Shown here: positions 1 through 64,000 of the stretch, piece after piece
Numbering within the stretch: the first letter of the stretch is position 1
How the letters are laid out: the number at the start of each line of letters is the position of its first letter
Assembly: GCA_973895155.1 (NCBI GenBank)
Contig: OZ316896.1
Coordinates: forward strand, 20,652,152 to 20,716,151
Source of the DNA: Marsupella aquatica
Taxonomy: Eukaryota > Plantae > Marchantiophyta
DNA: 64,000 bases
Reading direction: 5' to 3'
Program-made: the position numbers and the translations under genes
Notes under the pieces: generated by a model
Databases searched by the model: none
Told to the model about the DNA's origin: nothing
The model's input: only the letters and a program-made list of their open reading frames with translations

Positions 1-368
1 ATAATGTCCTCTCAACATCCAGGGTAAGTCTTCTCCCTGAGCTGGTTGTAAGTAAACTAAAGCACCATTCTGTCTCAGCTCCTTAGACCACAGGATGAGC
101 CTCTAAGCCTCCCAATAGTTTACACACAACATCGTCATCCAACAGATGACCACGGATGAAATCGGAATGCACAAGAAAAATGGGCCAAGTTGAAAAATAA
201 TTTGTCTGTTGACTTCCACAGCGAACGTCTCCTGTGTATTCCATTCGAGAGCATCATCAAAAAGAAGTGAAGTAAATGACCAATGGACTATTTCTATCAA
301 ACGGGAAACGAATCAGGACTGGAAACGGGGGGGGGAAGGAAAAAAATTGACGGACTTACGAGAAAATC

Positions 369-500
369 TAGACAAAAGTTGTCATGCGCCTCGAAGATTA
401 TCGGGGAACCGAGCTACTGTAAAACACACTGACGTTACGTGATAAATTAGACAAAAATTGTAATGGGTCTCGAAGTTTGGCATCGGGAACGGAGCTACTT
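369..500. repeat. Degenerate ~80-bp tandem duplication
   Basis: agacaaaagttgtcatgcgcctcgaag..ggaaccgagctact recurs as agacaaaaattgtaatgggtctcgaag..ggaacggagctact. Confidence 0.7.
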
Positions 501-1567
501 GATGTTGACAAAGTCGCTCCTGGCCTTGCCGAGCCCTCCGGGCCTTCGTTCTCATCTATCTAGTCGAGCAGGTTCACAGTTGCAAGGCAATCCTCCTTAG
601 TCTCAACAATACGCGTAAAACCTTTTACGCTAGCTGGAAGTATTATTATTATATATGTTTCCATTTTTTTTGGCTTGAAAGGAAATGGGGAAGAAATACA
701 ATTAGACTCCCCCCACCACCCAGACCAGGGTGAGCCCCAACGGATCAGACAGGACCCCCACCAGGAAAGAGAGAGTATTAAATCAGGGCCACAAAGTGAG
801 CACCCAGGGGCACCGTGGCATAAATCTATAGTTTCCGTAGCTCGGGAAAGGAAAGTCTTGAATGAATGGGTTATATCGATTGACGACGGAAGTAGATGGA
901 AGACGACCTTCCAGAAATTAAGCTACAAAGAGTGCCTTTTCAGATCGAGACCGCGTTAGAGGACCTTTACGTACAGGAGCTGCGAATGCCCGCCCTCTAG
1001 CCAAGTTCTGTGGGTTTCAATCAGAACGTTCTTAGGTCGAAATACAGAAGCTCGAAATTTTTCATCAAATCTGAATCAGCCCAGCTCTTGAGCACTCTCT
1101 AGAAATCCTTGACACATTCCCTAAAACGCTGTGGGGTTGTCACACGTTTCTTATCTGTTTTCTCCGCTGTAGGAGATGGATGCCCAGGCCCGTGCCCAGC
1201 AGAGAGCACACCGGGTGTGTGTTACTTAACGCTTACAAATTCGGGCTCCGAGGAGATCGGAGATTCGATTGGTTGATCAGGACGGTCGGCATGCATTTCT
1301 TGCAATTTACTTTTCCGGCTTTTGCGAAGAACTTTCTACTGTCTTGTCAGAGTCCCCTTGAGTCGTTCATGCCGGGATATTTAGTCGTTCCTATATATGG
1401 GGCTCTCCTGCCGCTAGACTTGCATCAAATCAATTGCTTGTGGTAAACCAGGAGTCCGAGAAGTGCCTACTGATGGTGCTTGATTTCCTGTGCCAACCTG
1501 CTCCAGTCGTTTGGCCGGAAAGGGAAGCCTTCTTCCTGATAGTGAAACTACAGTAAGGTCCAAGCCA

Positions 1568-4500
1568 ATGCAGCAACCGGTCGCCGAAAGCATTGGTGGG
1601 GCTCAGAATGAAATTGAAGATACGAAGCCGACGCTGCTGCCGGCCACCGGCAAAGTTGAGGAAGCCGAGGCCTCTACGGGAAGGCAGCAAATTTTACCGT
1701 CGAACACGATGTCCACAGATTTTGAAGAGCTTTGTACCCTTCTGAAACGCAACCGGCTCGGAGATGTTGACGAGCTGCAGGAGGTTTTGAAAGTTATCGA
1801 GAAGGTGCGTGAATGACAATTTAAATTACAGTCTGATCAGAGTCCGCCTCTCTCTAGATCTCATTTTCCGTTAGTGGTGTGCCAATGACTGTAATGCCCT
1901 CACCCATGGAAAGGGGCATGAGTCAGTCTTGACAGGCACTAACACTCCCTCAATATAGAAAGTATTGAATCGAGAGGGAAGAAATTGTCCATGCGAACAG
2001 CCTCAAAGTAAACTGACCGGTGAAATTCAAAAGTTCTTATGTTTCGCAGAAGAGTCTTCTTTTGCCCAATCGAAGGTCCATGCTACAGAAATGCTCAAAA
2101 ACTGGCCGTGAATGTCTCGGTTGATCTCTGTCCTGAAGAAGAAACCTCCGATGTTGGCTGCCATTTGGACCGCAGGCAATTCAAGAAGCGAACGAGGAAG
2201 CGGAGTCGACAAAAGCAAACAAGAAGTCGTCGAAGAAAAAGTGGATGAAGGAGGAAGCAAGCTGAAGAAAAAAGTGAATGAAGAAGGAAGCAAGCTGATG
2301 AGCAAAGTGATAATTGAAAGTACCAACGATACAGACAAAGTCGACAAAGCCATCAAAGGAGACAGCAAACGGCTGTACAAAGTGACTGGCATCGTGGACT
2401 ATGCAGAGGAAATACTGCAAAAATTCAGTGAAATCGGCTATAAGCCGACCTCGGTAATTACTGTCTTTGGGTTCTTGATTTTGTTTTCTCTCCCTCTGAG
2501 TTTCAGGTTTAGATCACAATGCCTGGTGTATGAGATGATAGATCATTTGAAGCCTGGACTAGAAATCATGGATTATCTGCCTGTGGAAATGCTCAAAGCA
2601 TCCCTCACTCCTTGTTCAGCCAATAGATCGTCAACACAGATCACTGTTCACAGGAATGACTCTGGCATCAATTCACAGCATTTCATGTACCCCCAGAGGA
2701 AGCTCCCTGGCTCTCCAAAGCTAGAATTCTGGCATCCAGTCAACAGGAGCTCTCCAGCCACTAACTATATGTGTTCTGGAATGACAGACTTCTCGAAACA
2801 TGGCAAGTGAATCATATACTCTACTACAACAATGTCTGAGAGGAATTGGAAAGGTGCACTATGCTGCTGTAGCGCTTTCAATGGTTGCATATGTTTTAGA
2901 GCGAGTAAATTTGGTCAGCGACAATTCTGGAAAGTGCTTGGCTCTTCTGGAACGCATGTTAGAGCTTGGGAAGTGTATGGTCAAAGCGTATCCATTTCTC
3001 TCAGGAGATGGTGACCTGCTGCAGAAGGTTCTCATAGCGACAATCAAGGGGGTCTCCTTCTGTTGTAAATACACAAAGAGTGGCGCCTTGATAAGGTATC
3101 CGGATATGTGTTAACCCGCTTTTAGAATTAAAGCTCGTGCATTCTAGGGCAAATATTTTCTTGGAAGCGGGATTTTCGCCAAGGTCATTGTGGATTTGTA
3201 TGGATTTAATTGATTCTTCAAGCGAATTCTAATGGTTTTCATTGTTTGTCTTGGATTGCCAGATTTGGCCTTGCAACTGTAAATAAGGAGCAAATTGATG
3301 CTCTCTGTAAGAAACTGAACGAATTATCTGAGCAGTTTACAAATGCAAGTCTGGTAGCTCTTCTGAAGAGCATGGAGAGGACCGAGATGTCTGTTCAAGT
3401 GGTTCAAGTGAGCCAAACGTCTCTCAGTAACCAAGTGACAGAGTGGTCTAAGCAGGTTCCAACACTATTACCAAATACTCCTGTGGCTCCAATGGAGGGT
3501 GAGACGTCTCTTAGCAAGAATATGACACAGTGTGAGTTGCGGGAAAACGCAATAATCAACTCTTTCAAACCGACGTTATGCGTTATATCTTGTGCAGATA
3601 GCTGGGCTCCCTATCGCTCAATTACTTTTTAGTTATCTTGTAGTGTCTGGACTGTACACATTATTTTAGGTGATTTGTTTTCCCATCTAGAGCAACCCCT
3701 CATCATTCTTGTACTAGTGTGTGTCTTGACTTGCCTCTCAACTGTACTTGACTTGAAGAGAAGGTGAATGCTATCTTGGGGTTCTAGATAAAGGTTGGAC
3801 TTAGCAAGTGTGTGTTCTCGTCTTGCAGGGTATGGATTACCAGAGGCGTCTGCCCAAGAGAAAGAATATTCCAATCTTGTGGTAGCAGACAGCTGTTCAG
3901 TCTCTAAATTGGTGAGTGAAGTTGCCAAGAGGATCTCGGTCCTCAAGGGACTTCCTTGCAAACATTGCCAGAATCTCTCTTGTAAAAGCGCGAGATTTCA
4001 TCTGAGACGAGCTCTTTCTCATATTCCATGGTCATTTGACCCATCATTTAATCATCAGTTATGCACTTTTTATGGGCTTTATCAATAGTTACCTTTTTTC
4101 CTTCCCAATTTGAAAAAATCTAGACCACTCCAATTCTTGGAACTGCAGGAGAAAGCAAGGATAGAAAACAAAACTTCTGTGGGAGGTGCTCGCCCTCAAA
4201 ACTTCCAGCGTCTACCCCAGCACATGACTGACATGCACGGTGAAGAAGAAAAAATCCTAAGCAAGCTGGAAAGTGTGACAACACTAGGCTTGGTTGGCAT
4301 GGGAGGACTAGGGAAGACCACGCGAGCAAAGGCGATCTTCAACATTTTGGGGCCCAAGTTTGATTATACTTGCTTTGTTTCAGACGTGAAACTTATCAAA
4401 GGGAGGGAGGATGATGTGAAGGAAGAGTTGTGGAAATGTTTGCATTTCCAAGGTAAGAAGGTTGGAGGAGATCGCAATTTGTCTATCTTGAGGGGTAAAC

Positions 4501-6992
4501 AATTGCTCCTGGCTTTGGATGACGTCTCTGATCGTGATATTAATGTTTTACTTGACTTAGCTGAAGATACAGATCCAGCAAGCCGCTTCATTTGGACGTC
4601 TCGTGAGCATGACATTTTGAAGGACGTGGGCGCAATTCACGAGGTCCATTTCATGGCTGAGAACCATGCTAAATTGTTATTCATGAAGCATGCGTTTCCA
4701 GAGCCAACAATGCTAGATGTGGAGCTGGAAATTCTTGTTGAAGACGTTGTCAGGAAATGCGATGGGCTGCCTCTAGCCCTAGAAGTGGTGGGGAAGTACC
4801 TACGGGGGAAAGAGAAGCACGAGGTCTGGAAAGATACTCTAAGTGTGTTACAGAGGGCAGAAAAAGTGAAAAATTTGAACGAAAGATTATGGACACGGTT
4901 GAGGCTGAGTTTTGACAGCCTTGGAGAGAAGGAGCAGGAGATGTTTTTGGATGCCACAAACTTCTTTTGTGAGAGCTGGGTCTGGACATTGGGTAAAGCC
5001 AAACTGGCATGGAGAGCAGCTTATGGAGAGGTGAGTGAGCTACTGTGGCAAACCTTGGTAGATATGTCTCTTGTCTATGATGTGGGAGAGGATGACCGTA
5101 TCAAGGTGCATGAGCAACTTCGAAGTGTTGGAAGAATGATTGCATCTGAGCCTGAGCACAACGGCAAGTACCAGGTTTGGATGTGCAATAGAAATGGGGA
5201 AGTTGAGTTGCTTGGAACATCAGATGCATCGCATGGAAAGGTATTTAATTAAAACATCTTAGTTTGCAATTCGCATCCATTAGCCAAGATTCCAAGTAAA
5301 AATTTGCAATAGTTTACATTTGAACTGGGTCAGTTTTTGGCAAAGGGTTTGTTGAAGTGGGAATGAGTGCCATGTGTGGCTCTTTTTCTTCTTTTCTTTG
5401 GGGCCCCCAGTCATGTCATGTAAGATGGGTGCAAGCACCTCCATGGAAAAATGCTAACCTAGGCAGCATCTGGGCAGACGTGTTTGGGTGGTTCAATAAA
5501 TCTGAGGAGACACAGAAGGCGAGTTTGTTTCAATTGCTGATCCTCTTGACCCAAAAGTTGCGGTAGTTTTAACCTAAAGGTTCTTTTCATTTGGAATTGC
5601 AGGAAGTTCGTGCCCTGCAGGTCCACCATGAGAATGGGGTTATTCAGGTCCAGAGTTCAAGGATGTGTTTCCAGAATACGAGGAAGTTGCGGTTCCTGGA
5701 AATGAACGACGAGATTCAGATTGTTGGAGCGACGAATGATACATCGCTACCAACCCAGCTTGTCTTGCTGAGCTGTCATGGTCGGGGTCTCTTCAACCCT
5801 GCCCTCCAAAAAGATCTGGTTGTTTTGAAACTATGGGGCATGGAGGACGTGCCGACTTCTATTGGGCAGCTCTCCAAATTACACCATCTTGAAATAAAAT
5901 TGAATGGCGCAAGATGTCATTCCCTACCCAGATCATTCGGGCAACTCAGCGCGTTGCGACACCTTAGATTGGGATCTTGTGAGGGCTTGCAAAGCTTGCC
6001 CGAGTCATTCGGACAACTCAGCGCTTTGCGAGACCTTACATTCCGTGAATGTGCTGATTTGGAAAGCTTGCCTGAGTCCTTCGGGCAACTCAGCGCTTTG
6101 CGATACCTTAAATTCGATTGGTGCAGGTCACTCAGAAGCTTGTGTGAGTCATTTGGACAACTGAGGGCATTAGAGCGCCTTGAATTCGACAGCTGTGATT
6201 CGTTGGGACGCTTGCCTGAATCCTTCGGGCAACTCTCTGCCTTAAACCATCTTCAATTCACATGTTGCGACAGCTTGAAACTCCTCCCTCAATCTTTCGG
6301 ACAAGTCGCCAGCTTAGAATATCTTTCATTTCAGTCCTGCTCAATACAATCTCTGCCCGAATCTTTTGGGCAGCTCTCCGCTCTAACCCGCCTTTTGTTC
6401 TGCGCCTGCCCAATAAAATCTCTCCCCGAATCTTTTGGGCAGCTCTCCGCTCTAACCCGCCTTTTTTTCTCCTTCTGCCCAATAAAATCTCTGCCTGAAA
6501 ATTTTGGACAACTCTCCAGCTTAGAAAGTCTTTCAGTCACCTCCTGCCAGATAGAATCTCTGCCCGAATCTTTTGGGCAGCTCTCCGCCCTAACCTCCCT
6601 TGTATTCGCTGCTTCGCCCTTTGGCCACACATCCTCAAGGACTCGGCCAAACATCTCAACTCTACTAAATCTCCGATATCTGCAATTGTGGGATTATTCT
6701 GTCACGACTATTCCGGGCTGCGTCAGGAGCTTGAAGTCATTGCGCTGTGTAGAGATCATTATGGATGGCAAAACCTATTGTCGACTGGCCCCAATGGTTG
6801 GTGGACAGTCGAAACGTGGAGGTTTCCAATCACCAGGGACTGGAAAACATCTACCAAATTTTCCACGTGCGCGACGGAATTCTTTTACTAATTGAGAAGG
6901 GTCCAGGAATGAATTACTATTCGCAAGACCTTGATGGGTTCTTCCATGCAAATAATCTCAAGACCGACATATCCAAGCTTCTGGACCTTTGA
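1568..6992 (+). CDS. NLR immune receptor: N-terminal extension + MLKL/Cbl-N-like 4-helix domain + NB-ARC + LRR; possibly pseudogenised (apparent frameshifts near 2215 and 6770)
   Basis: GT-AG exons predicted at 1568-1804, 2176-2453, 2788-3095, 3263-3498, 3829-3911, 4149-5240 and 5603-6992, with compatible phases from exon 2 onward. NB-ARC motifs: P-loop GMGGLGKTT (4296), kinase-2 LLLALDDV, RNBS-B SRFIWTSR, CDGLPLAL, RNBS-D EMFLDAT, MHD-equivalent VHE (5106). About 10 LRR units of type LPESFGQLSALxxLxF (5920-6610). Confidence 0.93.
2788..3400 (+). other. NLR N-terminal four-helix-bundle domain (MLKL/MCAfunc/Cbl-N-like CC), exons 3-4
   Basis: Amphipathic helices MASESYTLLQQCLRGIG..AAVALSMVAYVLERV..NSGKCLALLERMLEL..LQKVLIATIKGVSFCCKY..IRFGLATVNKEQIDALCKKLNEL. 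The N-x3-C-x2-L-x2-R pattern is typical of MLKL-like 4HB domains. Confidence 0.6.
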
Positions 6993-7396
6993 CTTGTCAA
7001 TAGAAATTAAGGGATCAAGTCTGTCTTGAGACAAGGCACCAGACAGCACAGTCAGCGCGCACAGATTGGTGTACTTGTGGCAGTTTCGCCACAAATCCTC
7101 CATAGTAGTCTGTATTATTTATTGTAAAGGCTGATGTGTAGAATGGTTTTTAAATTTTAAATACACGTATGATCGTTGTGCAACAAATGTCTATGGTATG
7201 GACTCCCAAACCGAGATGTTGCTGAAATTCGAGTATTACATGGCAATTTTCGTCTAGGAGTTCATGTCTGCTCCAGTTCTTACTGTTATTTTCTTCACTT
7301 GTACAACAGAGATCGTTGAGATATACGCTACTCATGTGACACCTGCTAGAACTGATAGTCACTCCGTTTCTTAAGAAAACTTGCTGGAGACTGCAG

Positions 7397-8144
7397 ATGC
7401 AAAATAAAATTCCTTGCTACCCCGATGACCGCCCTGCCCAGGCGAACTGCCTTGAGACTGGCAAGGGATTCAGCACACACGCCTCCAGTAGGGAAGGTTT
7501 AGCAAACACATTCGAACAAAATTTACCGCAAGTCTGCACGCTACGAAAGAAGTTTACGACGAAGAGGAAATTTTGAGGTCACTAAACCACCACGTATGGC
7601 TGAGCGAGGTATGACTTTCAACTCCACGATGGCCAGGATTTCAGTACTTTTTGGACTTTACATCACACTGATTGACAAGAAAAGCGTCTCCCGGAGCGTC
7701 TCATGGCATGCTTGAACTCACCATTGTTATGACTAGACCTGCTGGCATTTATTTCTATTTCAGGTCGACAAAAGCATGTAGGCACAATGATAAGAGAATT
7801 TGTACATCCTAGACGTTACCTCAGAGTGGAATGAAACAGTGGAAGTCATAAGCATTTTAAGACCTTTAGCTGAAGTAGCACTCAAGGCCAGTGACGGTAA
7901 AAGACTGTCAAAATTTTCCCTTCTCCGAAGTCTGTACGGTTGTTCCACATTTCAGATCAGGCCAACTGCCCACGGAGATTCCTGGTTTACTGAGGGTGCC
8001 AGGAATTGGACAGAATTGTGCCCCCCAAATTGTGGCCCCGGAAATGACTTCATGAAGTTCAGCACTCCGACGTCATTTCATTTTGTTGACGGTGCTGAAC
8101 ATGATTTTCTTCCATTGAAAATGAACTTAGGTAACAAACTATGA
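7397..8144 (+). pseudogene. Possible degenerate spliced gene fragment downstream of the NLR
   Basis: Splice-like sites ctgcag| (7396), gag|gtatga (~7608) and tttcag| (7763), plus a protein-like 114-aa ORF at 7800-8144. No family recognised. Confidence 0.25.
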
Positions 8145-11100
8145 ATTGGTGTGTTGTGTTTACCTTAAGGCATCGTAGGCATCCATGAAAAAACACGAAC
8201 TTGCTTAGGATCGCAAGTGTTGCAAGGGTCGCTGCCAAATAAATTTCCATCAAGCGATCATCGGCCTGATTCACAGGTTCTCGAGGTCTGAAGATTAGTT
8301 AAAATTCGCACATCACCATCATCTACTGCATTCACTAGTTGGATTACTGAGCGCTTCAGATTAGTGACCCTGAAACACAACTGAATCACCGACCGTCCCT
8401 GTGAATCCCTCCCATTACGACCCACCACTGAACTGTTTGAGTAAGAACCAGCGAGGCAAGCATCGATCAGTGCGTTGCTTGAGTGCTCTTACGGTGGACA
8501 CTATTGAAATTCCATAAAATTTCCTGTATATATGAACGCTGCCCTCTCACGAAGAACCTTCGACAGTGAAATCGATCCTTTCAGCATGAATCAGTGCTCT
8601 TACCAATCCGTGTCGATGCCACTGGTTAGATCTAAAAATCGAGCATGATCTCAGGATAAGTACAATGACTAGCTAGAAAATATGGATAATTCTACGCCCA
8701 GTTCTACATCAGTCCCGCTTCGGGTCCCGCTTATGCCGACGAGATCACTGCCGTCAAACACTTTTTTCTGGCCAATTCAGCTCGATCTCCGCTAGTCAGA
8801 GACATTGCAACAAAGTAGAATCCACCCTTTGTTATCTTTGCAATGTAGTTGGAAAGGGCCTTTGTTTGCATTTCACCAATTCAGGCCACTAGCTTTCTGA
8901 AGTGCAACATGTTTTGCACTTCTGAATGTACATTTTCCATAGTAATAAGTCTCGCAAGTTGCAACGCAATGCCATAAGTCCTAAGTCATATCAAGACGGG
9001 CACCTCAGGGAAAAGTTAGAACAAGGGAGATATAGAATCTTACTATAAAAGCGGGAACAAAATCTACTAGGGTCTAGGGTGAAGACTCTAGAGGGTAACC
9101 TTTCACAAAACAAAAGTGATCATGAGTCTCAACAAACAAAAATATGTTGATTTCAAATAAATAGAAAATTCCTTTAAAAAATAAAAATAAATTTGAAATA
9201 AGGGTGAAAAAAAGACAAGGATGGAAAATTTAATTATGTAAAATTAGTTTTCTTCATATGTATTTATGTTCAAGGAAGGGGTAAACTATCTATTTTCAAG
9301 GAAGGGGTAAACTGGTTAACATACATGAGTGAGCTAAGACAGATGATTAACATGGAGTAGAGCCCGCAAGTGGCATAAGCCACTACCAGCCGATGCATCG
9401 ATGGCATGAGAAAACTTTGATAGAGAAAACTTTGAGAGGAAATGATTATAAGTGGGGTCCCATTCCCAGAGTCCTCAAATGAGCATCAAAAGCGTAATTG
9501 TCTACAAAGATAATTGCATGCAAAGTCTCCACCTGCTCTATGTGGGCCAGGCCAGTATCCTTTTCATGTGCCTTTTTCTTATACCACAGCTGCATGTTTA
9601 AATGGGCCCCTACCAGTGTTTCCTTTTTGGCATATTTAACACATTTGCTAGGAGGTGAAGTGGCTTGCCAATGATACAGATAGGTTATAACAACCATTTA
9701 GTGACTTATTTGACATAATCAATTGTCCAAATTTGATCCTACATAGATTTTACGTGCTATAATGTGACCGTACAGTAAAATACAAAATGTTTGCAGACAG
9801 AGACATCTTAACTCCGCATACGTCCTCCTGCTGAATTTATAAAAAGGAAACATGTGCCCCCACCCTGCCCGGTCATTGTTCTCTCCTGCCAAAGTGAACG
9901 GTGCCCTCCCTCTCTGCTCCATGCCCTACCTCAACTAGTGCCTCCCATTTTCAGCTAATGAAAACGTAGGGATTCATTTTTCAAGTTAGTGTTTCTGGAA
10001 GCCATTCTTTTAACTGGTTGTAGATCTCGCCAATATCTATGTTTTGCGCAATACACCTACCCTGTGATGAACAGATGAGATGACAGTGAGGGCCTAAAAT
10101 TCCCCAAAATGACAAAAATTGTCTGAAAACAGGCCATGTAAGCCTCCCCACTATCTGGGGCAGTGGAAAAGTATATCTGGGCAGTGGAGTCTTCACTTAA
10201 CTGTCTGCCACCCACTGCCCATTGCACTTCATCAACCCAGGCAGCAGGATGTAAATTTGGGCCCTGTATATCTTGCTCAATTGCCTGCTGCCCACTGCCC
10301 ATCCTAGTCAACTTTTCCTGATTAAAGATATATATAAATAATAGGAAAAAGACCAATGGGAGAGAGGAAAAATATTACACTGGGTTCCTGCGCCATTACA
10401 AAGAATAAGACGATCTTTTTGGGCTTCCTGGGCAGCATTTTTAAAGTGCGAAAAGTAGCCATATTTGACCCCAATGAAAAGTATTTGCCGCTTTTGGTAA
10501 AAAGTAGCCAACTGTTTGCCTTGGTTTAGCCACTTTCCCACCGAGCACATACTCCATTGGCAAAGAATCCCACGGTTATCCTTAAATCTAGGGCCATCTA
10601 ACAGTCAAAACTCAATCTAGAAAAATCACATGAAGAATTTCGGTGGAATCTTCTACTTCCCCACAGGTGTACATTTACATTCGCCACTCCTGCGAGAAAA
10701 GAAAAAGGAAAAAGCTTAAGAATACGCCTTTGTGCCTGGCCCCACGTTTAATTCTTTATTGCTCAGTAACGTTTCTATTTCAATACCAAAGAAAATAAGA
10801 CCACAGGAGGTGCCACGAGAGCAGGTAAATTTTCGTCTAAAGGGAGTGTGGGGGCAATCGGAGAAATTAGACCTTTACCGACCTCCCAATGGGACACTCA
10901 CCACCACACGAAGTCGGTTTCGTGGGCCACCCTGACGGGGCGTACGGCTCTCCCTGCCCTCACGCTAAGCGCACAGGGGGCTGAGTAACCTTATCACTAC
11001 AGTTAATCGCGACAGTCCGCTACAGAAGGCGGTTACTCAATGTTTCCATTGGATCTTCGCTCTGACCGATGCTAATTCTATTCTTCCGCTGCTCATAGAT

Positions 11101-11583
11101 CTTCTATCCGCTGGTTCCTTCACTTCCTGGAGAAGTAAATTGCATCAGTTGGCGTTTTTTTACCGGAAAGTTAATAAGTTACAGTCATGTCATTCACGGA
11201 ATTTTCGAATGATTGAAAAAAAAAGCCCCAAAAGTCTCTTGAAGATCTCTCAAATCTGAAGGCGTCAAGAGAAAGCATCGACGGCTGAAAAATCATGATA
11301 GTTTCTGTGAAACAGATAAAGCGTTATTTTGTCCAATCGCATTTCTGCACGAGACGTAAACCAGACCAGGTCGAATGGGGCAAAACATGTGCGGATATTA
11401 ACAAATAAAATCTCCACTCCAGACAAAAAAAACAAAGGAAACATGGGCGAATATCCGCTTGATGACGTGATTATTCACTGAGGTGTATTTTACACACTGT
11501 AGAACTGTCGTGTCAGGTATGTCTGAAGTTAGTTTCATAACGTCCGTCAGATGGCGTATCGACGGAGGGCGCTAATGTTGCAG

Positions 11584-11710
11584 TGGATAAGGTCGAGTGA
11601 AGCGCAATCCTCCATGGCATGAGAGTTTTCCAGCTTTCCTCGTTTAACCGTCGATGTTCATTATAGAGGGTCCAGATCTTAAGATTCTGGGAATCTCCTT
11701 ATATAAATAT
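11584..11710 (+). promoter_or_regulatory. Putative promoter of the plastid-protein gene (I-box GGATAAGG ~11585, TATA ttatataaat ~11699)
   Basis: Motifs lie ~400 bp upstream of ATG 12110, followed by a GA-rich 5'UTR-like segment; TGACGT at ~11463. Confidence 0.4.
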
Positions 11711-12109
11711 TAGTACCGCCTTCAAACGGTAGAGAAACTTGGAAAATGTTTTGACCGGGATGGTGGGAGTAAAAACGTCTCAAGATCCTTTGGTCCGTGC
11801 GTTTCTTCATCGGCTAAAAGGACGAATGAGTGGTCCGAGGATTTGGGGGGTAGACGAAACAGGATGAGGGAGAACCAGAGAGAAGAGAGTGAGAGAGCAT
11901 TTTTCAGCTCCACACCAGAAGAGAATGGAAAGTTTATCCCGTTCTCATACTCAATTCCTCGCTCAATTGAAGTGAGTGGATCGATTCGCGGGTGGGATCG
12001 AGGCGGAAGCATTCCTGGACCAGAAACGCAATTCGTGAAATCGTTTAGAAAGAAGAGAATTGGAAGGAAAACCCACAAGAACAGACACAAATTACACTAG
12101 AGTTTAGCT

Positions 12110-15100
12110 ATGGAGGCCTTGAGAATGGCGGCAGCTCCTCAAGCTCTGTGTAGTTTCGAGAGCTCCGGTCGGGGTGTGAGAAAGAGCACTTCATCGGGTC
12201 TGGCATCCGACTCTTCTTCTTGTGCGGTCCATGTAGGACTTGCTGGGGATGGATTGAGCTGTGTGAGAAGGAGCGCCAGTAGATTGAGCTTCTCTGCTTC
12301 TCCGTCATCGGCTTCTTCGTCGTGTTCGTCTTCTTCTCGTCCCAGATTGAGCAGGAAGGTGTCGAGACTGGCGTCTCCGCCTCGGAGCACAGCAGCAGCT
12401 GTAGCACCTGTCCAGGGTTTGGATTTGGAAGGGGAGTCATATATGCTGAAGGATATAGACTCACAGGATTTGGAGGCGGAGACTCCGTCGTTGGTGCAGC
12501 AGTGCTCCGATATGGATTGGAAGAAGCTGGTTGATGATTTGCGCTCCGAAGCTCTGCATGGGTTGCAGTCGTCGGGGCTCAGAGCCCTTAGTCTCAAGGC
12601 TCTGGAGAAGCTGATGGAGTCGTGGATTCACGAGGGAATGGTGGGTGGAATCGAACGACCTGCATGTGCAGGAACGATTCTCACCCCCGACGGCGGATGG
12701 AGCGCCGAGGCCGCTGCCAGCGAATTGCGGATGGAAGCTAACTTGCAGGTGGGTTAGTTATGGAAAAATTGAGTCCTTAGTCAAAATTGCATTCGACGAG
12801 GATATCATTGTGAGACTTTGCTTTAGGTTGCACGGGGAAGTAGGACGTACAATTCGTGCTCATTCGACGTGTTCTAATCACCTTAAAAACCGACAAGATT
12901 CTGAGCAGAGAAAACAACTGAGTCTCAATTCCATTTATCGGATGGTGAAAATGTCCAACTGAATGGCATCTCCAATGAATAATCGATCATACATCCTGTC
13001 TCTAGCAAGCTGCCCTCGAATGTACTGGGCATGGTCGTCTACAGTATCGCTTTCAGTCGGGCAATGCTTCCCCATCCATTTCTTAGAGCCAGACTGGACA
13101 AGATTTGCTCTATATTTCTTTTCAAAGTACGTCTTGTTCCAACCTTAGGTGGCGTAGAACCGGATTTCATTTCTTTTTTGAATCCGTTTGCTGTGGTCTC
13201 CCAAAGCCTAGACATGAAGACGACATCCGGACCGGGAACTGCCTACTTCCAAATGACGAATTACCCAGAATGCCACCCTATAGACAGACGACTCCGGACC
13301 CGACGGCACAGCACGTTCTGCTTGCTTGTAACTCTAGAGACGTCTTTATCTCGTGTGAAGATGTGAACTAGATAAAGATGAGCATAGATGTGCCTGTGCT
13401 GCTCTAAGACTGAGAGAGCAGGTTCCTAAGTCCGGAACGTGAAGAGAATGTGACGTTAAGCCAGGAACTGTAGGATAAATGAATGTAGGAAAGAATGGTT
13501 GTAGGAATGAACGTTTTAACGTCGAGCCTCTTGTAGTAACCTGGTTGGGTATTCAACTCCCATCCTCTGAATTGAATGTGTTTCCTCAATTTCTTCCATA
13601 ACCTGATAAAGGCCTGTGCAATTACATGAGGTTTGGAATAGGTTTTATGATGGAAGCCCTTGCCAGGATTGCTCCGGATTGTCCATTTTGAACAGGGCTA
13701 CTACGGACAATGCTCCTTTGAACAAATGACGAACCAGATCCGAAGCACCTGAAGGCTTTATGGACCTTTAGCCACCGTCAGATGAGTTTTATTGCCATAT
13801 TACAGTACGACTCTTAGAAAGAAAAGATAGTGCCATGTTTGTGCTCCATTTGCGAATTAGCGAGTGAAAACTACCCGTAGAATTGAGTAATGTAGCGATC
13901 GAATGATTTTGTAGAAGCAACTCGCCTTCGGACTACTTTCTGAATGATCAGGGTAATCCTGAGTCAAAGTAAGTTTTTGACAACAATTGCTTTGCAGGCA
14001 GCGCAAATGCTAGCAAAGGGAGTGGACAGCAGTTTCGACTGGGAAACCGACGTAGCCGAACTTCATCAACGGATCCTTCTGCAAGGCGGTGCCGAGCCGA
14101 TGCTTTTGAGACCGGAGCAGCGCTTGTGGAAAGTATGGGCTCATGCGCAGGATCACATGGATCAAACATCTAACAAGCTAACTGACGAGGCCCTGGAATC
14201 TACATGTGTAAATGTGGGTCATTTCCGGTGTTTTCCTTTAGAATTCACTTTTAAAGCATTTTTTGTAGATTCGTGCACAACGGAATCAGCGCTTTAGTTG
14301 TGCCTGCTCTCCGTGATCCCCACTGCAAGAAAAAGAAAAGAATTTTTTGACTATTTAAAAATCTAGTTGAAGCTGGAGAGAATTTGAATTGAAGGCAGTG
14401 AGTCTCTACATTTCTCGGTTTCCATCGTCCATATATTACTTTGCATTGAAGTGTTTGAGAGGGCTACTGGGCGATCTTTGCGTTGTGCTGAAGTCCTGAA
14501 TCCTCCAGACTGGTTCATTTCATTTTACTAATGCAACTACTGATAAACACTCCGCAGGCACATGGTATGAGCTTACAGGGGCAGGGGCAGGCGGGATCTC
14601 TGAACAGCACGCCCCAAGCAGAGGCAGTAGGAAGCACTGCAGAGTCCAGTTCCAGTAAAAGCAGAGATGGAAAGTCTTTACTTTCTCTTGGCGCCGCAGT
14701 GGCGACAGGCTTGGCTGTAGAGGGAATGTGGCTGATGGATGCAATTGCAGACGAGGCAAGTCCTGAGGCTATGGAAGCAGCTTCGAGAGCACCATACTGG
14801 CTTGTCCCCGCCGTTCTTATTTTCCCACCCTTGTCGTACTTCCTATTCAACGTGTATCGTGATAAGGTGAGTACACTTGGTTGTTACAAGTCTCTTGAAT
14901 CGGTAAATTTGGCATCAGTGACATTGTAAGGTGCAAATTTGTGTCTTGCTTGGAGGCATTTGATCAGTCTCTCCACAGAATTTCAAAAGAATACTTGTGG
15001 AATAAGTCCTACCAGAAGCAAGTAAAACACTAGCCTGTAGGATTAGTTGTGCGAAACAGACATTACTAAGAAAATTTAACTTAAGTCTTGAATCACTAAC

Positions 15101-15850
15101 ATACTGTGGTAATAACGTAAGCAGAGTGTAATGCACTGCCAGTGTATGTCTAATGTTTTGGATAGTGGTTACGGTCAGAACTTTTGCAAACTTCTGTGTA
15201 TTCCGGAAAACATTTTAGTGTCTAGATGACCGTTGCAACAGCTTGTTTGGTGTATACAGCAGTTAGAGTGTATAGGATCAGCGACAAATGTTGCCCTACA
15301 TTTTCATGTCTTTGTCAGTTGGTAGTCTCTGAATAGTTCGTTATGATTGTTTCCAAAACTTTGCTTTGTTCCTTGTCGTAAGAAGGTAAAGATCCTGCCT
15401 GATGGTACCTTCACTTGATGACATTGTTTTACGCAGGTGAATCCCTACGCTAAGGTCACAGATTGGATGTTCGGAGTGGTGGCTGTAACGATTGTTTCGA
15501 ACATCGTCATGATGGCAGTGTGGGGGGTAAGTTTTCGTCCATTGTATTTTATCACTGCAATGTTTTCAGCTCAGCCCACGAAAGTGCTAGTAAGCCTGAA
15601 TTTCATGCATGAACCATATATCCTCAAGTCCTTGTTTCTCTCTTCAACGCCAATGTCTCACTACTGTCGTTGATCGTACTCATTCTTCAAGTCCATGTGA
15701 AAGAACTAGCAGTATTGTCCACACTCAAGGTTACTTGCTGTAGAAAGTAAGGCCATGTACTGCACGCGCTCAACCCAGCTTGTTCTCCATCTTGATCAAT
15801 TGCATTAATTAAGGTTCTCTTCCTTGTGATGCAGGTTCGATTGTACTGAG
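12110..15850 (+). CDS. Uncharacterised plastid-targeted protein with C-terminal transmembrane helices
   Basis: Exons 12110-12748, 13998-14207/14213, 14558-14867, 15437-15526 and 15836-15850, joined by phase-0 GT-AG introns (ends approximate to a base or two). Ser/Arg-rich transit peptide (MAAAPQALCSF..SSASSSCSSSSRPRLSRK). Hydrophobic C-terminus WLVPAVLIFPPLSYFLFNVYRDKVNPYAKVTDWMFGVVAVTIVSNIVMMAVWGVRLY*. Confidence 0.8.
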
Positions 15851-17989
15851 ATACGGAGCACAGCTCCCTGTCACGCTGAAGCTCATGTACAGTGTAGGTA
15901 ATCGTTGTAGGGAATGTGCATAGCATGAACAGATATGATAGCACTTTACCCTCAAATTTCGCCAGGATTCGAGTCTCAAACACGACGCACTATATGGCCA
16001 GCCTATGAAAGTGTTTTCCATGATCTTTACAAATCATGGAGAACGCTCGGCATTTGAAGGGCCCCAATGGTGGCACTTACTTAGGTGGATAGACACACAG
16101 ACAACACCCTAAGGATGTCTTACTTGTTTTTGTGATCAGACATTCTTTGTGTATCGGTTCCAGTGTAGTTTGAAAGATGTAATCGGAGGAGCTGAAATTT
16201 CCAGTATTCACCTCTTGAGGGTTCTCATACGTTTTTGAAGGCTCATTGTAATTTAAGCTTTGGTGCTTCATCCATGGGCGTTCATTACCATCTCCATAGA
16301 CTGATGCTACTCCATAGAGTGATGCAGGTATGTAACAGAAGATTTTGATATTTAGAATATGCTTGTGAGGAAGGAGGGGCATGGGAGTCTGGATTTGGGG
16401 GGCCCTTCTTTGGCAAATGCAAGGGGGTTTAGGCTAGTTTGGATCAAATTATCTTGCTGGATAAGGGCCATTTTTAGCAGCAGTTGATTTGCAAAACTGA
16501 GAGGGAGGGCATAAGCGAGCATAGCAATCCACAAGTATCCTACTGCAAGGGTGTCGTGGAATTCGCACTAGGGGTGGCATACGGGCAGGAGGGAGAAGGA
16601 GAGACATGGGGATCACATGGGAGGGGAGGAAAAGGGGAAAGAAAAGAACATATAAAAATGAAAGGGAGGGGGAGGGGGAGGGGGGAAGCAACACTGGGCT
16701 ATGATTGCCTTTTTCGCTTGAAGTGCCGGCTCTTGACTCAGCTCTTGCCCAAGCACATGGATTGGGCTGTGCTGCAGAGGGTTTTGGGTTGAAGGACAGT
16801 GGACAACGGTGGCAGGCGGATAGGCAACAGGAGCATGGACCTATCCATTGTGCACACTCAACTTCTACCTCCCTGCCCCAATTGATCCTCACTTTCTCTT
16901 ATCTTCCCTTTCCACTTGCACAATTTTTGCATTATGTTTTGTTGCCCATCTGCCTTTCAATTTTTGCTTGTACTCGCCTCCATGTCAACCAGGCAGATTT
17001 TGCCCAATTTGCGGACATTAAGGTAGTCACTCGTCTAAAAAGTTATGGTCCAGTGCACCCTTTTGTAGAGGTAGGGCACCAAGAATTCCCCTTTCTTACA
17101 AAAAAGGCATCAAAATTCACCCGAGTGTTCAATTTCGGAGTCAAAACAGGAAAATTCATGGGAAAACAGTCTCACAAGCCGCATTTGGAAACCTTCCTTC
17201 CCTTCAAATTTTCTCATTGAGCAGGTTGAATTCCCCATAATTTAGCTAGTGGGGAAATCACGTGCAAAACACCATCCCGAAGAGATTAGAGTGCAGAATT
17301 TTCGAGGTCAGACAAACTGATCTCAGCAAAACTTAGGGCGATAACTTCGAAGGATATAGAGCTTTAGAGTGAAATCAAATGCAACACGCCATCCTCAAGA
17401 GATTAGATCTATTTCGTTCCAGCCTACACATGGAAGTGGAGGGAGCATTCCCAGATTATCGAGCAGCCACATTTTGGTCACGAATTTAAACTTGAGCAGG
17501 ATATCTTTGAACGCATTGGCGAGTCTACACAGTTACAACCATTCTTACTGAGCACCCGCTGGTATCACAATCAAACTGCACCTTTGGGGTGTCTATTTCA
17601 AACCCAAGCTGTTGATGGAATTGAACAGCTGCAATTCTTTAGTATACAATAGCACATCTGCATCTGCTTTACTCTGTACAGTGAGATGAGACTCCTCCCC
17701 TTAGAGCACTGAACCGATTCTAACTAATTGGCTGCAATGAACAGCCGTAATGTCAAGAAGCCCGCTAATGAATGTTATCCATGAAACGTTCAGTCCCAAA
17801 AATACGGGGCAGAGCCTTGTTTCTGTTGAAATGGATCGTGGTCTATGACAATACTTCGCTTCATGTTGGCAGGCTATCAAGAGATCAAAATAGGCTTCAC
17901 ATCAAGGCGACTAAAATTTTTAACCAGTCACTAAAAGGCCCATATTTGTGGAACATGCCATTGCGAGACTTTGCACCCTATCTTCTCGG

Positions 17990-20900
17990 TCACAGCCGGA
18001 AATCCAAAACACAAACAGTGTTGTTAGAGAAGCAAGCTGCAACTTTGTCGCCCTCCTTGTTCCAACACACCTCAAATATCCCCCCACTTCCACGATATGT
18101 CTTGACCAGACTTCCATCTTTTACGGACCAAATGTGTAAACACTTATCAAACGAGCCACTTGCTAGATATTCACCGTTCGGACTGAAAGCAACTGAATAC
18201 ACCGGCTCGCTGCAAAAGTCACAAGGATACGTTAGTGGACCTCAACAGTATCAATTTCGACACTACAAACAGAAAGCTTTCGGAAAGCAGCCACGCCCGC
18301 GACTTATAACACGAATCACTGGCCCTGTGAAAGGTTTCCCATAATACAGGTGACTGGAGGAAATGCGATGATAAATCTTTAATCTTTTAATTAGATCTTT
18401 AAGGCCTTTCTCAGAATTATTATTCCTAAATCCAGAGGAAAAGGATGGAGCGTCCAGGGTGCAACAAGAAAATGATTTCAACGACACCCATAGCCAAGTG
18501 ATACCCACGTGTGATTGGTGAGGCTGACAATTTGCACTCCTTGTTCAATATCCCACAGTTTGATTGTTGCATCGAACGAAGCACTGGCCCAATAAACCGG
18601 TACAACTGTATTAGCGTCTCAAGACAAAATCCTTTAACACGAGGATCAGGTCATATTTTGTGAGCCAAAGTGATGTAGAATAAATTCTTATGAATTATTT
18701 ATAACAGATACCTTCACTTACTTCCAGTAAACAAAGGCATTCATATTTGAATCACCCCAAATACCAAATTTCATTCCGACCTGAGCAGTGAAACTAAACA
18801 CTGATTGCAATATACAATATTAAATTTCCGCTCCACTGAACTAGCTTTGAGGAAAGGGAAGAGACATTGGGGGTAAACCTTGCGAGAACTAATTGCTGAT
18901 TTGGGTTGCTTGTGCCCGGCCCCGTTGGACTCCACTTGATTGTGTATATTTCCTTCAATCAAAGTAACAACCAAAAAATCAGCGAATCTCATCATGCCGC
19001 CTGGGTGAATCCAGCCATGATTCAGTTGTGGACAATATGCACTGATCTCATATAAAGACTGACAAATTCAAGTGAAAAAAACAGAGGCCCAATCTGCATT
19101 CAATATTTACAATACAATTTGCTCCACAAAACTTCAACATTCATTAACTTTTTGAGTTTGACCTCAACAAACATTTTCTTTTCCTGCACTGCTACCTCAG
19201 ATAATTGAAAATAGCTTTCAACCTGTACATTCCAAGGAACTTTCAACCTGTACAGGCGGCATCCGCTTGGGACAGAGCTCTCCAAAAGGATCACTCCATA
19301 GTCCAATTGCGCATTGAAGATGTACCCCGCTCAGGTAAGTCTAATTGCCAGATGATTTATATTCGTCATTTAACCACGTGTACCCATGGACATTGTCACT
19401 ACACAGCTGAGCTCTGAAAACATTTACTCCCAGGATCCGAGGTGTATACGTGCTAGAGAGAATGACACTTCAGACATACCTTTGTATGATCTTTAAGGTC
19501 GTGTAGACACCTATCTTGTTTCAGACTCCAAATCTGCAGTTACATCAGAGAGAAACGGTCAAAACACCACTTTATACTAGTGAAAAGCAGAGATCTCAGT
19601 TTCCTGCATCTACAACTCAAGAGACGTCAACTCCATTCCCTATGACCTGGTAAATATGCAATTGGTCAACCCACAAACGGTCCAAGGTACAAGAGGTGAC
19701 AACAGCATGCAGAACACGATATATCCATCTCTCGGTCCAATCAAAAAACCACCTCCGGCAAGGTATGTCTACTTTGAACAGCTACACCCAGAATTTAACG
19801 ACCAAAATATAGTAGTCTCAAATAAAAATCCAAACAGAATATAGAGAAGACTCTTTCTACAATGGTCTCCACCCAATGTAGCTTCTGAGATACTAAACAA
19901 TACAGGTTCAGTTGTTGTAGATACAATTTACACTGACCTTTGCAGTAAAGTCATCTGAACAAGATGCGAGCAAAGTACCAGTAGGATCCCACTTTATTGC
20001 ATTAACCTCATCCTACAGAACGAGCAGAAGACATTTGCAGTGGTTAAGTAAGAACAAACTCATGATTATGATACTACGGCTGAAGTAAAAGCCACAATGA
20101 TCTGATTCCTAACCTTGAGTTGCAACGACAAGGAAAGGTAACGCCAATCAAGAACAGTAATATTTTAGAGTTTCGTGCAGTGACTTTTTCCACAAGATTT
20201 CATACGGGCTCTTCGTTTGCCAACCTGATGTCCAGCAAACAATTTCACTGGACGGCTTTCTCCGAGCTTGCAAACGTAGATCATCTTGTCAGTTGAGCAT
20301 GTTGCAAAGGACACATTGTTTCGCCAATCAACATCAAGGGTAGGTGCTGCAAGAGTACACAGGGGTGTCAATAACTGCATGGGCTCTTACATCTGACGTA
20401 AAGTTCCACTAAAATCTAGCTTTGAGTTAATCTGCAGCTACAACGCTTCATTGACGGGAGGTTTCAAACAAGAACAAACTAAGCAATCCATGATTATAGT
20501 TGTTGGTATTAGTAACCTAAGAATAAACCCACAAACACTATGTGTGGGCTACAAAGCCCCCGACTCTGAAGTACTAGGAGCTCAGGAAACTATTTCTTTA
20601 ACATGGGGCTTACCAGCATGATACTCGAATTGTTGCTTAACGTCACCATTCTTTGCGTCCCAGATGATTGCCGTTTTGTCTACACTTCCACTCAGTAAGC
20701 AGTCTCCTTTCTTGTTCCACTTAAGAGAGAAAATCGGTCCTTTATGTTTATTCAGGGTATTTTTCAACTCTCCTGCATAAACAAGTTGGACTAAGAATCT
20801 TTCGAAACGAAATAAGCCCAGCTGAAAAGCGGATTATCAGAACAAAATTACTTGCACGTTTTGTTCAAAGGAAGTCCACGGGTAGTCAGAGAACCCACCA

Positions 20901-23900
20901 TCTTTGCTCCATATACGAGCCTGACCATCATACGAACCTGTTGCAAGAAGAGTCCCCTCCCCCTGCAATCTCTCGTTTAGAATGGAAAATTGGGATAGCA
21001 GCATGTACGAACATAGCAGAAAAAAGTTCCAGAAAATGATGTCAGATTTTCAGTTATCAAGTACTATTTCGCTCTAAGATGAGAGCCCCTAAGCAATTCG
21101 TGTCGTGATGGATCGTAATGTAATGAGACTGCTACAGGATAATGTAGGTTGCAGAGATGCCGGACGAAAACAAAGATCAGCGAAGAGCAGGTGATTCTTG
21201 GTTGAGTTTGAGTCTACGTTAAACTACAACCCGCCCACGTCAGTTTCACTTTCACATGAGAACAATACTTAACCTCCCAAATCATTTTAAGACATTTGGT
21301 AAGAAAGGATTGTCTGCAGGTGGCTTACATTCCAATCGAGAGTAGTAACATCCTTGCTTTTCTCATTGGTCTTCCCTTTAAAATGTTTCAAAACGAGAGG
21401 TCTGGGGCCTGAATTTTGGGCTGAAGTTCCACAAGGTCCATCTGCTATAGCCCATATTCTAGCTGTCGAATCACCCGAACTGTAGAAGAAAAACGTGACA
21501 AAAGAGGAAAACATCAGTGCAATTCATCTACAACGGCCAGGTGTGGGTAAGAACAATAAACCCGTGTGACACGTACAGACTCACATTGCTGAGAGACTGT
21601 AAGAACTCACGAGGTGGTCAGTAAAAATGGGTATGACAAAATCTGAAAGCTAGATTTAATCAGGCCACAAAAATAGAATGTTAATAAGAGAACAACACTC
21701 AGTACAGTTTGAAGATAATTATAAACACTAAACAAAGGTCGCTCCGTCGACGGTCTACAACTTTCACATCAAAAGCAACATGGTTTCAAAGTCGCATTAA
21801 CCTACCCAGAGGCAAGTAAAGATCCTGTGGGACTCCAAGCACAAATGAATACCTGGGGATGAAGAAAACAATACAAACCACATAAATTTAACTCGAGTCA
21901 TGTGACACAATGAAAACATGTCTTGAGAAGCCACAGACGAAATTGTACACCTGACATGAGTTACTAGGGAAGCATATGAGGTGGTCTTCCTCAGTAAATG
22001 ACCAAGCCAATTCACAGTGGATAAGGAACTCACGTTAACCCCGTCTGATTACCATGTCTAGTTCTCAAGTATACAACTTATTTAGAGATACACAGGACAG
22101 ATTCTTTTCAAGAACGTCACAGATAAAGTCACCATCCACGGCAATCAGACACAATAATGAACCCAAAGGACACATATGCCAGCGTTCTTCAGCAACACTG
22201 CTAAGATACTGTAGGAGGAAATTTGCAATGCACCTCTGAAGCATGACCCTCAAGTATGGTGACATCAGATTGTGGAATTTCACTCGGTTGCACAGGTGGA
22301 ATTTGTGAATCACCATTGTCCCCAGAACCTGGAAAAGCAGATCAGAAAATACAGCAATGGAAAATCGTACTTGGCACTAACGTCGATACGTCATAGCATC
22401 GTCCAAAATAATAGGATCAAGATAGAAAGGACTACAACTACATATGATACAATGGGAGTTATTAATCGCCTTTGAAATTACCTTCAATGAAAAACCAAAC
22501 CCTGAGTCATACGAGAAAAGCAAATGGAGACAGATTTTAGCGACGTTGAGGAAACAAAACAGAGTCATCAGTACCTCCACTGGGTACACGGAGAATATTG
22601 TTCTCCACCTTCACCTTCTCATCACGGTCTCTCTCCTTCTCTCGTTCAAAACGATCACGTTCTCGATCTTTCTCCTTTTCTTTCTCCTTCTCCTTTTCTC
22701 GGTCTCTTTCCTGTCGTTCCCTCTCCCGTTCACGCTCCTTCTCTCTCTCTTGCCGCTCTTTTTCCTTTTGAAGCTCTCGCTCTCTTTCTCGTTCGCGCTC
22801 CCTTTCTTTTTCTCTCTCTTTCTCCTTTTCCTTTTCTTTCTCCTTCTCAATCTTCTCTCTTTTCTCTTTGATGATTTCTCGGAGCTCCATCATATTCTTC
22901 GTGATTAGATCTACGGGCTGCAGGAGGGAGAAATCCCCATCCACATCTGTCCCATCCTGTGAAGAGCAGGAACTAATGTCTTATTGTCTGGCTATAAATA
23001 GACACGCAAGTCAAGGACCACCCATGCCAGCAACACGAATTTCATGACCAAAACTCAAAGCTAGAATAGAAAGGGCAATTCACTACCCCCCAGCCTACCG
23101 ACACGTGGTGGTATTGCAAAACTTGCAGACAATACCGTCACTAAGTCTTTCATGACAAACACAAGCCATTCAATTTATTATTGAATAAGAAGAGAAAATC
23201 ACTGTAATGTATCAGACCAACATCGAGAGCGTTTGAGCGACATCTAGGATATAGACAGAGCAGCGACAATAGTTGTCAAGCAAGAATAATGACGAGTTTA
23301 TTAACATTACTTCGTTGAGATTAGCTTCCAGTTCCAAATATTGGAGACCTTTCTGCACAAAGGACACAAGGGCTCCCGGCGGAACAAGGTTGCCATCTAT
23401 GATATTCTTATTGAGTCCTGCTTCATAGCCGAGGACGAACGCAGAATGAGTAAACCCTGCAACAAAACAAAACGGATAAATCGATTAGGAAATCGTAAAG
23501 TAACGACGAATGCAATCTGATGAAAAGGATATAATCATGCAAAGTGGGCGAGGATCCTTAAATTCAGGACCCTTCCCCTGTCACATCAGCAATAAAACAT
23601 GCTGAAAATGAACTCTGCCGTGCATTTCATATGGACCAAATTGATTAGTTGCCGAAAAGTTTGACAGAGATCAATTCACCATTTATTGGGCTGCGAAAAC
23701 GATCGATGAGTGTAGAAACAAGATACTTGGATCGGGGAAACTCACTTCCTCGATCAACACAAACGACCAATAGGTGTTAGACACTAAAACCCTCAGGCGT
23801 TGCATGTCTTTGAGTGCCATTAACTGAAATATCTAAACTGAAAATAAGTTCAGCCATTGGGCTAACGATGTACATGTTGCTAAAACGACGCCACTAAAAT

Positions 23901-25266
23901 ATGTACTCTACGATGAAGCCCTTCTGAAAGAAACCAGCTACAGTAGAACGCCAGAAAGCTCATTCAAGGGAAAACATTATCAATGGCCATTGGTCTACAG
24001 AAGTCTCTAGTCTACAACCATCGGCAACCTACTATCGTGCAGGAATAGCGAACTCACAATTACGAACCATGCTTGGAAAACAACTCTAAATTCATGGAAA
24101 ACAAGGTCAGTCTGACAATCCTCTGTAGTAAACCTCCTCGATACAGTGAGCCATGCAACGGTACAGATACTTCAGTAGACTCTGCGAGAAGGTTGGTTCC
24201 TTTCAACAATGCTAGAATCAAGAGGGGCATTGAGACAGAAATTAGGGTTTAAGGATTTCAAATGATTCCATAATTAGTGCGAAGTAGGTGGGAAGTGATA
24301 GAACCCAGGGCACGGAACAGCCCTCAAAACAATACGAAGCTTGGCAGAGACTGATGAGCTCCTGACATTTTAGAGACTGGAAAGAACGCAGACACACAAA
24401 TGACACAAAAGTCTCCAAAGACTGAAATGAACCCAGCGACGTAACAGGACAGCATCAAACTTCATTTGTGGAGTTCTGTGGGACGTTGACACAGAATTAG
24501 TAGGGTTTAAGGGTTTCAAATGAGTCGTCCAACAAAATTGGCACCTGTGCGAAGAATACAGGTGAAGAGGCGATGCAGGCACGAGGTGGACAGGCCTCGC
24601 GCAGTGAGTGGATTAAATTCGAAGGTTGGCAGAGACTCAAGGGCAACTGCGTCTACTCATTCCTCTATTTCGTCGATCATCCCCCCATTGCCCAACATTC
24701 GTACCATTGCAGAGAAGCGAGCTCGTTCGAGAAAGAAAAGGAGAAGCGCTTCCAGTAAGCAGGCGGCTAAAAGCATAAACGACGTCGAAGCTTACGACTC
24801 AAGTGTCCAGTGAATACAAGACAGATAATTAGGGTTTAAGGAAAGTTTCCAACAAGCCCACAATTGGCGCCCCAGACGAAGGCGGGCAACAACTCAATGC
24901 TGGGAAAAAGGCAGGCCTTACACAATGCGTGTTGAGCAGGACGTTGAGACAGAACAAGGATTTTAATGAGTCTGTCCACAATTGGCATTTTCAGACATAA
25001 ATGATACAATGCTGGCCAAAGACAGGACAGCTTTACATACAATGCCTGTGGCACATTCGAAATGTGTTCTCGAAGAACCCGATATAGAGGACATTGATTG
25101 CGTTCCACAAGCTCTATCCAGTGAAAGCACGTCTGAACTACCGGGAACGGAAGGAGCTCAAAAAGGCCATCATGCATACAACCGACGAGTTTGCCGCACA
25201 GTCACCTGATTCATGCAGGTACCGGAAGATCAGGAAATTGAGCTCGTGAGAAGTGATGGTAGTCAT
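17990..25266 (-). CDS. HOS15: WD40-repeat LisH corepressor HOS15 (TBL1/TBL1XR1 orthologue)
   Basis: LisH start [20 protein letters not shown]|[14 protein letters not shown] (25266-25206, 23456-23311). EK/ER-rich exon 22956-22575. WD40 exons at ~22328-22234, 21853-21805, 21479-21329 ([20 protein letters not shown]), 20962-20898, 20772-20614 ([14 protein letters not shown]), 20346-20225 (PTLDVDW), 20012-19938, 19534-19480, 18953-18879 ([14 protein letters not shown]), 18582-18508 and 18208-17990 ([31 protein letters not shown]). Confidence 0.96.
24240..24845. repeat. Degenerate ~260-330-bp triplication with telo-box-like motifs in HOS15 intron 1
   Basis: attagggtttaagg at 24241 and 24828, gtagggtttaagggtttcaaatga at 24500; gaag(c/g)ttggcagagact at ~24336 and ~24621. 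Confidence 0.6.
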
Positions 25267-27099
25267 CACTCACTCGTCCCGCCCCGCCCCGCCCCGAAGA
25301 AATTAAATCCCAAACCTCACAGCGCATCAACCAGCTCTCTTGCCGAGGCGACCCTCGCTAAAATTCTACAAAACTCCGCAGCGCAACAAACCCCGTCCAT
25401 CCGCTTCTCGTAGTCATCAATCCTTCGGCAGCATTATCGCACATTGACCGAACGCACCAGCGCACACACAACCTCCACGGCAAGGATCGGCCGCGAGTCC
25501 TTCGAAGACGCTGAGCTTCCGACGACTCCCTCCTGTGTCGTCCACGACGCGTGCAAGTATCGAGAATACTACAGAGTGAATAATTCGAGCTGAAAGCGAG
25601 AAAGAGCAAAGCTTAATAACACGACGAAAATATGGTCATTGTAAATCATACAGCACTGGTTTTGAAGAAAACCAAACCAATGGAAGACTAATAATGTTCG
25701 ATGAAGTCTATTTTTTTAAGTGCGAATTTTATTCAAATTCCACCCTCCCCAAATAAACGTTCGCCACTTTTGGCTAATATTGGCTACATTTTTCTGACAC
25801 CACTCTCCACTCTTCCACCAAATCATGGATCTCATTATCCAGAATCTAAGGGCCCTCCTTAAATCTAGGGATATCTGACTCTCACAATTTAATTCAGTAA
25901 AGTCTGATAGAGACTATTCCTAGAATCTCCTCCCTAAGTTTGATAGACTATTCCTAGAATCTACTCCCTTAGAGAAGCAAACATTAGCCACATTGGCTAA
26001 AAATTAAAAAACCTTACAAAATAGGCTGACTTCGATGTCACACTGCAAAACAGACAAGCAAAACCAGGAGATCAGAGTACTTTGGGACTTGTAATCAACG
26101 ACTTTGGTCCACTCTCGTTGTTGGTAAAGTTTCAGTCTCGATAGCCCCAAAATTTATTTGGATAAGATTCACTCATGATTCTCATTTTGCCTTCCTTTAG
26201 AAAACGGATTTTCTCTGAAAAGATGGCTCAATTGTCTATGTATACAGTAAAGTACCCTTTTTTTAAAGGGCATTTGTGTGGGCATGATGCCACAAGTAGA
26301 GAGGTCAAGACTCGTTTTCAGATGCTATTATTGCCTTTATTGCTATGTTAAGAGTACCTTAACAATGTTAAAAGCCTTAGCAATGTTTATTTGTATTAAT
26401 TTTTAATTAAGTAAAGAATAAAAAAACTATTATACAAGGTCCCGCTCTCTTATAGAATGGTCATCTTTTGAATTTGCAGGGCCCAAAAAGTAAAGAATTT
26501 GACAAGGAGAGTGCATAAACTAAAAAGAATTGCATTTAGTGTGTGGAAAGAGTGACACTGTTTGAGCCAATGCACAAGAGTCCTTCTGGTACCATCCATG
26601 GATATAAACAGCTTGTCTCTCTACCATTTTTTCATACTGTAATACCCTATCCCCATCACTAAAACAAAACATGAACCAATTGGGACCCTACGGTTATTAT
26701 TTAGCAAATCTATCCGTACACCTCGTCTAAAATAAATGTCTGTCCAACCTGCTTTAGCCTGTCCTAATGATTCTAATGACCCAAGATGAAAATCTTAAAT
26801 TTTAAATTGATTCATATTTGAATTGTTTAAATTCTGATTTGGAAAGTTTGGATAACAAATATTAAAAATTTTGAAAAAATTTGAATATAAATAAAAATTC
26901 AAAATATTTATTTCTCTGAAAATTTAAAGCTGAAAAAATTATATTTGTCTCTTGATTGTGTTTGGAATCTATGATGCGGTGCGATGATTGCTATCTCGTG
27001 TCTCCAATTTCTATTTGCAAAACTGTATGGCCGAGATAACATGTATTGATAACTACATCGCAAAGCTTATAATTTATTGTTTCACCTTGACTCTTCTTT

Positions 27100-27570
27100 G
27101 CCTTGATTATTTGTCTAATCTTTACATATTTATCTTTACTCAACATGTGTTCCTTGCCTTGCCATTTGTTTCTCATCTCATTATCTTTTCTCACATTAAC
27201 ATCTTTATTTTATCACATTTTTTCTCATCCTCAGCATTTTTTCTCTTCTCGACATCTCTTCTCTCCTTGAGATCTTTTCTCAAATTGACATTGTATTGTT
27301 TTCTCATCTTGCCAAAGTTTTCTCACCCTTGACATCTTTATCTCACCACAATGTCTTTCCTTCACCCTCTATATTTTTTCTCTCATTGACATCTTGTTCT
27401 CATTTTTACATCATTTCCTCACCTCGCAATATTTTCTTTTTTCGACATGTATGTTTTTCACCTTGGTTTCTATTCCTCACCTCCGCTTCTTTTCCTCACC
27501 TCAACATGTTTTTCTCTGATCAATATCTTTCATGAACTTTGATATCTTTTCTCATCTCAACATCTTTTGT
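27100..27570. repeat. Pyrimidine-rich degenerate ~20-bp tandem array (ttctcatctyracatcttt)
   Basis: Many imperfect copies of (tt)ctca..(g/a)acatcttt. A related acgacatcttt array lies at 47800-47990. Confidence 0.65.
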
Positions 27571-28069
27571 GCAAAGTACGACATTGGACTATTAATCTGC
27601 ATAATGAATAACTTGATCAGAATTTTGACTGTGGTTCTTCTCTAATAATACCCTGCAAATTACAAAGAAAAAATAGAGTAAGAATATAGTAGCATCATGT
27701 GCACACAGCATTGTGTGCCATAATGCCTAGAAAAACTACTGTAGTGGCTTGAGTGTTGAGATTATGTGTTGAGGGTATTGCCCATAAACTTTGTGTAACA
27801 GGACATTAGCATATTTAAAGGCCTAGGAGATTTTTTGTTTTACTATTTTCAGTAAAAGTAGAAGAGAAGTTTCATAATGAGCCCGTCCAAATTTATATCA
27901 TTACGGACTCATGAATTTGGACCGGCTCATTAAGGAGTGGCGAACATCCTTCTCCTGATTTTGAGGAGTTCTATAGCACAATTGTGTTCTGGCATGTGGA
28001 CGAAGGTACACTTTACTCACTTTCGGTGTTGACATGGGTGATTTCAAATTATTGGCATCTTCATTCCAA

Positions 28070-28170
28070 CCTTTATATATATCACACTGCCAGAAAAACA
28101 GGAACGCCAAAGTGGGAGACATGGTCCCAAAGACAAAAAAACACAATAAAGGGGTGAAGGAAAAGGAAAC
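28070..28170. repeat. Dispersed repeat family B, probable LINE 3' end (copies ~49992-50150 same orientation, ~47200-47370 inverted)
   Basis: tatatatcacact..gccaaa..gggagacatggtcccaa shared at 28075 and 49998; the reverse complement of 47200-47365 gives atatatattatagtgcaaaa..gacaaggtcccaaaggcaaag..ggtcccccacaacca. Confidence 0.55.
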
Positions 28171-28637
28171 CTTTGAGTTGGGATAGAACTCTCAAGTTTG
28201 GATGGAATCTAGTGAATAACTTATTTTCAGTAGATTCAGATATATATCTATAATGACAAAATGTGTGACTTTACTAGACCTATCCAAAACTCATGACTTT
28301 CATGTGTTGGTGCTTGTTTGAAGAGAATTTTTGTAGATAGATTTGGTCGGCAAAAAAACTTTTCATGCAAATATTTCCTTTAGTGTTGCGTTTGTCATGT
28401 CATGCCACTTTTTGTCGAAGAAGAGTTACTTGCAGACAAGTTGCGGACAAGATCTTTTCTTAAAAACTTTTTGTAAAATTACACTAAAACAGTCACACCT
28501 TTGGGGGGTAGGTCTATTGAATCACAGGTCCATGTAAAGCGTGTTCTAAGTAACCCGTAGGACCCACTTGACATCATAGACAATACAAATCATGTATACA
28601 ACAGAGCATATTGTATTTGGGGAATTTTCAAACATCA

Positions 28638-28890
28638 GTGTCATTTTATTAGTTCACTATAGGGACAAGCTATGGCTCAAAGCATAGATTTTGGTGAAAT
28701 CTATACTCCGTAGAGAAACAGCATTTGAAAATAGTTCATATTTATTATTAAATTGCTGAAAATCACTTTTAGGGTACAAGGACATATGATGGGAAATGAG
28801 GGAGATTAGGTTAGGTCTACTGTTCACCTAGACAAATGAACACTGGCCAGTAAGGGCAGGCCCCTTTTATAAGGAGAGCTGTGGTTTACA
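28638..28890 (+). repeat. Dispersed repeat family A (other copies ~31915-32180 on +, ~10020-10090 on -)
   Basis: Shared core gtgtcat.t.att.gtt...aggg..a.ctatggctcaaa...tagat.ttggtga...tgaaaatagttcat, plus gggcaggccc.ctttt..gctgtgg in the two + copies. Confidence 0.65.
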
Positions 28891-31800
28891 AGGAGCAGTT
28901 TGGGGTCTCATCTGAGTTTGAAGGTTTGGATGGACATCCCACCCAAGCTTATGACTCCATTGAGATCAATAGTGTAAGACTCAAGCATTTCTCACGAAAC
29001 CCCAAATGAGATAGCTTTTCTTTCTCATGATTGGAGCCAAACAGACTTCAGTAGCAGTTTGATCTTGCATTGCAGGATAGATTGCAAGTTGTGCCAAAAT
29101 CATATTTGGGTAGCAGCATACCTGCTAAAGAAGATCCCTCCTATCTCAGTCTTGATGCAGGTTAACACTCCCGTGGGAATGACCTGATACCCAGAGAGCA
29201 TACCAAAGGTCTACACCAATCTTTCCCAGAAAAAATCCATTTATGGAACATGAAGGAAACAGAATGCAGACCATGGAAGTCCATAAAGGAACACCCAAAG
29301 AGCTCAAACAGGCAGAGAGCTGGAAACCCATGTTTCAAAGTAACTGCTGAAGAGCCTACAACAATTTGAAGAGCAAAAGATCTGGGGAAGTGGTGCTCAT
29401 TTACTCAAGATACTAATTGCAAATGTTAGACCATGCCTACTTTGGGATTTGGTAATCAAAAAGAAAACTTCATCTTAAATAAATAGAGTGTCATCTTCAA
29501 GCCTTCTCAATTTCTTTTATTATACTGAGGTCCTGGGCACAGGAACTATGGAGCGAAACACCCCCAAAATGAGGGCTAGCTTAACTTTTGAGGGGCTATT
29601 GTTGCCCATGATGCCCTCACAAAAGGGCATTAATAAACTTAAGGCCCAGAAGATTTTTCACTTTTACTATTTTGAGTAAAAGCGATTCATTAACCCGCTA
29701 TCTAAATCTGTCCTGTGCATATTCTTTGTAAAAATACAAATTAAAAACTACAAAGAGAAAATAACAAAGGCCAGTAAGTTTGTATATTGGATAGCCTCAC
29801 TTGGAATAATCTTCCTTAAAGCATTGTCAATGCCTTTGACAGCCTTGATAGGCACAAGGGCGTGCACAGTTCTTTTTTTTCTTTTTAATAGGGAACTACG
29901 CCCAAAAAACTTTACTCCGACAAGGCAGAGCGAATACACCGAGCACTGCCCGAGAGAAGGAGGCAACCAGAAAAAAGGAAACAATTCTTTGAGGCAATTC
30001 ACAAGAACAACCAGACTTTTGTGCTGCCATTTTCCCATAGGAATCCACCGGACACCCAAGCCAAAAGACCAGAAAGAAAGCAACGGCTATGGGTAGACTA
30101 AAATCAATGTTTAAAGATCGACAAGCATAAATGTCTCAGCTGAAACCTAGGATGTCCTCTAAGTATGACGTGGTCTTAAAAATAGATGAGATGATATGAC
30201 ACACAAGCACACGCATACAAAAAACCAAGGACCAACTTCAGTCCAACTAGGGTGGGTAGACTTTCACACGAAGCGGCCCCATGTCATTTTGTAGATGGAA
30301 CTTTGGCCAAAGACCATGAATCTACTGTGGAGATTGAGTGGGAGATTGAGAGATACGATGGAAAATGCAGACTGCTGCCTCAACTCATTTGTAAAGTGCC
30401 CTTAACAAGACTTTGACCTTAAGAACTAGTCTCAGGCCTACACTAGGAGCTGAGCGCCCTCCACTCAGGATAGGAAGCACCTCCAGCTAATGTCCTGAGA
30501 ATGCCCTCCTCCCTAGGGCTTTACCTTATACTAAGAACATTTCTTCTTATTATATTCTCAAGGTGACAGACTTGTTCTTTCTGGTTTTTGTTTTTGGGTG
30601 GGAAGGGAACCTCATCAAAGAGTCAAGGTTGCATGACCGCTCAACGAGTGACTGGGTGGAAAATCCTTAGTCAAGCAGGCCTATTACATAGAATAAGAAT
30701 GACCGACCAAAATGGCTTGTTAATTTCTGGGGGAGGTCACTATATGCCGTCATCCCCACCACCTGTGACATTTATTAGGTCTTAAACAACCTTAAACTAC
30801 AATGTTATTTTTACTGAAATGTTTTACCCCTCTTAATTTGGAGCATTTTAAAAATTGGTTTTGAAAACCCTATTTCTTTGTAAGTCCTGAGTGATACATG
30901 GAAAGGTTTTAAATGACACCTCCTCCCCCAGGGTTAGTTGCTGTTTGTGTTTGACAAAATCTTAAAAACTTGGGAATTTGAACACTCCATAATTTAAACA
31001 CAAATGTTCTTATAAACGAATTGTCTTTCGAGAATCTACAATACTCATTTCCCACATTATACAATTACATGTACGAAAGAGCAAACTTGGTTTTTAAACC
31101 GCCACTAGCCACAACAAAAACATGATGGAACCAGGTTCTTAACTCTAGTGCATTTGCACACCTTTTTGGCTCCGGTCAGCTACAGCCTGGTCCTGCTAGT
31201 GTTGCGGACTGCGCGACTGTTCCTATGCTAATGTTGCGGAGGGCTAATTGTTCCTAAAGTCTTTAGCTGCTGTATCTAGTGTGCACCGCATTGACTTGCA
31301 TACCAACTGTCTGAACACCGACTGTATGGTCCGTTAACACTGTTCCTTGTGCATCTCAGTGAGCCTTACTCTTTTGGGTTCTCTATCGGCAGCACATAAT
31401 ATTTTGTTTTGTATGCTGAATTCCTCCTCCACAACAAGGGAGAGAGAGCTGGACACAAAGTGGGCTCTCAACTCACCAAAATAAAAGAAGAAACAATTCC
31501 TAGTGGCTATCCCAATCCTGGGCTGTCAGAAGCTAACAATGCTTGTAGCATTCACAAATTACTCGGTGTTACTCATTCAAGGAGCTTGTATTGAGTCTGG
31601 ACACTCTATGTTGCTTTAGTTCTTTTTGGGGAGCTGTTACCGAGTTGTGTGTAGCTCAATGCTGCCAAATCCTGCAAAACCTGTTAATTAAGTTTGTGTT
31701 ACCAGGTTTAGACGTTCTCTCAGAATGTCTACGGGCAGAGAATTCTCAGCAAGGCCCTAGCTATACTCGATCATGTTTGTATGAGTTTCAACCTTAAATT

Positions 31801-32599
31801 GCTGCGGAACAATAGTTCTCAACTCTCGCCGCTCAAAAAGGACAGAATCTCTTTTCCAGCTTGGGATACTATTTTGACTCCCCATCCTGGTTCAAGACAT
31901 TCTTGCATGCGTATCGGTGTCATCTCATTTGTTTGTGGCAGGGGGCAATCTATGGCTCAAAATGTAGGGCCCAAAATGTAGATCTTGGTGATGTATATAT
32001 TCTGCAAAAATCACATGTGAAAATAGTTCATCTTTCTTAGAAGTCCTATGATGGAAGTGAGTGGGTCAGCCTGGAGGGTAGGTCTACTGTCCATCTAGGC
32101 AAATGAATGATGACCCGTTAAGATGCAAATAGAACCCATTAGGGCAGGCCCACTTTTGTAGTGGCAGCTGTGGTCTAAGCCACATTTGGAAAATAAGCTT
32201 GTTTTGTTGTTTTTGTTACAATAATGTTTGCCTCATCTCCACATGTTTAAAAAAAAATTAATTTTTTTGGTGGAAATACGTGTTGATTAGAAAAGGCACT
32301 GCGGCTAAGACCAGCGTTGCAGACATCGGAAAATAAGCTTGTGTGGTGGGCATCACTTAGGCATGATTGCAAACATTTGTCAAATATGAACTGTCCCCTA
32401 CAGCACTCTATATGGTATTTTCTTGGTACCCACCCTACTTTTTCTTTTTCTTTTGTCTTGAAAGGAAATAAGGAAGAACACTTCCTAGACTCTCTCTCCA
32501 CCAGGATAGTGACATATAGGGAACCCATTTCAGGGTAAACACAGTTTTCGAATTACACAAAGTGGACTTGGAATTCAATCACGTAATTTCTATTTTATA

Positions 32600-33330
32600 T
32601 TTGAAGTCACCTGTATAACTAGCATCAAGGAAGGGGAGTAGGTATCTTGGATGTGTTAGTTGACCAATCTGTCACCAGGGCATCTGTAGTTAGCAGATTG
32701 ATCCACGTGACCTTCGTGAGCATATTTTTAATGGGGACTTTACAAGAACTCAGAGAGTGGTCCTTTTTTTCCCCTATCTCTGAGATGCAATTGAAGCCAT
32801 TCAAATGTGGGAACCGGCCAACTTTCACTACAAATGAACTTGGAGGCATAATCTGGTAAAACCATTACCAATCCTAGTCACCTGCTAGTTGGTCCTTGTT
32901 TTTGAAGATGTGGCCAAGCTTTTTAATCAAATACTTAGACTAATTCTTGAGGTTCTAAATAATTAACCACTTCTCCATATTCAAGAGACTGATTTATTTT
33001 CTCCAAATTTGACAATTATTGGCTCAGACCATAAAACTTAGTGTAAGCAATGGACCTCATGTTTGCAATGGGTGTGACCATTTGTACCCCAAGTTTTTGT
33101 AAATCCCCCTAAGCTCACACATTCTGCTTTAACAGATCCACAACTACTTTTAAGGGAACAAACCAAAATTGCCTGGCTAGAGTTGCAGCAGCAATTACCG
33201 CTGTGATCTTGTTGAACATGCTAGTTTAGGTGGAATCAACATCACCTAGAATACCATCCCATGTCTTGACCTTGAAGAAAATACACAAATTCTAACTTGT
33301 AGTAGTTTGTAAATGAAATACATATTGGGC
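32600..33330 (-). mobile_element. Probable highly degenerate LINE (APE endonuclease) remnant adjacent to the MULE insertion
   Basis: The minus strand gives broken motifs in the expected APE order (VFFKVK ~ FLQETK, QAILV, FYG, NGFNCISEIGEK ~ GDFN..EK), interrupted by stops and frameshifts. Confidence 0.3.
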
Positions 33331-33338
33331 TGCAAAGA

Positions 33339-33623
33339 ATTCACAACGAGGGGCAAGATCGAGGCACATTAAGGCCTCGATCGTACTAGTCAGGGCAGCG
33401 TTGGGGTTGTTTGGGCGATGCGAGGGTGACATGTAGAGGCTGCCCAGAGAGCTCCGCTGCACCTAAACAACAATGGTCCTGTCCATTGCCTTTCGGCCCT
33501 GTCCCTCGCTGCAGTCCTGTCGCGATCCCCCCGCACCCCGTTGCTTTACGCCCGTCACGCGAAACACCCGTCGATGGGACTGTATTTTGCTGTCGCCCAT
33601 CGGCAACTAAATTGAGCTGTATT
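33339..33623 (+). repeat. Left TIR (285 bp)
   Basis: Reverse complement of 43762-44084 apart from a few substitutions and two insertions in the right copy. Contains the hairpin GATCGAGGC-N8-GCCTCGATC (33357-33382). Confidence 0.95.
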
Positions 33624-33856
33624 CACCTACTCTCTAGTGTATAAGCTTGGGCTACTATTTTGAATTGAGGACTACGCATTCAAACCTGGCAATTCAGGCG
33701 CGATAATGTTTCCAATTAGTAAATGGCGCTCGTTTTTCTGTGAGAGACAACCCAAGGATCAGGATTGTAATGCTTTCCACTACCAATTCAGGGATTGGGC
33801 TACGAGCAAAGTCAAATTCCTAGTTTACAATCACGTTTCACAACTGGGATGCAGAA

Positions 33857-36800
33857 ATGAACTTGCAGGTGTTGAGGTCAATCTTCCCATCGTTTGTGCA
33901 AGGATCCTCCACTTTGAGCACAAAAGCACATTCCCAGGATGTGCATGCAATCAGCAGCACAACGCAGGCGGAGGTATTACAAGTACTGAATGACAATGGG
34001 GAAATTATTGGATTGGGTAGTTTACAGGGTAAGTTCTGTAAAATGGGTTTGGATGACGACGCACAGAATGAAGATGTCAAGAATGGGTGTGACAATCTCC
34101 CGGATAAGGACGATGAAAGAAGGGTGATTTCAATAAGGAATCTTGGAGTCAGAATGATCGGCCCATACCGGACCTAAAGAAGTGCTTCAACGAGAGCAAT
34201 AAATGTGACAAAATTCAATACCCTCCTCCTGGCGAATTTGATGCAAGCGTCTTGCAATGGTTTGGGAGTAGGGCAGACTCTTCATGGATTCCTAAACATA
34301 GGTTGAATGACTTCATTTGGGGAGAAAATATGAGTGATTCCTTCCATACACAGTTTTCAGTGCGAAGGTCCGCTGATCATAAGATTAATGGGGCAAGACC
34401 TCTTGAGAAGAAAGTTATTTGGTATAACTGTTGTTTTGGGCCCGAAGATAAGCAACATTGGAAGAATGTTGTCGGCAGCCACAAAGTTCCACAGAACTTG
34501 AAGTCGAAAGAAGGGGGTGTGTACTTAAAAAAGAAAACGATCTTAGGTAAACACAAAGAAAGTAGTCCCCATGCAAACTCACGTTCTGCTAATTTCTGAC
34601 ATTTTCGTTGCAGAAGTAGCTTCACACGATTCGCGAACAGTGTCTTTGCCATACTCTGTTCATGTTGTGAATGGTACCGAACAAATGCAGTGTATTTGCC
34701 CATATTTTGCATGTTAGGTCCTGCAAATCGCATCTGACGACACGCTTTTCTAACCAATCATATACATGTCAGGGCACAGCATCAAGCGAGGCTGTAGGTG
34801 TAGCTTCACTGTCAGCCATTTTGTACAGCGCAAAGATGCTCTGTTGATAAGATTGTTACATAGGGACCACGAGGACAAACACGGGCAAACATGCCATGGC
34901 TTGAATGATACTTCTGCATATGCTTCTAACTGTCACATAGCTCCACGTATTTTGATGAAACTCAGGGCTAAAATAGACCGATATTTGAGAGCTGGGTTGT
35001 CAGCAAAGGCCATAATCAGAGCACACTTTGACGAGGTTGCTGTGAAATGGCAAAATGAGCATCCGGAGTCGGATGCCGATGTCATCTTTAGTAGAGACAT
35101 GCAGCTGAAACCTAAAGATATATGGACTATTCGGGAAGCAATGCGCAGGAGACAACCCTTTTATACCACTGACGATGCAGCTAGCATTCAAAATTGGGTG
35201 CATCAGAATGACGGGAATGTACTCCTTTACCAGCCACAAATGAAACTCGAGAACCAACCATTCATTCTAGCCTGGTCAACAGATTGGCAAAAAAAGCAAT
35301 TGGCTACGCTGGGACATGACAATGCAGTTGGCTTCGATGCAACATTTGGCACTAACCACTGCGGGGTACAAACTCAGAGTCCCTTACAAAAGTTTGACTT
35401 CCAACTTGTAGACGCGCATTTTTGTTGGCTGAATTTAGACGCTCCTTTTTTTGGCTGAATTTTTATTTCGTGTCATGTTATCATTTGATGTTCATTTCTC
35501 GTATCATTGAGCCTGCGCAGTTCCCCTTCTACACAATTGTTGTGTTCGACAAATTCCAGAATGCGATCCCTGTCGTTTGTGCCATCCTTCAAAGGTATTT
35601 AGCAGTGCATGTTATAGCGGTATTGTCAGCAGTGAAGGGCGTTGCAGACACTACAAGAAAGGAATTGGGCCACCCTGGCCCATGGAAGCCCAATTGCTGG
35701 ATCATCGATGTTGCAGACGAAGAGCAAATCGCCATCAGGTAAATCCAAAGAATGCTTGTTTGCGTGACTATGGACCGGCTGCCTACTTCTCACATGAGGT
35801 ATTCATTTTCAATCTAGCGTATTCTTGCAATTGCACCCTCACATGTACGTGTTAACCTGCATTTGTACAGCAATGTGTTCCCAAATGTGCCGATCACGTT
35901 CTGTAGCTGGCACGTAAGAAGGGCTTGGACCAAGAATATTATCGGGAAGGTGTTATGCCCCTTTGCAAAGGCCCACATTAATGCAGACCTCGGGGCATTG
36001 ATGTACTCTAATGGAATAGGTTTGTTCCTCCATTGATTGTTACGCTCCACTTCAAATCTGAAATTGTGCATGTTGCAATGATTAATTGTCAATTACTAAT
36101 CCGTGTTCATGCAGATCTCACGGCCGAATCTGAGGTCTTTATGGAGAGGTGGAAGGAGACTCAACCTACCTTTGTGGCATACTACAAAAGAGAATGGCAT
36201 GCCAAAGTCAATCGGTGGACTGTAAATTTCAGACAGTTCATACATGCGAATCAAAACACAAATGGAGGAATCAAGAGGTAGCACCACACTCTGAAGGTGG
36301 AACTGAAGGCCGATAAGAGCAACATCAGTGGCAGGTCCATCCCATGGCTCATTGAGAAGCTTAAAGCCATTGAGAATCACTACTGGTGTATGTCCGCCGA
36401 TAAGTTTCAAGGCAGGCTTAGGAATCGGACTGTAGAGCAACACATACACAAATGCATGAACCGAGCCAAGCTCATCCCGGATCATTTTGTCACACTATTT
36501 GAATGTGGGTCAACAAAGTGTGCTTCGGTGAAAAGCATGTCAGAAAAAATTGCTACATTGAAGGAGCACCTGGTTACAGATTGGAACACCGATTCATGCT
36601 CATGTACGTGCGGATATTCAATGAAGGGCAATGCATGCAAGCACCAGGTATTTGCAACTTCATGACTCCTATTTCATAGTCCAGGACAAATTCAGCCTCA
36701 TAATGTTAGCACTAGTGAGGTTGTCGTTCGTAAATTACAGTAACACTTTAGCAGTAGTGAGGCTGTCTCTCGTAAATTACAATACCACAAGTTCATCGTT

Positions 36801-37906
36801 TTTCCACAGATCAAGGTTCTATTGATGACACAAACCATGACAGAATTGGATCTTCTCACCCAGCTTGGTTCAAAGATGAGTACGTTCTGCGGAGGGCTTG
36901 ATGTGCACATGAAGGTGCAAACTGGGGAGTTCCAGTCCATTAACGAACTTGCAAACGTCACGCTTCAATATGATGATGACGAATTGTGGGATGAAGAATC
37001 GCCTGACCATGATTGCCTCCCTATTTCCCCTCCATTGGATGAGTTTGAAAGTGTTTTGAAGAAGGCATATGACACCGTATCTTATAAACCATCCCTTGCA
37101 ACTCAAGCTCTGAAAGAATTGAAGGCGTGGACTGAGTCACTGCTGACTCGGGAAGCGCAGCAGAATGTGGGCAGGCTAGAACCGGATCCAAGTTCATCGG
37201 AAACTTTGCTCCGAAATCCTGAGTCAGATGTGTCAACAATGCGAAAACTTGGTTGGGTGGACAAGCTTATGAGAGGCCCGCAAAAGAGGAAAGGGAACCA
37301 TGATACAGTTGAAGTAAAGAAGCAACTCACTACCTTTACTGCCCCTGAACGACTGGACATTAAGAAGAAGGGAAAAGTGCTTTCCTTCCAGGGAAAATTT
37401 GACAAGCTTGCAGTGGACGCCCTACAAGAATTGCTGAATTCTGTAAAGGAGAACACTTCACCCGACACATCACCAACACAATGTAAGTTTCTATATTATT
37501 GCTTATATAATGGGTCAATTTTGTAAAGTGCAACAATGCTGCCATGGCTGCCATTGTGACCACAACTAATGTTTCCATGTTCATTGTAGGGTGCCTCGGA
37601 ACTCCGACTTTGCAAACCACTTCACGGTCTAAGGCACCGTTCACAGCCTTATCAAAGGACCGTGCAAAGTCCAACACAGATGTTCCTGCACGTCACACAG
37701 GATGCCCAAGGAAGTCGAGGGCTGCCCCAACATATCCACTCAATGCCGTGAAGGACGGATGCTCTCAATCGGGTGTATTGCGTGAACCCCTCACTCAATT
37801 GCAAGCGCAAGTGATTGGCAACATTCACATCGGATCGAGTCAAGCTTGGGCTATGTCACCAAACTTTACTGACCTACTAAATGCATTCTCAGAGGGAGCA
37901 AAATAG
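33857..37906 (+). pseudogene. MULE DDE transposase with SWIM zinc finger (At4g13970/At1g60560-like), inactivated
   Basis: Exons ~33857-34546, 34773-35365, 35521-35738, 35871-36019, 36115-36647, 36810-37482 and 37590-37906. Motifs IQYPPPGEF, WIPKHRLNDFIWGE, YNCCFGPED, KRGCRCSF, H..G..CHG, FDATFGTN (D1), WIIDVADEE (D2), CSWH, SWIM CTCGYSMKGNACKH. Lesions: frameshift ~34116, catalytic E position reads K (AAG 36273), TAG at 36279 in place of W. Confidence 0.92.
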
Positions 37907-38731
37907 AAGAATACTGGCCACACTTCACCAGAAGCATGCAACATTGTTTGTATAACAGATTAGAACATGACAGTTGTGGATATACTTGATGGTGAGAACG
38001 TGCCAATTGCGGTCGTGCCCCCTAGTGATGAAAGATTCGGCACATGTGCCGTCTACCTCATTGTGAAATGGAATGTGAAATGGTAAACAATTACGCGCTC
38101 GTCATGAAGCTGGCCATGTATTTGCGTCTCAATTCTACTTTTGCCAAAAACCCGAGTTCACCCCTGAGCAGGCTTACTCGGAAGGAGTCAATTAAGTATG
38201 TTGCATGAATACTTGTTTCATGACATTTAGGCGTGGACCGTGTTTTGTCTTACTAACCCACAGAAGTACTTCACAATGTGTGAGGGTAATATCCAAACGT
38301 GCTCGTGGGTTCAATTCTAACTTGACGATTTTGTACGTGGTGTAGCATTACAAATAACCAATGCAGTTGAGTGAGTTAATGTAAGTTGAGAGCGTGACCA
38401 TTGCCATTCACAAAGTACAAAAGTGTGCACAATAAACAATTGCCATGAGCCATTCACATAGTACTCACTGTGCACAATAAACAATCAACAATTCCGACGA
38501 AGTCACTATGCTTTACATATATGTGGGGAATTAAATCCAGTAGTTACAATAAGGTACCATCACGAGTGGCATCTGTTACACATTGTCTGCACAAAAATTG
38601 CGCCAATTTATCGTTCAAAGACGGTTTACACGATCAGAAACTGAAGCTATCCATTTCCCAAGGTCATCCATGTTTTTTTCCACAATTGTTGGCTCCTTCG
38701 CAATATACCTGTCTAGACGCTTATTCACGTC

Positions 38732-41700
38732 CTATAAACTCCTATTAAAGGACTCATACATTAGCTGTAGCGGCGACTTAGTGTCTTCACCGTGCAGACC
38801 CAGGTTAAGGTCCACATCAAGTGTACCTTGAAGTACATGAGCCTCTTTAGCATTGTTTGCTGCACCTGCCACTTGAGATTCGATGATGGTGCGGGGACAC
38901 AATGGGAATAAATTAAGAACCTTATCTGCATTCAGAGTATGATTGTTGCCATTGACACAAGGTAGGCTGCTATCTAAACTATGTACAAAAATATTACTAT
39001 CAATTGTGTCCACACAAGCTCCAAATTCACCTTTCTGAGTGTCACTACTGTCAATTGGCGGCTGTGTATCAACACACACTAGATCATCAAAAGGTGTTGC
39101 GTCTTTAAACATTTCTGACATATCCTGCGTTTGCAAAATGTACTGAGGAACTTCTAAAGGGGAAGGTCCACCCAAATTGCACACAAGATCTGCATATAGG
39201 CAATCCCGAGGTGAGTCATTTGAATCACCCACTCCCGGGGGACAAAATCCTTTGTCGTCAAGAAGCACGGGCGCTTTGTCTTGGGACAAAGAGCACAGTC
39301 CCATGACAGCATCGAAGACCTTGCCTTGTTCTTCCTCTAGTGAGATGTCATGCCATTGATAATCTGCCAATGGCTCACGCAAATCCAATGTTTGACTTGT
39401 TCAGCATTGCAAATGTTGGCCAACCCTAAACTTCCATCTGTGTGAATTGACCACACTTGCGGTTGTGTCGCCTTCGATAGAGACCCATTGCTTCCAATAT
39501 CATCTAGGAGGGGAGTTTGATCTTGTGATAGGGTTATTCCTGCAAATGATCCATGTCCAAACAACATTTGCGTTGAAGTAAGATCATGTAAGCTTGTTAA
39601 AGTGGGAGGTGGGTCCTGCGGTTGCACTTCGTCCGATTCCGAGACATAATTGTTTGCTCCATCTTCTGCTGCAAAAACTTCATCATCTGGTGCGAGAGCT
39701 TCTGTGGGATGAAGTTGCTTCGTTTGGTAATACTCTGCTCGCTCGCGCTCCTGCTCATCGAGCGTCTGCAGAAACAATTTTGTTGTAGGGTCGTCCGGGA
39801 GTTGCCACTGAACATCACATTCATCAAAAACAGGAAGACCTTTACAGTGAACAGGTTTGTGAGAAGCGTGTCTCCTTTCTTACATCCACAAAATCATTCA
39901 TGCACACAGGAATGGATGCCGGTTCACCAGAATTTGGCCCCACATTTGTTGTTGTGTGCTGGGATGGCTTCTTCCGTGAAACCAATTTGTTCAATGGGAC
40001 ACATTTCTTTTTCCTCTTGGGTTTTGGCTTTGTTCTCCGCTCCTTAGGCGGAGCACCATCATCTGAAGTGTCAATCCAAACACTATTCATTGCGGCCTGG
40101 ACATGTACAAGCAATAAATAGAAATAAACAACCGATACATTCATTCCATAAACAAGCTGCAATGGCAAACAAAGTTCAAGTGCAAACTAAAAACCACAGC
40201 AGGTACAAACACATACACAAACATGAAACATGCATCGAACTCAAATGAGTTCTAATGTTGTACTTACTTGTTGTTTGGCCTCTGCCTCGCATGAGTGCCA
40301 TGTATGCACTAACCAAATTAGGTAGAGTCGTGGCACAACTATTGGGTTTTGCTTTTTGTTTCCACGCTTGGTACTCTTGCTCTGCCTTGTTCTCATACAC
40401 ACTCCACCCGTGGTTGTTCTCCCACATGATGGCCTCTCGATTCTTTGTAAGCCATGAAATAGCGTGCTGACAAATACTCTTTCTGTGCAGGAGCAATGCA
40501 GTGCTTAAGTGCTCAGAGTCAGTCGGAGTGACTGTGGTATTGAATATTGAGCCAAGGTGACCAATAGAGGATTTTAAGGCATGAAGGTCTTCACTGGCCA
40601 AATGGGAATGAGAACCTTCTTCAATTTCCTGCGACAATTTGTTCGTCCATGAACCAACAGCGAAAGTAGAAGGGCAATAAGAGATTAGACGTAGCAACTT
40701 CTTGAAATTTGTTGTCTTCACAAGGCTGTTCCAAGGATCATAACCAAGACTGGGCATCACGAACTTGACTACAGCAAGGAACAGGCCTTCTTCTCCCACA
40801 ATTGGACGGGGATGTGCGAATTGGTTCTCTTCAAATTTTGTGACCAACCGTTTGTAAATACATGCCCTGCATGTGGCATATCATGTGCATGTCAGTACAC
40901 AATGAATAGTACATTGTGACTTGCATATAGGCATTTAGCTAATTGAATTGCTTGAGTGCAAATTTACCTCATCCTGTACTTGGCTTGACTCCATCTAGCT
41001 CGCATGGAACCCCTGGCTTCATAGTACATGAATTGCAAACAACTTCACCTGGCTGCTTCCTCCTCCTTGCATTGTATTGTTGCCGTCTTTGCTCATCATC
41101 GCTATCTAGGGCATACAGGGATACCAAAGTCCCGGACAAAATTAGACCATGTTGTTTGAACACATGGTTTCCAAAAGTTCTCTCCGTTTTGAAGACTCGG
41201 TTTTTGCAAGGTGCAACCTTGCAGACCACTGCATTGGCATACAATGTGTAATGATCTCCCTCTATTGCAGCGCCATGTTTGGACTTAACTGCTATTGCCT
41301 GCGTTTGAACAGGTAGTGGATAGGATTCAGCATATTGAAAGCAAATGATGCCAAAATTCACTTAGTTCCATTCAATGTTACCCTCACCTTCTGTGCGTTA
41401 ACTCTGAATGTAGTATGTTTTGGAGGTGTTGCATCCTTTGAATCGCTATTGGAAGCTTCATCGGAGCTGTCACTGCCAGAACTAAATACTCTCTTACGGG
41501 GTGCTGCATAATTTCATCGCTATCAGAGCCTTCTTGAGAGCCCGTGGTCATAGACTCCTTTGCAGGCACATTTCTTTGGACCTTCTTAGCTCTTGCGGTT
41601 GGGAGTCTTGACCTCGTAACCCGAACATGCTCTTCAATATGTGCATCCTTTGACATTGTTTGTCTAGTCACCCGTCGAGGAGGTAACTTACCAGATTTTG

Positions 41701-42201
41701 TGGTGGACTTTGGGGGCGGTAAATTTACAGGCACATGACCTGATTGCCTTCTTGGTGCCTCGTTCAATTCATCAGGGTCTGACTCTGTTTCGGGTTCCTT
41801 CAAGGACAAACCCAGTTTCTTTGGCTGCAATGTGCGCCCGGTTGTGGGCGGTTTCGCCCACTGCCCGTCGTCATGACACTGCGAGGGCTCTGTAGCGCCA
41901 TCGTTCCCCTTTAGAGACCTTTGTCGATAGAGTAGAAGCTGCACCGCATGACATGCATCAAATAGTAAGGTCATGCCTCTAAAACACACTTCGTCCGAGA
42001 CTTGAAAGAAAGAACACAAAAAATATAAAATAATGCAGCACAGGCTCTACGACCTTACCCTAATTTGGTTTAAAGCATGCTTCTTATATGTAGACAACAT
42101 ACGGGGCTTCATACAAACAACATAGAACATAATGGGAATCACCTACCATTACCCTAATCTGGCTTAGTAATGCTTAGTACCTGCTTCTTAGTTCTAGCCA
42201 T
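38732..42201 (-). CDS. MULE accessory protein: predicted H3-tail-like N-terminus (MARTKKQ), basic disordered region, C2H2 zinc finger, helical domain, acidic C-terminus; partly decayed
   Basis: Predicted exons 42201-42181, 41938-41498, 41298-40968, 40866-40268, ~40096-39884 and ~39766-38732. C2H2 motif CKVAPCKNRVFKTERTFGNHVFKQH; NLS-like RRTKPKPKRKKK. Several junctions need 1-2 nt frameshifts, so the gene model is approximate. Confidence 0.65.
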
Positions 42202-42587
42202 ATACTTGTGCAAAAATGGCGTATAGCAAACGTTGGTCCTGTTGTAAGTAGACCGATGTGTGTCAGTCTACACGAGGCCCGGTCAAAGATACTGCAATCC
42301 TTATCCTGCGTCACTCACTCATGAAACCAGGTTAGGATTGAACCAAAGATTAGAGCATATGTATTTGTAAATGAAACATGTGCGAGAAATTATGCATGAT
42401 ACATGGACAAGAATGAGTAAGGTGACTTCGAAGACTCAGATGATCAAAAGCGCCTAAACGCAATTCAACGTTGGATTCATTTGCACGCATTAACAACGGC
42501 CTTGTTTACATTGTGGGCAGTCCTAGTAAAGTTGGAAACATTCGTCACACACAAAAGCTGGTACTGCTATACATCTCAGTGGAAACT

Positions 42588-43448
42588 CTAATCTTTGTTG
42601 CCCCGAGAGGAGTACATGTCTAGCGATGCACTGAAAGCATTGGCTAGCCTCTTTACTACGGACACCATGTTTCCGGTGTCCTCTAATTTGTCACTTGCAC
42701 AATCATCATCTACTGCACTAATAGCTTCGGAAGTGGAAGTGTGAGTTGTCGACGATGTGCTTGTCTTATAATGCGATCCTGCCTTGGAATTTGACGCTGG
42801 CGGAGTGATAGGGACAACATTCACAACGATCCTTGGTGGAGTGGTATGAACAATAGCAATCGGGACTGGGGCGGGAGAAGGGACCCTTGATGAGGGGCTC
42901 CATTGGGCACCTCGCCTTGATGTCAACGATGGCTGCCAAACACAACTGTGCTGCAACACACTGTTGTTGGAAATGATGTTGAGTTCTTGAACGTGAACTA
43001 CTCTGCGTTGCAGCCTAAAAGTGACATTGCAGACAGGTAAATCCTTTGTAAAGTCGTGGACTCGCTGGAATTGATCATGGGGTTCCATAGCTGCCAATGT
43101 AGGGGCAGACATGTCCAACAGAGAAGCAGCTGAGTCCCAAATTGAAGCACAAAGTGCAGGCTGCCCAAAATTTGTCTGTAAAGTGTCATCTGACACAATG
43201 ACCTCAAAGCGAAACATATGAACATAGTTACCATTCTCTGCCGAATCATGGAGACAGTGCTTGTGATTCGGCCCATCAATATACACCTTACACATTCCAA
43301 TCCGAGTCCTCTCAGTGCATCCATGATACGTAAATTTCCTTGGGAAAGGATTTCGAGCTACAAAATTGAGGACTCGGACGTGCATTGGGCCCACAATTCG
43401 GGTCTCTACATCGATCACAGCACGGTAGACGTTGCTCAAGGTGACCAT
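42588..43448 (-). CDS. RPA1 (RPA70) C-terminal-like zinc-ribbon OB-fold protein with Ser/Thr/Pro-rich tail
   Basis: Uninterrupted 286-aa ORF from ATG 43448. Pattern YHGC-x8-C-x11-CLH..MFRFEVIVSDDT..ASIWDSAASLLDMSAPTL parallels RPA1 DBD-C (YxAC..C..C..C..RY.l...i.D.Tg...t.F...ae.llG.sA.el). Confidence 0.7.
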   Translation of the reverse strand: MVTLSNVYRAVIDVETRIVGPMHVRVLNFVARNPFPRKFTYHGCTERTRIGMCKVYIDGPNHKHCLHDSAENGNYVHMFRFEVIVSDDTLQTNFGQPALCASIWDSAASLLDMSAPTLAAMEPHDQFQRVHDFTKDLPVCNVTFRLQRRVVHVQELNIISNNSVLQHSCVWQPSLTSRRGAQWSPSSRVPSPAPVPIAIVHTTPPRIVVNVVPITPPASNSKAGSHYKTSTSSTTHTSTSEAISAVDDDCASDKLEDTGNMVSVVKRLANAFSASLDMYSSRGNKD

Positions 43449-43761
43449 TTTTTCTCCCACAACAATGACAGATTGGAATGAGACAACTTGCCTGAATTGG
43501 TCTTAAGCACTGCACCGTGCACGTTCGCCCTGCGCAAACGAAACAACCTTCAGAATTGTGTCGATCAGAATGATTGGCAACAATGTAGCAGGGCTGAACC
43601 CGATTCGATGCAAAGCATAGCTGATCTCCGCCACCCTAAACCCTTCTGTATCGACCCTAAAATGTAAGGCGACAAAGCAGCTGGAATGCCAATCTCATGT
43701 GCAGATACCCTTTGAGGCACATTAAGGCCTCAATGTACGTCGAGTACATTTGATTCATTGC

Positions 43762-44084
43762 AATACAGCTCAATTTAGTTGCCGATGGGCGACAGCAAAA
43801 TACAGTCCCATCGACGGGTGTTTTGCGTGACGGGCGTAAAGCGACGGGGTGCGGGGGATTTGCGACGGGGTGCGGGGGGATCGCGACGGGACTGTGGCAA
43901 GGGACAGGGCCGAAAGGCAATGGACAGGACCATCGTTGTTTAGGTGCAGCGGAGCCCTCTGGGCAGCCTCTACGTGTCACCCTCGCATCGCCCAAACAAC
44001 CCCAACGCTGCCCATCTGCTAACGCTGCCCTGACTAGTACGATCGAGGCCTTAATGTGCCTCGATCTTGCCCCTCGTCGTGAAT
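43762..44084 (-). repeat. Right TIR (323 bp)
   Basis: Matches the left TIR plus a 21-bp duplication (gcgacggggtgcgggggattt) and a 17-bp insertion duplicating aacgctgccc. Confidence 0.95.
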
Positions 44085-44558
44085 TGCAAAGATGCTATGG
44101 TAATACATAACCCATCTGCAGACTGTCAGAACCCTCTCCCAAACGGAGATGAGAATGGTGATCATACTCTCATATTGTCAGCAAAAGCAAAGCTTACTTT
44201 GCTGGCTATATCGCAAACCTGCATGATAACTTAAAAACATATCTTTGTGAAAAACCTCTTTCACAATTGCACCACTTTCTCCCAGGACTGTCTTCCAATT
44301 ACCTGTTAGAGGGAGGGAAAGCCCAAGTTGCGAAGATGACCTTCTACTGATGGGTGGATCATCTTTTGGTTTTGAGGCAACATTGAGGGTTGGGAAACTC
44401 AAAGTTATGGATCATCCAGTCCCTTTTCAGGTGTTTCAAGGGAAATATCAATGCTATTGAGTAGAAATATTTTGTTGAAAAGGATCCAATCCAGGCTTCA
44501 CAATCCTATCTGAGAAAAAATATCTTAACAAGAATCCTATTCGAGCCGGCACTGGTGA

Positions 44559-45087
44559 TATAGCATGCTCATCTTGGAACATGCTTGATTTTTTGTCTTG
44601 TAGTGATTTGAAAGTAAATAAAATATGAGAGCATAACTAGAAGGATAAAATAATGTAAGTAAAGTGCTTGCCAAGAAAAGCATAGTGACAAGTGAAAACT
44701 ACAGTCAAGTTTTATGACACAACTATGCTATGATTTGTGCACTTATCTGAATAAAAACCATAAACTTAGGAAAGAAAGACATGAGGAGAACTTAAGACAC
44801 TATGTGTTCAAGTTATTTAGAATCATTTCTCTCACTCATGAGAATACTTTGTTCAAGTGGTGGACCAGTTGGTTCATCTCTAAGAGATCACAAACTTTAA
44901 AAGCTATAAGGGGCTTGTCAAAATAAGTTCAAAATACTCTAGAATACCTAAAATTAAAGGGGTCTAAAAATTGAATAAAAAATGTATATGATACCAAGAC
45001 TATCCCTTGATAAAGCACATGGAAATAAAACTACATGACACACAAAATATGAATAGACAAAATCTGAAAGGTAAATTCACCATATAG
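44559..45087 (+). repeat. Dispersed AT-rich repeat family C, copy 1 (~530 bp; probable non-autonomous TE)
   Basis: Colinear with 62739-63221 from tatagcatgctcatc.tggaacatgcttg to gaaaggt.aattcaccatatag. Confidence 0.85.
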
Positions 45088-47799
45088 TGATGGGACTTTT
45101 CATTCAGGGAATCCTTGAATTAACAAAATATATGACGGAAGGCGCTTTAAGCATTCAGCCCCAAAAGCTGAATAGGCTTTGTTGTCTATTTAACACAGCT
45201 GCATGAAGCCAGGCCAAATGGGAGGTTGTTGTTTGATCCTACTACAGTACATTGAAAAAAGAAATTTTGTATGGTTGTTGACGTGTCAGTTGTCGAAAAA
45301 TGATTTGAGATTTTTTGAGCATTAATTTTGTGAAAGTTGCTTTACCTTTTTCAGAGCGGGGAAATTGTAAAAAGAAGACAGATTCTTAAAGCGTACACGA
45401 CGACTGTAGTAAGTTGGTCTTTGGGTGACTTGGTCACTAAAGTCTCAGGATTATTATTTGTCCCATGATTTCTTCCACGTCACTGTGATGGGCCACTGGT
45501 AAAAAACAAAGATTGGCCACTTAGTCACTGAGATTGGCCACTTGTGGAAAAAAAATGTATCTTAGGATATTTTAAGGAGAACATTTTAACGCAGCACCTG
45601 CCGACCAGTGTCACCTGCCCAAAATACAACAAGAAACCCTGCTACTATCTCTTTTTTACCTAAGAGTCTTTTCCCCTTGATGTCTGGTAGGGCCTCTCTA
45701 CTATATGCAGGGCATCCACCTCCTGCCTGAGGGCACAAACAAAGATAGGATTAATTTTATAAGTAAAAGTTTAGAGGAGCAAGAAGGCGTGAAGCAAAGC
45801 CCAAGAAACTCCTCAGGGATACAATGTGCCAAGTGAGGTACTTGGTTGTGATTGATATCTCATCACTTTCTCCCAATGTGCTTGTCCTCTGCTCTTGAAG
45901 GGCATTTCTCTTATTCCTCCATTCAGCTTCATTGAGACTTGAGATTAATTTGACGCCTAGACTTAGTGAGCCTTTCTGTGGGACCCTGTGTGGGATTGGT
46001 TATCTAAATCTAAACACTATATAATATCCAATCCCGCTCTGTCATTTTCCCTGGCCATTTTCATGAAATGTTATTGGAAATATGTTGACATTCTATCCTA
46101 GCCATGAGATGGACCCAAAGGTGCCATTGTGCACCATTGCTACTCCAACCCATCAGATTCCCTGCAGCTTGCACGCTTTTTGAAATTCAGTTGTCAGGTC
46201 GACTTGTTGACTCCTAGCAACGTCAAATTGTTTTCAGACCATCTCATATGCTTCACAACACTTCTCTTCAACATTACTTACTGTCTGTCAACAATTCTGT
46301 ACAATTCATGGGCTTGGGCTCGTCTTACCACATAAGCCCAAAGAGAAGCTAGAGTAAGGACTATAGTCTAGAGTGAAGCCTACCCTGACTCTTGCTAAGT
46401 TAGGGCAGAAACCTATTATCAAAGGGTAAAAGTAACTTCTTTTGGTTCTCACTAAAGGTAGACATTTAAGCTAGTCTATCAAACGGGTAACCATTCATGA
46501 CCTTCTGTGCTAACTTGGTAAAGCATTTATGTTGGAACACAAACCAGGTCCTCAATTTGCCACTTTGTACCCGTTGCACATGGAATTCAGGCTCCGCCTC
46601 ACATGCTAACCCCCCATCAGTCTCTATCCCATTGCTATGTGGTTGACAGAGTTACTCATCATCCTGATAGAATGATGGCTCCTTAAGAAGAGTTAAATTC
46701 AGCTGAAATTTCATCTAGGGTCTTTGTTGCTCAATGTAGATCCAGGGAAGGTAGACAAAGTACATGATTGTCTGAACTCACTCCAAAATGAAGAGAAAGT
46801 TGTTTCAACCTTCCCCATATATTTATTGAATCATCCCTTTTCAATGTATCTCAACTGGTTAAAGCCCAGGTTAAAGCTCCCCAAGATGGATACAAAACTT
46901 TATCACTTGAGCCACTCTAGTCAAACACATGAGCCAAACCCAACTTGCTCATGGGCGGGTTACCCTTTTAAAACAAGGATTGAACAACAAAATAGAAAGC
47001 TTGCCCCCATGGTTATGTGGTGATGCTTCATCTTGGACAATGTTAGAATATGTTGATAAATTGTAAGAATGGACTTTACCAATGTCAAAAGTGAAGCTCA
47101 ACGATTTTCTGGGTTGTACTTTGTTTTGAGTGAAGCCTTCACTTCACAAGGAAATTGTTGATAAGACTTCATGGCACAGTCTTGGTAGTGAATATAGTAG
47201 TAGCAATTTGGGTGTTCCCTTTTGGTTGTGGGGGACCCCTTGGCTGGTTGGGCCCCTTAGGTTTTTTCTGGGGATATTTCCCTCCCCTTCTTGGGTTGCT
47301 TTGCCTTTGGGACCTTGTCTATCCATTTGGCAGTTTTATTCTTTTGCACTATAATATATATATTTGGGGATCCTGTCCCAAGTTGAATGCTTCTTGTACT
47401 TTGGTAGTGTGATTTTATTAACTCCTGTAATAAAGGGTTGCGCCAAAAATTGCCGTGGTCATTGTTCAAAAATGCAGGGCCATTTTGCATGAGAAAATGC
47501 AAACAGGAAAAACCAGAAGGAATAAAGCCTGAAAACATTGTTCGAGTGCCAGGAGGAGCCAGGCCCAACTTGCAAGGAGGGAGGGAGCAGCCAGGCCTGA
47601 CTCGCAACTAGGGAGCACTGACTCCCAACGAGGGGGCTGCGACCAGGGAGCGAGGAGGGGAGGGAGCGACTCACGAGGAGAGGAGGGAGTGACGACCCGA
47701 CGGCTGCCTCTTGCCAACGAACCTGACCTGCACCCTGCCTTGCCCGACTGCCCTCGCTCGACAACATTCATTTACTTATCGACCATTTTGTACTTAACT

Positions 47800-47990
47800 T
47801 CATCTTTTTCATTAATGATATCTTTTCTCTTAATGGTATTTTGGGCAACACAACATCTTTTATCTTAATGACATCTTGGACAACATGACATCTTTAATTT
47901 TTTTTAACGACATGACATCGTTTCTCTTAACGACATTTTGGGCCACACGATATCTTTATTCTCCACGACATCTTTACTCTCCACGACATC
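47800..47990. repeat. Degenerate acgacatcttt tandem array
   Basis: Repeated (a/g)acatcttt units, e.g. ctccacgacatctttactctccacgacatc. Confidence 0.6.
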
Positions 47991-50231
47991 CGGTATTGAG
48001 CTAGTCTTAAATAATAGATACATTCTTTAAAAACATTATACAGCTCTGCACAGGTCTCAAAAGGACTTTGATGCTTTTTGGTTTTGGTAGTGGGTTTTAT
48101 ATTAAATACACTGAGAAAAATGTTATAGAAGTATGCACAGCTCTGCAAGGGCGACACACCCCAAGTGGATCTATCTAATGACTGCTGGTTTCATGACTGG
48201 TGTTGATGACCATGGTAGTACTGCACTCATTGCATTGTAACATACTTGCAAAAAACGTGTATTGATGGGCTGGTCTTCTCTGCACTGCATGCCCTGGAGC
48301 TTCTTATTAATTGCAACAAAATGTATGTCGATTCCCCATCTTAAAACAAAAAACAATTGACCACCTACAGTCTATGACTGACAATACTCTTTTTTTTCCT
48401 TGGCAGATTCTGCGGATATATTCTTACCAAAGATGTGGGCCCAAATCTTTGGACCAAATTGGCCACCTTTTTTAATTCCTTTAAGAGTTGGCCAGGTCCG
48501 CCTATTTCTTGAATCTTAGAAGATCTAAGAGTATATAATAATGTGTCAGATACTTTTTCTCCCTAGCAAACCATACTTATAAGCGAAATGCCTGAAAAAG
48601 TAAACTAAGATTCTTTTTGTGGGCTGGACAAAATGAAAACGGCCATCCTTAAATGTAAGGAAGCAAGTAAAATAAAATTTCACCATTCAGAATTACAAAC
48701 CAAGTTACCAATAGTCATTCTGCCCAGAGACTTGACACTTTTCCTTACCACATAAGTACTTAGTCCCACACAAAAACAGACCCCAAAATGGTGGCCCTGA
48801 AAAACAGAGAGAATGTGGAAGTCAATATTTAAATATGACACACTCACTTAAAGCAGCACCTAGTTACAGCTCCCCACTTCTTTTAGTTTTTTTAGTTTTT
48901 AATTTTTAAGGAGGAAATCTGTAAAACCCCGCATAAAGGAAGGCAAGCCAGTTCTAACATTTGAATCCAAGACCTACGAGTCCCAACTCAAGTGAGCAAC
49001 CATGCACACAGCCATGCCGGCTTCACAGCTCGCCAGTTTTCTTGGGGTCCCTACCCTGCCTCTCCTGACTTCCAATGCATCTTGCCTGCTTGCCCTTCCT
49101 AACATCACTTGTACGTTGTTCTGGCAGTGTGAAATGGTGCATGTCATTTGGTGGAAATTATCTGCACTGTCCCAGGATCGGATTTACATACTAAGCTCTC
49201 AACCTAGACATAAGTTAACACTGTTGACTAACTGAACCATATTGGGATTGCTCGGGCTACAACCAGCAAGCATGCAAAACAGAAGCCCGGTCTCTAAGGA
49301 CGCGAGTGGAGCAGTGTGCACAAGGCCAGACTATTACATCATACTCTAATTGAAATCACTCCTTTAATTGCTAGGGCATCTGAATTGATTAGCTGGGGTC
49401 TTTGTTGTTAGTACCTCGTTTTTGCCAGTGCTGGGGTCACCCTTACCATTTGGCAGTTGTGCTTAGCTTTTCTTTCGTGTAATTTTGTTTTTGGTTTTTG
49501 CTCACTCTTGGCCCTCCTGTCTGAAGGTGGCTTTGAGGACTTTAATTTGCAGTTTTGGTGTTTTGGCATCGGTTGTGGTGTGCCTGGCCCTTGGCTGGTA
49601 TTGTTTTGTGCCCCGCTGGTCATCACTATGGTGGTCAATTTAATAAATTACCAAGTTTCCACCAAAAAACACCAAAAAAAGAGGACACAAGTGGAGCAGT
49701 GTCATATGGGTCCTGACCCTGACAACACAACCATCATAAAAATGGATACCAAAACAGAAGGAGAGGGAGAGAGGAGTGCATCAATGCAAGCTGGACGGAG
49801 AGCCCTCTACTACATGCAATAGGACGCCAGCACCAGACACAGCGGAGGGAGTGCATCAGTGCGAGCCAAACCCTGAAGCCATCTGTGGATTTTTCCTGTC
49901 CATCAATGAATTAGGGGCATGTATAGTTTCATGTTGCCGGAAGAGCAACCCACTTTTTATCAGAGGTCAAGTTAAGACCTGCAGAGGAACATTAATTATA
50001 TATCACACTTAGTGCCAAAAAGCAAAAATGCTGAACCGGGAGACATGGTCCCAATGGCAAAGAGGCCCGGGAAAAAGGAAAGGGAAAACCCAAAAGACCA
50101 ACAGGTCCAACAAGCCTAAGGGTCCCCAACACCAACAAAGGAACAACATCAGAGACAAAACTCCAAGTGAACAAATAACCTACAATGAAGCTGAGAAGAC
50201 TAGCACCCTACTAGGCGGAGGATTGAAAAGT

Positions 50232-50433
50232 CTGTCGGAGTAAACTGCATAGGAGGGTCACAAAGTGGAATCTGTGTAAAAGCCCTTCAACTAACAACCT
50301 CAACAACCTTTCTGTCGGAGTAAACTGCATAGGAGGATCACAAAGTGGAATCTGTGTAGAGGCCCTTCAATCAATAAACTGCATAGGAGGATCACAAAGT
50401 GGAATCTGTGTAGAGGCCCTTCAATCAACAACC
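50232..50433. repeat. Three-copy tandem repeat (~53-bp core)
   Basis: taaactgcataggagg(g/a)tcacaaagtggaatctgtgta(a/g)a(a/g)gcccttcaa at 50241, 50321 and 50375. Confidence 0.9.
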
Positions 50434-53400
50434 TTGTCTCTAGGAAGGAGAGTGAATGCCTGGGCCCACTGAAGTGCCACAGACACCATCTGTCCAAAGA
50501 AGAGGACGAGAACAAATACAGAGGGGAAAGGTTTCTGGTCAATACAAAAAAATGCATAAACCCAAAGGAATTGGTCAGAGGTAGGATGGAGGGCTCCCAA
50601 AACGTCCAAAGCAAAAGGATTTAAATAGGTGTTAAATAACCTAGTGTAATCTGATGCGGTTTAAAAATCTGTGTGCGATATAAAACAGAAACTCTGAATC
50701 TGAAAGGAAGAAAAATGCTTTAAAACTCACGATCTGATCTACTCCAATCTAGTAGAATCTCCTGTTGCGTAGGAAGTCCGACTTCTATGCATTGATTGAT
50801 CATACCCTGTAAAATATTCGTAAAATTAATCAATGACAGTAGATAAGTAGAGGGGTTGACACGGTATGCGGCTGAGCAGAAGGCCGAGTCCACAAAAAAG
50901 ATGCTCTAATTAGCTGTCCAATGTTGCCCGACGAGCTTCACAGGTGGACGGGCTTCAGAGCCACCACGGCACCGCGGAGAGGGTGCAAGCACGAGAGTAA
51001 TAGAGTAGTCTGGACTCAGGAGTGGTGGGCACCCGATTGCTCCGATTACGCACATACGAATTTGTCAATTCTTGGGCTATGCGAGAAATTCCCTTCCCAC
51101 TGTTCCCAGAGAGAGAGAGAGCGAGCAAGAAAAGTAGATGGCAACAGCTCAGCTCATTGGCGGCGCGTGACACAGCGCGCGGGATTGATATCACGGTACA
51201 CTGGTACAGAGCAAGAAACAAATTGCCACCCCTTCCATAGATAGACAGGTGGGGGATATTGATGGCGGCGCACGATGATGGCCTAGTGCCCTACCAACGC
51301 AATCGACAACCGGGTCTGAGGGTCTCTCATCAGTCATCACAGTATCACACACTTCGTATGAAGCTGGAGACAAGAATTATGGCAACTGTATCTGCCGTCC
51401 CATGCTATACTGGCTCGTATGCCTGCGGATTGCGGAGCAAGAGGGTCTGCTTTGTGGGGACCTCGCAATTCGCAATTACCAGTCCACAATCCAAGCGCAG
51501 TGAACGCCGTAAATGAAGCGCAGATATGTTATTCGTTTTTTTTGCAATAAAAAGTGCGAATCGAAGGGAATTCGTCAAAATCGTCCCCTGCCCCAAAAGT
51601 TGTTCCACAAAAAGTTGCCAATCAGTCAATAAGGGTGGGCTCGCAAGCTATTGTTCGCGACAGGGTCATCGGCATGTCTGAGGTAATATTGTGAGAACAC
51701 TCAATCGAGCCAAGGAAAAACAAAACTCTGTCAGTTATTGGTTCTGTTCTGTCCACCCACTTGCTCTCGTCGTTCGCCTCCCTCACCATCGCCTCCCAGG
51801 CTCCCATCCATCGTCTACAGGAGTATCCTCGTGGATCGATTGTAGGTGGGGACAGTAGAGGGAAAAAATGACAGAAACGAAAGGATCTATCTAATAAGTA
51901 GTTCCAGACCCTGGAACGAAGGCCAGGCATGACGAGGTCGGTAGTAGCAAGATAAAGCCTCAAGATGATCAATCACCACCGTCATCACAGGTGGGCAAGT
52001 TCCTTGCCTCAATTCTATTGTAGTAGGGGGTCTCAAATATAACCCGAGAATCTAACTGTAGTCGGGTTTAAGTTGGGAGGGACACACCCAAAAAATGTCC
52101 GGCCTAGCCTGTAACATGGCCCACCGGATTCCACCATTCCCTGATGGCCAGTTTCCCCCACTGCAGCCTGGCTGCTTTCACCTCTTTTCTTCCAACCCAT
52201 ACGCGAGAATTAAGTTTAGTGTTTTTTATTAGGTTAGTGAAAGACTTTTAAATTTTTGTGGGATAACATTATGGATGGATTAAATTTAATTTTGAGAATT
52301 CTAATGATCATAGGGTTTTAAAAACCAAAGATGAGAATATTTTGAGAAATGTTCCAAAAAGTAAGGGGTGAAATAGTCCCTTAATTTTTTTTAAACCCAA
52401 GTTTTAGGGTGTTTTCCCCCAAACTTGTGCATGATATGGAACCTCCAAGGAATGGCCTCCGCACAAAAAGTGATGGGTGAGGGGGGAGGGGGGGGGGGGG
52501 TGGGTTGGCGGGGCGGGTGGTCAACAAGACCAGACTGCAGTGTTTAGCCATTGTCTCTGACCAAGTATACCAAATTTCAAAATTGATATGGCAGGTGCTC
52601 TTGGCACTTGTATCCCTTGTTTTTTTGGGATCACTCAACAGTTTTGAAAGTCCAAATACAGCCTGCCCCAGGGCGTCTAAAAATTTGGAAGGCCCCAATA
52701 CTGGGACCCCCTAATTGATACAAGACATCACTGCACCAGTCAAATTCACCCAGGGCCCAATATGGACACTGGTCTAGTCTGCAGAGAAACAAAACTGGTC
52801 TATATTTGAGGTCCCTTAGTTGTGCTGTACCATCTCCGAAAGACAAATTGTGACCTGCCTGAATGCGCTCTTGACAACTCTCAAAGGATGGCGTGTCTGA
52901 CAGTGGCTCATTTGGGCGGACTCTACGATTCCAGGGTCGCTTTATGAAGTACCAAATAGAGTTTGGAAGAGCCCTCACACTACCAGGAAAGGGACAACTA
53001 GGCTTAATCTTAAAGATTCTTTCCCTTTTTGGCCAGGGTGGTGAATTGTGTGTTGTGGAGGGGATGCTAAGAATATTAAATATCAATTTTGATTTACATT
53101 ATATCTGACCGTTAGGTCACCCTAGATTTGACGGTCAGATTCTGGTCAGGGGGGTCTATTGCTAGGTGGGAAACTTGCAAATTGGAAGAAAAATAACCAG
53201 ACTAAATCTTGCCACAAGTGGCCGAAACTGTTCACTGGGATGAAACCTAGACAACTTTTTGCCATTGAAGAAAAAACGGGAACAACCTATTAGGTAGAAT
53301 ACTAGAATGGGACAGTAAGCTATTTCATATGTTGATCACATTCGTCTTTCAGTTTCTGTCCTATTCACAATTAGCTCATAACCAGTACAACAGGCTCCAA

Positions 53401-56178
53401 AAATGTACCTGTACTTGGGCTAATCTTAGTGGGAATGATAGGTCTATTTTAGAGGGACATGGAAGAGCAGATGTACCCATGTTCGGCCAACTTTCACAGT
53501 GCCTCCTGCTAAGTTTAGAGCGAACGGGTACACCAGATTTCACACAGATAAGCATACGCCCTTGCTCAGGTAATTTCAGAGGGAATGATAAATCACAACC
53601 CGTGCCTTTACCATGGGCAGAATAATTGCCCTCCATTCTCAATGAGATAGTGGTTTCACTGACAAGTAAGCATGATTGACTCAACTTGCTCAAGATCTGT
53701 TTGCACAAAAATCATATGTCAACCCATGATCCAACAACTTGTAAAGCTCTTTTCTGTATTAAGATAGTAAAAAGGGCGAGGCATATCCAAATTTAATGGA
53801 TCACAGGTCCATCCTGGCTCCAACTCCCCTCCCACAGTCCACACTGGATTGCCACTTTATTTGTTACCTATATTATATTATTATTTCCAACAAAGCAATT
53901 GTAGCAAGGGCCCGCCTCCCAAAAGCAAAATTGATTGGGTCGTTCCATAGAAAAAAGGAAGGACCACAGTCAGTTCCAAATCATTGAGCTACTGTACATA
54001 CAGGCAATAGGGAGTCTCAAACATAGGCTGCCCAAGGGATATATCGTCTAGACCATGGAGTCAAAATGGCTAGGCACCTCTAACCAGGGGCCACAATTGA
54101 CCTCTAACCAGGGCCCACAAATTTTCTCCCGGGAACCTACCCAAATCGTCTGACTGGGGCTGTTAATGCGAAAGGAGATCCCAAGACCCTAGTCAAATTA
54201 GGTCCCATTGGGCAACGCCTGCCCCAAAGTGTGACCACCTTCAAAGTTTCTTTTTGATTGAAAAAAGAAAAAGAAAAAAGCGTCACCACCTCAGAGTTTT
54301 GCTTAGGAAATTCCAGCCCTCCAAGTTTACAATGGCAAAATTTGAGAAGCAGTTATACGTACACACTATTTTTGCGAGCGGTGCTGTCAGAAGTGGTTAC
54401 CCTACTTGAGGGCAAATTCCTATAATATGCAGGTCTACGTTTTTAGCCAACCAGAATAATTCATAGATCTACAGTACCTTTTTCAGCCAAACAATTTCAT
54501 TCTGCAACGTAGCGTATCTGAGCAATATCTATCTTGCGATGTATTAATTTATCGAGGGTCAGTGAAGTACTCATTACCTCACGGACGAACTGTGGATCGT
54601 CGATTGATCTGCAATCCATAAATGAGGGATGTAATTGAAGCGAAGGTACCTGTCGAAAAAGCGATTCGCACAGGGATGGGAAGGGTATGAAAGGCCGTAT
54701 AGTAGCTCGACTGTGAGATGGAGAGGAGACCTTCAGCTCACTAGCCAATGGCAATTTGAGGAGTGGTGGAGTGGAGTGGAGTGGAGAGGGAAGCACTCTA
54801 GACAGATCTACTTTTTTTGTGATGCACCTGCGTATCAATCTTGTGTCCACTCTCGGGGATTGTTGGTGCTTCAATGACTCAATGCTCTGATGAGTGATGA
54901 CACCTTGGGGCTGACGAGGACTCGTGTCTGACTTATCCCTAGCAGAAGCAGCGGGTTCTCAGCTGTGATCATTCATCTTTTTGTTACGTATCAATTGATC
55001 GTTCTGATCATGAGCTCACTCTGCCGGATCATCATCCGCGATCTTGGCTTCTAGCGCGGCACTCACACACTCTCAACCGGGCCTGGGGTGCTGTCTGTAT
55101 AAAGAGTCCACTGTACTGACAAACTCGGCTTCAACTCCTCTCTGAGTCTGACGGTATGTGGAGTGTGGACTTTTGAGCCGATTGATTGCGGCCTGTAAGC
55201 TTTGATATTATTATTTTGCACGCACGCAAATTGAGTTTGAGACTGCGAGGTCTTTGGGAAATTGTTCGCTGGAGGATCTCGGTTCTTAATATAGTTGCGG
55301 GCAGGCTTGCATTGCCTGGCAGGGCGAATTGAGCGAGGCGTGGGTTTGGATCGTAGTAACTGTGGACGCTGTCTTTGTTCTGAGGAGGGCATTGCAGGGG
55401 GACCCAGCTGATTATATTTGGTCTTGTGGATGAGGAAGATGAGGATTTGATGGCGGTGTGGTTTGTCACTGTCGTCGCCCCCATTTGTTTGCCACTGCGA
55501 TTTTTGTTTTGAGATGACGACTTTTTCATCGATGCAGGGGAGACTGACGTTGGAGCCAATCCTGGAAATCGGTGGCGGGGTGACTTGGAAGCCCAAGACT
55601 TGAAGCAAATTGGCGTAGTCTACTAGTTTGGTTTGGTGTGGTCGTTTTTGTTACTAGCGGACGATCCGTCCGCCCAGGAGAGAAAGAGATCTCGTCACTT
55701 GAGGAAGAAGAGACTTGAGCATTCATCATTGGGACAGCTGATATAAGGAGCAATCTAGGGGAGGTTAAGAAGGCTGGGCTCTCGACATTGACAGACGGAT
55801 TGAAATGCTACGAAAATGGCGACGAGCAGCTCCGGCGTTTTCGATTGGGCAGCAGCGAAGGACGCGGCCTCACCTATTCTTTGAGGAGTAGAATGCGCTC
55901 GGATGATGGAACGCTCAAGGAGAGCAGCAGCAGCAGCGAGAGCAGTTGTGGAGGGACGATGCTCACAGCAGCTGTATCGGGGATAGACTTTTCATTGAGG
56001 GAAGTCTCTGTTCATAAGACTTAGTATATATATGTTGTTGCAAGTCAGTGGTAAGTGGTGGACGGAATGGGATCAGGTTGAGTCGCACCACAGTCTTAGG
56101 AAAAATTGACTAGTACAGAAGAAATTCGAATAAAAAGGCAGTGTCGAGGGTGTATTGTAAGTTCGTCCGCAAATATTG

Positions 56179-57108
56179 ATGGCGAGGAGGTGGATTTGTG
56201 CACTGGGAGGGCAGCCAGTGAGGGTGGTGCATGGGGATGGGCAGGTATTATCGCTCATGCCTCCGGTGACAGTGGCGGACATTCTCGTCAACCATCCGCA
56301 CCATTACATCTGCCACATGTGCCCAGAGCTACCCACGAACAAGTCTCCCATGCTCTCCCTGGATTACGACTTGGAGCCAGGCTATCTGTACTTTCTCCTC
56401 CCGCTCCCCCGGCTCTTTCCAACGAGCTCGGCCGGGCCTCCCTCCTGTTGCTGCCGTGCTACCAATCAGGACACGAGCATTGAGGAGGGACACACTACGC
56501 CTTCTAGAGATTCCAACGATCACAAGTTCGGGTTCCCTTCTCCTCTTATAGTCAAAGGAGTGCAGCGCATGATGGACAGGATCGGCTCTCCCATAAGAGC
56601 ACCGAAGAAGGTCTCTCCCGAGCTCTCTCGCTCACCTATGTCTTCTGCAAGAGACGCGACGTCGCCGCTGCTGTCACCAACATATGGATCCATTAAGAGC
56701 AGTAAGCGAAGAGGAGGAATTGCGTTTTTGAGCAGGAGTGGCAGATCGTCAAAGAGCTCCCCGAGTCGGTCGAGGGAGGGCTTTTCGTCTCCCAAAGCTC
56801 ATTCGAAGGGTGGCATGATGAGAGACAGTGGCCGGTGCTTCGTGGAGGATTTGTGCAGCATGAAGTGGAAGCCTCGGCTAGGGTGCATTTCGGAGACCGA
56901 CGCGGTCGTCACGGTATGTGAGGAGCTAAGACTCTGCTTGGATCGCAGAAGGCTCACCTTTGATAGCAGATTGCCCCGCCCCAGCTCACCGTCCAGATTG
57001 GGGGACATTTACAGGCTCTCGGCCAGGTCAGTAATTCAACCTTCATCTCCAGCTGGGATAATGAATTTAGTGCCCCGATCTGGCTCTGTGTGTGTCCCTT
57101 ACGCTTGA
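56179..57108 (+). CDS. DUF4228 (PADRE) domain protein, single coding exon
   Basis: VRVVHGDGQV..PVTVADILVNHPHHYIC..LEPGYLYFLLP, a Ser/Arg-rich middle, and WKPRLGCISE matching the W+PxLxxIxE C-terminal motif. Confidence 0.9.
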   Translation: MARRWICALGGQPVRVVHGDGQVLSLMPPVTVADILVNHPHHYICHMCPELPTNKSPMLSLDYDLEPGYLYFLLPLPRLFPTSSAGPPSCCCRATNQDTSIEEGHTTPSRDSNDHKFGFPSPLIVKGVQRMMDRIGSPIRAPKKVSPELSRSPMSSARDATSPLLSPTYGSIKSSKRRGGIAFLSRSGRSSKSSPSRSREGFSSPKAHSKGGMMRDSGRCFVEDLCSMKWKPRLGCISETDAVVTVCEELRLCLDRRRLTFDSRLPRPSSPSRLGDIYRLSARSVIQPSSPAGIMNLVPRSGSVCVPYA

Positions 57109-59353
57109 GGCTGCCACTTTCAAGTCCATGACACTGGCCATCATTCACCCTCTCACTCGCTCTCTTCCTTTTGTCAAACAAACTCACATCAAGATATTAA
57201 GCAGTACAGCGGTAGAGTGTTTCGTCGCCAGCATTTCGATTAGTCCAGCGTGGGCGTTTAATGCTTCTGGGATTCACCGATGCGGATCGATCTCCAATTT
57301 AGTCTGGACACTATGATCTCTCTTTTAGTGCTTTGAGTTTGGAAATTTCCTACACTTGGGAGTGTGTGAGGCTTGTCAATATATGGACTCGGCTTACTAA
57401 CGCGTGAATGGTTGGAATGTTCAGAGAGCGTCTGAAACCTGCGAAGGACGATGGATACTCCAATAAGCCGGCGAGTCCCTTGCCGGAAGATGGATACAAC
57501 AGCAAGCCCATGGGGCACATGTCTCTAGGAAGTTATCTCTTCGTATGAACGGCAGCATCGTTCTCATTTGTTTTTCACTCACTGGGGTACAAAGGACATA
57601 TGGAGAGGTACAATTCTGCCATTACTTGGAGCCAATTGAAGTTGACAACGTCCGTCAGGTTCTAAGGTTTGTACTTCGCATATCCGGTGGATGCGCATTC
57701 AACTTGAGGTCTTTCATCTGGCCGGTGGTCAGTATTCGGAGGCTGTCCATTCTATCGATTTGGAAGACTGAGGAATCGAAGATACCATCAGATCTCCCCG
57801 AACATCAGTGTGAGATCTTCACAGCAAATCAATATCCCAAATAGACAGCCTAGTGCCTTAGCTACGTTAAAGGTAGGACAGGCCGAACTCCATGTAGTAT
57901 TGCCTTCTTGTATCGTAATGAAAAATCACTGTAGCTAGATGTACCCCAAGCATTGAAATCTGGGTGCTTGTCACCCTTTTACAATTTACGATCAATTTGA
58001 GTGGGATACAGTAGGGAGAGTACAGAGTTTAGCGGAGACCTTCTGGCATTTGTGGGCAGCCAACACTGTACTTATTGGGGCAGTCTGCGATGAATTGCCC
58101 TCGATTGAGGTAGAGCTTATCTGTTCTGTGGATTGGGGTCATACCGGAGAAAGGGGCTGCGAAACTACGAAACCTGGCCAGCTGGCCTTTTCACCAGTGA
58201 TCAGCGAGGGGAACATCGTCGACAACGGAAGAACCAGAGAGTTGGTAACGTTCTTCTACTGCTGCACGAAAGTGTCTACATGTAGACACTGCAAGAAAGT
58301 ACAGTCGTACAGCCCAGTCGTACAGCCCCATGGCAGTTGACGGGGTTACTCGTGGATCGAACTGTTTGTAAAGTGCAACATAATGTCACTCGCCTGTTGG
58401 CTTTGGCGACAGTTGTCATGATGACGATGCCTAAGGCACATGTCGTGTGAAGTGTCTCAGGTGAACTGTGAACAGATTATTCGGAGGGAAAAACGTTTTT
58501 GACAATTGAGGTGGTATGTACTGTACGCCGTAGCAGCGCGAGTTAAAAATGTGAAGACGATTACTGATTTTATAGATGTCATCATCATCCAAGTGGCTCC
58601 TTGTTCACCTTTTGTTGAACAACAGTCGGCGGCAATCACTGGTGAACAGTAGCTGGGTAGGATCAAAGTGCTTTTTCTCTGAAATTTGGTCAAGTTACAG
58701 TTCTACGTAAGGTGTACCGACGAGCATTTACGTAGTTTTGGTAAAGTTTTGTCACGTTTCAAAGCACGTGTTTCGGTGATGATCTAGAATAATACTGTAG
58801 CACGGAGGTGAGATGTGGTGAAGTTTGCTTCGTCCTAATGAGGCGGAGTAGCACAGTATTGACCACGAATCAAGTCTCACAGTAAAGTCTAGAAGAGTTT
58901 TGAAGGTATAATCAGCGTATCTCGTGAGTACAGTGGAACAAGACCAACAAAAAACGTCCAAGATTGTTCTTAACACCGCATTTGAACATCATTATCATGA
59001 GTAACCATGTGTGAACACAAGAGTTGTATCGAAGCGCCGTAGATGAGAGTCTTGAAAAATATTGGCTTACAGGCATCCTACGCTAGTACCTTACATCCCC
59101 GTGAAGTCTGAAACCATTAGTTTCATCGGCACGTAGATTGGTACACCGTGAAACTTGCATGCTGTCAGCCATTTCACCAAGAGAAACTGTCAAGCTCCTC
59201 TTCTTTGTTCTCACCCTTCATCATTTAAGTATCACTATGCCTTATCGTAAATCCCTAAACCCAATGCAAATACGCTGTTCAATCCAGGTGAACCTAGGGA
59301 AGTATCCAATCCTAGTTTACATACAATGTGGCAAAGGTGCGAGTTAATATGGA

Positions 59354-59690
59354 AAGGTTCTGAATAATGGGGATACGAAATGTGGATTGCTTCCTCGTAA
59401 CTCGCTTTCGATGAGATGACAAGTTTCTACGTTCACTTGACCACGGGAAACGTTTTTGAGTCTCAAACCAAGCTTAGCACACGGAATACATTTTCTGTCT
59501 AGATGAACCGCCACACTGTAGTTATTTTTTGACAGAGAACCGGCAAGGTTCTGAATAATAGAGATACGATTGTAGGATGCTTCCTCGCAATTCCCTTCGA
59601 TGAGATGACAAGTTTCTACGTCCACTTCTTTTAAGGCTCAGATCTAGCGTAGCACAAGAAACACATTTTTTGTCCAAACTAACCACCCAG
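59354..59690. repeat. ~190-bp tandem duplication
   Basis: aaggttctgaataat.g.gatacga..gcttcctcg.aa..ttcgatgagatgacaagtttctacgt.cactt at 59354 and 59546. Confidence 0.85.
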
Positions 59691-60415
59691 CTTTGGATGA
59701 CAATAAATGCAATTCAGGTTTCGTAATCAGCACCAGCAGAGATCCGTAGACCATGAAATCTTCAAAACATTGAACAGTTCCTGGAAATTCTTTGTAGAGG
59801 CACTTCAAGCAATTTCTGAATTACAATATACCAATCTAGCAAGTAAACAACTGCCAGATTGTGCTCTTTCTTATTCTACAACGACAGTACATTCTACTGG
59901 AGGCTCAATGCATTCAATACTATTGATAAACTAGTCATAAATGGGATTTCCTATTCTTTGGAGTTCCGAAGATTTTAACAAATCCTTCACATTCTAGAAT
60001 CACAAGGTGGTGCAACCAACAAGCTGGATTAGGTTACTGTACAAATGGGCAAACTCTTGGCAGAATGATCAGTTTCTTCATGGAAAAAAATGAGGACCCC
60101 AGACAATAATGTACAACTGGCGCCGATTCACCTTTTGGCTCGGAGTTGCTGTGTATACCACTGCAGTAAGAAATTCAGGAAAGCATCACTTGCCTGTCAC
60201 GCCTCCAGTTTACAGCCAATTAAATTTTCTCAAGTCGTCTCAGTCTTGGCTGGTACGCTTACTTGCATGTTACACGCTACACACGTTCCTGGGACACAGA
60301 TCGTGACTCTCCGCCTTGACTGAAGAAATTGATTCGAGATTTGGGCCATTTCCAAATCTTGAGATGTGATGTAAGGTACATATCTTGAGTTTCTTCAGCG
60401 AGACAAAGCTGAACC

Positions 60416-61956
60416 CTAGACAGTAACTGCACCAGAAGGGGCTTGAGAGGGACTGTTAAGTCTCTGCATTGCTGTTTTGGCATCAGGATATTCTGGACTG
60501 ACGGCCAGAGCTTGCTGGTACGCCACCAACGCATCTTCAATATCTCCAACTCTTTCACAGCAGCTGCCCAACATGACATGTGTTTGAGGGTTAGCTGGGT
60601 GTAGACCGACAGCCTCTTGCAGGTCTTTAAGAACATCCTGCATCCCATCCCTGCTTCCATTCATCTGCTCGAGCGTGAGCTCTACCCTTTGCAGCAAAGT
60701 GTCAGCCCTTTCTTCCTTAGAGAGGCTCTTGGCAAATTCTTTCGACAGGGCTGTATTCAAAACCTTCAGAGCAGCTACAGGTTTTTTAAGCAGCTTTAAT
60801 GCTAGGCTCTTGACAATGAGCGTTGCTGCATCATGGGGATTCAGTTCGATTGCAAGATCTGCTTCAGTGATCGCATTCCCAGCTAAAGATCGAGCTTGAC
60901 TTGCAGACACCTTTTCATTTCGGGCGTTATTCAGAAGCATAGCTGCTTTGACAAAATGGCGGCGTGCCTGTAGCACCAATCAGTCACAAAATGAATCAAT
61001 TCTCAAAGAAATACAAAAGGAAGTACTGACAAACTTCCCCGCTAACATGAAGCGCATCGGTATATCATTGTGGAGTAACAACATCTGACCGTGAAGGCAT
61101 AACCAGGAGCTGGGACGATTTGGTTCGGTAGTGACTTAGCTGTGGAAAGAGGCTCGAAACAACTTGCATAAGACTTAATAAGAAAAATTCTATGAGAAAG
61201 TTACTGGACACCAGAGGATCAAAGAGGAATGTGACACAAATAGAAAAGCCACAACTAGAAAAGCAGGAACCAAGCAAATAGACCACCTAATACCAATTTC
61301 ACCGACACCAATGATTTATGAATATTCAGGGGTGCATCATCTGGCCGAGGTTACAATGATGATTGTGAAGAGTATGTTTTGCGTAAGAGGAGGCAGCTCC
61401 TTTGAAGGTACGCTTCAGTTCCTCAGTGAAGTAGCTGTGAAAAGGGGCTCGGAAGTACATAAAGATTTTGATAGAACATATGTTTTCTGAGAGGATTGTT
61501 AAACCCCAATCAGTAAAGCGGTTTCCACCTTCCAGCAATTAATCAATCTAACAGAGCAAATATCATGAGATGCCGACAAGTGCCATCCTTTCGGGCATCC
61601 TTTAGGGCACCTGGAAAGTAAAAATCCTATCCCTTCTCTTGACTTGCATAAATTTGGCTATTGATACAAACTAAGCACAACATATCACATATCAAACCGA
61701 ATTGGGGGCAAAGCAAAGAACTAGTTAGAACTATCTATATTCCAAGACTCGTCAGCAAGCAAAGCATCTACGCTTCCCCTCCTCAAAAATATGCACAAAT
61801 CATTTCTATCCAACGCGCAAAACGAGCATGCAGTACCTGAGTGAGGCGAGCTCGGCGCCTTCGAAGCCTCGCATGTATACCATTTCCAACAGAGCGAAGC
61901 AGAAGCGCCGCCAGTAGCCCAAGTACTACCAGGGCGTAGGTGAGAAGGTTCTCCAT
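60416..61956 (-). CDS. Signal-anchored tetratricopeptide-repeat (TPR) protein
   Basis: Exon 1 61956-61837 (MENLLTYALVVLGLLAALLLRSVGNGIHARLRRRRARLTQ, CAG|GT) joined in phase 0 to exon 2 60967-60416. TPR motifs AIELNPHDA, AVGLHPANPQTHVMLGSCCERVGDIEDALVAYQQALAVSPEYPDA. Confidence 0.9.
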
Positions 61957-62738
61957 CTCCCTTCTCCTTTCTCCTCACGAAAAGCTATACAAACTCGCTT
62001 TGTGTTGGACCAATTGTCTGACCACGTATTAGGGGCACCCACTGCAAGCTCCGTCTGTACCTCTACCTCTGTTCCTGTCTCTGTGAGGTGATTCTATTCC
62101 TGCCTGGAGGATCCGACTCCAACCGGTGTATGCGTATTCCAATCTCTCTGCTTCTGTGCATTTTGATCGTCAATTGCATGTATTCCTCATTCCATTCCAA
62201 GGCAATTTGCTTCCCTGTAGCCTCTATCCCACACCATACAGATCTACTGGGCACTTTCCAATCAGTTTCGTATCAATCTTATTCCATCTCTCTCTCTCTC
62301 TCTCGCTGTGTCATCCTGCGAGGTCACGGCAAGAGCTTGGACGCAAATCCCTTGAGGAGGGCTTCACCAATTTGATTGATTAGAAGTAAATCTCGAGCGT
62401 TCCAGCTTCTGAAAACAAGCGCAGAGCGATTCGAACTTCCGAGACTCCAAACCCACAAAGCCCGTCCTCCTCTACGAACCCGAAAATGATTTCGCGAGAC
62501 TCGAGAGTGAGAGCTCGAGATAAGACTTTGGACACGACATGGCGGTCGGGGAGTAATAGGGGATGGACACGCGTATCAAGCAGCGGGACCGCACGAAGGT
62601 TCTTCTGTTTCATCGTCTTCGCCCATAAAATATAAGGATGAAAATCGGGTATCATAATAATACAATTTTTAATTATTTTCCACTAAGGATGTTTAGGTTC
62701 ATAATATTGTCATGGTTTTTATTTATTTATCAATATAG

Positions 62739-63221
62739 TATAGCATGCTCATCCTGGAACATGCTTGGAATTTTTGTTTTGTAGTGACTTGAAAGTAAAT
62801 AAAATATGAAAATATAACTAGAAAAATTGGTGCACAATTTGACCAATGAAAAGTACAATCAAGGATGCTACCATGTGTGCACTTAATTCAATGTCATGAA
62901 TGATACTTATTTCAATAAAAAAATCATAAACTTAGGAAAGAAAGACATGAGAGTAATTTAAGACACAATCAAAACCATTTCTCTCATTCATGAGAATGTT
63001 CAACTGGTGGAGCCGTTCATTTCATCTCTAATAAATCACAAACATTAAAGCTGCCAAAATAAGTTCAAAATACTTTAGATACTAAAAATTAGAGGGGTCC
63101 ATAAATTAATTAAAAATGTATATGATACCCAGGCGCCCCTTGATAAGGCACATTGAAATAAAAATATATGACATGAAAACTCTGAATAAGACAAAATGTG
63201 AAAGGTGAATTCACCATATAG
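62739..63221 (+). repeat. Dispersed repeat family C, copy 2
   Basis: Colinear with 44559-45087. Confidence 0.85.
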
Positions 63222-63404
63222 GAGGTACACAATACATGGGTTTATATACCACTGTGTTTTCTAAAGATGACAAGTTAAACAAAGGTCAGAATATACAAAG
63301 ACCGAGACTATTTATGGAGTCTATAAAAACAATAAAATTATCATAAATTAGAATATCTTTAATGACAATGTAGTTAAAAACTATAAATAATTAAGCTATA
63401 TATT

Positions 63405-63720
63405 ATTCAGGATCTAAGGTCTAAGTGAAACATTTAGGCAGTGATTTTATGGCATAACTGAAGTTGAAAATGAAAAAAACATGGATTGCGGGGGCAAGGT
63501 AAATCTGGTGAGGAGTTTCAGTCTAGGCCGTGACATCATGGCATAACTGAATTGACACTGCAAAAACAGGGATTGGGGCAGAGTGAGTCACTGGAAACTC
63601 TTCAGGATCTAAGGTCTCTAGTGAAACCTCTTGACCATGAGTCTATGGCATAATTGAAATGGACAGTGCAAAAACAGGCATTGGGGGCAGGTGAATCTCT
63701 AGAGGACTCACTGGAAATCA
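63405..63720. repeat. Complex degenerate tandem repeat
   Basis: ttcaggatctaaggtct x2 (63406, 63601); atggcataa(c/t)tgaa x3; gcaaaaacagg.attggggc-like motif x2. Confidence 0.75.
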
Positions 63721-64000
63721 ATTGAATAAGAGTGTTTAAAATGGAAACAAGCTTGAATGTACTCACCTACACACAAGAACGAATCAGGCTAGTTAAATTA
63801 AACTTTGGGCCACACTAACCAAATGTTTTGGGTCCTTGTGAAACCTCCATAAATTCTGTCCTGTAAATTTTAAGAATATTCTAAGCTTCCTAGTGTAAAC
63901 ACTGACTTTCCAAATGTATACATTGTTTATAAAGTAGAAAAACATTACAACACAAGAATCTATTTTGACCTTGAGTTGCTTCCTGAAATGAAAAATAAGA

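Follow-up and report, generated by a model that had tools for sequence, protein, structure and literature searches.

The window analysed here, a 64-kb stretch of DNA taken as a whole, contains a decayed copy of a Mutator transposon, most likely of a liverwort-like plant, from a family whose accessory gene set was not found in print. A three-gene family of this kind is very probably real: next to a Mutator-type DDE transposase gene, it comprises gene 2, a putative single-OB-domain gene, and gene 3, which codes for a C2H2 protein with a predicted histone H3-like start. According to the reading we prefer, to which we give about an even chance, gene 3 likely loosens host silencing and gene 2 likely binds ssDNA during transposition.

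The element spans 10,746 bp (33339-44084) and is flanked by TIRs and an 8-bp TSD (Table 1). The TSD sequence, TGCAAAGA, is the sole 8-bp direct repeat at the element ends, where direct repeats of 9-12 bp are absent. The left and right TIRs align with 273 matches, 10 mismatches, all of which are transitions, and two indels of 17 and 21 nt. A 21-bp motif present in both TIRs recurs in a third, subterminal copy, which may be a transposase-binding site. Mutator elements and MULEs are characterized by long TIRs, often of hundreds of bp, and by TSDs of 8-11 bp (PMC6446971). Here, long TIRs, an 8-bp TSD, and DDE and CxxH motifs together with a SWIM zinc finger are all present. The layout is convergent, with the transposase gene on the + strand reading inward from the left TIR and genes 2 and 3 on the - strand reading inward from the right TIR; this MuDR-like arrangement, proposed in the initial annotation, is borne out by the exon-intron models. 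The same annotation described a complete TIR/TSD-bounded element of 10.7 kb, which holds for the structure (TIRs and TSD) but not for the coding capacity. In fact, this copy is dead: its transposase gene and gene 3 are broken by stops or frameshifts, several of which are missing in contigs from other copies.

Table 1. Features of the Mutator element, in window positions.
Feature	Position	Strand	Description
Left TSD	33331..33338	.	8 bp, TGCAAAGA
Left TIR	33339..33621	+	283 bp
Mutator-type DDE transposase gene	33857..37906	+	~1,050 aa; inactivated in this copy
Transposase introns	34547-34772, 35366-35520, 35739-35870, 36020-36114, 36648-36809, 37483-37589		
Gene 3	38615..42201	-	~990 aa; five exons, four GT-AG introns; dead in this copy
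Gene 3 exons	42201-42181, 41938-41388, 41298-40968, 40866-40268, 40096-38615		
Gene 3 frame changes	near 41509, 41030, 40289, 39860, 39400		
Gene 3 premature stop	38734		
Gene 3 all-helical domain (predicted)	40268..41026	-	~220 aa, conserved; spans intron 40967-40867
Gene 3 C2H2 zinc finger	41150..41225	-	C-x4-C-x12-H-x4-H; limits approximate
Gene 3 first exon (predicted)	42181..42201	-	21 nt; MARTKKQ; closed by a CAG|GTA donor whose phase agrees with exon 2
Gene 2	42588..43448	-	286 aa; probable RPA70-C-like OB domain and candidate zinc ribbon, residues ~1-165
Third, subterminal copy of 21-bp motif	43714..43734	.	
Right TIR	43764..44084	-	321 bp; two internal duplications
Right TSD	44085..44092	.	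8 bp, TGCAAAGA

Splicing out the six GT-AG introns of the transposase gene yields a frame of 969 codons from 34120, interrupted by a single internal stop at 36279-81; the gene would start with the ATG at 33857, followed by a presumed frame change near 34120-34175. The spliced model contains, in this order, D (FDATFG), D (IIDVAD), CxxH, a third acidic site and SWIM, of which we take the first four to mark a DDE transposase whose CxxH follows the second Asp. The third catalytic Glu is replaced by Lys in this copy and is Glu in other contigs. Furthermore, contigs of 4/4 runs differ from this copy at positions 36273 and 36280, and the stop at 36280 is absent there. The SWIM domain matches its Pfam model just under the cutoff (E 0.0016, 18.3 bits against 19.6), and the Pfam MULE domain is split over three exons and was matched by no single exon when exons were scanned singly. 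The N-terminal part is presumably similar to members of the plant "SWIM zinc finger family", for example At1g60560.

The reading frame of gene 2 is intact and its ATG stands in a favourable context. Its product, which ends in a low-complexity Ser/Thr/Pro-rich tail, is probably RPA70-C-like, judging by sequence comparison. Its top match in the ESM Atlas is Rep_fac-A_C (0.94, 200/256 features; recognition 2116, under the 2300 mark), and all ten of the ten best named matches fall into the same family or clan. Rep_fac-A_C is also the sole family listed by Pfam for the 168-aa domain (residues 38-149 on model positions 15-117), far below the cutoff (E 0.15, 12.3 vs 28.5 bits), and is not listed in the Pfam scan of the full 304-aa frame. 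The OB-like region begins at the ATG, ~315 bp from the TIR, and the ORF is short, so that no DBD-F, DBD-A or DBD-B precedes DBD-C. Gene 2 as a whole RPA1 gene was therefore rejected, there being one OB domain only and no room for DBD-A/B/F. Of the "RPA-like ssDNA-binding gene" of the initial annotation, an RPA70-C-like OB domain is thus retained, on weak matches, but not an RPA1 gene. An AlphaFold model of the domain from the single sequence was poor (pLDDT 49), and Foldseek, which had been suggested for each product, returned nothing usable from it, nor did VIA (best Z 4.4); a search against PDB sequences gave 0 matches.

Selection on gene 2 was estimated from 29 coding variants, found among the 40 of 214 variants listed. 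Synonymous changes account for 12 of the 29, against 23-29% expected (p 0.02-0.10), and for 4/29 and 7/29 in the two wrong frames. Another 24 listed coding variants (6 synonymous) were left out because many of them occur in all contigs at the site and probably include decay of this copy itself. This weak signal of purifying selection, with an implied dN/dS of ~0.5, is marginal. Among the pieces listed (16 of 91), 7 of the 8 gene 2 coding pieces below 90% identity are free of gaps; gap-free relatives lie at 81-87%, and one diverged copy is frameshifted. In addition, a diverged contig of 464 nt with 51 differences reaches from the 5' end of gene 2 as far as position 43795, which lies 32 nt into the right TIR.

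These observations bear on the alternative that gene 3 alone is a genuine accessory gene and that gene 2 is a captured host or Helitron RPA1-like fragment with little or no function. Plant Helitrons carry RPA70-like genes, stand-alone Rep_fac-A_C clusters occur in Streptophyta (ESM Atlas), and a single OB domain with a marginal selection signal would suit such a fragment. However, the intact 286-aa frame, the gap-free relatives and the diverged copy holding the same position beside the TIR argue against capture, which we regard as improbable. Helitrons are recognized by RepHel (helicase, HUH) and a hairpin-CTRR 3' end; a search of the element in six frames found no helicase or HUH motif and no hairpin-CTRR 3' end (-T), and Helitron identity was rejected on these grounds. 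The Helitron RPA70-like genes and DBD-C of host RPA1 would share with gene 2 its probable RPA70-C-like OB domain with a candidate zinc ribbon, and those of Helitrons likewise lie inside a transposon; gene 2 differs in having just one such domain, followed by a low-complexity tail, and in residing in a TIR/TSD cut-and-paste element. That the gene 2 product acts on ssDNA arising during transposition, as the preferred reading has it, is given a chance slightly below even.

The exon model of gene 3 is supported by other copies, which carry indels at 41509, 40289 and 39391-39430, the first two coinciding with frame changes in the model. The C2H2 finger of the initial annotation is present in this model; its spacing is identical in the relative P0003 (64% identity over 83 aa), the C2H2 pattern also occurs in P0011, and the best relatives reach 64-70% identity over the finger region. 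The helical domain corresponds to no Pfam family. AlphaFold predicts P0003 with a mean pLDDT of 75.5, residues 91-270 being mostly above 90 (in 10-residue blocks). Foldseek could be applied to this model but gave no match at E 0.001 in the PDB and a viral library, which is not proof of a new fold; VIA reached a best Z of 7.8, to generic helical hairpins. Exon 2 showed no histone match among PDB sequences, the best PDB sequence match of the gene 3 profile had an E of only 0.22, a gene 3 exon had no usable match in the ESM Atlas, and an NCBIfam scan gave nothing relevant.

A full HMMER search of 1.84 billion representatives with the gene 3 exon revealed 19 relatives (best E 4.5e-38, 24-53% identity), of which 13 belong to Calypogeia fissa, spread over 13 contigs of differing length (among them CAM6122973.1, CAM6098397.1 and CAM6103829.1), and six are Logan proteins. 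Their alignments are collinear along exons 3-5, between 41277 and 39032, and span intron 3; identity averages 33% over 102 pairs, and no ordinary family was found in the region that they have in common. Gene 3 is thus a member of a liverwort protein family that is old and dispersed. As word-index searches had missed these relatives, the blanks they gave against proteins for a transposase exon, gene 2 and the gene 3 exon are weak.

At the DNA level, near-identical relatives and relatives of 81-90% identity cover parts of all three genes, and contigs of 4/4 runs (two studies) show variants in all three, although no contig linking the three genes in another copy occurs among the contigs of the 4 runs. 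Two organism labels among these contigs show the same insertion with zero flank differences; they carry this very insertion and are not independent species evidence. Metagenome scans produced 31 pattern matches and no relative; an 18-nt TIR word hit 12 loci, all at chance level with at most 37 nt aligned. The initial annotation had posited a distinct transposon family, to which the divergent copies covering portions of the three genes and the age and dispersal of the gene 3 family lend support. It had also named the occurrence of the accessory ORFs in this copy only as an opposing outcome, whereas both accessory genes were found in diverged copies. An isolated capture event of the Pack-MULE type, in which ordinary host genes were taken up and now evolve neutrally, is therefore largely refuted and very improbable: two of three genes are indeed broken in this copy, but a full transposase gene has been kept, and the dispersal of the 19 gene 3 relatives over 13 C. 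fissa contigs, their average identity and the lack of an ordinary family in their common region speak against it. Identity as a Pack-MULE was rejected since the transposase gene is full-length, though broken.

The histone H3 N-terminus reads MARTK. An H3-like start had been noticed for gene 3 and is present in its model as a predicted start: the codon string lies just upstream of exon 2 and occurs once in the window. In simulations, chance produced it once in 20,000 trials for the 649-nt interval and 6 times in 1,500 trials at element size, the motif having been chosen after the fact. The likeness to H3 comprises four residues (ARTK) and ends after K4, where gene 3 continues with KQLL. None of 20 relatives, nearly all of them N-terminally partial models, starts with MARTK, and in P0011 the N-terminus is occupied by a PLATZ domain. 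On the gene model, we consider MARTK rather likely to be the true start of gene 3; its action as an H3 mimic is more tentative and has less than an even chance. Short ARTK-like H3 tail mimics can engage H3 readers, as known for influenza NS1 and for N-terminal VRTK-type motifs. The literature searched contained no report of an H3 tail mimic in a plant DNA transposon. Conversely, within the same three-gene family, gene 3 could be a MURB-like helper in insertion, target-site choice or self-regulation, with MARTK as a basic N-terminus or localisation signal of merely superficial likeness to H3. The convergent layout is that of MuDR, whose integration apparently depends on mudrB (PMC6446971), and the end of the H3 match after K4 and the absence of MARTK from the relatives would also fit. 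The position of MARTK, its canonical in-phase donor and its rarity in the interval count against a helper, as does the finger, which suits chromatin or DNA targeting; we consider a helper possible but doubtful.

Comparison with known systems sets the element apart. It resembles maize MuDR in its long TIRs, DDE/SWIM transposase and extra gene in opposite orientation (PMC6446971, PMC9168764), but has two accessory genes instead of one, an 8-bp TSD and a length of 10.7 kb. Table 1 of PMC6446971 lists no RPA/OB ORF. Arabidopsis VANDAL (VANA/VANB/VANC) and KIU/Kaonashi elements are MULEs that also carry three genes and code for an anti-silencing accessory protein (PMC5735166, PMC13317346), the role proposed here for gene 3, and MULE accessory genes can act as anti-silencing factors (PMC5735166). 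In contrast to this element, VANDALs are described as non-TIR elements; VANC contains DUF1985/DUF287 and KIU Ulp1, none of which appears in the Pfam results for the gene 3 exons or the 19 relatives. VANDAL/VANC identity is ruled out by the long TIRs and the absence of DUF1985/DUF287. VANDALs also have dense arrays of a short target motif outside their coding parts; the present element contains only a few two-copy repeats and no 8-9-mer in more than 4 copies. Barley Abermu is a TIR MULE longer than 8 kb whose three ORFs, one of them antisense, each have Ka/Ks <1 (PMC9168764); it differs in having two sense ORFs and one antisense ORF, and "RPA" occurs 0 times in PMC9168764. The literature searched, outside which lay subscription journals, Repbase and supplements, contained no MULE with this three-gene set. 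As for gene 2, an OB fold that we take to be Rep_fac-A_C-like is found in vertebrate DDIAS. It is a single N-terminal fold and binds ssDNA by itself (10.1101/2025.09.09.675108); DDIAS is a 998-aa repair protein of the host, and its likeness to gene 2 is limited to architecture.

In the preferred reading, each TIR would promote inward transcription, as in MuDR, and gene 3 would use a further promoter or a shared transcript because it is situated behind gene 2. The gene 3 protein would dock on element DNA via its C2H2 finger and helical domain. Removal of the initial Met could expose a free A-R-T-K end, which may engage proteins that read or write the H3 N-terminus and K4, serving as a decoy or a recruiter; gene 3 would then do a VANC-like job with unrelated parts. 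The gene 2 protein may coat ssDNA at the excision break or at insertion gaps and thereby favour template-directed gap repair, restoring the donor site and raising copy number. The full proposal, namely that the family escapes silencing by its own H3 N-terminal mimic, which would sit on a DNA-targeting zinc-finger protein whose helical domain is undescribed and would divert the readers of the H3 tail, and steers excision-break repair by a minimal RPA70-C-type binder, is unlikely as a whole.

Transposons are known to encode only a handful of anti-silencing factors, and most Mutator accessory genes still lack an assigned role. From a non-seed plant, the family adds two candidates: a zinc-finger protein that combines a predicted H3-like tip with a conserved helical domain of no known family, and a lone, probably RPA70-C-like domain. 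If the full proposal were true, Mutator elements would have invented anti-silencing a second time, independently of VANC. If the tip of gene 3 works, histone mimicry would be a strategy of plant transposons as well as of viruses, and if gene 2 binds ssDNA, it would offer a handle on how Mutator copy number rises via gap repair.

The element measures 10,746 bp and is bounded by left and right TIRs of 283 and 321 bp, which align with 273 matches and 10 mismatches, every mismatch a transition, and by an 8-bp TSD on both sides, confirming the initial annotation of a TIR- and TSD-bounded unit of ~10.7 kb. Its long TIRs and 8-bp TSD fit the MULE definition of long TIRs with TSDs of 8–11 bp, as worded in an excerpt of PMC6446971. 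No second copy lies within the 64-kb window, and neither Helitron ends nor RepHel motifs were found in the element. A single decayed frame runs through both flanks across the insertion site; the target was thus probably an older repeat. Nearby, a likely MITE or other short repeat, present twice in the window, has many flanking contexts in the sequencing runs, where further short repeats reach high depth. The host genes of the window, which we take to be NBS-LRR, TPR and others, point to a land plant; the presumed NBS-LRR-type gene carries leucine-rich repeats of 23–24 aa.

Window positions of the element and associated features
Feature	Position	Strand
NBS-LRR-type gene (presumed)	4089–6892	
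Short repeats of high depth	29120–29193; 47764–47895	
Decayed frame in flanks	32800–33338; 44093–44300	-
Element	33339–44084	
First position of the 969-codon transposase frame	34120	+
Transposase frame change	near 34120–34175	+
Transposase N-terminal part	34200–34546	+
Transposase internal stop	36280	+
Duplication in transposase intron 5	36706–36788	+
Gene 3 (C2H2 protein)	38615–42201	-
Region collinear with gene 3 relatives	41277–39032	-
Indels at gene 3 frame changes	41509; 40289; 39391–39430	
Duplication in gene 3 intron 1	42050–42190	
Predicted MARTK start of gene 3 (ATG at 42201)	42181–42201	-
Gene 2 (ATG at 43448)	42588–43448	-
464-nt contig	43346–43795	
TTAGGGT-like words upstream of gene 2	43633–43660	
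Likely MITE or other short repeat	44558–45090; 62768–63211	

Removal of six GT-AG introns yields a 969-codon transposase frame containing, in Mutator order, FDATFG, IIDVAD, CSWH and NTNGG, which are Mutator transposase motifs, and a SWIM finger (E 0.0016; its 18.3 bits fall just short of the 19.6 cutoff). Pfam MULE matched no single exon when these were scanned one by one. The window copy carries one internal stop and a putative further frame change, and its third catalytic residue is Lys; the stop is absent from all covering contigs in 4/4 runs, and the catalytic Glu codon is present in contigs of all four. Intron 5 holds a 41-nt tandem duplication (85% identical). Plant host proteins of the ‘SWIM zinc finger family’, At1g60560 for example, presumably resemble the N-terminal part of the transposase and may have been domesticated from its lineage.

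Contigs of the four runs, from two studies and containing 57–89% of sampled words, were aligned to 29001–48500. They match the flanks without a difference. Among the 32 of 8,633 pieces listed, near-identical ones (6 differences in 1,524 nt) cover the element, and others of 85–90% identity also cover transposase and gene 3. This same left junction is also spanned, without a single difference, by a run filed under a second organism label; the two labels therefore do not count as independent evidence. For gene 2, pieces of 81–89% identity occur in both runs aligned there (among 16 of 91 listed), and a 464-nt contig with 51 differences links the 5' end of this gene with the right TIR, of which it covers the innermost 32 nt. 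One-off capture of the accessory genes is very improbable beside these diverged copies, even with no aligned contig spanning all three genes.

Gene 2 encodes 286 aa. Its residues 1–168 match Rep_fac-A_C in the ESM Atlas (0.94, 200/256 features shared; recognition 2116, below the 2300 mark), and Pfam lists this family alone, with a weak E of 0.15 over residues 38–149; putative zinc ligands are Cys44, Cys53, His62 and Cys65. Ser/Thr account for 27% of the remaining 118 residues and Pro for 9%. From this single match and such a remainder, the predicted product is one DBD-C-like domain, so that the proposed RPA-like gene probably encodes such a domain but is not an RPA1 gene. Synonymous changes make up 12/29 listed coding variants against an expected 23–29% (p only 0.02–0.10), and 4/29 and 7/29 in the two wrong frames; 7/8 listed coding pieces under 90% identity lack gaps, but one diverged copy is frameshifted. 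These counts only suggest purifying selection. Passive carriage of gene 2 appears quite unlikely.

Gene 3 comprises ~990 codons in five exons with four GT-AG introns. In the window copy its reading frame changes five times and meets one premature stop; indels in other contigs coincide with three of these changes. A full HMMER search with exon 4 returned 19 relatives (best E 4.5e-38, identity 24–53%), namely 13 Calypogeia fissa proteins on 13 different contigs and six Logan proteins, all named ones being from liverworts, which suggests a liverwort-like host for the element. They align collinearly, and the relative P0003 is 64% identical over the zinc finger (C-x4-C-x12-H-x4-H), its alignment crossing intron 3. 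The shared region matched no Pfam family at cutoff, and AlphaFold, given an 18-row alignment led by P0003, predicts a confident all-helical domain. A family so diverged and so widely scattered would suit the cargo of a transposon. Another relative, P0011 (CAM6103829.1), bears an extra N-terminal PLATZ domain (residues 64–136, Pfam E 4.9e-19) and may be a fusion or variant accessory protein; its basic stretch loosely resembles the H3 tail.

The predicted gene 3 start opens MARTKKQ, followed by a CAG/GTA donor, and a 242-nt intron links it in phase to exon 2. Its MARTK codon string is unique in the window and arose in 1/20,000 simulations of the 649-nt interval and in 6/1,500 at element size, for a motif chosen after the fact. 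Further ATGs lie in that interval, the match to H3 stops after K4, and 0/20 relatives, nearly all partial models, share the start. For the histone-mimic C2H2 protein of the initial annotation, the gene model contains the finger and a predicted MARTK start, but its likeness to H3 ends there. In the main rival reading, possible though doubtful, gene 3 is a helper like MURB, the mudrB product of MuDR, and the tip coincidental. Intron 1 contains a partial tandem duplication with TTAGGGT-like words, similar to words upstream of gene 2, which may be telo-box-like promoter elements or target motifs.

Excerpts of earlier reports describe three-gene MULEs, namely VANDAL (PMC5735166), KIU (PMC13317346) and Abermu (PMC9168764), and Table 1 of PMC6446971, as excerpted, names additional motifs and ORFs that include PMD, DUF, FAR1, SET, OTU and MutB, with no RPA/OB gene. 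The literature searched, exclusive of Repbase and subscription journals, yielded no report of a MULE with this gene set.

The element family would most likely have moved by cut-and-paste aided by two helpers. At gaps arising from excision or insertion, the gene 2 protein would bind ssDNA, as a single OB fold is described to be able to do in DDIAS (preprint excerpt, 10.1101/2025.09.09.675108). The gene 3 protein would bind element DNA and display a free N-terminal ARTK to proteins that read or write the H3 tail, thereby loosening silencing. In this histone-mimic reading, which is unlikely to hold in full, the outcome would be that of VANC, the VANDAL anti-silencing factor, which loosens silencing of its element (PMC5735166, in excerpt), whereas the means would differ.

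Follow-up and report, generated by a model that had tools for sequence, protein, structure and literature searches.

The window, i.e., the whole 64,000-nt stretch of DNA analyzed here, carries a Mutator-like element (MULE) of 10.7 kb that spans positions 33339–44084, has inverted ends of ~300 bp and is bordered by an 8-bp target duplication. A transposase gene on the (+) strand and an accessory gene on the (−) strand lie within it in convergent orientation, together with a further single-exon open reading frame (ORF) on the (−) strand. The features of the element other than the accessory gene are as follows:

33331..33338, no strand: left target-site duplication, 8 bp and perfect (a 9-bp reading has one mismatch)
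33339..33623, (+) strand: left terminal inverted repeat; the arms are 94–98% complementary to 43762–44085
34117..37906, ends approximate, (+) strand: multi-exon gene for a Mutator-type transposase
42588..43445, (−) strand: single-exon ORF of 285 aa, with a probable RPA70 C-terminal-type OB fold and a low-complexity tail
43762..44084, (−) strand: right terminal inverted repeat; immediately beyond 44084, the flanks of other insertions differ
44085..44092, no strand: right target-site duplication

The original prediction had placed the gene of interest in a transposon, and this setting was confirmed, the host element being a Mutator-like transposon. Specifically, the terminal inverted repeats measure ~285 to 320 bp, which is the long-repeat structure of MULEs, and the target-site duplication is of the size (8–11 bp) that MULEs generate. 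Behind 44084, the loose ends of 3 contigs (X1) and 7 contigs (X4) run into differing flanks, and there are many diverged contigs, i.e., the element is dispersed in multiple copies, as MULEs are. The transposase contains a candidate SWIM finger (Pfam E = 0.0016, below the cut-off) and what we take to be MuDR-type DDE/CxxH-type motifs, read by eye against a consensus; no single transposase exon matched PF10551 in Pfam. One transposase intron holds a 42-nt tandem repeat (36706–36788, (+) strand). Elsewhere in the window, we observed a disease-resistance-type gene with NB-ARC and LRR domains (4089–6895, (+) strand), a PADRE-domain gene (56161–57108, (+) strand) and a TPR-repeat exon (60416–60979, (−) strand).

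The accessory gene is read from the (−) strand and comprises the following parts, given in the order of transcription:

42202..42305, (−) strand: 5′UTR-like non-coding part of the exon that holds the micro-exon coding part; among copies it shows substitutions without codon bias and frame-breaking indels
42181..42201, (−) strand: coding part of the micro-exon, MARTKKQ, where the protein is predicted to begin; its ARTK is identical to residues 1–4 of histone H3
41939..42180, (−) strand: predicted 242-nt intron, GT...TGCAG, with a branch-like motif at −20
41388..41938, (−) strand: exon B, a basic low-complexity linker of ~183 aa
40968..41298, (−) strand: exon C, a C-x4-C-x12-H-x4-H zinc finger and a conserved basic motif
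40268..40866, (−) strand: exon D, a conserved helical domain whose family is unassigned
39887..40096, 3′ end approximate, (−) strand: exon E, a basic run resembling a classical nuclear localization signal (NLS)
38735..39879, boundaries approximate, (−) strand: distal acidic exons, placed by tblastn to P0006, P0007, P0009 and P0010

The downstream exons are anchored by homology. With the zinc-finger exon as the query, a search of 1.84 billion representatives returned four relatives, including an unnamed protein of Calypogeia fissa, and further searches added five more C. fissa proteins (up to 700 aa). The six C. fissa proteins (CAM6122973.1, CAM6090148.1, CAM6097530.1, CAM6111318.1, CAM6083013.1 and CAM6103696.1) are 34–65% identical to exons C–G in the aligned parts and confirm the order of these exons; since they sit on different contigs, they represent a repeated family. 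The distal acidic exons matched the Calypogeia proteins P0006, P0007, P0009 and P0010 by tblastn, and exon D is 34% identical to P0002 over 213 aa (pairwise E = 6e-40). The C2H2 finger of the original prediction proved genuine and lies in exon C; in a P0002 model that is otherwise poor, it folds as beta-beta-alpha at a pLDDT of 75–81. The domain of exon D may be helical, as modeled with low confidence. Exon B consists of 78% disorder-promoting residues, with four aromatic ones. The N-terminal part of the gene is absent from all six Calypogeia proteins, and no P0002 homologues of 701–2000 aa were found. Pfam searches assigned no family to the six proteins and no known fold was found for them, two models of low confidence matched nothing in fold searches, an ESM Atlas search with P0002 yielded nothing above 0.79, and scans of metagenome, genome and viral contigs returned no relatives of the locus. 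The accessory gene is likely one not described before, belonging to a multi-copy Mutator-like transposon family of probable liverwort origin.

Upstream of the accessory gene, the 285-aa ORF probably encodes an RPA70 C-terminal OB fold, which we regard as a lead. Its PF08646 match has an E-value of 0.18 over profile positions 15–117, and its ESM Atlas feature score of 0.92, from 181 shared features, is of low recognition value. The model of this ORF (pLDDT 43) was too poor for fold searches, and no sequence homologues were found. The depth of diverged contigs is high over this ORF, a measure that we do not take as copy number. RPA-like cargo is known from Helitrons rather than MULEs.

The micro-exon itself was the core of the original prediction, which had the protein start with MARTKKQ. 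All of its literal elements are present in the sequence: the ATG at 42201, MARTKKQ on the (−) strand at 42201–42181 and a GT donor at 42180, with zero ATGs in 42305–42202, i.e., none upstream in the exon. The upstream acceptor proposed at 42306 is preceded by a branch-like motif, but its AG is lost in one diverged copy type (loose ends read by eye), so the 5′ edge of the exon is uncertain. The proposed phase-0 splice to 41938 likewise stands as a prediction, with a TGCAG acceptor at 41939 that is in frame with the long ORF. Of the 24 AG sites in 42170–41800, the one that combines phase 0 with a YTRAY branch-like motif 20 nt upstream, and with no AG in between, is the TGCAG that ends at 41939; the rival acceptors at 42000, 41978 and 41908 have no such motif within 50 nt. 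The MARTK-coding string occurs once in the window, and when the window was shuffled 100 times with dinucleotides preserved, 5 shuffles contained one; the string alone is thus weak, and the conservation data described below carry the case. The start and donor contexts account for about 8 of the 21 nt. When a degenerate pattern of the micro-exon was used as a query, a MARTKKQV-type string turned up at six metagenome loci, all bacterial-looking; none is similar to the element, and we treated them as chance matches. The MARTKKQ exon is probably the true start exon of the accessory gene.

For conservation, DNA contigs of four runs (two studies, two organism labels) were aligned to 42150–42320. Among the matches listed, the 21 coding bases were spanned by 17 of 23 contig records (32 aligned). 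The original prediction had staked itself on ARTK being conserved among copies, and at the DNA level it was: the matches listed contain no amino-acid change in the seven codons and a single nucleotide change, at 42187, which is synonymous and falls in the Lys4 codon. Upstream, the 104 bases of 42202–42305 show 16 substitutions at 15 places in the same matches, along with indels that break the frame (−1, +5 and −1), and the intron shows a 10-nt loss. Some counted differences remained unplaced; they probably lie at the ends of pieces, the smallest listed distance to a piece end being 9. Three diverged copy types kept the heptapeptide. The first differs at ~12 of 91 upstream bases (~13%), the second differs at ~9 of 45 (~20%) and also has an insertion (in part, this rests on a loose end inspected by eye), and the third has an intron that is unlike the window copy after donor position +8.

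The statistics of this pattern are modest. At the upstream rate, the probability of no replacement is 0.13 for the first of these types and 0.04 for the second (0.19 and 0.07, respectively, without the donor codon), and under uniform divergence the coding part would fall within an exact 30-nt block in 9–13% of cases. A pooled Fisher test on variable places (1 of 21 versus 15 of 91) was not significant (p = 0.15), and the copy types are related, i.e., not independent. The constraint at the micro-exon appears local, because 41860–41998 (139 nt, the acceptor and the start of exon B) fails to align in one type in all four runs. The comparison covers alignable copies, and copies with a changed micro-exon and unlike flanks may escape alignment; since, in addition, exon C attracts more of the distant copies than exon A does, the conservation holds within this subfamily only. 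Within its subfamily, then, the micro-exon behaves, in these aligned copies, like a constrained start exon. An apparent hub of conserved contig ends at 42172/42201 was explained by a 10-nt deletion (42162–42171) combined with the 31-letter word length. One diverged type, as read by eye, appears to have an out-of-frame ATG 22 nt upstream and to carry the exon in tandem duplicate, two differences remaining unplaced. In the diverged copy of X1 record 5 (on 42172–42217 and 42174–42197), the micro-exon and its donor occur twice, ~94 nt apart, an arrangement that resembles the intronic tandem repeats described for VANC genes.

The window copy is a dead member of its family, so the MARTK question concerns the family and not this copy. 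Exon B has lost 1 nt at 41509/41510 relative to contigs in three of the four runs, and exon C changes frame at ~41028 relative to P0001 and P0002. These two frameshifts rule out the full protein that had been reconstructed from this copy. The transposase has an in-frame stop at 36279–36281, and contigs of all four runs show variants at 36273 and 36280, the former likely being the position of the catalytic Glu, at which the window copy differs from other copies. Neither the two accessory-gene frameshifts nor the transposase stop had been noticed in the original prediction.

We next consider what the conserved start may mean. It begins like the H3 tail, ARTK being H3 residues 1–4 (PMC6028506), and it fits the N-terminal rule for H3 mimics, M-Z-R-x-K, as given in the available text of PMC8166343, with a residue 2 that permits Met cleavage, Arg2 and Lys4. 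According to the same text, 48 human proteins out of 20,996 fit a loose form of the rule, which means that starts of this kind are no great rarity. Beyond residue 4 the similarity to H3 breaks off, the next residue being Lys where H3 has Gln. In the mechanism that we envisage, the micro-exon would be spliced to exon B and the initiator Met would be removed, as the permissive Ala2 should allow, leaving a free A1-R2-T3-K4. Exon B would act as a long, flexible, disordered tether that links this N terminus to the C2H2 finger and the helical domain, which would place the protein on DNA. The free ARTK could then compete with or recruit a factor that reads or erases H3K4 marks (e.g., a PHD/WD40 reader or a demethylase of the LSD1/LDL type), with the outcome that the element would stay transcribed. 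In Arabidopsis, removal of H3K4me1 by LDL2 is described as a silencing step in the available text of PMC11204290, which makes a demethylase decoy plausible. Given the NLS-like run in exon E, nuclear import does not require the N terminus to act as an NLS.

As judged from sequence, a mimic function of ARTK is plausible, and the short motif makes it directly testable. Whether the conserved ARTK start mimics the H3 tail and thereby engages an H3K4-binding factor of the host at copies of the element itself strikes us as close to an even question, leaning slightly toward no. The more specific proposal, i.e., that the free ARTK from a dedicated 7-codon exon is a working H3-tail decoy and an anti-silencing route independent of VANC, is more tentative and would more probably fail than hold. 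If true, it would add transposons to the viruses and host proteins in which histone mimicry is known and, to judge from the literature searched, would be the first transposon-encoded histone mimic; none was described among the papers listed in that literature, which lay mostly outside subscription journals. In the available text of a 2026 preprint on transposon regulatory proteins (10.64898/2026.08.24.746577), the words "mimic" and "H3K4" do not occur. A histone mimic in this element would also supply a concrete molecular mechanism in a liverwort lineage whose transposon chromatin differs and is rich in H3K27me3: in Marchantia, many transposons are marked with H3K27me3, as reported in the available part of 10.1101/827881. 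Most of what is known about the ways in which accessory proteins of transposons counteract silencing by the host comes from VANC of dicots and from TnpA-type proteins.

A somewhat unlikely alternative to the mimic is that the start exon is genuine but resembles H3 by chance, its sequence being set by start and donor contexts plus a purine-rich splicing enhancer, or simply by the need for a generic basic N terminus. Such a reading would account for DNA that is near-invariant also at silent sites and at donor positions +1 to +8, for a similarity that spans four residues only and for the modest conservation statistics, and it agrees with the appearance of the string in shuffled sequence and at six unrelated bacterial-looking loci. 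It fits less well with the sole listed change, which is silent and falls in the Lys4 codon within the purine run, with the poor conservation of the adjoining coding region and with an N terminus that is dispensable as an NLS.

The remaining alternatives are less probable. The micro-exon could be a small upstream ORF, of 15 aa without splicing or of 16 aa when joined to the T-rich acceptor at 42000, with the long protein beginning at the ATG at 41974. No acceptor has a stronger pyrimidine tract than that at 42000, and this ATG is in frame with exon B. However, 42000 is an AAG site without a branch-like motif, whereas 41939 is a TGCAG site and has a branch motif resembling that of the exon D acceptor, which is supported by homology, and the invariant phase-0 donor matches 41939; we therefore consider an upstream ORF improbable. 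If acceptor 42000 were used, the stop of the 16-codon peptide would overlap the ATG (41974–41971, (−) strand) that is in frame with exon B. Slightly less probable again is that a mimic exists but serves integration targeting or centromere-like loading, as a captured H3/CENH3-type start, rather than anti-silencing. A plant CENH3 also starts with MARTK before departing from H3 (PMC10264360, available text), exon B is a long basic tail, and the element carries another probable captured domain in the RPA-like ORF. Against this stand the gene-containing character of the window and the fact that neither a histone fold nor a match to histones turned up, be it in exon B or in other parts: Pfam gave no histone match in the exons scanned, and the PDB gave none for the first 143 aa of exon B. 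Finally, the 21 nt could belong to an internal coding exon that uses a different frame, or reaches further upstream, and is joined to the RPA-like ORF. In the window copy, a second frame indeed stays open across the entire exon and would suit the phase-2 acceptor at 41978, but the upstream silent/replacement counts (2/14, 5/11 and 4/12) show no silent-site bias in any frame, each of the three indels listed disrupts the frame, and the one change among the 21 nt would be a replacement in that second frame, which makes this reading very improbable.

Returning to the mimic as an anti-silencing factor, we compared it with known systems. The original prediction had likened it to VANC, the anti-silencing protein found in VANDAL (MuDR) elements of Arabidopsis. 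The likeness survives as an analogy: both are accessory genes of Mutator-type elements that combine conserved domains with fast-evolving regions, and both would, by this analogy, keep their own family active. The protein may act in a comparable way without being a VANC. DUF1985/DUF287 domains and densely spaced target motifs characterize VANC (PMC5735166), which is described as dicot-specific and MAIN-derived (PMC13547354), whereas the present gene has a C2H2 finger and likely a liverwort host; the available texts of both sources describe no histone mimic for VANC. No DUF1985/DUF287 match was found by Pfam for the exons of the window (E ≤ 0.1 or 1) or for P0001, P0002, P0003, P0006 and P0010 (E ≤ 1), and no dense target-motif array was seen, the top 8-mer occurring 7 times and the top 9-mers 4 times.

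The parallel to influenza NS1, also drawn in the original prediction, holds in part. The H3N2 NS1 motif ARSK is a parasite's four-residue H3K4-like motif at a disordered end, and this mimic binds Paf1 and Chd1, but it is C-terminal and lacks a free H3-like amino terminus (PMC6028506, available text). N-terminal host mimics such as VRK1 are therefore the closer parallel. In the available text of PMC8166343, the human mimics VRK1, BCL11B and MEF2C carry M-Z-R-x-K at the very N terminus, and several human mimics are zinc-finger transcription factors; the present protein has the exact ARTK. Unlike these human mimics, which are host proteins bound in vitro, it is predicted, transposon-encoded and begins in a 7-codon exon. 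One plant CENH3 shares the MARTK start and the subsequent divergence from H3 into a basic tail (PMC10264360, available text), but what follows the tail in the present protein is a zinc finger and a helical domain in place of a histone fold.

Two minor observations concern the ends of the element. A 21-nt hairpin-forming motif of the terminal repeats (33361–33381 and 44042–44062) recurs at 43714–43734, just inside the right end, and is a possible candidate for a binding site of the transposase or the accessory protein. The CpG observed/expected ratio is 0.95–1.02 in the terminal repeats (33339–33623 and 43762–44084) versus 0.56–0.64 in the element body, and this lack of CpG depletion hints that the ends have long been unmethylated.

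What the first reader, a model, noticed from the sequence alone, without database searches (positions are those of the whole stretch)
42588..43448. Intact RPA1-DBD-C-like zinc-ribbon OB-fold ORF inside a TIR transposon
Seen: an intron-less 286-aa ORF that stays open while its neighbours are decayed. It has a C-x8-C-x11-C-x-H cluster, then RFEVIVSDDT and IWDSAASLLDMSA, a low-complexity S/T/P linker and a short terminal amphipathic helix (MVSVVKRLANAF). Known: this spacing matches RPA70 DBD-C, the trimerisation and ssDNA-binding domain. Inference: it could protect ssDNA at the excision gap, promote gap repair and copy-number gain, or compete with host RPA.
Basis: partly seen in the sequence, partly recalled or inferred. 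Interest (0 to 1): 0.75.

Follow-up and report, generated by a model that had tools for sequence, protein, structure and literature searches.

The report
Mutator transposon carrying minimal RPA-like gene
A cut-and-paste transposon in a plant genome (likely a liverwort or relative) carries a small gene whose predicted fold matches one domain of the host's single-stranded-DNA-binding protein RPA; it likely helps the element get copied back into the gap it leaves, a cargo I found described only for rolling-circle Helitrons.

Summary
The ORF is real (minus strand, 43448-42588, 286 aa). It lies in a 10.7-kb Mutator-like element with 284/323-bp TIRs, a perfect 8-bp target-site duplication, a SWIM transposase and a third gene. 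Residues 1-162 are an RPA70 DBD-C-like OB fold: family profile versus yeast RPA1 E=1e-4, top Foldseek hit human DBD-C, VIA Z 13.3. It belongs to an unnamed family of 59 stand-alone proteins (OB fold with C3H zinc ribbon, S/T/P linker, amphipathic tail helix); all 9 species-named members are dispersed paralogues in the liverwort Calypogeia fissa. No Helitron end was found. Diverged contigs cover all three genes, so the ORF is probably regular cargo of this element family; the context of the distant relatives could not be read. Most likely role (inferred, untested): an element-encoded ssDNA binder favouring gap repair after excision. RPA-like genes are known from Helitrons; ten literature searches found none in a Mutator element. 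New variant of a known kind; interest 0.6.

The parts
33331..33338 (.). Left target-site duplication TGCAAAGA (8 bp)
   Evidence: identical 8-mer at 44085-44092, chance at one register 2e-5
33339..33622 (+). Left terminal inverted repeat, 284 bp, GC 57%
33706..37482 (+). Mutator-like DDE/SWIM transposase gene, five GT-AG introns modelled (start codon and last exon uncertain); in this copy one frameshift (34115), one stop (36280) and K where other contigs give E (36273; catalytic role of that E recalled from MULE motifs)
   Evidence: Atlas FAR1/ALS2CR8/ZSWIM1-3 RNaseH-like/MULE clusters; Pfam SWIM E=0.0016, below cut-off
38615..41972 (-). Middle gene, multi-exon, unknown function; C2H2-like finger, a cysteine cluster and a SWIM-like C-x-H by eye; about four frameshifts in this copy
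   Evidence: no Pfam hit at cut-off
42588..43448 (-). Single-exon ORF, 286 aa, stand-alone RPA70 DBD-C-like protein
42963..43448 (-). OB-fold domain, residues 1-162 (pLDDT 94-98 over 1-160)
43248..43319 (-). C3H zinc ribbon C44, C53, C65, H67 (zinc binding predicted)
   Evidence: conserved in 53, 51, 53, 50 of 54 aligned sequences
42675..42962 (-). S/T/P-rich linker, predicted disordered (residues 163-258)
42600..42674 (-). C-terminal amphipathic helix (residues 259-283), a family-wide feature
43762..44084 (-). Right terminal inverted repeat, 323 bp (17- and 21-bp extra repeats relative to the left); inner end 314 bp upstream of the ORF's ATG
44085..44092 (.). Right target-site duplication TGCAAAGA

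Best explanation
The ORF is a stand-alone gene inside a Mutator-like element that encodes a predicted RPA70 DBD-C-like OB fold with a C3H zinc ribbon, and it likely acts as the element's own single-stranded-DNA-binding helper. Shown: position between TIRs and TSD, convergent on the transposase from the opposite TIR (the place of mudrB in MuDR); family membership; fold by prediction. Inferred: (1) it is regular cargo of the element family rather than a one-off capture; (2) the OB cleft binds ssDNA; (3) the tail helix oligomerises the protein to make up for having one OB domain; (4) it coats resected ends at the excision break and tilts repair towards copying the element back from the sister chromatid, giving net copy gain. 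This particular copy is probably drifting neutrally with its neighbours.
For: Fold: Atlas top three clusters Rep_fac-A_C, 0.95/0.94/0.94; profile of 54 sequences hits yeast RPA1 6i52_C at E=9.9e-5; all 6 Foldseek matches at E<=0.001 are RPA70 DBD-C-containing chains; VIA Z 13.3, rmsd 3.0 A over 138 residues to 4gop_C, tied with Teb1 OB-C at Z 13.2. Binding cleft: of the six Ustilago RPA1 stacking residues listed in PMC8329085 (passages), the alignment places Y487 on Y41 (53 of 54), F541 on W104 (F/W 51 of 54), I524 on R80 (41 of 54) and W537 on R100 (28 of 54); yeast F537, the same column, is a DNA-contact residue (PMC11848354, passages). Family: 59 of 63 hits are relatives, 73-383 aa, median 214; 33 of 46 long members have an amphipathic tail against 18.6 in shuffles, p=1e-4. 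Mobility: nine C. fissa proteins lie on nine contigs of different length, 26-58% identical among the seven compared, plus a near-identical trio. Cargo: in 4 of 4 runs contigs from under 90% to over 99% identity stack over all 30 bins of the element, and 84-90% relatives exist for each of the three genes; a 90% contig is collinear from inside the ORF to 43700, 62 bp short of the TIR (record 7). MuDR has convergent genes from both TIRs and is thought to replicate by sister-chromatid gap repair (10.1101/2020.01.09.900282, passages).
Against: No binding, expression or transposition data. No single contig spans transposase and ORF in another copy, and the surroundings of all 59 relatives are unread, so the link to Mutator elements is shown for this copy and only suggested for its close kin. 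Selection among copies is weak: 13 of 33 listed variants in the domain are synonymous against 28% expected, p=0.12, omega about 0.6, from the 40 best-supported of 224 variants. The domain has net charge 0, carries C at position 100 in this copy, and shows no matched counterpart for F590 or Y479. P0001 alone has no Rep_fac-A_C hit, and only 4 of 54 members hit it at E<=0.1. The same fold serves telomere proteins (Teb1, POT1, Cdc13, TEBP), so generic ssDNA coating is not the only option. MURB is described as needed for insertion, not for gap repair (PMC10401008, passages).
Confidence: 0.5

Rival explanations
1. It is an element-encoded, sequence-specific DNA binder that recognises the element's own ends or repeats (G-rich TIR motifs), working as an insertion helper like MURB or an anti-silencing factor like VANC rather than as a general ssDNA coat.
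For: mudrB-like position; telomere-type OB folds match almost as well (Teb1 OB-C Z 13.2, POT1 and Cdc13 Z 9.7); fast family divergence with many lineages per genome; TIRs are GC 57-59% with G-run repeats; extra ORFs of MULEs include anti-silencing VANC (PMC6446971, passages).
Against: The best matches are the sequence-independent RPA70 domain, and its generic stacking aromatics are kept. No motif test was possible.
Confidence: 0.22
2. It is an RPA70 mimic that binds host RPA32/RPA14 through its tail helix and competes with host RPA or dampens checkpoint signalling.
For: DBD-C is the trimerisation domain and RPA's three subunits join through C-terminal helices (PMC8329085, passages); the family keeps a C-terminal amphipathic helix.
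Against: The structural match ends at RPA70 residue 599; the helix here follows about 95 disordered residues and is poorly conserved in sequence across the family; identity to RPA70 is 11-15%.
Confidence: 0.12
3. The family really belongs to Helitrons (or is a dispersed host gene family) and this Mutator lineage merely picked up one member as a passenger.
For: RPA-like genes are established Helitron cargo (PMC4683698, abstract, background and passages; PMC6431247, passages); contig depth over the OB part exceeds that of its flanks, so further relatives sit elsewhere; the contexts of the relatives are unread; selection among copies is not significant.
Against: No hairpin-CTRR end among 11 CTRR-T sites in 41900-43800 (best hairpin -6.4 kcal/mol, inside the ORF); diverged contigs run across both ORF boundaries; the Mothra Helitron RPA is 472 aa in eight exons and that clade was found only in monocots and dicots, whereas no relative here exceeds 383 aa.
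Confidence: 0.13
4. It is a functionless Pack-MULE-type fragment of a host RPA1 gene.
For: It corresponds to one domain of a multidomain host protein; this copy drifts.
Against: 11-15% identity to RPA70, a different zinc ribbon, and 59 relatives sharing start, ligands and tail; no RPA1-like multidomain protein among the 63 hits.
Confidence: 0.03

Closest known systems
RPA70/RPA1 DBD-C (Pfam PF08646 Rep_fac-A_C; PDB 1l1o_C, 4gop_C, 6i52_C)
   Same: OB fold with zinc ribbon between beta1 and beta2 and helical insert between beta3 and beta4; aligned over RPA70 442-599; two stacking aromatics kept.
   Different: Stand-alone, no DBD-F/A/B; C-x8/9-C-x9/11-C-x-H instead of C-x4-C-x13-C-x2-C; no helix directly after the barrel; long linker and distal helix; 11-15% identity; many divergent copies per genome.
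Plant Helitron RPA (PHRPA; Mothra family, PMC4683698)
   Same: An RPA-like gene carried by a DNA transposon, divergent from core RPA and diverse.
   Different: Carrier here is a TIR/TSD cut-and-paste element; single exon, single OB domain; named relatives in a liverwort, whereas PHRPA was reported only in monocots and dicots. Common ancestry untested.
MuDR mudrB (maize) and VANDAL/Hiun vanB-vanC accessory genes
   Same: Extra gene or genes in a Mutator element, transcribed inward from the TIR opposite the transposase; three-gene layout as in Hiun.
   Different: Table 1 of PMC6446971 (read) lists FAR1, PMD, SET, OTU, MutB and unknown ORFs as MULE extras; the text has 0 occurrences of RPA. No sequence comparison with MURB or VANC was run.
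Telomeric OB-C domains (Tetrahymena Teb1, POT1, Cdc13, TEBP-alpha)
   Same: Same fold class (Z 9-13).
   Different: Those are parts of multi-OB host proteins; no sign of telomere context here.

Membership tests
RPA70 DBD-C-like OB domain | Five-stranded OB barrel with helical insert between beta3 and beta4 | tested here: met
   Model pLDDT 94-98; Foldseek E 4.6e-5 to 1l1o_C; VIA Z 13.3, 138 residues, 3.0 A
RPA70 DBD-C-like OB domain | Zinc ribbon (C4 or C3H) inserted between beta1 and beta2 | tested here: met
   C44, C53, C65 align with three RPA cysteines, H67 one residue before the fourth; near-invariant; C3H forms occur in archaeal RPA (PMC8329085). Metal binding itself untested.
RPA70 DBD-C-like OB domain | Eukaryotic spacing C-x4-C-x13-C-x2-C | tested here: not met
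   47 of 48 pattern-matched sequences end in H; commonest spacing 9, 9, 1 (22 of 48) versus yeast RPA1
RPA70 DBD-C-like OB domain | ssDNA-stacking residues (Ustilago Y479, Y487, I524, W537, F541, F590) | tested here: inconclusive
   Two kept as aromatics, two replaced mostly by Arg, two outside the profile alignment
RPA70 DBD-C-like OB domain | Trimerisation helix directly after the barrel | tested here: not met
   Match ends at RPA70 599; next helix is 259-283 after a low-confidence linker
RPA70 DBD-C-like OB domain | Binds ssDNA; binds RPA32/RPA14 | not testable with these tools
   Bench assays needed
RPA1 (full subunit) | DBD-F, DBD-A, DBD-B in front of DBD-C | tested here: not met
   ORF starts where DBD-C starts (model 1 = RPA70 442); in-frame stop at 43503-43505 and 1- and 5-base indels upstream in other contigs; 0 of 59 relatives longer than 383 aa, though many are ORF calls on short contigs
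Mutator-like element (MULE) | Long TIRs | tested here: met
   284/323 bp, 274 of 284 match
Mutator-like element (MULE) | 8-11 bp TSD | tested here: met
   8 of 8; range from PMC6446971
Mutator-like element (MULE) | MULE DDE transposase, often with SWIM finger | tested here: inconclusive
   Atlas gives FAR1/ALS2CR8/ZSWIM1-3 RNaseH-like/MULE clusters at 0.85-0.95 for one exon; Pfam SWIM 18.3 bits against cut-off 19.6, no PF10551 hit on single exons; spliced protein not scanned
Helitron with RPA-like gene | 3' hairpin plus CTRR (and 5' TC), no TSD | tested here: not met
   11 CTRR-T sites in 41900-43800, none with a GC-rich hairpin outside the ORF; the 5' TC was not scored; the enclosing element has TIRs and a TSD
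Helitron with RPA-like gene | RepHel gene in the same element | tested here: inconclusive
   No Rep or helicase family among the element's ORFs and exons scanned; small ORFs not scanned
Helitron with RPA-like gene | Protein falls in the PHRPA clade | not tested
Pack-MULE (recent host gene fragment) | High identity to a host parent gene | tested here: inconclusive
   Best of 63 hits is 52% identical and of the same stand-alone type; host genome not held

The most novel reading that the evidence does not exclude
A widespread liverwort lineage of Mutator transposons has long carried its own minimal, self-oligomerising RPA (one DBD-C with a rebuilt C3H zinc ribbon), the first ssDNA-binding accessory of a cut-and-paste element, used to steer repair of the excision break towards sister-chromatid copying in a haploid-dominant host that has no homologue to copy from. 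It would give a concrete biochemical handle on how Mutator elements turn cut-and-paste into net replication.
Probability: 0.3. Interest if true: 0.82.

Novelty: new variant of a known kind. Interest (0 to 1): 0.6.

Why it matters
Accessory genes of Mutator elements (mudrB, vanB, mutB) mostly lack a known biochemistry, and how these elements gain copies is ascribed to host gap repair. An accessory gene with a recognisable ssDNA-binding fold makes that link testable: purify, bind, delete, and score donor-site restoration. It also shows an RPA-like cargo outside rolling-circle elements and defines an unnamed single-domain DBD-C family with a changed zinc ribbon, useful for asking what DBD-C does alone.

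Tried and rejected
Word-index protein searches found nothing for the ORF or for two transposase exons among longer proteins; weak evidence, since the exhaustive search found 63 hits. Single-sequence Pfam and PDB searches missed the fold. Two scans of metagenome contigs gave no locus (64 and 17 pattern matches, none confirmed), so no second genomic context was obtained. No whole genome is held. No RNA holder listed among 5 runs, so expression is untested. Four look-ups in earlier findings returned nothing. Four of the 63 hits (P0039, P0059, P0060, P0064) were dropped as repeat-rich chance matches after reading them; six short or partial hits were also left out of alignment A1. An in-frame upstream extension towards a DBD-B was considered and rejected (stop at 43503-43505; frame-breaking indels in other contigs). 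Only one family member is in the window. CpG depletion of the ORF (0.64) equals that of the flanks (0.56-0.62) and is uninformative. Literature: ten searches, of which 21, 32, 33, 63, 64, 82 and 92 asked for RPA or OB folds or extra ORFs in Mutator or TIR elements; none listed such a case. Most subscription papers and Repbase reports are outside the library, and I opened no supplements, so absence from print is not shown.

Full report
Observation. Its length is not chance (0 of 2000 shuffles). The ATG sits in an A-rich context, an in-frame stop lies at 43503-43505, and other contigs carry 1- and 5-base indels upstream, so the protein most likely starts here.

The element. Inverted repeats at 33339-33622 and 43762-44084 match at 274 of 284 aligned bases and are flanked by TGCAAAGA on both sides. 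MULE TSDs are 8-11 bp and their TIRs long (PMC6446971; passages and one section part read). The left gene is a transposase: joined in a script at five GT-AG introns it reads 865 codons with one stop; one exon falls among FAR1, ALS2CR8, ZSWIM1-3 RNaseH-like and MULE clusters in the Atlas, and a SWIM finger scores just under the Pfam cut-off. A multi-exon middle gene of unknown function lies on the minus strand. The ORF in question starts 314 bp inside the right TIR and faces the transposase, the layout of mudrA and mudrB (10.1101/2020.01.09.900282, passages). Flanking genes (NB-ARC/LRR, PADRE, TPR) mark a land plant; that it is a liverwort or relative is inferred from the named relatives only.

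Are the neighbours decayed? Partly. Contigs from 4 of 4 public runs (two coded organisms) cover all 30 bins of the element at identities from under 90% to over 99%. They show an extra base at 34115, G at 36273 and G at 36280, so the transposase frameshift, K-for-E change and stop belong to this copy and are absent from other copies or alleles. The middle gene has differences at 41509, 40289 and 39391-39430 that break its frame here, and one more break near 39880 inferred from the frames alone. With 5-7 lesions in about 6 kb of coding sequence, an 861-bp ORF stays open with P=0.36-0.49. The ORF itself has drifted: N6, Y56 and C100 differ from the other contigs and from the family majority (D 22, S 33, R 28 of 53). 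Among 33 listed variants in the domain 13 are synonymous against 28% expected (p=0.12); only the 40 best-supported of 224 variants were shown. Intactness is therefore no evidence of selection on this copy.

The protein. Single-sequence Pfam and PDB searches fail, but the Atlas returns Rep_fac-A_C clusters at 0.94-0.95. An exhaustive search gave 63 hits; 4 were repeat-rich chance matches, leaving 59 proteins of 73-383 aa, 44 of them 190-310 aa. An alignment of 53 of them with the query has Y41, C44, C53, C65, H67, F81, D87 and Q126 nearly invariant. Its profile hits yeast RPA1 DBD-C at E=9.9e-5 and Ustilago RPA1 at E=0.6; 7 and 4 of 54 members weakly hit CDC24_OB3 and Rep_fac-A_C. The AlphaFold model is confident over residues 1-160, disordered over about 165-255 and helical at 259-283. 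All 6 Foldseek matches at E<=0.001 are RPA70 DBD-C chains; VIA aligns residues 1-162 to human RPA70 442-599, best Z 13.3 to Ustilago RPA1, with Teb1 OB-C tied at 13.2. Its argument does not: RPA1 has C-x4-C-x13-C-x2-C, whereas 47 of 48 pattern-matched family sequences end in histidine, mostly C-x9-C-x9-C-x-H. Counting along the alignment with the residue list of PMC8329085 (passages), two of RPA's stacking aromatics are kept (Y41, F/W104), two are mostly arginine (80, 100) and two lie outside the alignment. RPA's trimerisation helix follows the barrel directly (residue range recalled; role); here the match stops at 599 and the only helix comes about 95 residues later. That helix is a family trait (33 of 46 long sequences with hydrophobic moment >=0.4, shuffles 18.6, p=1e-4), often with coiled-coil-like spacing by eye.

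Distribution. Thirty of the 63 representatives were looked up. Nine proteins carry a species name, all Calypogeia fissa, on nine contigs of different length; two are JGI hypothetical proteins; the rest are unnamed. In a tree of 53 domains the eight C. fissa rows need three label changes and include a near-identical trio on three contigs (three short rows left out). Dispersed, deeply divergent paralogues plus recent near-copies are what a mobile-element gene looks like, but this does not say which element. Two locus scans found nothing, so their neighbours are unread.

Is it regular cargo? Suggestive. Relatives at 84-90% identity exist for the transposase, the middle gene and the ORF; one contig at about 90% runs from inside the ORF to 62 bp short of the TIR, and another bridges the ORF's 3' end into the spacer. 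No contig spans two genes of a second copy. A nested Helitron is not supported: none of 11 CTRR-T sites in 41900-43800 has a proper hairpin outside the ORF.

Mechanism. Most likely (0.5) the protein is an element-encoded ssDNA binder. Shown: location, layout, family, predicted fold, conserved cleft aromatics. Inferred: ssDNA binding; oligomerisation through the tail helix, standing in for RPA's multiple OB domains; action at resected ends of the excision break, favouring copying from the sister chromatid, the route proposed for MuDR replication. In a haploid-dominant plant the sister is the only allelic template (own knowledge), which would make such a helper valuable. Rivals: a sequence-specific end-binding, insertion or anti-silencing factor (0.22; MURB is described as needed for insertion, PMC10401008, passages); a passenger from Helitrons or a host family (0.13); an RPA70 mimic binding RPA32/14 (0.12); a dead host fragment (0.03).

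Novelty. RPA-like genes are known Helitron cargo (PMC4683698, abstract, background and passages; PMC6431247, PMC9033089 and PMC12477314, passages); the plant Helitron clade was reported only from monocots and dicots. A survey of 1631 MULEs lists no RPA among extra ORFs, a study of plant RPA1 has no occurrence of 'transpos' (PMC4731521, passages), and my searches listed no RPA-like gene in a TIR element; Repbase and most subscription journals were not searchable and no supplements were opened. I rate it a new variant of a known kind: known domain, known idea of a transposon-borne RPA, new carrier and new minimal architecture. Interest 0.6, held down by the unread contexts of the relatives and the lack of any functional evidence.

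Noticed in passing
window 38615-41972 (-): Middle gene of the element: a C2H2-like finger, a C-x2-C-x6-C cluster split by an intron and a SWIM-like C-x-H (all by eye), no Pfam family at cut-off; diverged contigs conserve its exons but not its introns. A candidate second accessory (VANB/VANC-like position).
   Followed up: partly
proteins P0010, P0011, P0029, P0046, P0062: 5 of 46 long sequences end in an [IV]-[DN]-L-[TS] motif resembling a SUMO-interacting motif (pattern recalled); linkers hold many S/T-P sites. Absent from the window's copy.
   Followed up: partly
window 43762-44084: The right TIR has 17- and 21-bp extra repeats relative to the left and carries G-run repeats on the plus strand.
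   Followed up: no
window 44559-45087 and 62739-63221: A separate dispersed repeat, 75% identical between the two copies, starts 470 bp right of the element; very many contigs end loosely at 44557-44599, so part of it is high-copy.
   Followed up: no
window 4089-6895 (+): NLR-type gene: NB-ARC (E 1e-26) and an LRR exon with 69-72-bp repeat units.
   Followed up: no
window 56161-57108 (+) and 60416-60979 (-): Host genes with a PADRE domain and TPR repeats.
   Followed up: no
alignment A1 versus PDB 9uh7_K: The family profile weakly hits human C18orf21 (E=0.027, partly through the S/T/P linker); probably compositional.
   Followed up: no
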